From: Amoebidium appalachense
Taxonomy: Eukaryota > Protista > Ichthyosporea
Direction: 5' to 3'
Length of the DNA stretch: 64,000 bases
Assembly: GCA_963693365.1 (NCBI GenBank)
Contig: CAVNZM010000001.1
Location: 1,876,907 to 1,940,906 of the forward strand
In this document: positions 1 to 64,000 of the stretch, piece by piece
Layout of the letters: each line of letters opens with the position of its first letter
Numbering within the stretch: position 1 is the first letter of the stretch
Position numbers and translations under genes: made by a program
The notes under the pieces: generated by a model
What the model saw: the letters and a program-made list of their open reading frames with translations, nothing else
What the model was told of the DNA's origin: nothing
Databases searched by the model: none

Positions 1-235
1 CAGCACCCTCCTCAACATCAACAGCCCTCTCAACCCGAGGCCAATGATGCCAATGCAGGTAAGCTCTCACCAATCAACTTGGATGTCTTTATTTCTGACT
101 TTTTCGCATGCATCCTATTGCGCCCAGCCTTTTGTCCCCGTCCCCCCCCCCCCCCCCCCCCCCCCCCCTTCCCTTCCCTTCCCCTCACACACACACAGAC
201 ACAAAACAACTCGTTGCAAGGAAGCAAAGGAATTC

Positions 236-935
236 GTGTCTGTACGTTCCATCTAAATAATGTCTTAAACTTGCTCTGTCGGTGGTGTCTGTACCTTTCT
301 TCTAGGTGTCTGTACCTTGCTTCTAGGTGTCTGTACCTTTCTTCTAGTTGTCTGTACCTTTCCCCGGGCCCTTAATAATATTTCTTTCTGTCGGTGGTGT
401 CTGTACCTTTCTTCTAGGTGTCTGCACCTTTCTTCTAGGTGTCTGGACCTTTGCCTTTGCCTGGGCCGTGTATATAATGTGTCTGTAACTTGCTCTGTCG
501 GTGGTGTCTGTACCTTTCTTCTAGTGTCTGTGCCTTTCTTCTAGTTGTTTGTACGTTTCCCGGGGCCCTGTATAACGCACGTAAGGACACGGAAGGGGGC
601 CCTACGTGTCTGTAACTTGCTCTGTCGGTGGTGTCTGTACCTGTCTTCTAGTTGCACCTTTCCCCGGGCCCTGTGTGATGTGTCTGTAGCTTGCTCTGTC
701 AGTGGTGTTTGTATCTTCCAACTGTTTGATGTGTTTGTGCGTTTTGCATGTTATCATGTTGTCTGTATCTTCCGCCTGTATCTTGTGTCTGTACCTTCCC
801 TCTACCACTACTCCTGTGTGGTGTTTGTACCTTCCCTCCCTATCTTTTTTGTACCCTGGCCCTTGGATCCTTCGGTACCTTGTGTAAGTTCCTCCAATGT
901 GTATCTCACCCCTGTATGTTGTGTCTGTACTTTCC
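236..935. repeat. Degenerate ~21-bp minisatellite (core GGTGTCTGTACCTTTCTTCTA)
   Basis: Many imperfect copies of tgtctgtacctt, interspersed with ttgctctgtcggtgg; degenerates toward 935. Confidence 0.75.
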
Positions 936-1061
936 CTCTTCCCTCTATATTGTTCTGCAGCCCATGAACCCCAATCCCTCCCCCCTCCCTGTCCCCTCCC
1001 TCCCTGTCCCCTCCCCCCCCCCCCCCCCCCCCAACAACAACCTTTCCATCCATCCTCATAG

Positions 1062-1713
1062 ATTGGGGTTTTTTAACAAAGTCTTCTTGCAGGATGGTCA
1101 AGTCGTGCACTGTGACGGGTCCGCCGTCACAAGCAACAGTGCTGAAACGCCTCTCCGTGTAGTGGAATGGTTCTCCAGAAAAAAAAAGGGATCCCAGAAA
1201 TTATCGCGCCCTATTGAACGCAAACTCAACGAAAGCTCTAAGGATTGGCTTTTTCGCCTCGATGAAAATACACGCGCACACGCTGAAAATGCACATGCCC
1301 ACAATGCACGCACCCACGATGAAAATGCACGTGCCCACGATGAAAATGCACACTCCCAAGGTGAAAATGCAAGCACCCAAGAAACCCACAAGCAAACAAA
1401 TAATAAGGGGATGACGTATGATGTCTCGGGTTATATAGACATTTACAACGCACTCAAAGACATCACACCAGGAGATGGTCAACTACACGATTCTAAAACT
1501 AAAACGGAAATATTTCGTGCCGTGTTCCAAAGTTCCGTACGTGAGAAAAAGGGGTTCGATTCGACCTATAGGAAGGCATTTGTAATCGGTCGTCTGAACG
1601 AAGTGTTGGACACACTCACAAGTGACGGGTGTATAACGAGTGTGCTGGCCGACACCTTACTTCAGTCAGTCAGCTATGCCGCTCTCGACCGTATCAACGT
1701 GGATAAAAGCGAG
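1062..1713 (+). pseudogene. Probable exon of an unidentified multi-exon gene or pseudogene
   Basis: Non-repetitive open frame (LGFFNKVFLQ...RINVDKSE) bounded by ag and GTATGG, with a short 7-aa repeat (DENARAH-like). The next candidate exon (1874-2092) does not join in frame and contains a stop. Confidence 0.35.
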
Positions 1714-2194
1714 GTATGGGGAATGTTTTTATGTCATGATGTGTCGCTCCCTTCATAAACCCTCTCCCCCCCCCCCCCCCCCCCCCCCCCCCGGCAAAAG
1801 AAAAACATTGCACACGTTTTGCATACCGGGCTGGTGGACATGTGATGTCTCTCCCATCCACAAGTCTCCGTAGGTACACGTGGTAAAGCCAGGAGTAATG
1901 TTACACCAGCCAACTGATTAATGCCGCCCCAGGAGGTCATCAGGTCAATAGCCGATATGTTACGTGCCGGTGCCGGGGTGTGTGCAGATGATCATCCTTT
2001 CTTCCGCCTCTTCCCTGATCGTGAGGGGTCGCATCGCTTTCTGGAGGCCGTACGCAGTCTCTTGGATGAGCAAGCCCGCCCTGCCCTCCCTGGTAGTCAA
2101 CCCCATCCTTTGAATACCCCCCTCCCCCCTCCCCCCCCTCCTCCTCCCCCCCCCCCCCCCTTCCCCCTAACCACCACCACCACCACATACACGT

Positions 2195-2254
<60 letters not shown>

Positions 2255-2892
2255 CCCCCCCCCCCCCCCCCCCCCCCCCCGTCCCGCCCCGCCACACACA
2301 CACACACACACACACACACAACATTCGCTCACACAAATACGTCTGTGAGAATGCCATACTTATGGAAAGGGGAAAGATAGACTTCTGCTCGCTGCAAGTA
2401 GGCCTGTTTGGAGATACGAAAATGGAGGGGGATTGGGGTCAAGAATAAAATGAGGAACATTGTTGTGCACGTTCTCACACACTGCCATGCAGGTATCGTG
2501 CCGGATGTGGCAAGTGTGTGCACCTCCACGGCAGTAATCATTGCTACGGCTACGGAAACAGCCCCAGCTTGCGCCGAGACCCCCACTTCCTCCACTTCCA
2601 TTACAGTGCAACCCGGCCACACTCCCTTTATGCCCCTCCCTGGGTCCCCTAAAGGTGGGCAAAAATGATCACATCACGGTTTCCAAGAATCCGATTTACA
2701 TGTGTGCAGCTGTGGCAACAGGTTGTGGTGTGATAATGAATGGACACCTTTGGGCCAAACAACAAGGGTGGACAAAGGGTGTGTGTGTGGGTGGGGGGGA
2801 GGGGGGGTTTCGCGTATGTTGGCATCCAATATAGGGGGGGAAGAGGCTTTGGGGGGGGGGACGTGTTGGTTAGTTTCTGTTGGGTAAAGGTT

Positions 2893-2931
<39 letters not shown>

Positions 2932-3433
2932 TGTGTGTGTGTGCGCGCCTTCGCATATGCGTCTTGGACAACACATCACATGCTCCAAACAAACAACAGC
3001 CCACATTTGATTGCTCACAGCCTTATTTGGTAGATGACGACGTCATACAGCTCATAGACGGGGTTGAAGCTCTGGACCTTGACGATGCCAAAGGTGGGTC
3101 ACCAGGCTGATAGTACATTCCATATACATGGTGTGCATGTTGTGTACTAATCTTCTCATGTGTTTGCCGGTGTGACAGGCTGTGATGTTGCTGTAGGTAT
3201 GTGGATGTATGAGTCAGTAGGTGTGACTGTGTTTCTTTGTGTGTATGTTTGTGTGTGTCCATGTGGGTCCATGTCCGAGAGTGGCTATTCTTATGTACTT
3301 TCTACCTGGATTGTCTGCACAGACTGCTGCCCAATTTTCGTGTTGTTATATAAGCCTCCCTCCCCCCTCCCCCCGCCCTCCATCCAAAGCGACTGATAGA
3401 CAATGAGAGGGAGAAGGGTGTAAGTGGAAATGT

Positions 3434-3464
<31 letters not shown>

Positions 3465-3552
3465 GGGGGAGAGGGCGGGGGGCTGCCTCGAAGAGTTGGG
3501 AATATGGTAATTTGGATTTGGGGGAGGTTGAGGGTCTTTCCCTCAATGGGAA

Positions 3553-3589
<37 letters not shown>

Positions 3590-3851
3590 ATTGTCACAAT
3601 GTGGTATTTACTCACATGTATGTCCACAGAAGAGCTGGAGAAAAGCTTGGAACAAGAAAATCTTAAGGTATGTGACCAGAAGGCAATGTTGGGGGAGGAT
3701 CTGTGTTGTCGTTTCTTTTGTATCACTGCACTTTGTTGTGCTGCACAGTGCTGCACTGTTGTTCGCATGCAGAACTTGTGCCTTGTTGTTTTTGTGTTTC
3801 AACTGGGCTGTCGTCTGGGGCTGTCAGTCTGGTGGTGCGGGTGGTGGTGAT

Positions 3852-3886
<35 letters not shown>

Positions 3887-5543
3887 GGCTTCGGTGTTGC
3901 CGGAAAAGGGAGGGGGGGGGGGGGAGGCTTCGGTGTTGCCGGGAAAGGGGGGGGGGGGGGGGGGGGAGGCTTCGGTGTTGCCGGAAAAGGAGGGGGGAGG
4001 GGGGGGGGCGGGAAGAAGGGTGTTGCCGGGAAAGGGGGGGGGGGGGGGGGGAGGGGTTGGAGGACAGAAGGGCGTTGCGTGTGGGGGGTTGGGGGGGGGA
4101 GGGGGGGGGGGGGGGGGGGGGGGGGGCTATCGCGCTTATCATTTCGTTGTGTCATGTGCAGGACGCAAGGAAAAAATTGCCAAAGGTGTTAAATTGTATA
4201 AGTATTTGGGATGTAAGCAGAGACACAGTGGTGCAGTGTGAAAACACCACAGACACACACAACAACAAAACACGGAACGATCGGAGCAGTGTACACAACA
4301 GACATCAATGTTTAGACACGACTGAACTTAATTTATTTTGATCGCTAATAAATACCTGAAATTCCCTTAAGTTAAATCCATACATGATTTCCGACCAGTC
4401 GGAAATCAGATCTATGTCTAAAATAACCAATCATAATTAACTGATTATTTCCCGGATAGATCCGGAGACGCGGGAACACACACCATAGGTCACAGCTATA
4501 AGAAAGAAAAGAGGTGAAGAGTAACGAGGAAAGAGGTGGTGTTTCTAACCTATCATCGGCTACAAAGACTCAGACATTTTCTGACTAAGTCCACTGATTG
4601 GATATAGTACGGCAACACACAAAACAAAAGTGGTTGACTAAGCTATGAATCATACCTGACAAGCTAAAGTGTAACCTAAGTGTTTTTCTACCAATCAAAA
4701 CATAACGAGTAATATAAATCTACTCAACGTATATTAGTGAGAGAGAAATATAATTAAATGAAAGGAAACAAGAGAAGAAAGAAAGAGAAAAGAAAAGACG
4801 AAGAAAGAGGAAAAAGAAAAGAAAGCAGGACAGAAAACACGAACAGCAAAACACAGTTATAACCGAAGATATTCATGTACACATAACATGTACACGTGTC
4901 TCCCTCACTGGGTAGACTCGTGTACCTATAATCAGTTGCTGTAATCGATATCTAAACACACGAATATAGCCGACACAACACGATTACAAGTACTCAAATA
5001 CACTGGAGATCGATGTCATAATTTACGTACAAGGAGCACATCTTTTTCATTAAGTAAATGAATGAAAACATAACACGAACTGAGAAGATCTTACAATATG
5101 TAAATACTACGTATTATAACATCCCCACTTAAGACTTTGAAGTTTGTGTTATCATATCCCCACTGAACTAGTGAAATCTCCCCACTTGAGAACAGAAACG
5201 GAAAAAAAAAATTAAAGTGTGTACTTTTCCCGGGGGGGGGGGGGGGGGGAAGGGGGGGGGAGGGGGGGGGAAGGGGGGGGGGGGGAAGGGGGGGGGGGGG
5301 AAGGGGGGGGGGGGGGGGGGGGGGAAGGAACCGGGGCAAAAACAACGAATATATATAACGTGTATAGGCGGTGTTTGATTAACTGGGTTTTAAACCAGTG
5401 AAAGATAGAGTAGAGTGATGGTACGGGTCAAACCTTATATATAAACCCTAAGTGGGCATACCCACAAAGGTAATACATATGATATAATGATGTTGATAAA
5501 GTAAGTAGTACACATGAGAAAATCACTCTTGAAGTAGGTCGGG

Positions 5544-8500
5544 TCAATCCACAATATCCGGTAAACAAAGTCGAGCACGATGGTGGACATGACTCGGGCC
5601 GGGGAGGGGTTTGGTGAGTATGTCAGCTAAGTTGTGGGCTGACTCAACGTAGTGGACAACCACGTCCCCACTGGCAATGTAGTCCTTGGTGTTGTGATAC
5701 CGGACGGCAATGTGTTTGGTACGGTGCTTGATGCCGGTGGAGTTGACGATGGCAATGGTCGACTGGTTGTCACAGTACACCGGAGTCGGAGCAAGCATGG
5801 GACAGCCGAGTTCCTTGAAGAGGTCACGGACCCAAGCAACTTCTTGGGTGCCAGCATTGAGAGCAATCAGCTCAGCTTCAGTGGTGCTGGTGGCCGTGAT
5901 GGGCTGGAGCTTGGAGTACCAGATGACGGGCATACCAGCAAACACGATAATGTAGCCGGTGGTAGACTTCTTGCTGTCGGCACAACCAGCAAAGTCAGCA
6001 TCCGTGTAGCATTCGAGTATGGGGGACTGGGTGGCCGAGTACTTGTAGTCAATGCCAAGGTCAATGGTGCCGAGCAGGTACCGGGCCACACGACGGAGAA
6101 GGTCCCAGTGAGTCTTGCCGGGGTTGGTGCTGAACCGACCAAGGAAGCCGATGGCATAGGCAATGTCGGGACGTGTGCACCGTGCCACCCAGAGGAGACG
6201 GCCGAGTAACTCACGGTAGGGCACGGTGAACGGTTGGGGGGGCAATCAGCCAGGGAGACGGTGGTGCCTGCAGGGATGGGGGTAGACTTGGACTTGGCAT
6301 CGGTGAGGTTGAAGTCGTGGATGATATCCATGATGTAAGACCTCTGGTGCATGTGGAGGTGATGGGGATCAGAGTGATTAAAATCAACACCGAGCATACG
6401 GTCAAATGGACTCATACGACAGCTGGCCATCTTGCTGATGTGGGCAGCCAGGTCACTGGCAGCAGTAGAACCCCGGGTGTTGGTGATGGTGGAGTCATCG
6501 ACGTAGTTACCAGCCCGTACCACATCGTTGTTGGGGAAGAACCGGAGGTAGATGCACGGGTCGGTCTTAGTACGGGTCAGGCCATGGGCAAGAAGAATGC
6601 CGTCGAGGAAGTCGTACCAAGCCTTGGAGGCTTGCTTGAGGCCGTACAGGGCTTTCTTGAGTCTCCAGACCTTGCCAAGTGTGGCCATGGTGATGAATCC
6701 CGGGGGTTGTTTCATGTAGATGGTCTCGGTGAGTGGGCTGTTGAGAAAGGCCGTAGACACGTCGAGTTGATGTATGTCATGACCTTCAACAACGGCCAGA
6801 GCTAGGATGGCACGGAGAGCAGCCGGACGGATGACAGGGCTCTCAATCAACTCATAGTCAACACCGTATTGCTGACTGAAGCCTTGAGCAACACCACGTG
6901 CCTTGATCTTGGTGTCACCAGCCGAGTTGAGAGTTTTCTCGGAGACAATCCACTTGAAGCCGACGATGTTAGCACCAGGGGGAGGGTCAACAAGTTCAAA
7001 GATGTCTTTGTCGACGAAGGCTTGATACTCAGCAGTCAGGGCTGACTGTTGTAATACGTAGTATTTACATATGGTAAGATCTTCTCAGTTTGTGTTATGT
7101 TTCAGTTCATATGCTTAGTGTAAATGCCACACTCCTATTATGTAAAGTGTAGCATCGATCTCCGATATGCTTGTATACTTGTAATCGTGTTGTATCGGCT
7201 TTAATCGTGTATTGTAATATCGATTAGAATATTTATATGTGTGTACACGGATCCACCCACTCAGGGAGAGACGTGTACATGTTCGTGTGTACATAAATAT
7301 CTCTGGTTATAGTTATGCTATTACTATCTTGTTTGTTGATCTGTGCTCTCTTTTCCTTCCTCTTTCTCCTTCCTTATTTTCTTTTCTTTCTCTCCTTGTC
7401 TTCATGTGTATAATCGTATTTCTTTTCTACTAATATATGTTAGGTAGATTTGTGTTACTTAATACGTGTTCATTGGACGGTAACACACTTAGGCTACACT
7501 TAGAATAGCATGTGTGTTTAGACTTCATTAATTCACTTTAGTTTTCATGTGTTGCCGGGCTTTAACCAATCATCAAGGTTAAGTGTGATATGTCTGAGTC
7601 TTTGCAGTATGTCATAGGTTAGAACTTCCTTGATGATGACACGAGTTGATCCTAACTAGTGTCTGTGTCCTATCGTGTACGCCTCCGCGTACCGGATCTC
7701 TCTGAAAGCAATTGGTTCTTAGTGATTGGTTTCTATTAGAGATGGATCTGATTTCCGACTGGTCGGAAATCATGTATGGATTGGACTTAGAGGAATTTCA
7801 GGTATTTATTCGAAGATCAGAATAAATTCAGTTCAGTCGTGTCTAAACATTGATGTCTGTTGTGTACACTGCTCCGATCGTTCCGTGTTTTGTTGTTGTG
7901 TGTGTCTGTGGTGTTTTCACACTGCACCACTGTGTCTCTGCTTACATCCCAAATACTTATAGAAATTAACACTGACTTGACCTGATCACCATTGGGTCCG
8001 GAACAGAGTTGACGGACAAGTTTGGGTAGTTGGTCGATGTTGATGGGGGGACCGGGGGGGACTGGCAGGGTGGTGGTGGCTTGAAGTCCAACCTTGCCCT
8101 GGAGACGGGCAGAACGACGGGGTGCAGGAACCGGGGTAGGTGGAGACGGTGGGGGGGGAACTTGGAAGTTCGGAAGTGCAGGGGGGGCAACCTCCGGGCT
8201 GGACGGGGCCGAGTGGAAGTTGTCGGGGGAGCCGGGTCGGATGGGTGTGACGTTGCCAGGGGCAGGATGAGGGTCGGCAGGCTGGACGGGCACGGGGGCA
8301 GGGGGGCCGGTGGGGGGGGGGTGTCGGGGGAACGACGATGGCAGGAGGGGGGCCAGAGTACACCAGACAAACATCATCTTCAGTGTCAACTGTGGGGGGT
8401 GGGGTGGTCGAGGTAGCAGTGGTGTCGGGGGTCGGAAGGGTTGATGGAATGTCGGACGGGATATAAGCTGATTCGTCGAAAATCACATCACGGAAGAGGC

Positions 8501-10880
8501 CGACACGATGGGTGGTGGCATTGAAGATCCGGTGGCAGTGTGATTGAAGATCATAGCCGATATACATGCCGAGTTTGACGGTGGGGGCCAGCTTGTTCCG
8601 TTTAGAGGCTGGCACGTGAGTGTAGGCAGGGCAACCGAACACTTTGAGCTCGGAGATGTCGGGCTTGACACCGTAGAAAACCTCGAATGGTGTACGACCA
8701 TTGGCAGTCGTGGACGGGGTGACGTTGATGATGTAGGCGGCATGTTGGAGGGCCTCAGCCCACAGTTTGGGAGACAGAGACTGATCTTGGACTTGATGGA
8801 GGAGGCAACGGACAATCTCTTGGAGGAACCGCATACGTCGTTCAACATAGCCGTTCAGTTGAGGGCAGTCCACCGGAGCATAGCTGGCCTTGATGCCCTG
8901 GGAGAGGCAAAAAGCACGGGTATCCTTGGAGGTGAACTCAGAGCCGGAGTCGAAGTGGTAAACACCAACTTTGGAGGGGGCATGGGTGGCAACGAGGTTG
9001 GTGTGAGCTGTGAGAATATCCAGGGTGGTGGTACGGTCGGCCATCGGGTAGATCTTGACGAGGCCAGAGGCACGGCAGACAGTGACGAGAGCAACCTTGG
9101 AACCTCCGTACGATGTTGTGGTAGGCTCAAAAAAATCCCAATGCCATTCATGACCGGGGATGTTGGAGTGAGGACGGTCACCCCTGAACGGAGCCTTGGT
9201 GGTCTTACCCATAATGCAGCCATGACAATCAGGAACATCACAGTCGAGGACAGAGGAGGGGAGACCAATAACAAGGTCGTGTTTCACCATGTCCTTGATG
9301 CTGGTCATAGCGCGGTGCCCCAGACGATGGTGCCAGATGGATGGGTTAACACTGGTAGTGGCAGCCAGAGCCACAGGACGAGTGGGTGGTTGAATGGTGT
9401 AGTCCTTGAAGTAATACAGACCGTTGTGTAGACGGAGGTTGACGAGATGACGGCCGGTGAGTCGGTCGAAGAGGAATGACGGAGTGGAGGCATCGTTCAA
9501 ATCACCCTTGATGTATTCGGCAGCAGCTTGGGATGTTGAAATGAGGAAGGCTTGGCCAGACGGGGTGTAGTAGGCTTCAATGGTTAGGGTGGTAGTGCCA
9601 TGGTCGGTGGTGGTGTTGATGACGATATGGCCGGTGTGAGTGGCCAAGACGGGGGTGCCATTGAAGGCAGCAACGGGAGTCGGTGTCGGAAGGGGAGTGA
9701 GGTCATGGAAGAACTCACGGGTGGGGCAAACAGTCATGTTGCACCCGGAATCCCAGGCAGGGTCGGAGGACACGGGGACGGAGCTAGCATTGTATGCCGA
9801 GAAAGCAAAGGAGACAGATTTCTCACTGCCTTGACGGGAACGGTTGTGTCTGGACATACGGCATTTCGGCTCAGGGCAATCGATGATCGTGTGATCAGGC
9901 TCGTGGCAGTAGGAGCATTCTTTCACGGACGGGGTGTTAGAACGAGCCGGGGAATCAGAACGACGGGAACCCGAGAAACGGGAACGACTGGGGGAACGAG
10001 ACGTGGACCGGAAGGCAGGCCGGTGGGGGGAACGGGATCGGGTGTGCTGACGGGAGAGACGAGTTCGGAGGTCCGTGCCAGAGGTACGGTCAAGTCGGGT
10101 GCGTAAGTCACGGCGAGGAAGATCACGGGGGGGAGCACTGGCATTTAATGCCATGCTGGACTTGGAGGCACGGTGGGCACGGTTGTTCCGGAGTTGCATC
10201 TTGAGGTCTTGACGTAACTCGATGCCCTTGACGTGGTTATGGAGGGACTCGAAGTCGGGGAATAGCTTATCACCGAAGTGATAGTCTTCGATAAGACGAT
10301 TGAACTCAGGGGTGAGGTCGTCTCTGGTGGTGAGTTCATTGAAGAACTTCTCAGCTAGACGAGTGAAGTGAATGGACTCATCTTGGAGAGACTGGAGCTG
10401 GTTCACGATGGTCTGCAGACGGCTCAGGTAGGTGGTGAATGATTCACCGGGCTGAAGGGCACAGGCATCCCACTGACGGTGAAGGATGCGGATCTGATCG
10501 GGTTTGCCTTGGAGATAGTGTTGACGGAATTTTCACATGGCCCGTTCAGGGTCCATGCCAATACGGTACTGGGCAACGGTGGTGAGGACGGAAGGGTCGA
10601 TGTTCTGTATCATATGGAGCAGGAGGCAATTGCGGGCCTCTTTGAGTTCCGCGGTAGTGCCGTAGCCATAGAAGGGGGGTTCACCGTCAACCGCGACGGT
10701 GGTAGGGGGGACGTAGTTGTCAGCAAGGACAACATCCACGAGTCGGACACCTTTAGTGCCGGTCATCATGCCGAGAAAAATGATTTCCCATTGAAAATAG
10801 GTAGTTTTGCTATCGGGACCAGTCTTCCCTTCACCTTTCCACATGGTGATTTTGTTTACGCCAGTTTTGTTTGGATCCAT
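5544..10880 (-). pseudogene. Copia gag-pol polyprotein of copy 1, frameshifted and interrupted by a solo LTR
   Basis: ORF pieces 10533-11054, 7986-10406, 5867-6850 and 5544-6245 match the intact 1468-aa ORF at 47796-52202. Motifs: CSYCHEPDHTIIDC knuckle, WDSGC protease, WHHRLGH, YVDD, YTDADFAG. Confidence 0.93.
7047..7971 (+). mobile_element. Solo LTR (family 1, type B) inserted antisense into copy 1 pol
   Basis: TGTTGTAATACG...ATTAACA, 925 bp; TSD CTGAC (7042-7046, 7972-7976); nearly identical to LTR 58783-59707. Confidence 0.96.
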
Positions 10881-12021
10881 GATTGAAAAACGAGCGCGAG
10901 TTCTAGATGTGTGTAGGGAGCGTGCAAAAGGGCTGCATAACCTGTTAAATTGTATAAGTATTTGGGATGTAAGCAGAGACACAGTGGTGCAGTGTGAAAA
11001 CACCACAGACACACACAACAACAAAACACGGAACGATCGGAGCAGTGTACACAACAGACATCAATGTTTAGACACGACTGAACTTAATTTATTTTGATCG
11101 CTAATAAATACCTGAAATTCCCTTAAGTTAAATCCATACATGATTTCCGACCAGTCGGAAATCAGATCTATGTCTAAAATAACCAATCATAATTAACTGA
11201 TTATTTCCCGGATAGATCCGGAGACGCGGGAACACACACCATAGGTCACAGCTATAAGAAAGAAAAGAGGTGAAGAGTAACGAGGAAAGAGGTGGTGTTT
11301 CTAACCTATCATCGGCTACAAAGACTCAGACATTTTCTGACTAAGTCCACTGATTGGATATAGTACGGCAACACACAAAACAAAAGTGGTTGACTAAGCT
11401 ATGAATCATACCTGACAAGCTAAAGTGTAACCTAAGTGTTTTTCTACCAATCAAAACATAACGAGTAATATAAATCTACTCAACGTATATTAGTGAGAGA
11501 GAAATATAATTAAATGAAAGGAAACAAGAGAAGAAAGAAAGAGAAAAGAAAAGACGAAGAAAGAGGAAAAAGAAAAGAAAGCAGGACAGAAAACACGAAC
11601 AGCAAAACACAGTTATAACCGAAGATATTCATGTACACATAACATGTACACGTGTCTCCCTCACTGGGTAGACTCGTGTACCTATAATCAGTTGCTGTAA
11701 TCGATATCTAAACACACGAATATAGCCGACACAACACGATTACAAGTACTCAAATACACTGGAGATCGATGTCATAATTTACGTACAAGGAGCACATCTT
11801 TTTCATTAAGTAAATGAATGAAAACATAACACGAACTGAGAAGATCTTACAATATGTAAATACTACGTATTATAACAAAAGGACGTCAACAGGAACAAGG
11901 CTAGCTCCCATGGTGCCTCTAAGAGGGTGATGTACCCATCTATGCCAACGCGCACAGGCACACATGCAACACACCTGTACAGACATGCATGTGCAGTGCT
12001 GCATGCGTACTTGCAAAAACA

Positions 12022-12063
<42 letters not shown>

Positions 12064-12641
12064 ACCCGCTCCTCCCCCGCGCGCAGGCTCAGGCTGGCTT
12101 GGTACAGACAAACATACATACACCAACTTGTGGTGTGTTATATGGACACTACTTGTGGTGTATTAATCCGTGTTCTATAATCTCAGACTGTCGGCAGGCG
12201 GGAGAGGAAAGTGCTGCTGGATAGCCACAAGGAGGCAGGCACTGTGCTGCTTGTGAGTGCAACTGGCGAACGCTTAACGAGATCCACGATGAACAAGGTG
12301 GGCTCATTGTGTTTATTGTTTGGGTGAGGTCCGTGCATGCTGCTGTACCTGTTGGGGTTTGATGGGGGTTCGGATCTAGAAGGTCATAGAAAAAAGTGCA
12401 GGGCTCTTGAGTGTCTGGAGGTGTATGGCTGTGGTTTGGGGTTCGCTGAGGTGCGGGGGGAGGTGGAACCCTAACCCACCCTAATCCACCTCCTGTTCTT
12501 ACCTGACCATTCTCCCCCCCCCCCCCCCCCCTCCTTCCCCCCTCCCCCCGCAGCATTAACAGTAACCCACTACTGCCAGCACCGACGCACGCACACACAC
12601 GTGCACACACACATACACATTCACCCACACCTACCCACACA

Positions 12642-12676
<35 letters not shown>

Positions 12677-13240
12677 CATCTCCTTTGTGCCTTCAGGTGT
12701 TGCAGAGGGCAGCAACCAATTAGCCTCAAGGAGCCCTTCCGTCACAGGCTGCTGCGGTGGGGCGCTGACTTTGTTTGATGTGTCAGAGAAAGTTCTCAGT
12801 GACCACTAGTACTTGCTGTCTGCTGCTGCTGTTGTTGTTGTGTGTCGGCCATTATCACGTGCACGAAACATCTGAGCACACACTGCAACTCAAATTGTGT
12901 TATCGGTGCAAGAACATCCTGTATATGTACCGGACTGGCTTTATGGAAACTGTATGTAATCGTCTCTACATATCCTTCCCCGTGAGGTAATTTTGTATGT
13001 CCTGGCACTGGGTGCCAAGGAAATAACGTATAGGTGTTTATAAAGTGTTCATGCACCGGTGCAGGACTTTTTCACAGATCCACCGGTGGGAGGCATGCTT
13101 AGGCGTGTACATACAACCCTGTGCCAATAAAACACTAGCATGTGCCAATAAAACACTAGCATGTGCCAATAAAACACTAGCATTGGATCTGGACGTCCAA
13201 TACATAATATGAACTGTCCCTCCCCCTCGAATCTTTGTCA

Positions 13241-13304
<64 letters not shown>

Positions 13305-13698
13305 GGCATATGATAGCTGACGTAGGTGGGTAAGGTTAGGGTGTTTTACGGGGGGAAGGGGGGGGGGGGGGGGGGATTTCGCCCAATACACAATCAGATA
13401 TGTGACATGTCTCTCCCTGATTTGTGGTCAAGAAAGCGTTTACACATCTGCACACAGGGGTACCGTTAGTTCTGGCACGTGAAAATCAATCCAACGGTAA
13501 TAGGGGAGGCACGGAGCGAGCATGCAGGGTTTCACAGGTATACCGCATTGTACAGGTGTGATTCATTGTCACACGAAAGGGGGGTTGTGTACATAGCAGC
13601 CTCATACACATAATGTCCCCAGCCGGGCTAGTTAATGCATTCCTGCCCCCCCCCCCCCCCCCCCCCCCAGACACACACACACATGCATATGTACACAC

Positions 13699-16441
13699 GC
13701 AATATCCCGTGCTGGAAGCTTTTCTGTGGGTACTTATTGACAAACGCAAGAGTGTGTAAGCAACGCATGCACGTATACCACTATTACTATAGGACAAGGG
13801 GGGCTCTATTCGAGCCATAAGGCTGTGGTTTTTTCCTGTGACCCTCTTACTCTAGGGGCTCCTTTGCCATCCCCCCACCTACTGTGGGTGCAATATCCCG
13901 TGCTGGAAGCTTTTCTGTGGTTACTTATTTAAAAACCCAATAATGTGTAAGTAACGCATCCACGTATACTACTATTACTATAGGACAAGGGGGGGCTCTA
14001 TTCGAGCCACAAGGCTGTGGTTTTTTCCTGTGACCCTCTTACTCTAGGGGCTCCTTTCCTACCCCCCCCACCTACTTTGGGTGCAATATCCCGTGCTGGA
14101 AGCTTTTCTGTGGTTACTTATTTAAAAACCCAATAATGTGTAAGTAACGCATGCACGTATACTATCTATTACTACAGGACAAGGGGGGCTCTATTCGAGC
14201 CACAAGGCTGTGGTTTTTTCCTGTGACCCTCTTACTCTAGGGGCTCCTTTCCTACCCCCCCCACCTACTTTGGGTGCAATATCCCGTGCTGGAAGATTTT
14301 CTGTGGTTACTTATCTAAAACCCCAATAATGTGTAAGTAACGCATGCACGTATACTACTATTACTATAGGACAAGGGGGGGCTCTATTCGAGCCACAAGG
14401 CTGTGGTTTTTTCCTGTGACCCTCTTACTCTAGGGGCTCCTTTGCCATCCCCCCCACCTACTGTGGGTGCAATATCCCGTGCTGGAAGCTTTTCTGTGGT
14501 TACTTATTTAAAAGGCCAATAATGTGTAAGTAACGCATCCACGTATACTACTATTACTATAGGACAAGGGGGGCGGTATTCGAGCCACAAGGCTGTGGTT
14601 TTTTCCTGTGACCCTCTTACTCTAGGGGCTCCTTTCCTACCCCCCCCACCTACTTTGGGTGCAATATCCCGTGCTGGAAGCTTTTCTGTGGTTACTATAG
14701 GACAAGCGGGGGCTCTATTCGAGCCACAAGGCTGTGGTTTTTTCCTGTGACCCTCTTACTCTAGGGGCTCCTTTCCTACCCCCCCCACCTACGTTGGGTG
14801 CAATATCCCGTGCTGGAAGCTTTTCTGTGGTTACTTATCTAAAACCCCAATAATGTGTAAGTAACGCATGCACGTATACTACTATTACTGTAGGACAAGG
14901 GGGGGCTCTATTCGAGCCACAAGGCTGTGGTTTTTTCCTGTGACCCTCTTACTCTAGGGGCTCCTTTCCTACCCCCCCCACCTACTTTGGGTGCAATATC
15001 CCGTGCTGGAAGCGTTTCTGTGGTTACTTATCTAAAAACCCAATAATGTGTAAGTAACGCATGCACGTATACTACTATTACTACAGGACAAGGGGGGGCT
15101 CTATTCGAGCCACAAGGCTGTGGTTTTTTCCTGTGACCCTCTTACTCTAGGGGCTCCTTTCCTACCCCCCCCACCTACTTTGGGTGCAATATCCCGTGCT
15201 GGAAGCTTTTCTGTGGTTACTTATCTAAAACCCCAATAATGTGTAAGTAACGCATGCACGTATACTACTATTACTATAGGACAAGGGGGGGCTCTATTCG
15301 AGCCACAAGGCTGTGGTTTTTTCCTGTGACCCCCTTACTCTAGGGGCTCCTTTCCTACCCCCCCCACCTACTTTGGGTGCAATATCCCGTGCTGGAAGCT
15401 TTTCTGTGGTTACTTATCTAAAACCCCAATAATGTGTAAGTAACGCATGCACGTATACTACTATTACTATAGGACAATGGGGGCTTTATTCGAGTCACAA
15501 GGCTGTGGTTTTTTCCTGTGATTCTCTTACTCTAGGGGCTCCTTTCCTACTCCCCCCACCTACTTTGGGTGCAATATCCCGTGCTGGAAGCTTTTCTGTG
15601 GTTACTTATTTAAAAACCCAATAATGTGTAAGTAACGCATGCACGTATACTATATATTACTACAGGACAAGGGGGACCTATTCGAGCCACAAGGCTGTGG
15701 TTTTTTCCTGTGACCCTCTTACTCTAGGGGCTCCTTTCCTACTCCCCCCACCTACTTTGGGTGCAATATCCCGTGCTGGAAGCTTTTCTGTGGTTACTTA
15801 TCTAAAACCCCAATAATGTGTAAGTAACGCATGCACGTATACTACTATTACTATAGGACAAGGGGGGGCTCTATTCGAGCCACAAGGCTGTGGTTTTTTC
15901 CTGTGACCCCCTTACTCTAGGGGCTCCTTTCCTACCCCCCCACCTACTTTGGGTGCAATATCCCGTGCTGGAAGCTTTTCTGTGGTTACTTATCTAAAAC
16001 CCCAATAATGTGTAAGTAACGCATGCACGTATACTACTATTACTATAGGACAAGGGGTGCTCTATTCGAGTCACAAGGCTGTGGTTTTTTCCTGTGATTC
16101 TCTTACTCTAGGGGCTCCTTTCCTACTCCCCCCACCTACTTTGGGTGCAATATCCCGTGCTGGAAGCTTTTCTGTGGTTACTTATTTAAAAACCCAATAA
16201 TGTGTAAGTAACGCATGCACGTATACTATCTATTACTACAGGACAAGGGGGCTCTATTCGAGCCACAAGGCTGTGGTTTTTTCCTGTGACCCTCTTACTC
16301 TAGGGGCTCCTTTCCTACTCCCCCCACCTACTTTGGGTGCAATATCCCGTGCTGGAAGCTTTTCTGTGGTTACTTATTTAAAAACCCAATAATGTGTAAG
16401 TAACGCATGCACGTATACTACTATTACTACAGGACAAGGGG
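13699..16441. repeat. Tandem satellite, ~192-bp unit, ~14.5 copies
   Basis: GCAATATCCCGTGCTGGAAG recurs 15 times at ~191-193 bp spacing; one unit (14661-14799) is ~54 bp short. Confidence 0.96.
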
Positions 16442-16550
16442 TGTGCTTGTTTAGATTAACATCAAACGAATGGTGTTCACACACACACACAGAGACACAA
16501 ACCAAAACACAGACGCACACACGGACACACATACACACAGTCACACACAC

Positions 16551-16672
<122 letters not shown>

Positions 16673-16742
16673 ACACACACAGACACAGACACTGAATGGT
16701 GTTCACACACACACAACTTTCATTGCCTGAGGCCCAGGGGCA

Positions 16743-16773
<31 letters not shown>

Positions 16774-16821
16774 GTGGGACAGGGAGGCCTGTGGAAGGTC
16801 ACCATTAGTTTTAAAAACCTT

Positions 16822-16855
<34 letters not shown>

Positions 16856-17489
16856 CGCGTGCACGTGTGCACATGTTGGTGAATGCGAGCCAGACGCCCA
16901 CAAGTGCCCGGGGGGGGGGGGGGGGGGGAGGGGGGGGGGGAGGAGAAGGGGGGGTGGGGGGGTGGGAAGGGGGGATTTGGCCTGAAGGTTGCACAGATTG
17001 GGTCAACGGAGAAAAGAGGCAAGATAATGTTTGAGAGGTTGTGAGCAAAGCACACACGAGGTATATGGCCCTGCACCGCGGTAGTTTTGGCCTCACTGTG
17101 CCTTTATTAAAAGGTATCGCCCAAAACATTGCATTTTTTTTCTTCTATGTACACAGTAAAGAGGGAGCAACCTCTTGTCACCTTCCACATAAACACGAGC
17201 TATGTACAGCACTGTAAACCCAATATGTCTCAAAAGTATAACTCAAGCTAAGCCCCCCCCCCCCCCCCCCCCCCCCTCCCTCCCCCCCCCCCCCCCTCCC
17301 CCCCCCTCCCCCCCCCCCCCTCCCCCTCCCCCCTCCCCTCCCTCCCCCCCCCCCCCCCCCCATCCACCTAACGAACTACCACCATCACCTAACACCAATC
17401 CACCCACACATGCATGCACCGAAACCGCATGCTCAACAGAAGCTATGTGATACAAATAGTTTCTCAACACAACATTGCAATATGTCCAA

Positions 17490-18512
17490 CTAGAACGCAG
17501 GGACAAGAAGCATTCTAGCTACCGGCCCGTTCTTACTCCTAAAGTACCGACTTAAGTTCTCCATAGAGATGGTAAATTCATGCTCTGGGCCACTCGGGCG
17601 TAGTTGCTCATCCAGCACCCGGATTTGGAGTGCTGGGGTCCGGTCCTCACCACCACCGGACCTAACATCCACCCGGGCCACAACCTCCATGTGCACCCAC
17701 TCACTTGCAGTCTTGTTTCGGTTGGGGATGCCGTGCACCAGCCTGACTTCATGTGGCTCCACCACACACTCGGCCGGCTTATCCATCCAGCGCACAAAGT
17801 CCTCCTTGGTGGCCTGCCTCCTCCCTGCAAGCTGGGGGCACCGAGGGCTCCGATGGCGTGGCTGCTTGCAGATACGGCAGCCACTACTGCGAGATGATGT
17901 GGCAGTGCGTAGGCTGAAAGGGCAATAGTAAGCAACCGTCCCGCAGCCCCATAAGTTCACATGATGCACACGGAAGGGGTGTGTAGTGCATTAGCATGCA
18001 GGTTTTCGTTGTGTGTTCCCGGGTGTGTGGATGGAATCGGATGTCATGATGTCCTAGTTCATGTTTGGAAGGTATTATGGTACTTTGAATGCTGTGTGCG
18101 GGGGGGGGGGGGGGGGGGGGGGGGAAGGGGGAGGGGTGGAAGGGTTACTCCTGCCAGTGTGCCCACAGTAATTTACCGGGTAATTGAATAGAAGTGAGTG
18201 TTGCATGCTTGTAGTTGTGTGTCTTCGGGTTTTTAATCTTGGGGGCTAGGGGCAAGCCAGATACTGCAGTTGATAGAGAAAAAGATGACGGTAAGAATAG
18301 GAGGAAGGGAGTCAGATGGGACGAGGATCCAGTGCCGGTGAGGGGGGAGGGGGAGGGGGAGGGGGAGGGGGCGGAGAGAGCGAGGTGGAGGGGGGAGGGG
18401 GGTGGAGAGCAAGGGAGGGTGGGGGGAGTTGGGGAAGATGGGGGGGGGGGGGGGGGGGGGGGGAGGAGGAGTAAGTGTGTGTGTGTGTGTGTTTGTGTGT
18501 GTGTGTGATTTT

Positions 18513-18543
<31 letters not shown>

Positions 18544-20301
18544 GAGGGCGGGGAGGGGGGGAATACCATTGCGTGCCACCATGGGCAGCAGCTTCTGTAA
18601 GGGGGGCGCCGACATGCAGGCTGGCAGCACCTAAAGCAGCAGCAGCATCCGCTTCGGTCATCTGGGGCCCACTGGTGTGGCCGACCAGGGACCTCATGAT
18701 GCCTTGCACACTCGACAGCAGCGCTGCATAACCGGAGGCATCCACCTGGCTAGCTGCTGCCTTGGCTTTCTGTATGCAGTGACGGTGCTGGGCATAGGGT
18801 GCCTGCCGACCCTTACGCATCTTTTGCCGAGGGAGAACGAATGCACCGTCCTTCTTCTTCACCTCAGCAAACTCGGCTTCTAGGCGTTGCAGCGCCATTT
18901 TGAGTCGCTTGGGGTTGGACTTGGGGTTGGATTTCACACCGTCCATCACAGTGGATAGACCGTCCAACTCTGCTTCCAAGACGGGTTGTGGCGTTTGCAG
19001 CATCACCCCTGCACCCCCTGCAGCCACATAGTAGGGCCCGGTTGGCATGCTGATGAATACTAGAACAGCTGGGTGTATTCCCCTCCCTCCACCCCACCTC
19101 CCCCATCTCCCAACCTGCCAACCTCTTCAACTCTTCCCTCCCCCCACCCTCCCCCCAACATTTCCCCATGTCCAAACATCCACCCCTCTTGTATCCTTCC
19201 TTGCACCGCCCCCCCCCCCCCCCCCCTCCCCCCCCCCCCCCCTCCCCCCACCTTGTTAGCTCTCCCCCCCCCCACCTTCTAACTACCCTCCTCCCTCCCC
19301 CCCCCCCCCCCCACATCCACCTATCCCCCTACCTCCCCCCCCCCCCCCAAAAAAACAAAAACAAAAAAAACACACACACACACACACACCTCCCCCTCCC
19401 CCCCCCCCCTTTCCCGGTAACTACACCCACACCGTAACTACCGTAACTACCCCCCCCCCCCCCCCCCCATTTCCCATCTCCATACATCCCCCCCTCTTAG
19501 TATCCTTGCACCGTCCCCCCCCCCCCCCCCCCCACATCTACCCATCTCCGGTAGCTCCCCCCCCCTCCCCCCCACCTTCTAACTACCCTCCCCCCCCCTC
19601 CCCCCCCCCCCCCCCCCCCTTGGGAGGGCATCCACCCATCTCCCTATCTCCCCCAAATCCCTTCAACCCCCCTCCTTCCCCCCCCCCCCACACAACAACA
19701 CACACACACACACACCTCCCCCCCCGCCCCACCACCGTAACTACCCCCCCCCCTTCCCCCACAGGCCCCCCCAACCCTCCCCCCCCACATTTCCCATCTC
19801 CATAAATCCCCCCACTTAGTGTCCTTGCCCCCCCCCCCCCCCCCCCCCCAAACATCTACCCACTCCGTTAGCCCCCCCCCCCCCCCCCCCCCCCAAACAC
19901 ACACACACCTCCCCACCCCCTCCTACCTTCTATCTAACCTCCCCCTCCCCCCCCCCCTTCCCCCACATTTACCCATCCCCCCCCCCCCCCCCCCCCCATG
20001 CCCCTTTCCCCCCATCTTAATGCATGGCATGTGGCCCTCAACGAAAATACTAATGCCAGCACTCAGGTCTCCTCTCAGTTAGGATCCCTTACCCTGCATC
20101 CCGGAGGAATACGTGGCGGAAGGGGGCATTGACTGCCCGATAGAATCACTGTTGGCCGGCTGCAAGGAGGCATGCGCTGTGTCTGTAGGGCACATATGAT
20201 GGGCATTCATTAGTGTGGCTACGGGGATCACAAAAAGAGTAATCATCAGAAAAAGTGAAGAAATCTGAAAAAAGATACATCCTCAGAAACAAGCAATAAG
20301 C

Positions 20302-20332
<31 letters not shown>

Positions 20333-20558
20333 AGTGGCCCCCCTTCCCCCCCCCCCCCCCCCCTCCCATCTTCCGTACTAGCCTAGCCCTATGCCTGAAA
20401 ACCATTACGTCATCAGTATCAACCAAAACGATTCCTATCAACCATTACGTCATCTGTATCAACCAAAACGATTCCTATCGCAATTACACCAAAATATGTC
20501 AGCAACATCCAAATGGTGGTGGTGGTGGTTGTGGGGTTGGGGGGAGGGGTGGGTGGGT

Positions 20559-20600
<42 letters not shown>

Positions 20601-23460
20601 GGGTCACAAAATGAAGAGCACTACAACCCTTCTACAGACTACATGCAGTGAAGCACAGACACTGGACATGCTACTCACACAAATGTAGATGTGTTAGAAC
20701 ACATACCATGGTTCTGGGAATCCCACACTGGAAACGGGACCTGAGGCAGGGCAAAACCCAATGCACGCAGCCTGTCGCAGTCCCCAAACAAGTGCAGGGT
20801 CATCCGGGCCGACTCTCCATGCCCGCACGCAGCTTTCAGCTTGCTGAACTTGTGGGCAGTGAGGTCACCTGCGTCGGCCCCTTCGGGCACAATAACCTCG
20901 TAGGTGGTTGTGAATGCCTTCTTGAATCGGGGGTGGAAGTTGCGGTGGTCGAAGTGGTTAGGGTGGCAGGCGATGGTGTGAGGACACATGACGCCAGTGT
21001 TGACCTCCAACATACATGTGCACACGAACAGCAATGGGTGTCCGGCCTGGACGCCACTGGGTGCCATGGACATGACATAGTGTGTCGATTCCCGTGTCAT
21101 TTCCTGAACTGTCACATGCCATGCCCCCACAACATCCCAGCCTCGTGGAATCTTGGGGGCCAACTCCTCTGGCATGCTATGCTCCTCCACCTTGTTGCAG
21201 TGGATCTGGGCTATGCCTAGGTTGGCATCGAAGACGTCGTAGGCCCGCTTGCTGAACAGTTGGGCGCATTGGACTAATGGGGGAGGTTTGTTGAACCGTT
21301 GCAGCAACACTTGGTCGGCCTGTGAGATTGGGATGTTGAGCGACTCCTTGAGTGCCTTGTCGTCAGCCTTGATGCACTCCTGCTCATACCGGCCAACCTT
21401 ATTCACAGCATCAGCAATGTCGATGCCGACCCCCTGCACGGCCTTGAACTTGTGCAGAGTGCCCTCGGTGACGCTTGTGCCCACCAGACCGTCCGTGAAG
21501 AAGTGATTTCGGAAGGGCCTAGACCAGAGGTGCACACGATCCAGGAACCATTGGTTCACATATCTGTGCAGAAGGATTATATTAGCTTTAGCGACTCAAC
21601 TCACACAATAGCTCCTAGGTGCATACTGGGAACTGTCTTCTGTATCCTGTTGCATGCACTGCCATCAACTAGCTGTAACAGGCATACTACCTCAGGGAGC
21701 ATGTGTGTGGGTGTGGGCCAAAAATAAGGATACAAGTGACACACAAGTGATATACCGTGATCAACTCTCATTTTACGGCACGTGTCTCATTCGTGCATAC
21801 CCTGTGCAGTGTGACAGCAAGCCGGCATAGGATGTACCCCTGTGACCTCACCCTACTACATAACCGTTGGTGCTGTGTAAATGGATTGCAACATGAAATG
21901 AAGAAGGGTGGAAGCGAACTAATCATGGAAACTGGGGGGGGGGGGGGGGGGGAGGGGGGGGCACTTACTGTCCATAGTCCGATGTCAAGTCAAGCAGACC
22001 AATGAACTCCTGCTTGAGGCGGTCCAGAGTACGCATGTCCGTACATGAACCCATGTCGGAGTACAGGCGCTGCAAGTGGTTCTTGGTGGCATCGGTGAGG
22101 GGTGCAGACGCAAGACGCGACGCAAAGTTGCGATTCTTGTGTGGCAGGCAGTTGAAGTGGCTGTTGGCCCCAAGAACAGCCCTAGTGTTCTCAGTGCCCG
22201 CTATTTGGTTGTCTGTGCACGGCAGGGTTAAGATGTTAGTGGTATGCCGGTTGTCATTTGCCCCCTGGCGTTGTATAAGGAAGAAAGAAGATACTACAGA
22301 GAAGAAAAACAAGAAAACCGTCTCTTAGTGATCACTACGTGTGTTTGCTCTTGTATTCTCTAGTAGGCAAGGGAAAGGAAATCGCTAAATCTGCTCCTGC
22401 GTGCACCTTGGCTGCAAATTCAAATAGGTGAGTTGTGTGTGTGCACGTGGTTTTGAATACGGGTGTGGGTGCGTGTGTGCGTGTGCGCGCGTGTGTGCGG
22501 CACGGTGCATGCGTGCATGTGCGCGCGGGCATGTGTGCGTGCGCGTGCGTGCCTGTGTGCTTGTGGAAAAAAAAAAAAAAGAGGGGGGGGGGGGGGGGGT
22601 GTAACTAAGAAGGCGGGGGGAGGGGGGGGGGGGGGGGGATAACCTACCGACATCAGCCTCGTCGGTTATGATGGAATCCACAGCCCCGGGTTCAATGGAA
22701 AGACCAACCTCGCCCAGGATTTCTAGGGCGCTCTTTAGAATCCATCGAGTGATGGCCTTGCTCTCGGACTTGGTAAATGCGTAGATGGCTATTTGGGTAG
22801 CGGCCAGTGTGTCTCGGACCGAAATGAGAGTGGGGGTGGGGGTGGGGGTGGGGGTGGGGGTGGAGGGTGTTTGTGTGTGTGTGTGGGTTGGGGGGGGGGG
22901 GGGGGGGGGGGGAGGTGGAGGGGTAGAAGGGTGTTGAGGCAAAGCGAGGAGAGTGTGAGCGAATGAATGAGTGATGCAGGATACCTATAGGGAATAGTAA
23001 TATGCAAACTGGTATGTGTGAAGCACATGAGGGGATGCCCACCTGATGTCTGAAGGTGACCCAGCATTTGACAACGAAAAAAGCCGCATGTACTGCTCTT
23101 TAGGAAGCGCTTCTAGCTCGTCGCAAAGGGCTTTGCCATTTTGCCGCCGATGGGCTTCGTACAACTCTGGGCCCGGGCAACAGCCATTGCCGTGCTCCAG
23201 AACGGTCTTGGTGCGACGATAGGGCTGGTCGTGAACATTCGCCACTCCCTTTCTCACTGGGTGTGCATAGACCCTGAACGTGCAACTGACCCCGTCTACG
23301 CATTGAAACAGCCCCTTCTTCGTGGCAGGCACACCCGGGCACGTGAGTTTGATCATCCCCGTGCTATCGGTTTGGGCAGTTGAGACGTAGTGGCGGCCAG
23401 CGGCATAGGACCGTACACACTCGATGAAGGCAGCACGATTGGGGAACTCCATAGGGAGAT
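17490..23460 (-). CDS. Intron-containing MULE/Mutator-like transposase (FAR1-like N-terminal zinc domain, DDE core, SWIM finger, C-terminal CCHC)
   Basis: Approximate exon blocks: 23452-23043 (C...CTFRVY...EHGNGC); 22820-22645 (SESKAITRWIL...IITD); 22270-21969 (HFNCLPHKNRN); 21560-20720 (WFLDRVHLW...TSVTEGTLHKFK, SWIM CTC...GVMCPH); 19048-18565; 17915-17490 (CRICKQPRHRSPRC). Exon boundaries not fully resolved; further upstream exons possible to ~24830. Confidence 0.8.
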
Positions 23461-24128
23461 CTGCTGATGCAAGAAAAGAGAGTCAGATAAAGATTAAACA
23501 CAATAGGTGGTCTGTATCTAAGGGTGAAGCAGAGCAGGGAATGAACAAGTGTAAGGGTTATGAAGGAGGAGTGCCTGTGGTATGTCCATGTGAGTGTGGG
23601 ACAGTCAACAAAACGAGGTGACACGCAAAATGACAACCCACCAACTTTAATCAAGAAAGTAGCCACAGGGAAGGGGCAGGCCCCCCACATCTGCCCTAAA
23701 CACATCTAGCTTCAAGTCCGACGTTTGTGAGAGTGAAAGTACACACTCTTGGCACGGGGAAGTGGGGGTGCCGGGGGGGGGGGGGGGGGGGGGGGGGGGA
23801 GGGGGGGGGGAAGGGGTATATCCTGCAATGCTTTAACATACATATGTTTGTGTGTTCTTATGATAGAAGCAGGGAACACACACATACCTTCCATTGCCGG
23901 GCCACGGTTCACTGGGGCTTGCTGGTAGGAGTGTGTGGGATTGGGGTCTGAGCCAGCAGCCAGCTGTTCCAAATTAACCCCTGCAGCATGCATCGTGTTA
24001 AAATGAATGTGTTTACAGTGTGGATGTGTGCACTGTGTTTGCGTATGCTTGTGCATGCGTGCACTGCAGCAGCGATTGTGTGCGCGTGCACGCGTACCAT
24101 GCGTGTAGTGTGTGTGTGTGTGTGTGGT

Positions 24129-24166
<38 letters not shown>

Positions 24167-24182
24167 CATGCGTGCGTGTGTG

Positions 24183-24300
<118 letters not shown>

Positions 24301-24581
24301 TGTGTATGTGTGTGTTTGTGTGCATGTGTGTGTGCATGTGTGTGCCTGTATGTGTGTGTGCATGTGCGCTGCCAAGGCAAAGCTTCGTGGCGATGGAGTG
24401 AGTCTGTGTGTGGTTGTGAAAGGGTGGGTAGGTTATAGAGTGAGAAGAGAGAAGGGAGAGGGGGGGAGGGGGGGAGGAAAGGGGAGAAAGAGAGAGGAGA
24501 GAGAGTGTGTGTGCGCGCGTGATGTGTGATTGTGCGAGTCTGTGTGTGTTTTGCTCAAAGAGGGCGGGGGCGGGGGCCGCA

Positions 24582-24621
<40 letters not shown>

Positions 24622-25352
24622 GGGGGGCAGCGGTTGTATGGAAGGAGGACAGGGGACACACCGGGAATGGGCATGGGGCTTGGCTGTAGAGACACGGGTT
24701 GTAGACTCTGTAGAACCCATGAAGGTGGTGCCGCTGGCTGATTCACTGGACCAACAACTAGTGAACACATATTTCCTTATGTTGCCTACACCGAACCCAG
24801 GTGTGCTCTTGCACACTTCTTGCGCCACGGGTAGTGTGACTTAAGAATTCATCCAAAACCATAGTGTGATACAGTTAATACATTTGTACGTTATCTCGTA
24901 TAAAGCATTGTACAGTACGAAAAGGGGGGAGGGGGGGTAGGGGGGGAGAAGGAGGGGAGGGGGGATAGCACAGTAGAGTAGGAGGAATAAGAGCTGCACA
25001 GAAGTCTAAGACGGACAGTGTTTTGCAATTGTGCAAAAAGGGCGCACTCCCTCACGGGGGGTCCGGTCATTGCGGAGGGGGCGAATTCAGTGCTGTCAGT
25101 GGGGGGAGGGAGGGTGGGGGGTGGGGAGAGGTTGGTGCGTTATAAAGTACGAAGTACACACCAACAACAGACGGGGAGGGGAGGGGTGGAGGAGGGGGGG
25201 GGGGGGGTGGACACCTTCCATGTGTTCGATGAGTGGGATGAGTGTGTGTGTGGCACGTGTACGTGAAGAAAGCAGAGGAGAGAAGCAGAGGAGCGGGGGG
25301 AGGGGGTGGGGGGGATGAGTGTGTGTGTGGCACGTGGATGCGGTGTGTGTGT

Positions 25353-25404
<52 letters not shown>

Positions 25405-25469
25405 TTGGGTGAGCGGCACACGTATGTGCATGGTGTGTGTGTGTGTGTGTTTTCTTTTTTTTTTCCTTT

Positions 25470-25500
<31 letters not shown>

Positions 25501-25752
25501 GGGAGAGGGAGGGGACTCTTGCGCAAGCAGCAAACAATCATATGTGAGTTTGTGCCCGTGCGGTGCAAACACGTCTTTGAGTGTCTGAGTGTACGGTTGC
25601 ATGCACAGCTCTTTATGAGTGTAAGGACAGGTTTTCAAGGCACATGAAGGGAAGGGGGAAACCAAGCACACACCTTGCACAGGGGCTGTTGCAGACAGCA
25701 CGTTCACTCGAGAATGTGTGGATCATGATGCGAAGGAGGAGAGACCTGAGGA

Positions 25753-26635
25753 TGCAAGCTTGTAAGGGTCTAAAATTCCCTGCTGACGTGCACAAGAAGA
25801 GAAGGAAGTGGGCGGGAGAGCTGTGGGGGAAGATGATGGTGTTGGGCGCGGGGGGGGGGGGGGGGGGGGAGGAGGGGGGGTGGGGGGAAGGGGAAGAAAG
25901 GGAGGGGGTGTTTTGGGGGGAAACGCCGGGAAGGGAGGGAGGAGGTTGGGGGGATGATGGGGAGGCAAGGGGAAGAGGGGGGAGTGAACGGGGGAGGAAG
26001 GGGGTGGGAGGGGGGAGTGAATGGGGGAGGAAGGGGTGGGAGGGGGGAGCGAATGGGGGAGGAAGGGGGTGGGGGGGGGGGGGAGAGAGGATGGAGGAGG
26101 AAGGGGGGGGGGGGGGGGGGGGGAGACGATGGAGGAGGAAGGGGGTGGGGGGGGGGGGGGGGGGGGGGGAGGGGAGGGGAGAGGGAAGGGGAAACAGGCA
26201 TGTGCAAGCTTGTGAGGGTCTAAAATTCCCTGCTGACGTGCACAAGAAGAGAAGGAAGAGGGCGGGAGAGCTGTGGGGGAAGATGGTGTTGGGCGCGGGG
26301 GGGGGGGGGGGGGGGGGGGAGGGGGGGGGAGGAGGGGGGGGTGGGGGGAAGGGGAAGAAAGGGAGGGGGTGTTTTGGGGGGAAACGTCGGGTTGGGGGGA
26401 GGGGGTTGGGGTTGGGGGGATGATGGGGAGGCAAGGGGAAGAGGGGGGAGTGAACGGGGGAGGAAGGGGTGGGAGGGGGGAGTGAATGGGGGAGGAAGGG
26501 GGTGGGAGGGGGGGGGGAGAGAGGATGGAGGAGGAGGAGGGGGGGGGGGGGGGGGGGGGGGGGGAGACGATGGAGGAGGGAAGGGGTGGCGGGGGGGGGG
26601 GGGGGGAGGGGAGAGGGAAGGGGAAACAGGCATGC
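25753..26635. repeat. Tandem duplication of a ~450-bp G-rich (intron-like) unit
   Basis: GGGTCTAAAATTCCCTGCTGACGTGCACAAGAAGAGAAGGAAG at ~25766 and ~26216; GAGGGAAGGGGAAACAGGCATG at ~26181 and ~26613. Confidence 0.8.
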
Positions 26636-27305
26636 ACACCTTGCGTCGTCGTCTGAGAAGGAAAAGGTCTCCACCTGGGCCATACTGCCGGCGAGGACGC
26701 GTGGGAGGCATCTGAAAGGACACACTGCATTAGCTGGCGTCTTGCAAAGGAGTGTCTGTTGTGTATGTAGCTGTTTTACCTGAGAGGGGCACAGATGACC
26801 TGCAGCCACCGGGGTGGAACGGCCAAGTATCTGCAAGAAGTTTGTCAGTTCTGTTACTCCAGCTAAGCGAGGTGACAGAAATGACATGTGAGTACTACCC
26901 AGAGGACGGTAAGCGACAGCTGCTGCGGCCATTCTTTTGCGGCCAGCGCGAGCGGCAGTGCACAGCACCACAACATTTTGAAAAACGGCTTTTTGTAGGC
27001 GAGGCAATAGAAAACGGTCCGTTGTTTATTTACAAAAGCGCGCGGAAAGTGTTGGCGCCAAAAAACAAAGAGGCAGTGTGTGGTGCGAAAAAAGCGCGAA
27101 AAAAAAGCTAAGTGTGGGGGATGAAGAGTGGTATGCAGAAAAAAGAAATACGTATATGTGATTGGCACATGGTCACAGCATGCTTTCTCAGAAGGGTGCA
27201 AACTAGATCGAACATGATGGATTGGATGAAAGTGGCTCCCCAATGAAAACCCTCCAATATAGAGTGTACTGATAGTCCTACATCAGATACCCATACTTGT
27301 GCCAT

Positions 27306-27481
27306 GAGATAGAGGGGTCGCGGGTTCAAATCCCGTCGGGATCATCTTTTTCTCATCCTCTTCTCGCTGGGGTAAAAGCCAGCACGCCTATACTGGCGTC
27401 ATCACAACCATCGGCAGTGGTTAGGTTGTGATCTCAAGGCTAGCAAGATCGCTAGTCTCTGCACCAGGACAAAATCCAAAA
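27306..27481 (+). mobile_element. 5'-truncated LTR of the tRNA-carrying TRIM (3' half of tRNA plus LTR end)
   Basis: Matches 35147-35322 with one visible substitution and ends at the same ...AAAATCCAAAA terminus. Confidence 0.9.
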
Positions 27482-27575
27482 TTGAACCGTCTTCCTTCAC
27501 GTGTGGTCTTCTACTACGGCTGGGGCCCTGGACAGCAGATGCATCTACACTGCCTCCCGGCTGGAATGATTAATT

Positions 27576-28548
27576 ACTACTTAGTTTCCCACCATCATTA
27601 TTTCATATGTATATTGCCTTTGTGGGTATGCCCACTTAGGGTTTTTTTATTTTTATATGGTTTGACCTGTATTGCGATTCTACTCTATCTTTCACTGGTT
27701 TAAAACCCAGTTAGTCACACCCCGACCATAAACGTTATACAATTTCGTTGTTTTTTTTAATTTCATTTTTTTTTTCTTCGTTTCTGTTCTCAAGTGGGGA
27801 GATTTCACTAGTCCAGTGGGGATATGATAACACAAACTTCAGTGGGGATGTTGTAATACGTAGTATCTACATATTGTAAGATCTTCTCAGTTTGTGTTAT
27901 GTTTTCGTTCATTTACTTAGTGTAAAAGACGTGCTCCTTGTACGTAAATAATGACATCGATCTCCAGTGTGTTTGAATACTTGTAATCGTGCTGTGTCGG
28001 CTATATTCGTGTGTTTAAATATCGATTACAGCAACTGATTATAGGTACACGAGTCTATTCAGTGAGGGAGAAACGTGTACATATTTATGTGTACATGAAT
28101 ATCTTCGGTTGCAACTGTGTTTTCGTGTTCGTGTTTTCTGTCCTGCTTTCCTTTCTTTTTCCTCCTTCTTCTTCTTTCTTTTCTCTTTCTTTTCTCCCTT
28201 GTTTTCTTTCACATAATTTCATTTCTTTCTCACTAATATACGTTGAGTATATTTATATTACTCGTTATGTTTTGATTGGTAGAAACACTTAGGTTACACT
28301 TCAGCTTGTCATGTATGATTCATGGCTTAGTCGACCACTTTTGTTTTGTGTCTTGTCGTACTGTATCCAATCAGTAGACTTAGTCAGAAAATGTCTGAGT
28401 CTTTGTAGCCGGTGATAGGTTAGAAACATCACCTCTTTCCTCGTTACTTTTCACCTAATTACTTTCTTATAGCTGTGACCTATGGTGTGCGTTCCTGTGT
28501 CTCCGGATCTATCCAGGAAATAATCAGTTAATTGTGATTGGTTATTTT
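27576..28548 (+). mobile_element. 3' fragment of family 1 copia: 3' UTR, PPT and truncated LTR-A (LTR from 27849)
   Basis: Reverse-complement match to about 4420-5510; AGTGGGGA|TGTTGTAATACG junction at 27848/27849. Confidence 0.88.
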
Positions 28549-28927
28549 GGTTTTATTTGTGGAAATTATTGACATAAATATTTTTCTGGGTAAACACGTA
28601 GGATGGGTGTTCGATACCAACATAACCATGTAGGCTTCACTTTCGTGTTTTAGCAGTTAGCGGTTGGCTGCCCGCACACGGGCACCAATTAGCCAATCAA
28701 AACATCAGATACCACAGATCACTAGACCGAGTTATGATTGGCTCGGATCAGATTTCACATATCACTAGATCGATTTTGATTGGCTCAGATCGGTAGGCTT
28801 AGGTATATAAGCACGACAGTTTTAGCAGATCAGCAAGCTACAAACACATCTTCTGTGTTTAGCATCCACAGCCTTACAGCTATATATTCCTTTTCATTCT
28901 CCCTATCTTTCCCTACGCCGGTCAGCA

Positions 28928-29370
28928 TGCCGCCGAAAAAGCGCCAGGCCGCAGCCGCCGCCCCTGCCGCGGCACCTAAGCGCCTGACCCGCAGCGACCT
29001 CCGCCACAGGCTGACCAACGCTCCCGCGGACACTGACGCGCCTCCAGCGGCCCATACCACCACGGACCCGGACCCGCCGGCCACTCTCCCCTCCACTCCT
29101 GAAGTCCCCCCTCAGGCCCCGCCGTCCCCGCAGATGACTTCTCAAGACGCCGTCCTTGCCGCCCTCACCGCCATCAGCACCCAGATGGCTGGCGTCCTGG
29201 CTGCTCTCATCAACCGCGACGCTCCTGCGCTCCCCGCCGCGCCCTCCACACCCGGGGAGGTTTCCCCGGGGCTGCATCTCGGCCCTGACCTAGACCTACC
29301 TGCCCTGCCCGCGCCCCCCATCACAGGTGAGAACACTGGCGACATTCAGCCGGGCACACTCCCGCTTCCC
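28928..29370 (+). pseudogene. 5' part of a Pro/Ala-rich ORF (MPPKKRQ...), probably gag/ORF1 of an unclassified retroelement, cut by an LTR
   Basis: ATG at 28928, basic NLS-like N-terminus, TATATAA at 28804 and several CCAAT/ATTGG motifs upstream; ends abruptly at LTR 29371. Confidence 0.4.
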
Positions 29371-30013
29371 TGTTAAATTGTATAAGTATTTTGGGATGAA
29401 AGCAGAGACACAGTGGTGCAGTGTGAAAACACCACAGACACACACAACAACAAAACACGGAACGATCGGAGCAGTGTACACAACAGACATCAATGTTTAG
29501 ACACGACTGAACTCAATTTATTTTGATCGCTAATAAATACCTGAAATTCCCTTAAGTTAAATCCATACATGATTTCCGACCAGTCAGAAATCAGATCTAT
29601 GTCTAAAATAACCAATCACAATTAACTGATTATTTCCCGGATAGATCCGGAGGCACAGGAACGCACACCATAGGTCACAGCTATAAGAAAGAAAAGAGGT
29701 GAAGAGTAACGAGGAAAGAGGTGATGTTTCTAACCTATCATCGGCTACAAAGACTCAGACATTTTCTGACTAAGTCCACTGATTGGATATAGTACGGCAA
29801 CACACAAAACAAAAGTGTTTGACTAAGCTATGAATCATACCTGACAAGCTAAAGTGTAGCCTAAGTGTTTTTCTACCAATCAAAACATAACGAGTAATAT
29901 AAATCTACTCAACGTATATTAGTGAGAGAGAAATATAATTATGTGAAAGGAAACAAGAGAAGAAAGAAAGAGAAAAGAAAGAAGAAGAAAGAGGAAAAAG
30001 AAAAGAAAGCAGG
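29371..30013 (-). mobile_element. Truncated LTR-A (family 1)
   Basis: Begins TGTTAAATTGTATAAG and matches 4187-~4828. Confidence 0.9.
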
Positions 30014-30329
30014 TCGGGTGGTGACTATATATCAGGGTTTACTTTCTCTACGCCCCCCCACCCCCCGGTCCGTCACTGCCCTGGTTGCCAACGTCAAGGT
30101 GAACATTGATCCCAAGCTCTGGCACCATCGTCTCGGCCACCGTGCCATGTCCACCCTCACCAACTTGGATGGTGAGAGGTATGTTGAAATACACATACAC
30201 GTGTGTAGTTTCTATAGTTGCAAGCATTCGAAGTTTTTGCATACTATAGTATATATTCCGTAGAATCATATATTATTTGTTCCTCTCTCTCTCCCTCTCT
30301 CAGTGAAACACTGCTGCTTCCTTTGTATC

Positions 30330-31285
<956 letters not shown>

Positions 31286-32144
31286 GTATCCAATCATTTG
31301 CCCTTTGGGTACACGTTGTTGTTCCCTCCATTCTGATAGGTCTAGTGTACGTGTTCCTGACGTACTACATCTGCACGCCAAGAGCTGTGCACATGTCAGA
31401 CCATGGTAATCATATTGTGATCAAGTAGATTCAATGTAAGTATATTTATGTGAATAACTATATAAACATTTTCAATTTATTATTATCCATTTGTCAGTTG
31501 TTTTGCTAGGTTGTACATGATGTACATGATCGCGAAACTGACTATGGCGAGTTCATATTGATATCTGATTGGCTGTATATCATGTCTCCATGCCCATCTG
31601 TGCGCGGCTTACTGGATAAGTCAGACGTGCACTCAGAATACAGCTCAGTCGTTTCAAGTCAAAGCAAGTTCAAGTCTGCTACGGCTCCTTGGTTGTTCAT
31701 GATATAGCGTCCGCCATAAGTGCTATTCGTGGTGTTTTTACACTGCACCACTGTGTCTCTGCTTTCCTTGTCCTTGCACCAAATACTCATATAAATTTAG
31801 ACTTATCTCAACTAAAAGAAGAGAACCCATCGGTTCCTTCAGATGATAGAAAAATACATTCCAACAGAGCATACACATTCCAACTTCCGACACAACTGAA
31901 GCTTAGAAACTCTTACTTAAATAACTTACGTAAATTATACAACTTTTCACTATTTATAAACATATATATTTATACACGTCTCTATAAAGAAACTCATCTA
32001 AATACATATACTTCCTAATAGTCGACACTCTCAAAGTGACGACACATCACGATAAAAACGAATTCCAAATATATCTCATGTGTCCAATCATAACACGTAT
32101 ATTAATAGACAGGAATGCACATCACGATCTATAGATGTACTCAC

Positions 32145-33638
32145 TGTAAAATTGTGTAAGTATTTGGAACGGAAGCAGAGACACAGTGGTGCAGTGTGAA
32201 AACACCACAGACACACAACAACAAAACACGGAACGATCGGAGCAGTGTACACAACAGACATCAATGTTTAGACACAACTGAACTCAATTTATTTTGATCT
32301 CGAATAAATACCTGAAATTCCCTTAAGTCAAATCCATACATGATTTCCGACCAGTCGGAAATCAGATCTATGTCTAAACTAACCAATCACAATTAACTGA
32401 TTATTTCCTGGATAGATCCGGAGACACAGGAACGCACACCATAGGTCACAGCTATAAGAAAGAAATGAGGTGAAAAGTAACGAGGAAAGAGGTGATGTTT
32501 CTAACCTATCACCGACTACAAAGACTCAGACATTTTCTGACTAAGTCCACTGATTGGATATAGTACGACAACACACAAAACAAAAGTGGTTGACTAAGCT
32601 ATGAATCATACCTGACATGCTAAAGTGTAACCTAAGTGTTTTTCTACCAATCAAAACATAACGAGTAATATAAATCTACTCAACGTATATTAGTGAGAAA
32701 GAAATACTGGGGCATAAGCTCCGCATGCAGATAGCGGCGCGGGTGTGGATCAGAGATAACACCAGAAATAGGGGTGCCGCTTTGATGGAAAGAACTGTTG
32801 TTTGAGGGGTGTCGTTCCGTATTTGGGCTTCATAGCTTACTATATATTAGAGATAGCTTATGCTTTTTTTTGACAACAAAATAAACCGGATATATATATG
32901 TTCATGATCATGCAATCTATGACACCAAAGCATGCACGCTGCGCGCATACACTGTCATTCATATATATGCTAATGTTCAGCCCCTGAAATGCCCAAACCT
33001 TTAAATTGAAAAACACAAAAAATTTCATTTGGGGGGGGTAAGTACACAAACAAGCAAGTACTCCCTTCACTCGGCATGAAGTTGGCAAAGGAATCAAAAC
33101 GCTGCCGCGTATATCTATCCCTTTCATACGGGCCGTTTCAGTAGTCACGGGTATATGTATACTACCGTGCAGAGACCCAAACCGTTTTAGCGATCCGATT
33201 AGGTAGCTTTTTGGCCCGAAAGTCACTTTCCAAATTGGGAGCGATAACAATTTTCATTGGACAAAAGTTTCAGATCATACTATATAAGGCAGCTGCGCAT
33301 GGATCTAAAGGTCACTTTTTGGGGCTAACAAGGGTTCAGCGTGTAGAACGGCGGGCCGGGCCGGGTCCGGGCCCGCCCCGCCAATAATTATGTGAAAGGA
33401 AACAAGAGAAGAAAGAAAGAGAAAAGAAAGAAGAAGAAAGAGGAAAAAGAAAAGAGAGCAGGACAGAAAACATGAACACGAAAACACAGTTGTAACCGAA
33501 GATATTCATGTACACATAAATATGTACATATTTCTCCCTCACTGGGTAGACTCGTGTACCTATAATCAGTTGCTGTAATCGATATCTAAACACAAACTGA
33601 GAAGATCTTACAATATGTAAATACTACGTATTACAACA
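32145..33638 (-). mobile_element. Solo LTR-A with an internal deletion and a ~680-bp foreign insertion
   Basis: TGTAAAATTG...TTACAACA; TSD CTCAC (32140-32144, 33639-33643). Confidence 0.9.
32707..33384. mobile_element. Unclassified insertion at a TA site inside LTR-A
   Basis: LTR sequence stops at GAAATA and resumes at TAATTATGTG; the insert has a GC-rich GGGCCG-type right end and no convincing ORF or TIR. Confidence 0.55.
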
Positions 33639-34001
33639 CTCACTCGCGTCTATTGGTGAGTCATCCTACTTTGAACTTAAACAAAGGCAACGAACATAGC
33701 TAGCCAATCATACTACTCTCAGAAAAACAGAGGAGAGCAAAGACAGATAAAATGGGAGAAGTCCTATCAGGCAAGGGAGCCAGGTGTGCACAGATCTACA
33801 GATATCCGTGCACACAGAAACAAGGGAGAGAGGGATACGGGGGGGGGGGGGGGGGGGGGGGAGAGAGAGAAAGAGAGAGAGAAAAGAGCAAAAGGGAGAG
33901 AAGGGGGAGAGCACAAAGAATAAGAGCAGACACGAATACAAACAAGCCTAAGACACACACATACTTTAAGACTCTTGCTGTACTACGTAGTGACGTATTC
34001 C

Positions 34002-34085
<84 letters not shown>

Positions 34086-34419
34086 AACACACACACACAC
34101 ACACAGGCACACATAAACACACACACACACGCACACACACACGCACAACCATACACTCACACACACACACACACACACACCCACACACACACACACACAG
34201 TGACACCAACACACACACACACAGTCCACGCACATGTCCCACAAACGTTATCTGCAAACAGCTGGGACCCTCGCCTGGGCCATTTTTCTCAGCGTCACAC
34301 GAAATAAAATAGAACCTGGCAGGACCGGAGTTGTCACAACAGTACTTAATGTGAAGTTCCGAAGCGCTTATCTGTTCAGCGTGGTGGTGGTTTGAGGTGG
34401 TTTGAAATTTTTTTTTTTT

Positions 34420-34461
<42 letters not shown>

Positions 34462-35112
34462 AGAGGAGGAGATTTTGGAGATGACAAAGGTCTATATATA
34501 TGTGGGGGGTTTACGCTGTTTTGAGGCAAAGAGAGACCAGTCTCAGATATGGGGGTTTTTTGCTCGGAATATCCCCTCAGCGGTATATCATGATCAAGTA
34601 CATAGATGTCGGGTGATGATTATATATCAGGGTTTACTTTCTCTACGAGGCACCATAAAGGCTAAGAAAACCAATTAGTTGGGTTCCCCGATTTTTTTTT
34701 TTTCTTTTTTTTCTCGGGCTCCCCTGGGACACTCGGTATCAGCTGGTGTGTGTGTGTGTGTGTGTGTGCGTGTGTGTGCGTGTGTGTGTGCGTGTGTGTG
34801 CTAGAATTTTGTAATGATGTGTTTCTCAAGCCAATCAATACATTTAATAAACAGGTCATAGTTACGTGTGTTTAGTATAAAATCAAGGATGTTGTAATGT
34901 TCAGGTAGGCTATCTTTCTGGTTGTCTGTTGTGAATGTGTCGTGTGTGTGTTGCGGTATTATGTGGTCTATCAAACTATATTTGGCGATACATGATCGTT
35001 ATGTGTGTGTTGTTTGTGTATGCAAACGATGCCTGTTGGAAGATGGTATCGTTATCCAGTCCGATCGCATGAATCAGATCATGATCGGCTGGTGGCCTGC
35101 GAGATCTTAACC

Positions 35113-35185
35113 GATCTCGTAGCTCAGTTGGTAGAGCACTCGACCGGAGATAGAGGGGTCGCGGGTTCAAATCCCGTCGGGATCA
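35113..35185 (+). tRNA. tRNA-like gene, anticodon GGA on a tRNA-Phe-like short-variable-loop body (copy 1)
   Basis: Cloverleaf: GATCTCG/CGGGATC acceptor, GCTC/GAGC D-stem, CTCGA/TAGAG anticodon stem (1 mismatch) with loop CCGGAGA, GCGGG/CCCGT T-stem with loop TTCAAAT. A box, B box and downstream TTTTT present. Confidence 0.88.
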
Positions 35186-35482
35186 TCTTTTTCTCATCCT
35201 CTTCTCGCTGGGGTAAAAGCCAGCACGCCTTTACTGGCGTCATCACAACCATCGGCAGTGGTTAGGTTGTGATCTCAAGGCTAGCAAGATCGCTAGTCTC
35301 TGCACCAGGACAAAATCCAAAATGGTAGCATGAACAGGGGTTCAGTGGGGACTGAGGGGGCAGTCCACCCTAACCTGATTCTGCGATTCGTCCTGAGTGG
35401 GGATGTTGGAAGATGGTATCGTTATCCAGTCCGATCGCATGAATCAGATCATGATCGGCTGGTTGCCGGCGAGATCTTAACC

Positions 35483-35555
35483 GATCTCGTAGCTCAGTTG
35501 GTAGAGCACTCGACCGGAGATAGAGGGGTCGCGGGTTCAAATCCCGTCGGGATCA
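35483..35555 (+). tRNA. tRNA-like gene, anticodon GGA (copy 2)
   Basis: Identical to 35113-35185. Confidence 0.88.
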
Positions 35556-35854
35556 TCTTTTTCTCATATCCTCTTCTCGCTGGGGTAAAAGCCAGCACGC
35601 CTTTACTGGCGTCATCACAACCATCGGCAGTGGTTAGGTTGTGATCTCAAGGCTAGCAAGATCGCTAGTCTCTGCACCAGGACAAAATCCAAAATGGTAG
35701 CATGAACAGGGGTTCAGTGGGGACTGAGGGGGCAGTCCACCCTAACCTGATTCTGCGATTCGTCCTGAGTGGGGATGTTGGAAGATGGTATCGTTATCCA
35801 GTCCGATCGCATGAATCAGATCATGATCGGCTGGTGGCCTGCGAGATCTTAACC

Positions 35855-35927
35855 GATCTCGTAGCTCAGTTGGTAGAGCACTCGACCGGAGATAGAGGGG
35901 TCGCGGGTTCAAATCCCGTCGGGATCA
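35855..35927 (+). tRNA. tRNA-like gene, anticodon GGA (copy 3)
   Basis: Identical to 35113-35185. Confidence 0.88.
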
Positions 35928-36878
35928 TCTTTTTCTCATCCTCTTCTCGCTGGGGTAAAAGCCAGCACGCCTTTACTGGCGTCATCACAACCATCGGCAG
36001 TGGTTAGGTTGTGATCTCAAGGCTAGCAAGATCGCTAGTCTCTGCACCAGGACAAAATCCAAAAATGCCACCTTATACTTATTAGATCTCCACTGTATAG
36101 CATGTGTACTGTAAAAGCGTGGTAAGTGATCAATATTACCATCAGCTAGAGAAAGATCAGTTCTACAGGAAGGTAATATGTATTTAGGTGTTATACATTT
36201 GCGAGTGCTATATTTTGCAATATGGTTAAGGCGGTCATTATATATAAACCGAGACATAAGGCTTCGTTTTTCAAGGTGTCTGCTTTCATCGGGTCCAGTG
36301 TCTTGTGGTATCTTTTTCCATTTGTTATATTGTGCGTTTATTTTGTGATTATGTACATGTCTAATAAGTAAGTGGCAGTCCAAAGTCACACGCACACTTT
36401 TGTGGGGTTTATTTGTGTTTGTGCCTGGGGAAGAAGGAGAGAGGGAGGGAAGGAAAGAGGGGAGAGGTGGGGAGGGGACAGGTCGGATAGAGAAGAGAGG
36501 GTGGGAGGGCAGATAATTCTTGAAGCGGGTTATGTGCTTATTGAATTTCTGCGCGAGATGGGATACTCTAGCAGCTATTGGGACCAGACCATATATCGAG
36601 AGCGTTACCGGCCCAGGTTTACAACAGTTGTTATATAGAAAGGAGGCAACTTCTACTTCAGGGAAATTTGTAAAGGGTTTAAGCGCTCTAGTTCTCTCTT
36701 TCTTGATCCAAGCGGCGAGAAGGGGTAAATCATATTCACATGCCGGGAAGACAAAAGTGCGAATAAATGTAAATCTAATAGAAGGATGGAGGGGTCTGTC
36801 AATAAAAATATCAGCCGAGAAGAAAGCTAACCGCTCTACGAGCCAGCTCTACTCTCTTTTCAAATATATATATATATT

Positions 36879-36990
<112 letters not shown>

Positions 36991-37775
36991 TTTGTGTGCA
37001 GGGGTGGTGTCAAGGTGTTTTTTTTTTTGTTTTTTTTTGGGGGGGGGGGGGGGGGGGGGGGGGGGAGTCCAATGCATGGGTATCCAAGGGTGTGTCACAG
37101 CCAATGAACAAGAAAAAAGCATACATGTGGGACCTCCCAAACCCCCGTCTCTCTAGATTATACTGAATAGAGATCTATGGATAGGAGAGGTATGGTCAAC
37201 CCCCCCCCCCCCCCCCCCCCCCCCAGGCCCTGGGGGGGGAGGGGATCCGGACCCACCTGTCCAAGGGGGCCCCGGGGTGGGTCCTCCCCCCCCCAAACTA
37301 GCTACTACAGTCACACACGCACGCACACTCATACACAAAAGGCTAAAAAAAACACGCACACCCCAATAAATTGGCCGCCGCACACCCTATATTAAAACAA
37401 TACTATGAAAGAAGTAGGAATATAGCTATGGGCCGTGGCCGCCGCAGTTACGGTGGTTGAGCGTGCCACTTAGCAAACCCTGATTGGTGACATAAAATTT
37501 GGACCGTTCAGCGTTGGCTGCGTTGGCAACGTTGCTATGCATTTTTTACAATCATTGGACGAGGGAGCGCGGACAAATTCCCCCACAACCTCAGGCTTGT
37601 GGCACGTGACAACCTCAGCCTACTGTACATGGTCTGGCGCGATTACACACTTGAAAAACTTTTTTTTTTCTTTTTATGAAAAACTTTTCTCCCGACAGCG
37701 ATGACCGAGTAGATAGCCGAGATATATAATGATCATGATGAGGTGGCACTTACATGGGCTATAAAACATCTTAAG

Positions 37776-37810
<35 letters not shown>

Positions 37811-38203
37811 TTGCCTCGCGCATACCGCGTTACACCTCCATTGGACCGATCAAAAAAAAAAATAAACCTACCACACTTGGATTTTGCATTTCTAACTTAG
37901 GGTTCTTTTTGTCATATTGCTTGAAAAGGTTTGTTTTGGCGTTGTAACCTTTGTTTTCATACGTGTTTGTTCCACTTTTGTGCAGAACCTTTTTCTCTTA
38001 GACTATAATTACACGGATATCGATAGTTGTGTTTATTTATCTCAGATTATTACCATTAGACGTTAAACAAAGACTGGCTTATTTAGATAACCCTGATATT
38101 ACATATATTTACTATCTATTAAATCACCGCATGTTTGATGAGTTTTTAGGGTAATATCTCGATTGCCTCTATTTTTAAGAGCATATCAATAGAACAAGTC
38201 ATC

Positions 38204-38260
<57 letters not shown>

Positions 38261-38755
38261 ATGTGTGTGTGTGTAGCAATTGAATTGGCGGTGAGTTGTG
38301 GGGGAGGCTGGCTGGGCTCGCCAGGGTTGGGAATATTACTCGTACTTGCGGGAAATTCCAGAAACCCCCAAAACCTTTCCGGTCATTTTAGGCAGATTGC
38401 TGCCCTTTTTTATCGTGTTGTGGTGTATGTTCCTCATATTTCTGAGTCTTTTGCAACCCAAAAAACAAAGAGGAACCTCCGATTTGTGTTATATATCATG
38501 GGGTTTACACACTTTTTATTGCGTGGACATTGCCGGAGGCCCAGCCACATTCGACGGCCTACTGCGTTTTCCAGCACAGCCAATCAAATGCAGCCAGTGA
38601 CATATGTACATGCTAGGCAACAATGAGCGCCATCGTAGTTATATATCATGACGAGCAAGACCACTAAAGCGTAGTCAAGTAGTACAACAACGGGAGAGCA
38701 CTCTCCTGTGTATATGGCAAATCGCTGACGCCGTCGGTGGGTCCGAGAAAGCACG

Positions 38756-41384
38756 ATGGCAGAGCCTACGAGACAAGAACCAACTCTTCCTGTGTCCGCC
38801 AGACTGAGCGGCAATAACAAGCCTGTTGGGGGGCATAATACTCTGGTTAAACTGATCATGTGGGTAACAGTCCCCACAATATCCTTGATCTGCATATGGC
38901 AGTATTTTCAGGCAAGCCACCTATCAGACATCAAGGGCCTTAGTGAGATCGTAATATCCGAGCTGAAATCGAACAGATCTTTCTGGCATGATAAAGCAGA
39001 CATGGGCAAATACGGCAAGAATCTGTCATCATTGTGGGTCGATCTGGATGTGTGTGAGCAGTACCGTTTGCAAGTGACCGATCTTGAGTACAACCAAACG
39101 TTGAACGACACCGAATGGATTTTGTCCAACATGACTAGTCTAGAAGAACGCAGTGGCCACGAGCTGTTCACCAATTGGCTGTCGCCCACGGCACAGTCTT
39201 GGCTAACGGCAAGTTGCCCCGAAGTTGTTGCCCACCACAAACGCGTCCCGTACTTCAGATACTTTGACGACGTCACACTTCGTCCATTGGCTACCGCTGA
39301 ATACGCAGCTGTGGGTGTGTGCATGTTAAAGCTTCTCAGTGAGAGGCTTGACCGCGAAGGGTTACACCACATTTTGATTGTCGGCACTGCTCTGGGAGCG
39401 CATCGACATCACGGAATGATACCGTGGGACGACGACATTGATATTGCAGCTCCCCTCGCCCAGATCACCCGCTTTTCCGAAGTTTTACACGACTTGGCCA
39501 AGGGTAAGTGCACACCTACACCTTTTATTGTATCAAACTAATTCGTGTGCGAGGCAAGTGTTGTAACAGCCTCTTCGTAAAGAAGTCCTTGCCTCTGCAT
39601 TTTTCTGTAAAGGCTAATTGTGCGCTTCTGGGTTGTGTGACTCGACGACGTGGTTTAGTGCCACAATCTGCAGATTGCTGCGGCCCTTGCGGCTACCTCT
39701 ACAACCAGAATACCTCAGGCTAAAAAGGAGTGTGTTTTTTGGGGGGGTTTGAGCTTTTGAACCAGAAACAACCAATTTCTACGAAAATCACTACCACGAT
39801 TGGTAGATTAATGTTGTAATCTCCTTTTTTTTCTCCTCTTCTCCAGTCGTCAGGCTAAGCTAGGCCAGGAACAGCACGGTGAAGTGGTGTCCTATCTGTC
39901 GGCATTGCCAACGAAACCCTTGGCATGCAGCAGATGTGTTGTTTCCAGCGAGTGTCTACCACTCCGCTAGTAAACACACCCCACGGCCGCTGAGATAGCC
40001 AAGAGACACCTTCTACCATTCCCTTATTTTTTAAGCATATGATAGGTGTACCTTGATATCACTTATCATTTTTTGAAAGAGTTCATCTAAGCGCGCAGTA
40101 GCTGTTACACGTACGTGGGCCGCCGTGACGAACAAGCCACTCGACCCTTATAATGAGCACGCCTATGCTTTCGCCTCCAATCAAAGTCGATCTGACCAAA
40201 GTGACCTCCGAGTTATACTTTTTATCGTTTTGGCCATTTCGTATGATTAAGAATATCGATTTGAATATTTGCAATCTTACCACGTAAGCAGGTCGGCAAT
40301 ATACCTATCATATACTAAACAAATTGGTTTATTGTGGCAATGAGGTCTAAAATTATAAGTAGAAGGGTATTGATCAACGTGTTACAGATGGTTTGGTCGT
40401 CCTGGTCTGTGACTGAACCATGTGACTATAAAATAAAACAAATTAGCAACTTTTAAGTTGAACTTCGAGAAATATCACTCCATTCCAAATGTTCGGTTAC
40501 AAACAGAGATAAGAGGTGAAAAGCATATATTCATTTTGGAGCTAATATTATATGAGTTGTGCACGTTGGCAACTAACAGAGGAAAAGAGGTGCTGTATGT
40601 GTGCTCATATACAAACATGTTAAAGAAAGAGCAGACAATGAATGAAAAGACTGGAATCGGCATGAAATACTTATGACAAGCAGCCCACAGGGCTACAATA
40701 AACAGGAAGCGTCATCACAGGTGTTTGCTGGCTGGTAGATTCACATGGATGCCTTTGCGCACCTATGCCACCCCACGGGCACAGGGGCTTCAATGGGAGG
40801 GTATGTACATGATGGATCTTAACCAGCATGGCTAACAAGTATCCTTCAATGCAGATGGGTTTCGGTGGAAGCCACTTGGCGGGCAGAAGATCAAGCTTTG
40901 GCACGAATTGGCCCCCCCAGTCCTCAACCCCAATTATGTTTGGCACACACCCTGCATTGATATATTCCTTTATAAGGACGAGGAAAACGAAGCACCCTGG
41001 TTCTACAGGGGGGAATGGTATCCAATTTATTACCTTCGCTACACCCAGCGACTCTATTTTGGTGGAGCTTGGCTGCCTGTACCAATATTGTCGATCGAGA
41101 CTCTGACAGTGACGTTCACGAATCTCTCCATGTGCATGGACAAAGGCTATAACCACCGTCACGAAGCCAGCTCTTTGTCACTGCCATGGATAAAGGTCTT
41201 TGATTGCTGCCGCCTAGCTGAAAAAGTGCCTTTCGTTTTTAGGGAAAGACACCTGTGGAACTCCACCGAGCCATTCAGGGGAGTAACCGAGGAGCTTAGG
41301 GTTGGGAACACTACAATCCACAAGGTGGTGTATGACGAAAATGGTGTCGGCACTGTGGTGCCTTATCCCATCACGTCGCTGTAA
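38756..41384 (+). CDS. LicD/fukutin-related phosphotransferase, type II membrane protein, 2 exons (38756-39503, 40855-41384; 425 aa)
   Basis: GTALGAHRHHGMIPWDDDIDI and IDIF motifs; N-terminal hydrophobic anchor. Donor GTAAGT at 39504, branch GCTAAC at 40831, acceptor CAG at 40854; the phase-1 junction keeps the frame. Confidence 0.9.
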
Positions 41385-42375
41385 ACATGTCATGATCGGC
41401 AGCAGAGTCATCTGACCGAATAGTCACAACGCACATTTTTAAAGTGGAATTGCGGATCCAAGTAAATAGCTCAATTTTTTTAAGTGGAATTGCGGATATA
41501 ATCGGCTTATTTTTTTTAATATTATCTTAGTTCCGGCCCGGTCTAGGTGTTATGGGCTATTTGGCCCTATGTTCCGTGCTAAGACTGCTCCGGCCTGATC
41601 TGAACCAGTGTGTGATTCCTGTTACAGGAATTTTTATTGTTCAGTGTGCAATACTACATGTGTAAGTAATCGTAGCCGTGGGTCTGTCTAACTGCCTTAG
41701 TCAATAAGAAGTTACATGTTGTTATTTATCTTAGTTTGATAGGGTGTGTTCGCCAGTTAATGGCTTCGGTTGCGAGCCTCAGGGTCAGTGCCACAAGATT
41801 AATTGGACTGGTGGCGCCAATTAACACACCCGTGCAGCAACCGTGTTTGTGTTCTGATAAAGACGCATTCGGTACCATAAACTTTAGTTGAAACATGGCA
41901 ACATGTATGCCATGTTTCAACTAGAGTTCAATGGCAGCCCGTCCAACTACGTCATTAAACTTTGGCTGTCTTTACTTGCATTGAAGTAGGATGATATATA
42001 TTCAGAGCACTTGCGCCCGTGTAAGGTATATATTGATAACCTCTTCGTATCACTTCAAATATCCGGAGACTTATTTCTTGCTCGTTGATTATGTATACAT
42101 CACAAGTTTCTATGAGAAAATGTTTGAATGGAATCGGGTGCACTCCGAATCTTACATTCAGTGTACAGAAACACTGGTGGTTATGATGGTGCTCTTGAAA
42201 TTGATGAAACATTGCGCATGCCGATTTCCGTCCAACACCCAATAGCAACCACTACGATTCTAGCCCACCCTTCCACCCCCCTCCCCTTCTGTTGTTGTGT
42301 ACGTACATATGTGAGTGCATGACAAGTGTAGTTCGTGTTCTTGTAGTGACTTTGACTTTGATATCTGCTTGTTGG

Positions 42376-42438
<63 letters not shown>

Positions 42439-42504
42439 GCTATGTGTCTCTCTCTCTGTTTGTGTGAGTTTGTCTGACGGTGTGTATGTTTGTGTTTGTG
42501 TATG

Positions 42505-43075
42505 TGTGTGTGTTTCACACTGCACCACTGTGTCTCTGCTTCCGTCCTAAATACTTATATAAATTTACAGGTTATGCAGCCCTTTTGCACGCTCCCTACA
42601 CACATCTAGACCTAGCGATCGTTTTTCAATCATGGATCCAAACAAAACTGGTGTGAACCAAATAACCATGTGGAAAGGTGAAGGGAGACTGGCCCCGATA
42701 GCAAAACCAATAATTTTCAATGGGAAATCATCTTTCTGGGAATGATGACCGGCACCAAAGGTGTCCGACTCGTGGACGTTGTTCTTGCTGACAACTACGT
42801 CCCTCCTACCACCATCGCGGTCGACGGTGAACTCCCCTTCTACGGCTACGGCACTGCCGCGGAACTCAAGGAGGCCCGCAATTGCCTCCTGCTCCATATG
42901 ATTCAGAACATCGACCCTTCCGTGCTCACCACCGTCACCCAGTACCGCATTGGCATGGACCCTGAACGGGCCATGTGGAAATTCCGTCAACACTACCATC
43001 AAGGCAAACCCGATCAGATCCGCATCCTTCACCGTCAGTGGGAATGCCTGTGCCCTCCAGGCCGGTGAATCATTC
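42505..43075 (+). mobile_element. 5' fragment of family 1 copia (LTR end, PBS at 42570, frameshifted gag N-terminus)
   Basis: TTTACA|GGTTATGCAGCCC; ATG at 42632 reads MDPNKTGVN; 1-bp deletions. Confidence 0.88.
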
Positions 43076-43503
43076 TGTCATCTTCCCATGATTAACGGCA
43101 AGACTTAGAAGTTGAGTTTTTCATTTGTTTATTAGTTTGTTGTATTTTATTTCCTTTTCCCTTTTCCTTTCTTCCTTTCTTTCTTTCCTTTCCGTTTCCG
43201 TGTGCACAAATATCTTAGATCTGTGTACACATCGAGCTATTTAGCCCGCGCACACGTATTGTTGTTTGTGTCAATGTCTAAATATGTTGTCCAATCAGAT
43301 CTCGTTATATTTTCCCAAACATAGTAACCTACATTCCTCATTCATTCTATTCAATTCCTTTCCCATTCCATTCCTTTCTATCCTCATTCCTTTTCCTTCT
43401 TTTCCCACGACGTAGCATTGTTCTATGTTCCCCAACTATTAGGAATACTTATATTTAGACGTGTTATGTTAAGAACATGTGTAAATATATGATGTGAACT
43501 AAT

Positions 43504-43928
43504 TGTAAAATTATATAAGTATTTGGGACGGAAGCAGAGACACAGTGGTGCAGTGTGAAAACACCACAGACACACACAACAACAAAACACGGAACAAAAT
43601 AAGGAAGGAGAAAGAGAAAGGAAAAGAGAGCACAGATCAACAAAGAAGATAGTAATAGTATAACTATAACCAGAGATATTTATGTACACACGAACATGTA
43701 CACGTCTCTCCCTGAGTGGGTGGATCCGTGTACACACATATAAATATTCTAATTGATATTACAATACACGATTAAAGCCGATACAACACGATTACAAGTA
43801 TACAAGCATATCGGAGATCGATGCTAGACTTTACATAATAGGAGTGTGGCATTTATACTGAGCATATGAACTGAAACATAACACAAACTGAGAAGATCTT
43901 ACATATGTAAATACTATGTATTATAACA
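43504..43928 (-). mobile_element. Internally deleted LTR-B without matching TSD
   Basis: Both LTR termini present, ~500 bp missing near 43596; flanks CTAAT and GCCTT differ. Confidence 0.85.
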
Positions 43929-44918
43929 GCCTTTCAAGGCTTCAAACCCGACGTCTCCCAGCTCCACGTGTTCGGCTCCCCTGCCTATGTGCATGTTCCC
44001 CGATCCAAGAGGAACAAGCTTGCATCAACCGTCAGAGTCGGCACCTACGTCGGCTGGGATCTGCCCTCGAAGGCACACAAGATCCTCGACCATGCCAGCA
44101 ACCAAGTCAAGATCTGCCGTGATGTGATCTTCGACGAGTCAAAATTCACGAGCAGCACCAATCAGGTCCCCGATCCCCCCAAACCCGATCTGCCGGCAAC
44201 CGACCCCCCTCCGACGACGACGATGAAATTCCGTCTGTGGTCCTCACCCAACCGTCCTGGCACAACCAACCAGCCCCGGTTGAACCCGTACCTCCCCCGA
44301 GCCCCCCCCCCCACTGGCCAACAACCCTTGCTACCGGCCTCCCCCGTTGCTGTGCATCAACCCAGCTACATGACTCCAGTTCGTCCTGGGTCCCCCACCT
44401 TCCACTCGGCTTTGAGCAGCCCTGTGGACACCGATGAACATTGCCCCCCTCACCACCGGTCCCATTCATGGCCTCCATGCCCCTGTCCCGGCCTACAACA
44501 CCTCCCCGGCCTCCACCCCCCTCAAGGACCCCCCCAAGCCGAACCTTCGTCGGTCTGCACGTCTCACCAAGCCACCAACGGCACTGGTCAGCATCACAGC
44601 ACCGACCATCAACATTGACCAACTCCCCAAGGGCATTCAAAAGCTTTGCAACAGTCCCAACGGTGATGCCGTCATAGCTGCCCTCACCTCCGAGTACCAA
44701 GCCTTCATCACCAAGGATGTCTTCACTGTTGTTGATCCCCCCCCTGATGCCAACTTCATCAAGTTCAAGTGGATTGTGACTGAGAAGGTCCTCAACTCAG
44801 CCGGTGACACCAAGGTCAAGGCTCGTGGTGTTGCAAAGGGCTTCACTCAAGTCTACGGTGTTGACTACGGTGACACCTCTTCCCCCGTGGTGATGTCCTC
44901 CTCCGTCCGTGCCCTCCT
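43929..44918 (+). pseudogene. Fragment of a related copia pol (integrase C-terminus/SH3 to RT N-terminus)
   Basis: VFGSPAYVHVPRSKRNKL...RDVIFDES and FKWIVTEK...KARGVAKGFTQVYGVDY: homologous to family 1 but clearly diverged. Confidence 0.88.
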
Positions 44919-45774
44919 TGTTAAATTATATAAGTATTTGGGATGAAAGCAGAGACACAGTGGTGCAGTGTAAAAACACCACAGACACACACAACAACAA
45001 AACACGGAACGATCGGAGCAGTGTACACAACAGACATCAATGTTTAGACACGACTGAACTGAATTTATTCTGATCTTCGAATAAATACCTGAAATTCCTC
45101 TAAGTCCAATCCATACATGATTTCCGACCAGTCGGAAATCAGATCTATCTCTAATAGAAACCAATCACTAAGAACCAATTGCTTTCAGAGAGATCCGGTA
45201 CGCGGAGACGTACACGATAGGACACAGACACTAGTTAAGGTCAACTCGTGTCATCATCAAGGAAGTTCTAACCTATGACATACTGCAAAGACTCAGACAT
45301 ATCACACTTAACCTTGATGATTGGTTAAAGCCCGGCAACACATGAAAACTAAAGTAAATTAACGAAGTCTAAACACACATGCTATTCTAAGTGTAGCCTA
45401 AGTGTGTCACCGTCCAATGAACACGTATTAAGTAACACAAATCTACCTAACATATATTAGTAGAAAAGAAACACGATTATACACATGAAGACAAGGAGAG
45501 AAAGAAAAGAAAATAGGGAAGGAGAAAGAGAAAGGAAAAGAGAGCACAGATCAACAAACAAGATAGTAATAGCATAACTATAACCAGAGATATTTATGTA
45601 CACACGAACATGTACACGTCTCTCCCTGAGTGGGTGGATCCGTGTACACACATATAAATATTCTAATCGATATTACAATACACGATTAGAGCCGATACAA
45701 CACGATTACAAGTATACAAGCATATCGGAGATCGATGCTACACTTTACATAATAGGAGTGTGGCATATACACTA

Positions 45775-45968
45775 GGGGGTTTACGCTGTTTACTCGAGGC
45801 AAAGAGAACCAGTCTCAGGTATGGGGGGGGGGTTTGCTCGGAATATCCCCTCAGCGGTATATCATGATCACGTACATAGATGTCGGGTGGTGACTATATA
45901 TCAGGGTTTACTTTCTCTACGAGACACCATAAAGACTACAAGGAGAAATCAATTAGTTGGGGTTCCCC

Positions 45969-46003
<35 letters not shown>

Positions 46004-46035
46004 GGGCTCCCCTCGGGACACTCGGTATCAGCTGG

Positions 46036-46084
<49 letters not shown>

Positions 46085-47311
46085 TGTGTGTGTGTGCGCG
46101 TGCGCTATAATTTTGTAGTGATGTGTTTCTCAAGCCAATCAATACATCTAATAAACAGGTCGTAGTTACGCGTGTTTAGTATAAAATCAAGGATGTTGTA
46201 ATTTACAGGTAGGCTATCTTTCTGGGTGTCTGTTGTGAATGTGACGTGTGTGTGTTGCGGTATTATGTGGTCTATCAAACTACATTTGGCGATACATGAC
46301 CGGTTAAACTGGTGTGTGTGTGTGTTGTTTGGGCATGCAAATGATGCCACCTTATACTTATTAGATCTCCACTGTATAGCACGTGTACAGTAAAAGCGTG
46401 GTAATTGATCAATAATACCATCAGCTAGAGAAAGACCAGTTCTACAGGAAGGTAATATGTATTTAGGTGTTATACACTTGCGAGTGCCATATTTGGCAAT
46501 ATGGTTGAGGCGGTCAGTATATATAAAACGAGACATAAGGCTTAGTTTTTCAAGGTGTATGCTTTCATCGGGTCTAGTGTCGTGTGGTATCTTTTTCCAT
46601 TTGTTATATTGCGTGATTATCTTGTGATTGTGTACATGTTTAATAGGTAAGTGGCAGTCCAAAGTCACACACACACTATTGCGGGGTTTATTTGTATTTG
46701 TGCCCAGGGGAGAAGGGGAGAGAGAGGGGAGGAAAGAGGGGAGAGGTGAGGAGGGGACAGGTCGGATAGAGAAGAGAGGGTGGGAGGGCAAATACTTCTT
46801 TAAGCGGCTTATGTGCTTATTGAATTTCAGCGCGAGATAGGATACTCTAGCAGCTATTGGGACCAGACCATATATCGAGAGCGTTACAGGCCCAGGTTTA
46901 CAACAGTTGTTAGATAGAAAGGAGGCAACTTCTGCTTCAAGGAAATTTGCCAAGGGTTTAAGCGCTCTAGTTCTCTCTTTCTTGATCCAAGCGGCGAGAA
47001 GGGGTAAACCATATTCACATGCCGGGAAGACAAAAGTGCGAATAAATGTAAGTCTAATAGAAGGATGGAGGGGTGTGTCTTTAAAAATATTAGCCGAGAA
47101 GAAAGCTAACCGCTTACGAGCCAACTCTACCCTCTTTTCGACCATATGGGGAAACATAACACCAACAGAATCAACCGGAACACCAAGATATTTGTATTCT
47201 GGAACTATAGGTACAGGTTTAGATGATAATGTAAATGTGTGTAAATTGTTAGCTATATCAGGTACAAGAACACCACATTTGTCTATGTTAAGGATCATAA
47301 GGTTTGCCTTG
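45775..47311 (-). mobile_element. 5'-truncated non-LTR (LINE-like) element, copy 2, inserted in LTR-B
   Basis: TSD CACTA (45770-45774, 47312-47316); carries the RT C-terminal ORF. Confidence 0.88.
46105..47310 (-). pseudogene. C-terminal part of a non-LTR reverse transcriptase (late RT motifs, thumb, Cys/His-rich tail)
   Basis: LNIDKC...YKYLGV and FIRTFVFPACEYG motifs; frame is open up to the truncation point; catalytic YxDD absent. Confidence 0.85.
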
Positions 47312-47795
47312 CACTAAGCATATGAACTGAAACATAACACAAACTGAGAAGATCTTACCATATGTAAATACTACGTATTACAACATCCCCACTTAAGACT
47401 TTGAAGTTTGTGTTATCATATCCCCACTGAACTAGTGAAATCTCCCCACTTGAGAACAGAAACGGAAAAGAAAAAAAAAATTAAAGTGTGTACTTTTCCG
47501 GGGGGGGGGGGGGGGGGGGGGGGGGGAGAAGGGGGGGGGGAGGGGGGGAAGGGGGGGAGGGGGGGGGGGGGGGGAAGAAACCGGGTCAAAAACAACGAAT
47601 ATGTATAACGTGTATAGTCGGGTTTTGATTAACTGGGTTTTAAACCAGTAAAAGATAGAGTAGAGTCATGGTACAGGTCAAACCTTATATATAAACCCTA
47701 AGTGGGCATACCCACAAAGGCAAGATACATATGAAATGAGGATTATGATAAAGTAAGTAGTGAACCTTAGAAAATCACTCTTGAAGTAGGACGGG

Positions 47796-50700
47796 TCAAT
47801 CCACAATATCCGGCAAACAAAGTCGAGCACGATGGTGGACATGACTCGGGCCGGGGAGGGGTTTGGTGAGGATGTCAGCTAAGTTGTGGGCTGACTCAAC
47901 GTAGTGGACAACCACGTCCCCACTTGCAATGTAGTCCTTGGTGTTGTGATACCGGACGGCAATGTGTTTGGTACGGTGCTTGATGCCGGTGGAGTTGTCG
48001 ATGGCAATGGTCGACTGGTTGTCACAGTACACCGGAGTCGGAGCAAGCATGGGACAGCCGAGTTCCTTGAAGAGGTCACGGACCCAAGCAACTTCTTGGG
48101 TGCCAGCATTGAGAGCAATCAGCTCAGCTTCAGTGGTGCTGGTGGCCGTGATGGGCTGGAGCTTGGAGTACCAGATGATGGGCATACCAGCAAACTCGAT
48201 AATGTAGCCGGTGGTAGACTTCTTGCTGTCGGCACAACCAGCAAAGTCAGCATCCGTGTAGCATTCGAGTATGGGGGACTGGGTGGCCGAGTACTTGTAG
48301 TCAATGCCAAGGTCAATGGTGCCGAGCAGGTACCGGGCCACACGACGGAGAAGGTCCCAGTGAGTCTTGCCGGGGTTGGTGCTGAACCGACCGAGGAAGC
48401 CGATGGCATAGGCAATGTCGGGACGGGTGCACCGTGCCACCCAGAGGAGACGGCCGAGTAACTCACGGTAGGGCACGGTGAACGGTTGGGGGGGGCAGTC
48501 AGCCAGGGAGACGGTGGTGCCTGCAGGGATGGGGGTAGACTTGGACTTGGCATCGGTGAGGTTGAAGTCGTGGATGATATCCATGATGTAAGACCTCTGG
48601 TGCATGTGGAGGTGATGGGGATCAGAGTGATTAAAATCAACACCGAGCATACGGTCAAATGGACTCATACGACAGCTGGCCATCTTGCTGATGTGGGCAG
48701 CCAGGTCACTGGCAGCAGTAGAACCCCGGGTGTTGGTGATGGTGGAGTCGTCGACGTAGTTACCAGCCCGAACCACATCGTTGTTGGGGAAGAACCGGAG
48801 GTAGATGCACGGATCGGTCTTAGTACGGGTCAGGCCATGGGCAAGAAGAATGCCGTCGAGGAAGTCGTACCAAGCCTTGGAGGCTTGCTTGAGGCCGTAC
48901 AGGGCTTTCTTGAGTCTCCAGACCTTGCCAAGTGTGGCCATGGTGATGAATCCCGGGGGTTGTTTCATGTAGATGGTCTCGGTGAGTGGGCTGTTGAGAA
49001 AGGCCGTAGACACGTCGAGTTGATGGATGTCATGACCTTCAACAACGGCCAGAGCTAGGATAGCACGGAGAGCAGCCGGACGGATGACAGGGCTCTCAAT
49101 CAACTCATAGTCAACACCGTATTGCTGACTGAAGCCTTGAGCAACACCACGTGCCTTGATCTTGGTGTCACCAGCCGAGTTGAGAGTTTTCTCGGAGACA
49201 ATCCACTTGAAGCCGACGATGTTAGCACCAGGGGGAGGGTCAACAAGGTCAAAGATGTCTTTGTCGACGAAGGCTTGATACTCAGCAGTGAGGGCTGACT
49301 TGACCTGGTCACCATTGGGTCCGGAACACAGTTGACGGACAAGTTTGGGTAGTTGGTCGATGTTGATGGGGGGACCGGGGGGGACTGGGAGGGTGGTGGT
49401 GGCTTGAAAGCCAACCTTGCCCTGTAGACGGGCAGAACGACGGGGTGCAGGAACCGGGGGAGGTGGAGACGGGGGGGGGGGAACTTGGAAGTTCGGAATT
49501 GCAGGGGGGGCAACCTCCGGGCTGGACGGGGCCGAGTGGAAGTTGTCGGGGGAGCCGGGTCGGATGGGTGTGACGTTGCCAGGGGCAGGATGAGGGTCGG
49601 CAGGCTGGACGGGCACGGGGGCAGGGGGGCCGGTGGGGGGGGGTGTCGGGGGAACGACGATGGCAGGAGGGGGGCCAGAGTACACCAGACAAACATCATC
49701 TTCAGTGTCAACTGTGGGGGGTGGGGTGGTCGAGGTAGCAGTGGTGTCGGGGGTCGGAAGTGTTGATGGAATGTCGGACGGGAGATAAGCTGATTCGTCG
49801 AAAATCACATCACGGAAGAGGCCAACACGATGGGTGGTGGGATTGAAGATCCGGTGGCAGTGTGATTGAAGAGCATAGCCGATATACATGCCGAGTTTGA
49901 CGGTGGGGGCCAGCTTGTTCCGTTTAGAGGCTGGCACGTGAGTGTAGGCAGGGCAACCGAACACTTTGAGCTCGGAGATGTCGGGCTTGACACCGTAGAA
50001 AATTTCGAATGGTGTACGACCATTGGCAGTCGTGGACGGGGTGACGTTGATGATGTAGGCGGCATGTTGGAGAGCCTCAGCCCACAGTTTGGGGGACAGA
50101 GACTGATCTTGGACTTGATGGAGGAGGCAAAGGACAATCTCTTGGAGGAACCTCATACGACGTTCAACATAGCCGTTCAGTTGAGGGCAGTCCACCGGAG
50201 CATAGCTGGCCTTGATGCCCTGGGAGAGGCAAAAAGCACGGGTAGCCTTGGAGGTGAACTCAGAGCCGGAGTCGAAGTGGTAGACACCAACTTTGGAGGG
50301 GCCATGGGTGGCAACGAGGTTGGTGTGAGCTGTGAGAATGTCCAGGGTGGTGGTACGATCGGCCATCGGGTAGATCTTGACGAGTCCAGAGGCACGGCAG
50401 ACAGTGACGAGAGCAACCTTGGAACCTCCGTACGATGTTGTGGTAGGCTCAAAAAAATCCCAATGCCATTCATGACCGGGGATGTTGGAGTGAGGACGGT
50501 CACCTTTGAACGGAGCCTTGGTGGTTTTACCCATAATGCAGCCATGACAATCAGGAACATCACAGTCGAGGACAGAGGAGGGGAGACCAATAACAAGGTC
50601 GTGTTTCACCATGTCCTTGATGCTGGTCATAGCACGGTGCCCCAGACGATGGTGCCAGATGGATGGGTTAACACTGGTAGTGGCAGCCAGAGCCACAGGA

Positions 50701-52202
50701 CGAGTGGGTGGTTGAATGGTGTAGTCCTTGAAGTAATACAGACCGTTGTGTAGACGGAGGTTGACGAGATGACGGCCGGTGAGTCGGTCGAAGAGGAATG
50801 ACGGAGTGGAGGCATCGTTCAAATCACCCTTGATGTATTCGGCAGCAGCTTGGGATGTTGAAATGAGGAAGGCTTGGCCAGACGGGGTGTAGTAGGCTTC
50901 AATGGTAAGGGTGGCAGTGCCATGGTCGGTGGTGGTGTTGATGACGATATGGCCGGTGTGAGTGGCCAAGACGGGGGTGCCATTGAAGGCAGCAACGGGA
51001 GTCGGTGTCGGAAGGGGAGTGAGGTCATGGAAGAACTCACGGGTGGGGCAGACAGTCATGTTGCACCCGGAATCCCAGGCAGGGTCGGAGGACACGGGGA
51101 CGGAGCTAGCATTGTATGCCGAGAAAGCAAAGGAGACAGATTTCTCACTGCCTTGACGGGAACGGTTGTGTCTGGACATACGGCATTTCGGCTCAGGGCA
51201 ATCGATGATCGTGTGATCAGGCTCGTGGCAGTAGGAGCATTCTTTCACGGACGGGGTGTTAGAACGAGCCGGGGAATCAGAACGACGGGAACCCGAGAAA
51301 CGGGAACGACTGGGGGAACGAGACGTGGACCGGAAGGCAGGCCGGTGGGGGGAACGGGATCGGGTGTGCTGACGGGAGAGACGAGTTCGGAGGTCCGTGC
51401 CAGGGGTACGGTCAAGGCGGTTGCGTAAGTCACGGCGAGGAAGATCACGGGGGGGAGCACTGGCATTTAATGCCATGCTGGACTTGGAGGCACGGTGGGC
51501 ACGGTTGCTCCGGAGTTGCATCTTGAGGTCTTGACGTAACTCGATGCCCTTGACGTGGTTGTGGAGGGACTCGAAGTCGGGGAATAGCTTATCACCGAAG
51601 TGATAGTCTTCGATAAGACGGTTGAACTCAGGGGTGAGGTCGTCTCTGGTGGTGAGTTCATTGAAGAACTTCTCAGCTAGACGAGTGAAGTGAATGGACT
51701 CATCTTGGAGGGACTGGAGCTGGTTCACGATGGTCTGCAGACGACTCAGGTAGGTGGTGAATGATTCACCGGGCTGAAGGGCACAGGCATCCCACTGACG
51801 GTGAAGGATGCGGATCTGATCGGGTTTGCCTTGGAGGTAGTGTTGACGGAATTTCCACATGGCCCGTTCAGGGTCCATGCCAATACGGTACTGGGCAACG
51901 GTGGTGAGGACGGAAGGGTCGATGTTCTGTATCATATGGAGCAGGAGGCAATTGCGGGCCTCCTTGAGTTCCGCGGTAGTGCCGTAGCCATAGAAGGGGG
52001 GTTCACCGTCAACCGCGACGGTGGTAGGGGGGACGTAGTTGTCAGCAAGTACAACATCCACGAGTCGGACACCTTTAGTGCCGGTCATCATGCCGAGAAA
52101 AATGATTTCCCATTGAAAATAGGTGGTTTTGCTATCGGGACCAGTCTTCCCTTCACCTTTCCACATGGTGATTTTGTTTACGCCAGTTTTGTTTGGATCC
52201 AT
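47796..52202 (-). CDS. Intact copia gag-pol polyprotein, 1468 aa
   Basis: Single ORF with zinc knuckle, WDSGC protease, HHRLGH/CHGC, integrase D..D..E (QLNGYVER), RT (QLDVSTAFLN, ALYGLKQA, YVDD) and RNase H (YTDADFA, STTEAE, YCDNQS, LADILTK). Confidence 0.97.
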   Translation of the reverse strand: MDPNKTGVNKITMWKGEGKTGPDSKTTYFQWEIIFLGMMTGTKGVRLVDVVLADNYVPPTTVAVDGEPPFYGYGTTAELKEARNCLLLHMIQNIDPSVLTTVAQYRIGMDPERAMWKFRQHYLQGKPDQIRILHRQWDACALQPGESFTTYLSRLQTIVNQLQSLQDESIHFTRLAEKFFNELTTRDDLTPEFNRLIEDYHFGDKLFPDFESLHNHVKGIELRQDLKMQLRSNRAHRASKSSMALNASAPPRDLPRRDLRNRLDRTPGTDLRTRLSRQHTRSRSPHRPAFRSTSRSPSRSRFSGSRRSDSPARSNTPSVKECSYCHEPDHTIIDCPEPKCRMSRHNRSRQGSEKSVSFAFSAYNASSVPVSSDPAWDSGCNMTVCPTREFFHDLTPLPTPTPVAAFNGTPVLATHTGHIVINTTTDHGTATLTIEAYYTPSGQAFLISTSQAAAEYIKGDLNDASTPSFLFDRLTGRHLVNLRLHNGLYYFKDYTIQPPTRPVALAATTSVNPSIWHHRLGHRAMTSIKDMVKHDLVIGLPSSVLDCDVPDCHGCIMGKTTKAPFKGDRPHSNIPGHEWHWDFFEPTTTSYGGSKVALVTVCRASGLVKIYPMADRTTTLDILTAHTNLVATHGPSKVGVYHFDSGSEFTSKATRAFCLSQGIKASYAPVDCPQLNGYVERRMRFLQEIVLCLLHQVQDQSLSPKLWAEALQHAAYIINVTPSTTANGRTPFEIFYGVKPDISELKVFGCPAYTHVPASKRNKLAPTVKLGMYIGYALQSHCHRIFNPTTHRVGLFRDVIFDESAYLPSDIPSTLPTPDTTATSTTPPPTVDTEDDVCLVYSGPPPAIVVPPTPPPTGPPAPVPVQPADPHPAPGNVTPIRPGSPDNFHSAPSSPEVAPPAIPNFQVPPPPSPPPPVPAPRRSARLQGKVGFQATTTLPVPPGPPINIDQLPKLVRQLCSGPNGDQVKSALTAEYQAFVDKDIFDLVDPPPGANIVGFKWIVSEKTLNSAGDTKIKARGVAQGFSQQYGVDYELIESPVIRPAALRAILALAVVEGHDIHQLDVSTAFLNSPLTETIYMKQPPGFITMATLGKVWRLKKALYGLKQASKAWYDFLDGILLAHGLTRTKTDPCIYLRFFPNNDVVRAGNYVDDSTITNTRGSTAASDLAAHISKMASCRMSPFDRMLGVDFNHSDPHHLHMHQRSYIMDIIHDFNLTDAKSKSTPIPAGTTVSLADCPPQPFTVPYRELLGRLLWVARCTRPDIAYAIGFLGRFSTNPGKTHWDLLRRVARYLLGTIDLGIDYKYSATQSPILECYTDADFAGCADSKKSTTGYIIEFAGMPIIWYSKLQPITATSTTEAELIALNAGTQEVAWVRDLFKELGCPMLAPTPVYCDNQSTIAIDNSTGIKHRTKHIAVRYHNTKDYIASGDVVVHYVESAHNLADILTKPLPGPSHVHHRARLCLPDIVD

Positions 52203-52538
52203 GATTGAAAAACGAGCGCTAGTTCTAGATGTGTGTAGGGAGCGTGCAAAAGGGCTGCATAACCTGTTAAATTATATAAGTATTTGGGATGAAAGCAGAG
52301 ACACAGTGGTGCAGTGTAAAAACACCACAGACACACACAACAACAAAACACGGAACGATCGGAGCAGTGTACACAACAGACATCAATGTTTAGACACGAC
52401 TGAACTGAATTTATTCTGATCTTCGAATAAATACCTGAAATTCCTCTAAGTCCAATCCATACATGATTTCCGACCAGTCGGAAATCAGATCTATCTCTAA
52501 TAGAAACCAATCACTAAGAACCAATTGCTTTCAGAGAG

Positions 52539-53494
52539 CTTTAATTTTTTTTTCGTTTCTGTTCTCAAGTGGGGAGATTTCACTAGTTCAGTGGGGATAT
52601 GATAACACAAACTTCAATGTCTTAAGTGGGGATGTTGTGATACGTAGTATTTACATATGGTAAGATCTTCTCAGTTTGTGTTATGTTTCAGTTCATATGC
52701 TTAGTGTAAATGCCACACTCCTATTATGTAAAGTGTAGCATCGATCTCCGATATGCTTGTATACTTGTAATCGTGTTGTATCGGCTTTAATCGTGTATTG
52801 TGATATCGATTCGAATATTTATTTGTGTGTACACGGATCCACCCACTCAGGGAGAGACGTGTACATGTTCGTGTGTACATAAATATCTCTGGTTATAGTT
52901 AATTATATAAGTGTTTGGGACGGAAGCAGAGACACAGTGGTGCAGTGTGAAAACACCACAGACACACAACAACAAAACACGGAACGATCGGAGCAGTGTA
53001 CACAACAGACATCAATGTTTAGACACGACTGAACTCAATTTATTTTGATCTTCGAATAAGTACCTGAAATTCCTCTAAGTCTAATCCATACATGATTTCC
53101 GACCATTCGGGAATCAGATCAATCTCTAATAGAAACCAATCACTAAGAACCAATTTCTTTCAGAGAGATCTGGTACGCGGAGACGTACACGATAGGACAC
53201 AGACACTAGTTAAGATCAACTCGTGTCATCATCAAGGAAGTTCTAACCTATGATATATACACTGCAAAGACTCAGACATATCACACTTATCCTTGATGAT
53301 TGGTTAAAGCCCGGCAACACATGAAAACTAAAGTAAATTAATGAAGTCTAATGACACATGTCTATCTAAGTGTAGCCTAAGTGTGTTACCGTCCAATCAA
53401 TACATATTAAGTAACACAAATCTACCTAACATATATTAGTAGAAAAGAAATACGATTATACACATGAAGACAAGGAGAGAAAGAAAAGAAAATA
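52539..53494. mobile_element. Rearranged family 1 pieces: + strand 3' UTR/PPT/LTR-B start (52539-52901) fused to - strand LTR-B (52899-53494)
   Basis: AAGTGGGGA|TGTTGTGATACG at 52633; orientation switches at GTTAATTATA. Confidence 0.85.
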
Positions 53495-55941
53495 CTTCTT
53501 TCTTTCATGAACAAAGAGCACTTCTTTCCTTTCAGCTTAACCCTGCATGATCGGAGCCGGGAAAAACATGAATAAAAATGCCCTAAGTGTTCTTCGTTGG
53601 GTGACATAAAGAAATATATCAGCCCGTTAGAACCAGTGAAAACCCGGTTCATAATTCATAAGAAGAGGGTAGGCAAAGCAAGCCTTTTTCAGAAAACACC
53701 TGCTTCCATTCGTGAGCAGTTTTCGTATCACAAGAGCCAGCGATTTTCGTTGAGCAGGGGGATTCCAGGCATAATACATTCTTCTGGAGGCTTGGCCTCA
53801 AAAGAAAAGTCGTCACGGTCGCCCTTTCTTTTGCAAGCAACTTCGTGAGCGCGCTTCGTATCTTCATATCCTCCAGTGCAGGTCTGGATGGTGCCCCATC
53901 CTCTGCTTCTTTTGTAGGTGGCCCTACTGTTGGTTCTGTTCGTTGTGTGGAAAACCAAAACCATTCGTGTTCGTGGAACTGCTTTGTGCTGTGCTTTCTT
54001 TCGTGTTGGTGTTCATGAAGTTACCCCATTCACACACCTACTACTTTCATACATCAGACGTAAGTAGCTGCCTGGAGAGTGTGTGGTTCGTGTTCGTGGC
54101 ATTCTTCTGTTCCTTCGTGAGAAGAATATTCGTTTTAGCAGAGGTGCCCAATAAGGCAGCTTGCAGGGTTGTCTCCCGCCTGTGCCCATTGGTGGGGTAT
54201 GCACATGCTAAATTGTTACAGTGTCATCATATTGCAAGGGAATAACATGGTCACCTCCGTACCAGGGCCTAGGTACACATGATGGTCCGATGTGTTAGTC
54301 AACAACACCTTGCATTCGTATTCGTATTCGTCTTCCACGTCACTTTCTTCAGTAGTGAAGGAGGGTTTCGTAATTCGAAACTGAAAGGCTTCCAGCCAAA
54401 ATACTGACACTGTATGCTGGGGTTGTGAGGGAACGGTGCCCATACCACATTCTTTTGTTCTGGTGGGGGTGTTGTGGCAGCTAGTGCAAGGGTGTAATTC
54501 GTATGTTACAGTATTGCCACAGACGGGCAATCACCTTAAAATTCGTACCCAACACCTTCTTTGTTTTTCACATGCACGAACAAAAGTTCTGCATCGACTT
54601 TATTACATGCCTTTTGTGCACCAAGAGTGCATATTCGTTGGGGCATGGCACCAGGAAGGGCCATACCGTAGTGAGGCATATGTTCGTAATGTGTTTAGAC
54701 ATGGCAGCATACATTCGTGCGCATGTTGGGCATCCTGTGCGCTAAACTATGGGGCATGCTGTATTCGACAACAGCAAGAAATTCGATGCATGCATGCAAA
54801 ACTACTTTCACAGCACCTTATGTCCTACATGCTATAGGAACAGCGACTATCTTCTTCTTTAAATGCATTCGTGCTGAAAGCGGCCGTGCATCTGGGTTGC
54901 GAGTGTGGACGTGCGCGCGGTGGCATGGACACGATGACTGTGTGCAATAGCGTAATGCACGCAAGGGCAACAGTTTTCTTTTCTTCGTAACATAGAGGGG
55001 GCCGTGTGCATTGCAACCTAAGCAGTGTTGTGCATTCGTTCTTTTCATTTTCGTGTTTCCATTTCATTTTGCTTTCGTTTTTCGTTTTTCGTCGTTTCAT
55101 AACTTCGTTACTTCGTCTTATCTCCGTGTTGCGTTTATTTCGTATTTCCTCTATGCATTCGTTTGTCGTTAATTCGTTATTGCGTTGTGTATTCGTGATG
55201 GTTCGTTTTTCGTTGGTTCATTGCTTCGTTTGTTCGTGTATTCGTTGTTTCGTTGTGTATTTGTTTTTCTTCGCGTTTTTTATGTGTCGTAGTATAAGGA
55301 GATTTTCATGCTTTCAATTCTTTCCGTGTTCTTAGAGGTGGGCTGGCCACTTCAAACTTGTCGGTGTGTATGTATTCTAAGCCGGACAAGGAAAGATGTG
55401 CCTATCATCGTGGTAAAAAGGATTGTGATCGGCCATGGCAGATTCTTGGGGCAATTGAAAGATGTGAGATTCTTGAACTGATTTGATTGAAAGATGTGAG
55501 ATTCGAAGGATGCGAGATTCTTGAACTGCGCGGTCGCCAATGTAAACAGTTGGACTAGTTAGGATAAGGCAGAGTACAACTGAATCAAAATAAAGACAGA
55601 GAACGGGTAGAAAGGCACACGCGGCCAGGTTGCTTTTACTATGGGCCGACTCAGTCTGTCTCAGACTTCACTGATGTGATCCCCGTACTGGGACGGCTTT
55701 CTTATATAGCCCCCAGGTTTCGGATCAAGGCCCAGGTCTGGATTGGTTCATCCGCGGCCAGCGCGGGTGGCAACATGCCACTCGTGATTCTGGTAGTCAG
55801 ACCTTCGTCCTATTTATGCAAACATCTTATTGGTTCACTTCGTTTATGTGGTATGCAGCGGTAGAACCATATACGGTTCACTTCTTAGGTAAGAGTGATT
55901 CCTATTGGCGCGGACATAATATTTATGTGACGTTCATGACA
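53495..55941 (-). mobile_element. Degenerate Ty3/gypsy-like element: candidate 5' LTR 55541-55941, tRNA-Arg-type PBS, decayed pol
   Basis: On the - strand TGTCATG...TTTACA is followed by T-TGGCGACCGCGCAG. RT-like remnant MNRVF...EEHLGH...RLRSCRVKLKGKKCSLF at 53495-53652. LTR and pol may not belong to the same element. Confidence 0.6.
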
Positions 55942-55989
55942 AAGCACGAATCGTGTGCTATCAGTTCACATTCTTTAGTAAACATGTAC

Positions 55990-56081
55990 TGTTGGAATAC
56001 GTCACCATGTATGACAGCAAGAGCCTTGAAGTATGTATGTGTCTTAGCTTGTTTGTATTCGTGTCTGCTTTCCCTCTTTGT

Positions 56082-56175
<94 letters not shown>

Positions 56176-57137
56176 TATCTCTCTCTCCCTTGTTTCTGTG
56201 GGCACAGATATCTGTAGATCTGTGCACACCTGGCTCACTTGCCTGATAAGAACTTATTGTGTTTTTATTTCTGTTTGCTCTCCTCTGTTTATCTGAGAGG
56301 TAGCGTGATTGGCTAGCCTCTCTCGTTGTCTTTCCTTTATTTCAAAATGGCCTAGTTTTGTTCTCAAGAGGATGGCTCGCCAATAGTCGCGAGCGAGTAC
56401 ATCCGTAGATCGTGTTGTGCATTCCTGTCTGTTAATATATGTGTGTTGTGATTGGACAATAGATATATATGGAATTCGGTTTATTGCAAAGTGTCTTCAC
56501 TTTGAGAGTGTCGACTATTAGGAAATATATGTATTTAAATAAGTTTCTTTATAGAGACGAACATAAATATATATGTGAGTTAATAGTGACTAGATGTATA
56601 ATTACTTAATTTATTTAAGTAAGAGTTTCTACACTTTAGTTTAATCGGAAGTTGGAATGCGTATGCTCTTTCGGAATGTGTTTTTCTATCTTCTGATAGA
56701 ACCGATTGGTTCTCCCTCTTTAGTTGTGATAAGGTGATAAGTCGCAAGTACAAAAGGAACCGAGAGCACAATAAAGAATCAGTTGTTGTTTGAAATCTTT
56801 CAATGTCTCGTGAACAACTCCGATTGCCCTCTCATTAATGTGTTAGTCGTGTTTTACATGACACCTCTGTGCACTCTGCTCCCTTAGACCCGTACAAAAA
56901 CAACAGGTTAAAGGCCCATTTTCGCACGCTCTCGCAACACATACTCTCGCTGCAATCAAAAATATTCAAATTTGAATACCGATCTGATTCCTCTCTCACG
57001 CATCATCTGATTGATTGATCACCATGTCGGAGAAACCTGCGTATCTCAACCTCACCCCCTGGAAAGGGGATGACATCACGGACAAGAAGTCCGGCAAACG
57101 TCTCACCTATTATGAGTGGGAACCCGTCATCTTCCGG
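55990..57137 (+). mobile_element. 5' end of copia family 2: LTR-C 55990-56905, PBS 56906-56918, gag start 57024
   Basis: TGTTGGAATAC...AACAACA|GGTTAAAGGCCCA; MSEKPAYLNLTPWKG...TYYEWEPVIF resembles family 1 gag WKG...TYFQWEIIF. Confidence 0.85.
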
Positions 57138-58782
57138 TGTCTGTGTACACGGAACCAATTGTAAAGCTAACATACACATATTGTGGAGTGAGCGTAAGTC
57201 TGCACTCCAACACCCCTACCCAATTGGAGAAGTGTACACACCACTAGAGAAGAGAGAGTGAGTGTGGCTGCTTGCAGGATAGACCGGGGTGTGCATTCCA
57301 CTGTGGTGCGTGCCCCGCCAATGAAGTGGAATACTTGACGTTGATGTCGCAGGCTGCTGCGGATGGAGTTTGTGGAAGCGAAAGTCTCTACTTCACGGAA
57401 ATACGCTCGCGGGTGTAGGGTACAGCCTAGAAGTCGGTTTCTGGCTCCTCCGTTCAAGGCGTCGTAGGGGACGTGAAGTTAGAGGCCGCGGTGTCGTGTC
57501 TGGGCCCATAACCCTGTTGGAAGTAGAGTCCGCTGTGACTAGGGTCGTCGTGGCGCGCTTGGGCGCTGACCCGTTTCTTTACTGCTTTCAGTGTGTCAAC
57601 TCCATGACTGAACTCCATGACTGAACTCCATGACTTTACTCCATGACTGAACTCCATGTCTGAACTCCATGTCTGCACCTGGCAGAGACGTGGGCTATAT
57701 ACCCGTGGGGCAGCAGTCTGGAATGTAATCCGGATGCCAGGCGCTAATCGGATTGGTTACTTTCATTTAGAGATCTCTGGGACCAGTGAACCAATCGTTT
57801 GCAGTCAAAACACAATTGGCAACATTCCTCAACTACGCAGATGTGCATGTGGTGATCGAGTGTCAGCGTGTGTCTGTGTACACGGAACCAATTGTAAAGC
57901 TAACATACACATATTGTGGAGTGAGCGTAAGTCTGCACTCCAACACCCCTACCCAATTGGAGAAGTGTACACACCACTGTAGAGAAGAGAGAGGGAGTGT
58001 GGCTGCTTGCAGGGTAGACCGGGGTGTGCATTCCACTGTGGTGCATGCCCCGCCAATGAAGTGGAATACTTGACGTTGATGTCGCAGGCTGCTGCGGATG
58101 GAGTTTGTGGAAGCGAAAGTCTCTACTTCACGGAAATACGCTCGCGGGTGTAGGGTACAGCCTAGAAGTCGGTTTCTGGCTCCTCCGTTCAAGGCGTCGT
58201 AGGGGACGTGAAGTTAGAGGCCGCGGTGTCGTGTCTGGGCCCATAACCCTGTTGGAAGTAGAGTCCGCTGTGACTAGGGTCGTCGTGGCGCGCTTGGGCG
58301 CTGACCCGTTTCTTTACTGCTTTCAGTGTGTCAACTCCATGACTGAACTCCATGACTGAACTCCATGACTTTACTCCATGACTGAACTCCATGTCTGAAC
58401 TCCATGTCTGCACCTGGCAGAGACGTGGGCTATATACCCGTGGGGCAGCAGTCTGGAATGTAATCCGGATGCCAGGCGCTAATCGGATTGGTTACTTTCA
58501 TTTAGAGATCTCTGGGACCAGTGAACCAATCGTTTGCAGTCAAAACACAATTGGCAACATTCCTCAACTACGCAGATGTGCATGTGGTGATCGAGTGTCA
58601 GCGTGTGTCTGTGTACACGGAACCAATTGTAAAGCTACCATACACATATTGTGGAGTGAGCGTAAGTCTGCACTCCAACACCCCTACCCAATTGGAGAAG
58701 TGTACACACCACTGTAGAGAAGAGAGAGGGAGTGTGGCTGCTTGCAGGGTAGACCGGGGTGTGCATTCCACTGTGGTGCGTG
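57137..58782 (-). mobile_element. Second tandem-array TRIM-like element, 735-bp unit (310-bp LTR + 425-bp internal)
   Basis: LTRs 57515-57824 and 58250-58559 with TGTTG...CAACA ends; PBS GGGTTATGGGCCCAG(-); short purine tract AGTTGAGGAA(-); six 13-bp AACTCCATGACTG-type repeats in each LTR. Confidence 0.82.
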
Positions 58783-61700
58783 TGTTGTAATACGTAGTAT
58801 TTACATATGGTAAGATCTTCTCAGTTTGTGTTATGTTTCAGTTCATATGCTTAGTGTAAATGCCACACTCCTATTATGTAAAGTGTAGCATCGATCTCCG
58901 ATATGCTTGTATACTTGTAATCGTGTTGTATCGGCTTTAATCGTGTATTGTAATATCGATTAGAATATTTATATGTGTGTACACGGATCCACCCACTCAG
59001 GGAGAGACGTGTACATGTTCGTGTGTACATAAATATCTCTGGTTATAGTTATGCTATTACTATCTTGTTTGTTGATCTGTGCTCTCTTTTCCTTCCTCTT
59101 TCTCCTTCCTTATTTTCTTTTCTTTCTCTCCTTGTCTTCATGTGTATAATCGTATTTCTTTTCTACTAATATATGTTAGGTAGATTTGTGTTACTTAATA
59201 CGTGTTCATTGGACGGTAACACACTTAGGCTACACTTAGAATAGCATGTGTGTTTAGACTTCATTAATTCACTTTAGTTTTCATGTGTTGCCGGGCTTTA
59301 ACCAATCATCAAGGTTAAGTGTGATATGTCTGAGTCTTTGCAGTATGTCATAGGTTAGAACTTCCTTGATGATGACACGAGTTGATCCTAACTAGTGTCT
59401 GTGTCCTATCGTGTACGCCTCCGCGTACCGGATCTCTCTGAAAGCAATTGGTTCTTAGTGATTGGTTTCTATTAGAGATGGATCTGATTTCCGACTGGTC
59501 GGAAATCATGTATGGATTGGACTTAGAGGAATTTCAGGTATTTATTCGAAGATCAGAATAAATTCAGTTTAGTCGTGTCTAAACATTGATGTCTGTTGTG
59601 TACACTGCTCCGATCGTTCCGTGTTTTGTTGTTGTGTGTGTCTGTGGTGTTTTCACACTGCACCACTGTGTCTCTGCTTACATCCCAAATACTTATAGAA
59701 ATTAACAGGTTATGCAGCCCTTTTGTACGCTCCCTACACACATCTAGAACTCGCGCTCGTTTTTCAATCATGGATCCAAACAAAACTGGCGTAAACAAAA
59801 TCACCATGTGGAAAGGTGAAGGGAAGACTGGTCCCGATAGCAAAACTACCTATTTTCAATGGGAAATCATTTTTCTCGGCATGATGACCGGCACTAAAGG
59901 TGTCCGACTCGTGGATGTTGTCCTTGCTGACAACTACGTCCCCCCTACCACCGTCGCCGTTGACGGTGAACCCCCCTTCTATGGCTACGGCACTACCGCG
60001 GAACTCAAAGAGGCCCGCAATTGCCTCCTGCTCCATATGATACAGAACATCGACCCTTCCGTCCTCACCACCGTTGCCCAGTACCGTATTGGCATGGACC
60101 CTGAACGGGCCATGTGGAAATTCCGTCAACACTATCTCCAAGGCAAACCCGATCAGATCCGCATCCTTCACCGTCAGTGGGATGCCTGTGCCCTTCAGCC
60201 CGGTGAATCATTCACCACCTACCTGAGCCGTCTGCAGACCATCGTGAACCAGCTCCAGTCTCTCCAAGATGAGTCCATTCACTTCACTCGTCTAGCTGAG
60301 AAGTTCTTCAATGAACTCACCACCAGAGACGACCTCACCCCTGAGTTCAATCGTCTTATCGAAGACTATCACTTCGGTGATAAGCTATTCCCCGACTTCG
60401 AGTCCCTCCATAACCACGTCAAGGGCATCGAGTTACGTCAAGACCTCAAGATGCAACTCCGGAACAACCGTGCCCACCGTGCCTCCAAGTCCAGCATGGC
60501 ATTAAATGCCAGTGCTCCCCCCCGTGATCTTCCTCGCCGTGACTTACGCACCCGACTTGACCGTACCTCTGGCACGGACCTCCGAACTCGTCTCTCCCGT
60601 CAGCACACCCGATCCCGTTCCCCCCACCGGCCTGCCTTCCGGTCCACGTCTCGTTCCCCCAGTCGTTCCCGTTTCTCGGGTTCCCGTCGTTCTGATTCCC
60701 CGGCTCGTTCTAACACCCCGTCCGTGAAAGAATGCTCCTACTGCCACGAGCCTGATCACACGATCATCGATTGCCCTGAGCCGAAATGCCGTATGTCCAG
60801 ACACAACCGTTCCCGTCAAGGCAGTGAGAAATCTGTCTCCTTTGCTTTCTCGGCATACAATGCTAGCTCCGTCCCCGTGTCCTCCGACCCTGCCTGGGAT
60901 TCCGGGTGCAACATGACTGTTTGCCCCACCCGTGAGTTCTTCCATGACCTCACTCCCCTTCCGACACCGACTCCCGTTGCTGCCTTCAATGGCACCCCCG
61001 TCTTGGCCACTCACACCGGCCATATCGTCATCAACACCACCACCGACCATGGCACTACCACCCTAACCATTGAAGCCTACTACACCCCGTCTGGCCAAGC
61101 CTTCCTCATTTCAACATCCCAAGCTGCTGCCGAATACATCAAGGGTGATTTGAACGATGCCTCCACTCCGTCATTCCTCTTCGACCGACTCACCGGCCGT
61201 CATCTCGTCAACCTCCGTCTACACAACGGTCTGTATTACTTCAAGGACTACACCATTCAACCACCCACTCGTCCTGTGGCTCTGGCTGCCACTACCAGTG
61301 TTAACCCATCCATCTGGCACCATCGTCTGGGGCACCGAGCTATGACCAGCATCAAGGACATGGTGAAACACGACCTTGTTATTGGTCTCCCCTCCTCTGT
61401 CCTCGACTGTGATGTTCCTGATTGTCATGGCTGCATTATGGGTAAGACCACCAAGGCTCCGTTCAGGGGTGACCGTCCTCACTCCAACATCCCCGGTCAT
61501 GAATGGCATTGGGATTTTTTTGAGCCTACCACAACATCGTACGGAGGTTCCAAGGTTGCTCTCGTCACTGTCTGCCGTGCCTCTGGCCTCGTCAAGATCT
61601 ACCCGATGGCCGACCGTACCACCACCCTGGATATTCTCACAGCTCACACCAACCTCGTTGCCACCCATGCCCCCTCCAAAGTTGGTGTTTACCACTTCGA

Positions 61701-64000
61701 CTCCGGCTCTGAGTTCACCTCCAAGGATACCCGTGCTTTTTGCCTCTCCCAGGGCATCAAGGCCAGCTATGCTCCGGTGGACTGCCCTCAACTGAACGGC
61801 TATGTTGAACGACGTATGCGGTTCCTCCAAGAGATTGTCCGTTGCCTCCTCCATCAAGTCCAAGATCAGTCTCTGTCTCCCAAACTGTGGGCTGAGGCCC
61901 TCCAACATGCCGCCTACATCATCAACGTCACCCCGTCCACGACTGCCAATGGTCGTACACCATTCGAGGTTTTCTACGGTGTCAAGCCCGACATCTCCGA
62001 GCTCAAAGTGTTCGGTTGCCCTGCCTACACTCACGTGCCAGCCTCTAAACGGAACAAGCTGGCCCCCACCGTCAAACTCGGCATGTATATCGGCTATGAT
62101 CTTCAATCACACTGCCACCGGATCTTCAATGCCACCACCCATCGTGTCGGCCTCTTCCGTGATGTGATTTTCGACGAATCAGCTTATCTCCCGTCCGACA
62201 TTCCATCAACCCTTCCGACCCCCGACACCACTGCTACCTCGACCACCCCACCCCCCACAGTTGACACTGAAGATGATGTTTGTCTGGTGTACTCTGGCCC
62301 CCCTCCTGCCATCGTCGTTCCCCCGACACCCCCCCCCCACCGGCCCCCCCTGCCCCCGTGCCCGTCCAGCCTGCCGACCCTCATCCTGGCCCTGGCAACG
62401 TCACACCCATCCGACCCGGCTCCCCCGACAACTTCCACTCGGCCCCGTCCAGCCCGGAGGTTGCCCCCCCTGCACTTCCGAACTTCCAAGTTCCCCCCCC
62501 ACCGTCTCCACCTACCCCGGTTCCTGCACCCCGTCGTTCTGCCCGTCTCCAGGGCAAGGTTGGACTTCAAGCCACCACCACCCTGCCAGTCCCCCCCGGT
62601 CCCCCCATCAACATCGACCAACTACCCAAACTTGTCCGTCAACTCTGTTCCGGACCCAATGGTGATCAGGTCAAGTCAGCCCTGACTGCTGAGTATCAAG
62701 CCTTCGTCGACAAAGACATCTTTGAACTTGTTGACCCTCCCCCTGGTGCTAACATCGTCGGCTTCAAGTGGATTGTCTCCGAGAAAACTCTCAACTCGGC
62801 TGGTGACACCAAGATCAAGGCACGTGGTGTTACTCAAGGCTTCAGTCAGCAATACGGTGTTGACTATGAGTTGATTGAGAGCCCTGTCATCCGTCCGGCT
62901 GCTCTCCGTGCCATCCTAGCTCTGGCCGTTGTTGAAGGTCATGACATACATCAACTCGACGTGTCTACGGCCTTTCTCAACAGCCCACTCACCGAGACCA
63001 TCTACATGAAACAACCCCCGGGATTCATCACCATGGCCACACTTGGCAAGGTCTGGAGACTCAAGAAAGCCCTGTACGGCCTCAAGCAAGCCTCCAAGGC
63101 TTGGTACGACTTCCTCGACGGCATTCTTCTTGCCCATGGCCTGACCCGTACTAAGACCGACCCGTGCATCTACCTCCGGTTCTTCCCCAACAACGATGTG
63201 GTACGGGCTGGTAACTACGTCGATGACTCCACCATCACCAACACCCGGGGTTCTACTGCTGCCAGTGACCTGGCTGCCCACATCAGCAAGATGGCCAGCT
63301 GTCGTATGAGTCCATTTGACCGTATGCTCGGTGTTGATTTTAATCACTCTGATCCCCATCACCTCCACATGCACCAGAGGTCTTACATCATGGATATCAT
63401 CCACGACTTCAACCTCACCGATGCCAAGTCCAAGTCTACCCCCATCCCTGCAGGCACCACCGTCTCCCTGGCTGATTGCCCCCCCAACCGTTCACCGTGC
63501 CCTACCGTGAGTTACTCGGCCGTCTCCTCTGGGTGGCACGGTGCACACGTCCCGACATTGCCTATGCCATCGGCTTCCTTGGTCGGTTCAGCACCAACCC
63601 CGGCAAGACTCACTGGGACCTTCTCCGTCGTGTGGCCCGGTACCTGCTCGGCACCATTGACCTTGGCATTGACTACAAGTACTCGGCCACCCAGTCCCCC
63701 ATACTCGAATGCTACACGGATGCTGACTTTGCTGGTTGTGCCGACAGCAAGAAGTCTACCACCGGCTACATTATCGTGTTTGCTGGTATGCCCGTCATCT
63801 GGTACTCCAAGCTCCAGCCCATCACGGCCACCAGCACCACTGAAGCTGAGCTGATTGCTCTCAATGCTGGCACCCAAGAAGTTGCTTGGGTCCGTGACCT
63901 CTTCAAGGAACTCGGCTGTCCCATGCTTGCTCCGACTCCGGTGTACTGTGACAACCAGTCGACCATTGCCATCGTCAACTCCACCGGCATCAAGCACCGT
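58783..64000 (+). mobile_element. Ty1/copia family 1 copy 3 (LTR type B), runs off window; pol frameshifted at C-runs
   Basis: 5' LTR 58783-59707, PBS 59708-59720, gag ATG 59770; frame breaks at ~62330-62350 and ~63480; inserted into the second TRIM array (left flank GCGTG). Confidence 0.96.

Follow-up and report, generated by a model that had tools for sequence, protein, structure and literature searches.

Organisation of the array and its insertion site

The window, which is the whole 64,000-nucleotide stretch of Amoebidium appalachense DNA analysed here, consists mostly of transposons. According to the main text of PMC11244446, transposons make up about half of the A. appalachense genome and are methylated; the same main text contains no occurrence of tRNA or SINE, and its repeat library may include the family described here without naming it. 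An intact Copia gag-pol frame of 1491 amino acids is found at 47796-52271 on the reverse strand, and a TRIM array that has no tRNA-like sequence occupies 57137-58782. A spliced LicD/fukutin-like host gene is located at 38756-41384 on the forward strand, and its first exon is identical at 249 of 249 positions to the EukProt protein P0122, which is labelled Amoebidium parasiticum, an ichthyosporean. By this one gene, the host is likely A. parasiticum or a species very close to it. The matches of the LicD and RT-tail-like proteins fall in animal-dominated clusters, which give no placement of the host.

The array is formed by three LTRs on the forward strand, LTR1 (35034-35322, 289 bp), LTR2 (35404-35694, 291 bp) and LTR3 (35776-36064, 289 bp). 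LTR1 and LTR3 are identical. Relative to them, LTR2 carries substitutions at two LTR positions, 61 and 65, and two extra nucleotides inserted 3' of its T-run. The LTRs are separated by two internal domains of 81 bp (35323-35403 and 35695-35775) that have the same sequence, start with a PBS-like segment adjoining the preceding LTR and end with a short PPT, in which 7 of the final 8 bases are purines. The original prediction of three LTRs of about 289 bp with 81-bp spacers is confirmed, and so is the PBS-like start of the spacers, whereas their terminal PPT is present but short. The repeat unit has 370 bp and one monomer of the array has 659 bp (289+81+289), which corresponds to the TRIM layout of LTRs around a short internal domain in a monomer of less than about 1 kb, here with three LTRs. 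The longest ATG frames inside the array encode 104 and 101 amino acids and differ by a frameshift; a Pfam search at E 0.1 gave a match for neither of the two, so a coding role for them was rejected. The absence of coding capacity for mobility proteins, together with the layout, supports the proposed non-autonomous TRIM.

The array is flanked by 5-bp TSDs with the sequence ATGCC, at 35029-35033 and 36065-36069, a duplication expected by chance once in 1024. The sister LINE-like copy in the same window has a single ATGCC at 46344-46348, which is the empty target site. When the array is excised in silico, the flanks align with the sister copy (748 of 805 columns in the right flank), as the original prediction had it for a site near 46344. 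The sister copy has an open frame at 46105-47313 on the reverse strand that is continuous across the empty site, and the array breaks the equivalent reading frame in the host LINE-like copy. This is the one complete insertion (n=1) seen with both TSD halves, and its 5-bp TSD, confirmed by the empty site, is within the 4-6 bp of Helenus elements. The insertion lies inside a LINE within a transposon cluster, with no visible gene boundary there.

The intact TSD around the whole array and the empty site in the sister LINE also bear out integration as one unit. An array whose outer LTRs match each other but not the middle one, with the TSD around it intact, fits integration from a two-unit RNA. Tandem duplication after insertion was rejected as the origin of the array, since none of the three differences falls in an outer LTR (a chance of about 1 in 27 under random placement).

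The LTR boundary is fixed by the TSD, and the LTRs start with TG and end with AA rather than with CA, so they do not have the canonical TG...CA termini. All four LTR 3' ends in the 64-kb window are AA, and they are followed by sequences of three kinds. Among published cases, the consulted part of PMC9804982 describes eight non-canonical Copia ends in lotus, which have C, G or T at that position. TGAA is absent from the main text of the LTR_retriever preprint (10.1101/137141), and a literature search for TGAA LTR ends found no paper among the matches listed. On this thin search, the TG...AA terminus looks rare.

The fourth of these LTRs, which the original prediction did not include, is a separate 5'-truncated copy of the same family at 27306-27482 on the forward strand. 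It starts inside the anticodon loop of the tRNA-like unit, is identical to the array at 176 of 177 positions and has its own 3' flank behind the AA end. Public sequencing runs contain further copies: 20 of the 24 listed runs contain part of the stretch. They carry three organism codes and belong to 4 studies, apart from 6 rows with no study given, and one of them may be the source of the window itself. The contigs of 4 of the 24 were compared with the left flank plus one unit. Among 15 of the 68 loose ends, two further flanks join exactly at an LTR end, a 5' flank with the same sequence in runs X2 and X8 and a 3' flank in run X1. With the fourth LTR, these flanks make the family a dispersed, multi-copy one. 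LINE contigs with the empty site are present in X1, X2 and X8, and the head-to-tail joint is present in three of the four runs compared (X2, X19 and X8). The summed contig depth is greater in the LTR than in the internal domain, but this depth is not a copy number and was not used as one. Run X19 was guessed to be RNA but also covers the LINE flank, and no evidence on expression was taken from it. A 26-nt pattern of the LTR end had no match in metagenome contigs and none in viral contigs.

The tRNA-like unit of the LTRs

Each LTR carries one tRNA-like unit on the forward strand, at 35113-35185, 35483-35555 and 35855-35927. ARAGORN calls three tRNA genes in the 64-kb window, exactly one per LTR, and the Rfam model RF00005 matches the same three units with 57.4 bits, compared with a gathering score of 29 (E 9e-10, model positions 1-71). 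Rfam finds nothing in the window beyond these three tRNA matches, so the 5S rRNA-derived LTR sequence that is the criterion for Cassandra and Ajax is missing. With relaxed settings, ARAGORN makes six further low-score calls elsewhere in the window, none of which is confirmed by Rfam.

The cloverleaf has 73 nt, and its acceptor, D and T stems are fully paired. Box A (TRGCY, YGG) and box B (GGTTC) motifs are present in all three LTRs. A T5 run, which is a candidate weak Pol III terminator, follows two bases 3' of the cloverleaf (35188-35192 in LTR1, and present in each LTR), and it is the only T-run of at least four in the 370-bp unit. The proposed tRNA-derived module with A box, B box and T5 in each LTR is therefore present in three of three LTRs.

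The unit also has three defects: C33 in the anticodon loop (35144-35150 in LTR1), an anticodon stem interrupted by a G30.A40 mismatch, and a short variable loop although the anticodon is that of Ser(GGA). U33 is nearly invariant in tRNAs, and a paired anticodon stem and, for tRNA-Ser, a long variable arm are expected for decoding. In eukaryotes, the corresponding Ser codons are read by a tRNA with A34 or I34. The three defects argue against decoding, and the unit is probably a non-functional copy, judging from its sequence. Hence, of the complete tRNA gene that had been predicted in each LTR, the full-length 73-nt cloverleaf and the T5 stand, while completeness as a gene is contradicted by C33, G30.A40 and the conflict of Ser isotype. 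The unit was also rejected as primer of its own element, as its longest complementarity to the PBS is 5 nt.

Relationship to Helenus/TRIMp3 elements

TRIMs with a tRNA-derived sequence in their LTRs are a known kind. They were described as Helenus, or TRIMp3, in fungi, animals and Selaginella (PMC10886601; Kojima 2024), where several origins are argued for them and most of their tRNA-like units are judged non-functional. Fungal and plant Helenus elements have a 5-bp TSD and are linked to Copia, whereas animal Helenus elements have a 4-bp TSD and are linked to Gypsy. Tandem arrays are noted in the same paper for the zebrafish LTR-11_DR. The novelty that had been proposed for an LTR element bearing a tRNA does not hold, arrays included, and a match to something already described, which the original prediction had named as grounds for refuting it, exists at the level of the kind, in Helenus/TRIMp3. 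By its described features, the Amoebidium array is assigned to Helenus/TRIMp3 as an example.

With fungal and lycophyte Helenus elements, the Amoebidium element shares a non-coding TRIM with one tRNA-like unit per LTR, conserved A and B boxes, a T-run after the unit, a PBS-like start of the internal domain and a PPT, a 5-bp TSD and a TGTT start. It also shares with them the disagreement between the anticodon and the tRNA body and a unit that is not complementary to the PBS of its own element. Its monomer of 659 bp is within the 311-1263 bp given for Helenus (PMC10886601). The first 8 bases of its PBS-like segment match those of six fungal Helenus internal sequences in the part of the supplement compared, and the start of this segment is like those of Helenus-1_CCin-I, Helenus-1_AmAr-I and Helenus-5_PSt-I. 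The 5-bp TSD, the TGTT start and the 8-base PBS match place the element on the fungal side, and it looks like the fungal/plant, Copia-linked Helenus type.

Differences are seen in the 3' part of the LTR. No TG...AA end was seen among the compared supplement sequences of PMC10886601, whereas the Amoebidium LTRs have this end. The part that follows the tRNA-like unit is a hairpin-rich tail of 137 nt in Amoebidium and has about 20-60 nt, by eye, in most fungal LTRs of the supplement parts compared; long tails, also by eye in these parts, are found in ctenophore and Synergus wasp families. No identical family was found by eye in six of the nine parts of the published consensus sequences.

The unit itself is close, by eye and among the published sequences compared, to that of the oyster Helenus-1_SaGl across the D arm, the loop and the T arm. 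Animal Helenus elements (bivalve, wasp and fish), however, have a 4-bp TSD and a Gypsy-type PBS, in contrast to the 5-bp TSD and fungal-type PBS of Amoebidium. The host is nearer to animals than to fungi, yet TSD and PBS are of the fungal Helenus type.

Cassandra also has a Pol III promoter derived from a small RNA in its LTR, and the consulted part of PMC7215508 reports arrays of about three LTRs and multi-unit read-through RNAs for it; its Pol III transcripts run from LTR to LTR (PMC10886601). Cassandra differs in being 5S-derived and restricted to plants, and its transcription has been demonstrated, whereas the Amoebidium element is known from sequence alone. TRNA-derived SINEs (SINE2) share a tRNA head with A and B boxes as likely promoter, but the Amoebidium element has LTRs, a PBS, a PPT and a fixed 5-bp TSD and lacks a poly(A) or LINE-like tail.

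Neither Table 1 nor Table S1 of PMC10886601 lists Amoebidium or any protist, the literature searched contains no report of a Helenus-type element from Ichthyosporea, and Helenus is merely cited in the consulted parts of PMC12859917 and PMC13570524. By this literature, the array is likely the first Helenus record in Ichthyosporea. It extends the range of Helenus to a unicellular relative of animals, with the fungal Copia-type signature there, which is of modest value as the kind was already published. The family is young and intact and its protist host can be cultured, and it could serve for checking the Pol III promoter model of Helenus.

Proposed copying cycle and alternatives

It is probable, on the whole of the evidence, that the array is a Helenus/TRIMp3 TRIM inserted as one three-LTR unit in a LINE-like element, that its defective tRNA copy likely provides a Pol III promoter, and that it was likely mobilised by a Copia element. 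By analogy with Cassandra, the tRNA-derived module most likely works as an internal Pol III promoter. Transcription would start about 4-12 nt 5' of the tRNA-like unit in the 5' LTR, and many rounds would end at the first T5, while some would read through and stop at the T5 of the next LTR. In yeast, T5 is a minimal, weak terminator, according to the consulted part of 10.1101/2021.08.27.457903. The product would be an RNA of about 450-460 nt, each end of which carries the tRNA-like unit as the R region. The host initiator-Met tRNA would prime at the PBS, and Copia reverse transcriptase and integrase would make and insert the DNA. In an existing array, transcription that passes two T5 runs would give a two-unit RNA, and its reverse transcription would make the outer LTRs identical and leave the middle LTR unchanged, which is the pattern seen. 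This model requires one and the same T5 to be passed and also used, which counts against it, as does the TG...AA end, which is not the terminus that integrases usually act on.

The helper is likely a Copia element, as suggested by the 1491-aa frame, by the 5-bp TSD of a Copia solo LTR in the window and by the 12-nt PPT/LTR junction in common. This junction occurs five times in the window, twice in the array and three times at the starts of Copia LTRs. The Copia copies of the window are a candidate helper type but are probably not the exact helper, because their PBS is of the anticodon-loop type, unlike that of the array. The sequence that they have in common with the array unit is limited to words of 11-12 nt. 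In the RT region of the Copia frame, relatives are 29-40% identical among the 120 matches listed, too distant to place the host.

A tRNA or SINE fragment might instead be carried as a passenger by an ordinary Pol II TRIM, in which case the A and B boxes would be irrelevant to copying. We consider this improbable. The tRNA-less TRIM at 57137-58782 builds the same type of array, so the tRNA is dispensable for arrays in this genome, and the promoters of Helenus elements are without experimental proof in PMC10886601 too. Against a passenger, both boxes and the T5 are intact while the decoding features are lost, three TATA/poly(A) word patterns that were tried are absent from the unit, and the same design occurs in more than 200 Helenus families listed in the part of the supplement compared.

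Folding predictions, which vary with the start site, bear on how an RNA with two tRNA-like copies could be handled. A 10-bp hairpin is predicted at 35097-35122 on the forward strand, and in each LTR; its 3' arm doubles as the 5' acceptor strand of the cloverleaf. In the downstream copy, this U3 hairpin has P ~1.0 and the local acceptor stem P 0.0 with all 10 modelled start sites. In a mock control, 10 such pairs are found at 24 of 62,861 upstream positions, the control being post hoc and the LTR rich in hairpins. Released in this way, the 3' acceptor strand is predicted to pair with the 5' copy when transcription begins at -9, -4 or +1 (P 0.94-0.97), but not when it begins at -12 (P 0.01). None of 100 shuffles folds as well as the predicted genome RNA (z -5.3), a difference that comes partly from the repeated unit, and none of 200 shuffles folds as well as the 137-nt part after the tRNA-like unit (z -3.7). 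These predictions suggest that the U3 hairpin protects the tRNA-like copy from processing: the hairpin would stop the 3' copy from folding, and the 3' R would be spared by tRNA-processing nucleases.

The same predictions argue against a model that the original prediction had offered, in which RNase P and RNase Z would act on every cloverleaf of a Pol II or Pol III read-through RNA and so release unit genomes. This would be helped by the full pairing of the acceptor, D and T stems, which the isolated 73-mer is predicted to fold, and by short transcripts with starts at or after 35104, which form the acceptor stem (P 0.82-0.97). The U3 hairpin, however, is predicted to mask the acceptor stem in the read-through copies. 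From the replication scheme of LTR elements, cuts at the 5' end would leave no terminal repeat for strand transfer, and a cut at the 3' end would part the tRNA from the PBS. RNase P/Z maturation is unsupported, was rejected on these folding results and the mock control of the hairpin, and is regarded as very improbable.

A tentative and rather unlikely extension of the Pol III and Copia reading is that the tRNA copy of Copia-type Helenus elements is a rebuilt packaging module. C33 makes the loop positions 32-35 self-complementary (CCGG, 35144-35147). This tetramer would start dimerisation of the genome, the upstream hairpin would hide the acceptor stem from RNase P/Z and free the 3' copy, and pairing of the 3' copy with the 5' copy would bring the two ends of the RNA together for strand transfer. 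By eye, 52 of the 59 fungal consensus LTRs in the published parts compared have a 4-nt loop palindrome, as do the single lycophyte one (1 of 1) and 39 of the 97 from animals; among random 7-mers the share is 23%. The fungal subsets have 25 of 26, 24 of 30 and 3 of 3 families with the palindrome and the animal subsets 11 of 31, 14 of 31, 10 of 25 and 4 of 10, all 14 ostariophysan fish families within the subset of 11 of 31 being without it. Three LTRs cut at the boundaries of the published parts were left out of these counts, and the loops were taken by eye, with 8-10 nt where the stem is shifted. CTAG and CATG are the commonest words in the sequences compared, CCGG occurs in Helenus-1_CroRib, Helenus-1_SaGl and Helenus-1_SMo, and the palindromic words interconvert there via double changes.

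Dimerisation of Ty1 RNA needs palindromes, according to the consulted part of PMC6844567, but there its kissing-loop step could not be confirmed, which counts against the dimer reading. The rust families are related, so the palindrome counts are non-independent. CTAG is natural in some tRNAs with AGN anticodons, CpG decay on both strands converts CCGG to CTAG without selection, and the loop bases are largely paired in the predicted genome RNA, above all in the 5' copy. PMC10886601 contains no occurrence of palindrom-, dimer or kissing. If true, the Amoebidium element, with its TG...AA terminus, would be the first example of such a module among unicellular holozoans. A functional palindrome and hairpin would explain how a tRNA mimic escapes processing, and how an element is packaged by a helper without shared sequence, an open question in PMC10886601.

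The spread of a functional, host-used tRNA gene (Ser-GGA), or an array that is mainly a tDNA chromatin barrier, is highly unlikely, for although ARAGORN and Rfam both call a full-length tRNA and no loop variant reaches at least 5% of contig depth in the 4 runs, which a young family fits equally, the array is inserted as described in a LINE within a transposon cluster, the unit has the loop, stem and variable-arm defects and the non-A34/I34 anticodon given above, and most Helenus units are non-functional in PMC10886601. False Ser(GGA) genes are expected in tRNA counts of the Amoebidium genome.

GATC words and an isolated partial LTR of the tRNA-bearing element

The first LTR of the tRNA-bearing TRIM array (35034-35322) contains eight copies of GATC, one of 16 palindromic words tested on this LTR, while dinucleotide shuffles of the sequence have 2.6 copies on average and none of 2000 reached eight. 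Hairpins account in part for this excess, and GATC is also somewhat enriched in the Copia LTRs. A link to adenine methylation is conceivable; the word is not mentioned in the accessible part of 10.64898/2026.05.21.726589. An isolated partial LTR of the same element, at 27306, starts partway through the tRNA-like unit, in its anticodon loop, and the sequence on the 5' side of this LTR is found nowhere else in the window.

A tRNA-less TRIM array and the Copia copies

A second tandem TRIM array, which lacks a tRNA, is located at 57137-58782 on the minus strand. It is built by two full LTRs of 431 bp with TG...CA termini, which differ by a single mismatch, a truncated third LTR, and internal regions of 303-304 bp that have a PPT and a PBS of the anticodon-loop type. 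A Copia LTR breaks into this array at 58783, and the PBS of the Copia copies differs from that of the array by an extra base. Several young, nested Copia copies are present (47309-52538, minus strand; 58783-64000, plus strand; 4187-11877), and one of them keeps an intact frame of 1491 residues. Their LTRs measure about 925-935 bp and fall into two subtypes that are 76% alike. Among the matches listed, the closest database relatives of these copies are just 29-40% identical.

Other repeats and genes

The LINE-like element, which is very abundant, has two copies in the window (46105-47313, minus strand, and 34505-36869). Its C-terminal frame is RT-thumb-like and has no Pfam match; its atlas matches are clusters in which 20% of the members carry RVT_1. 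Fragments at 20675-23482 (minus strand), with a Cys/His-rich stretch, resemble a DNA-transposase gene when judged by eye, and have no Pfam match. A tandem repeat occupies 13699-16441, with about 14 copies of a 192-193 bp unit that are 94-96% alike. The spliced LicD/fukutin-like gene (38756-41384, plus strand) has animal-like atlas neighbours and a paralogue, 50-70% identical, within the same proteome (the source of EukProt protein P0122, labelled Amoebidium parasiticum).
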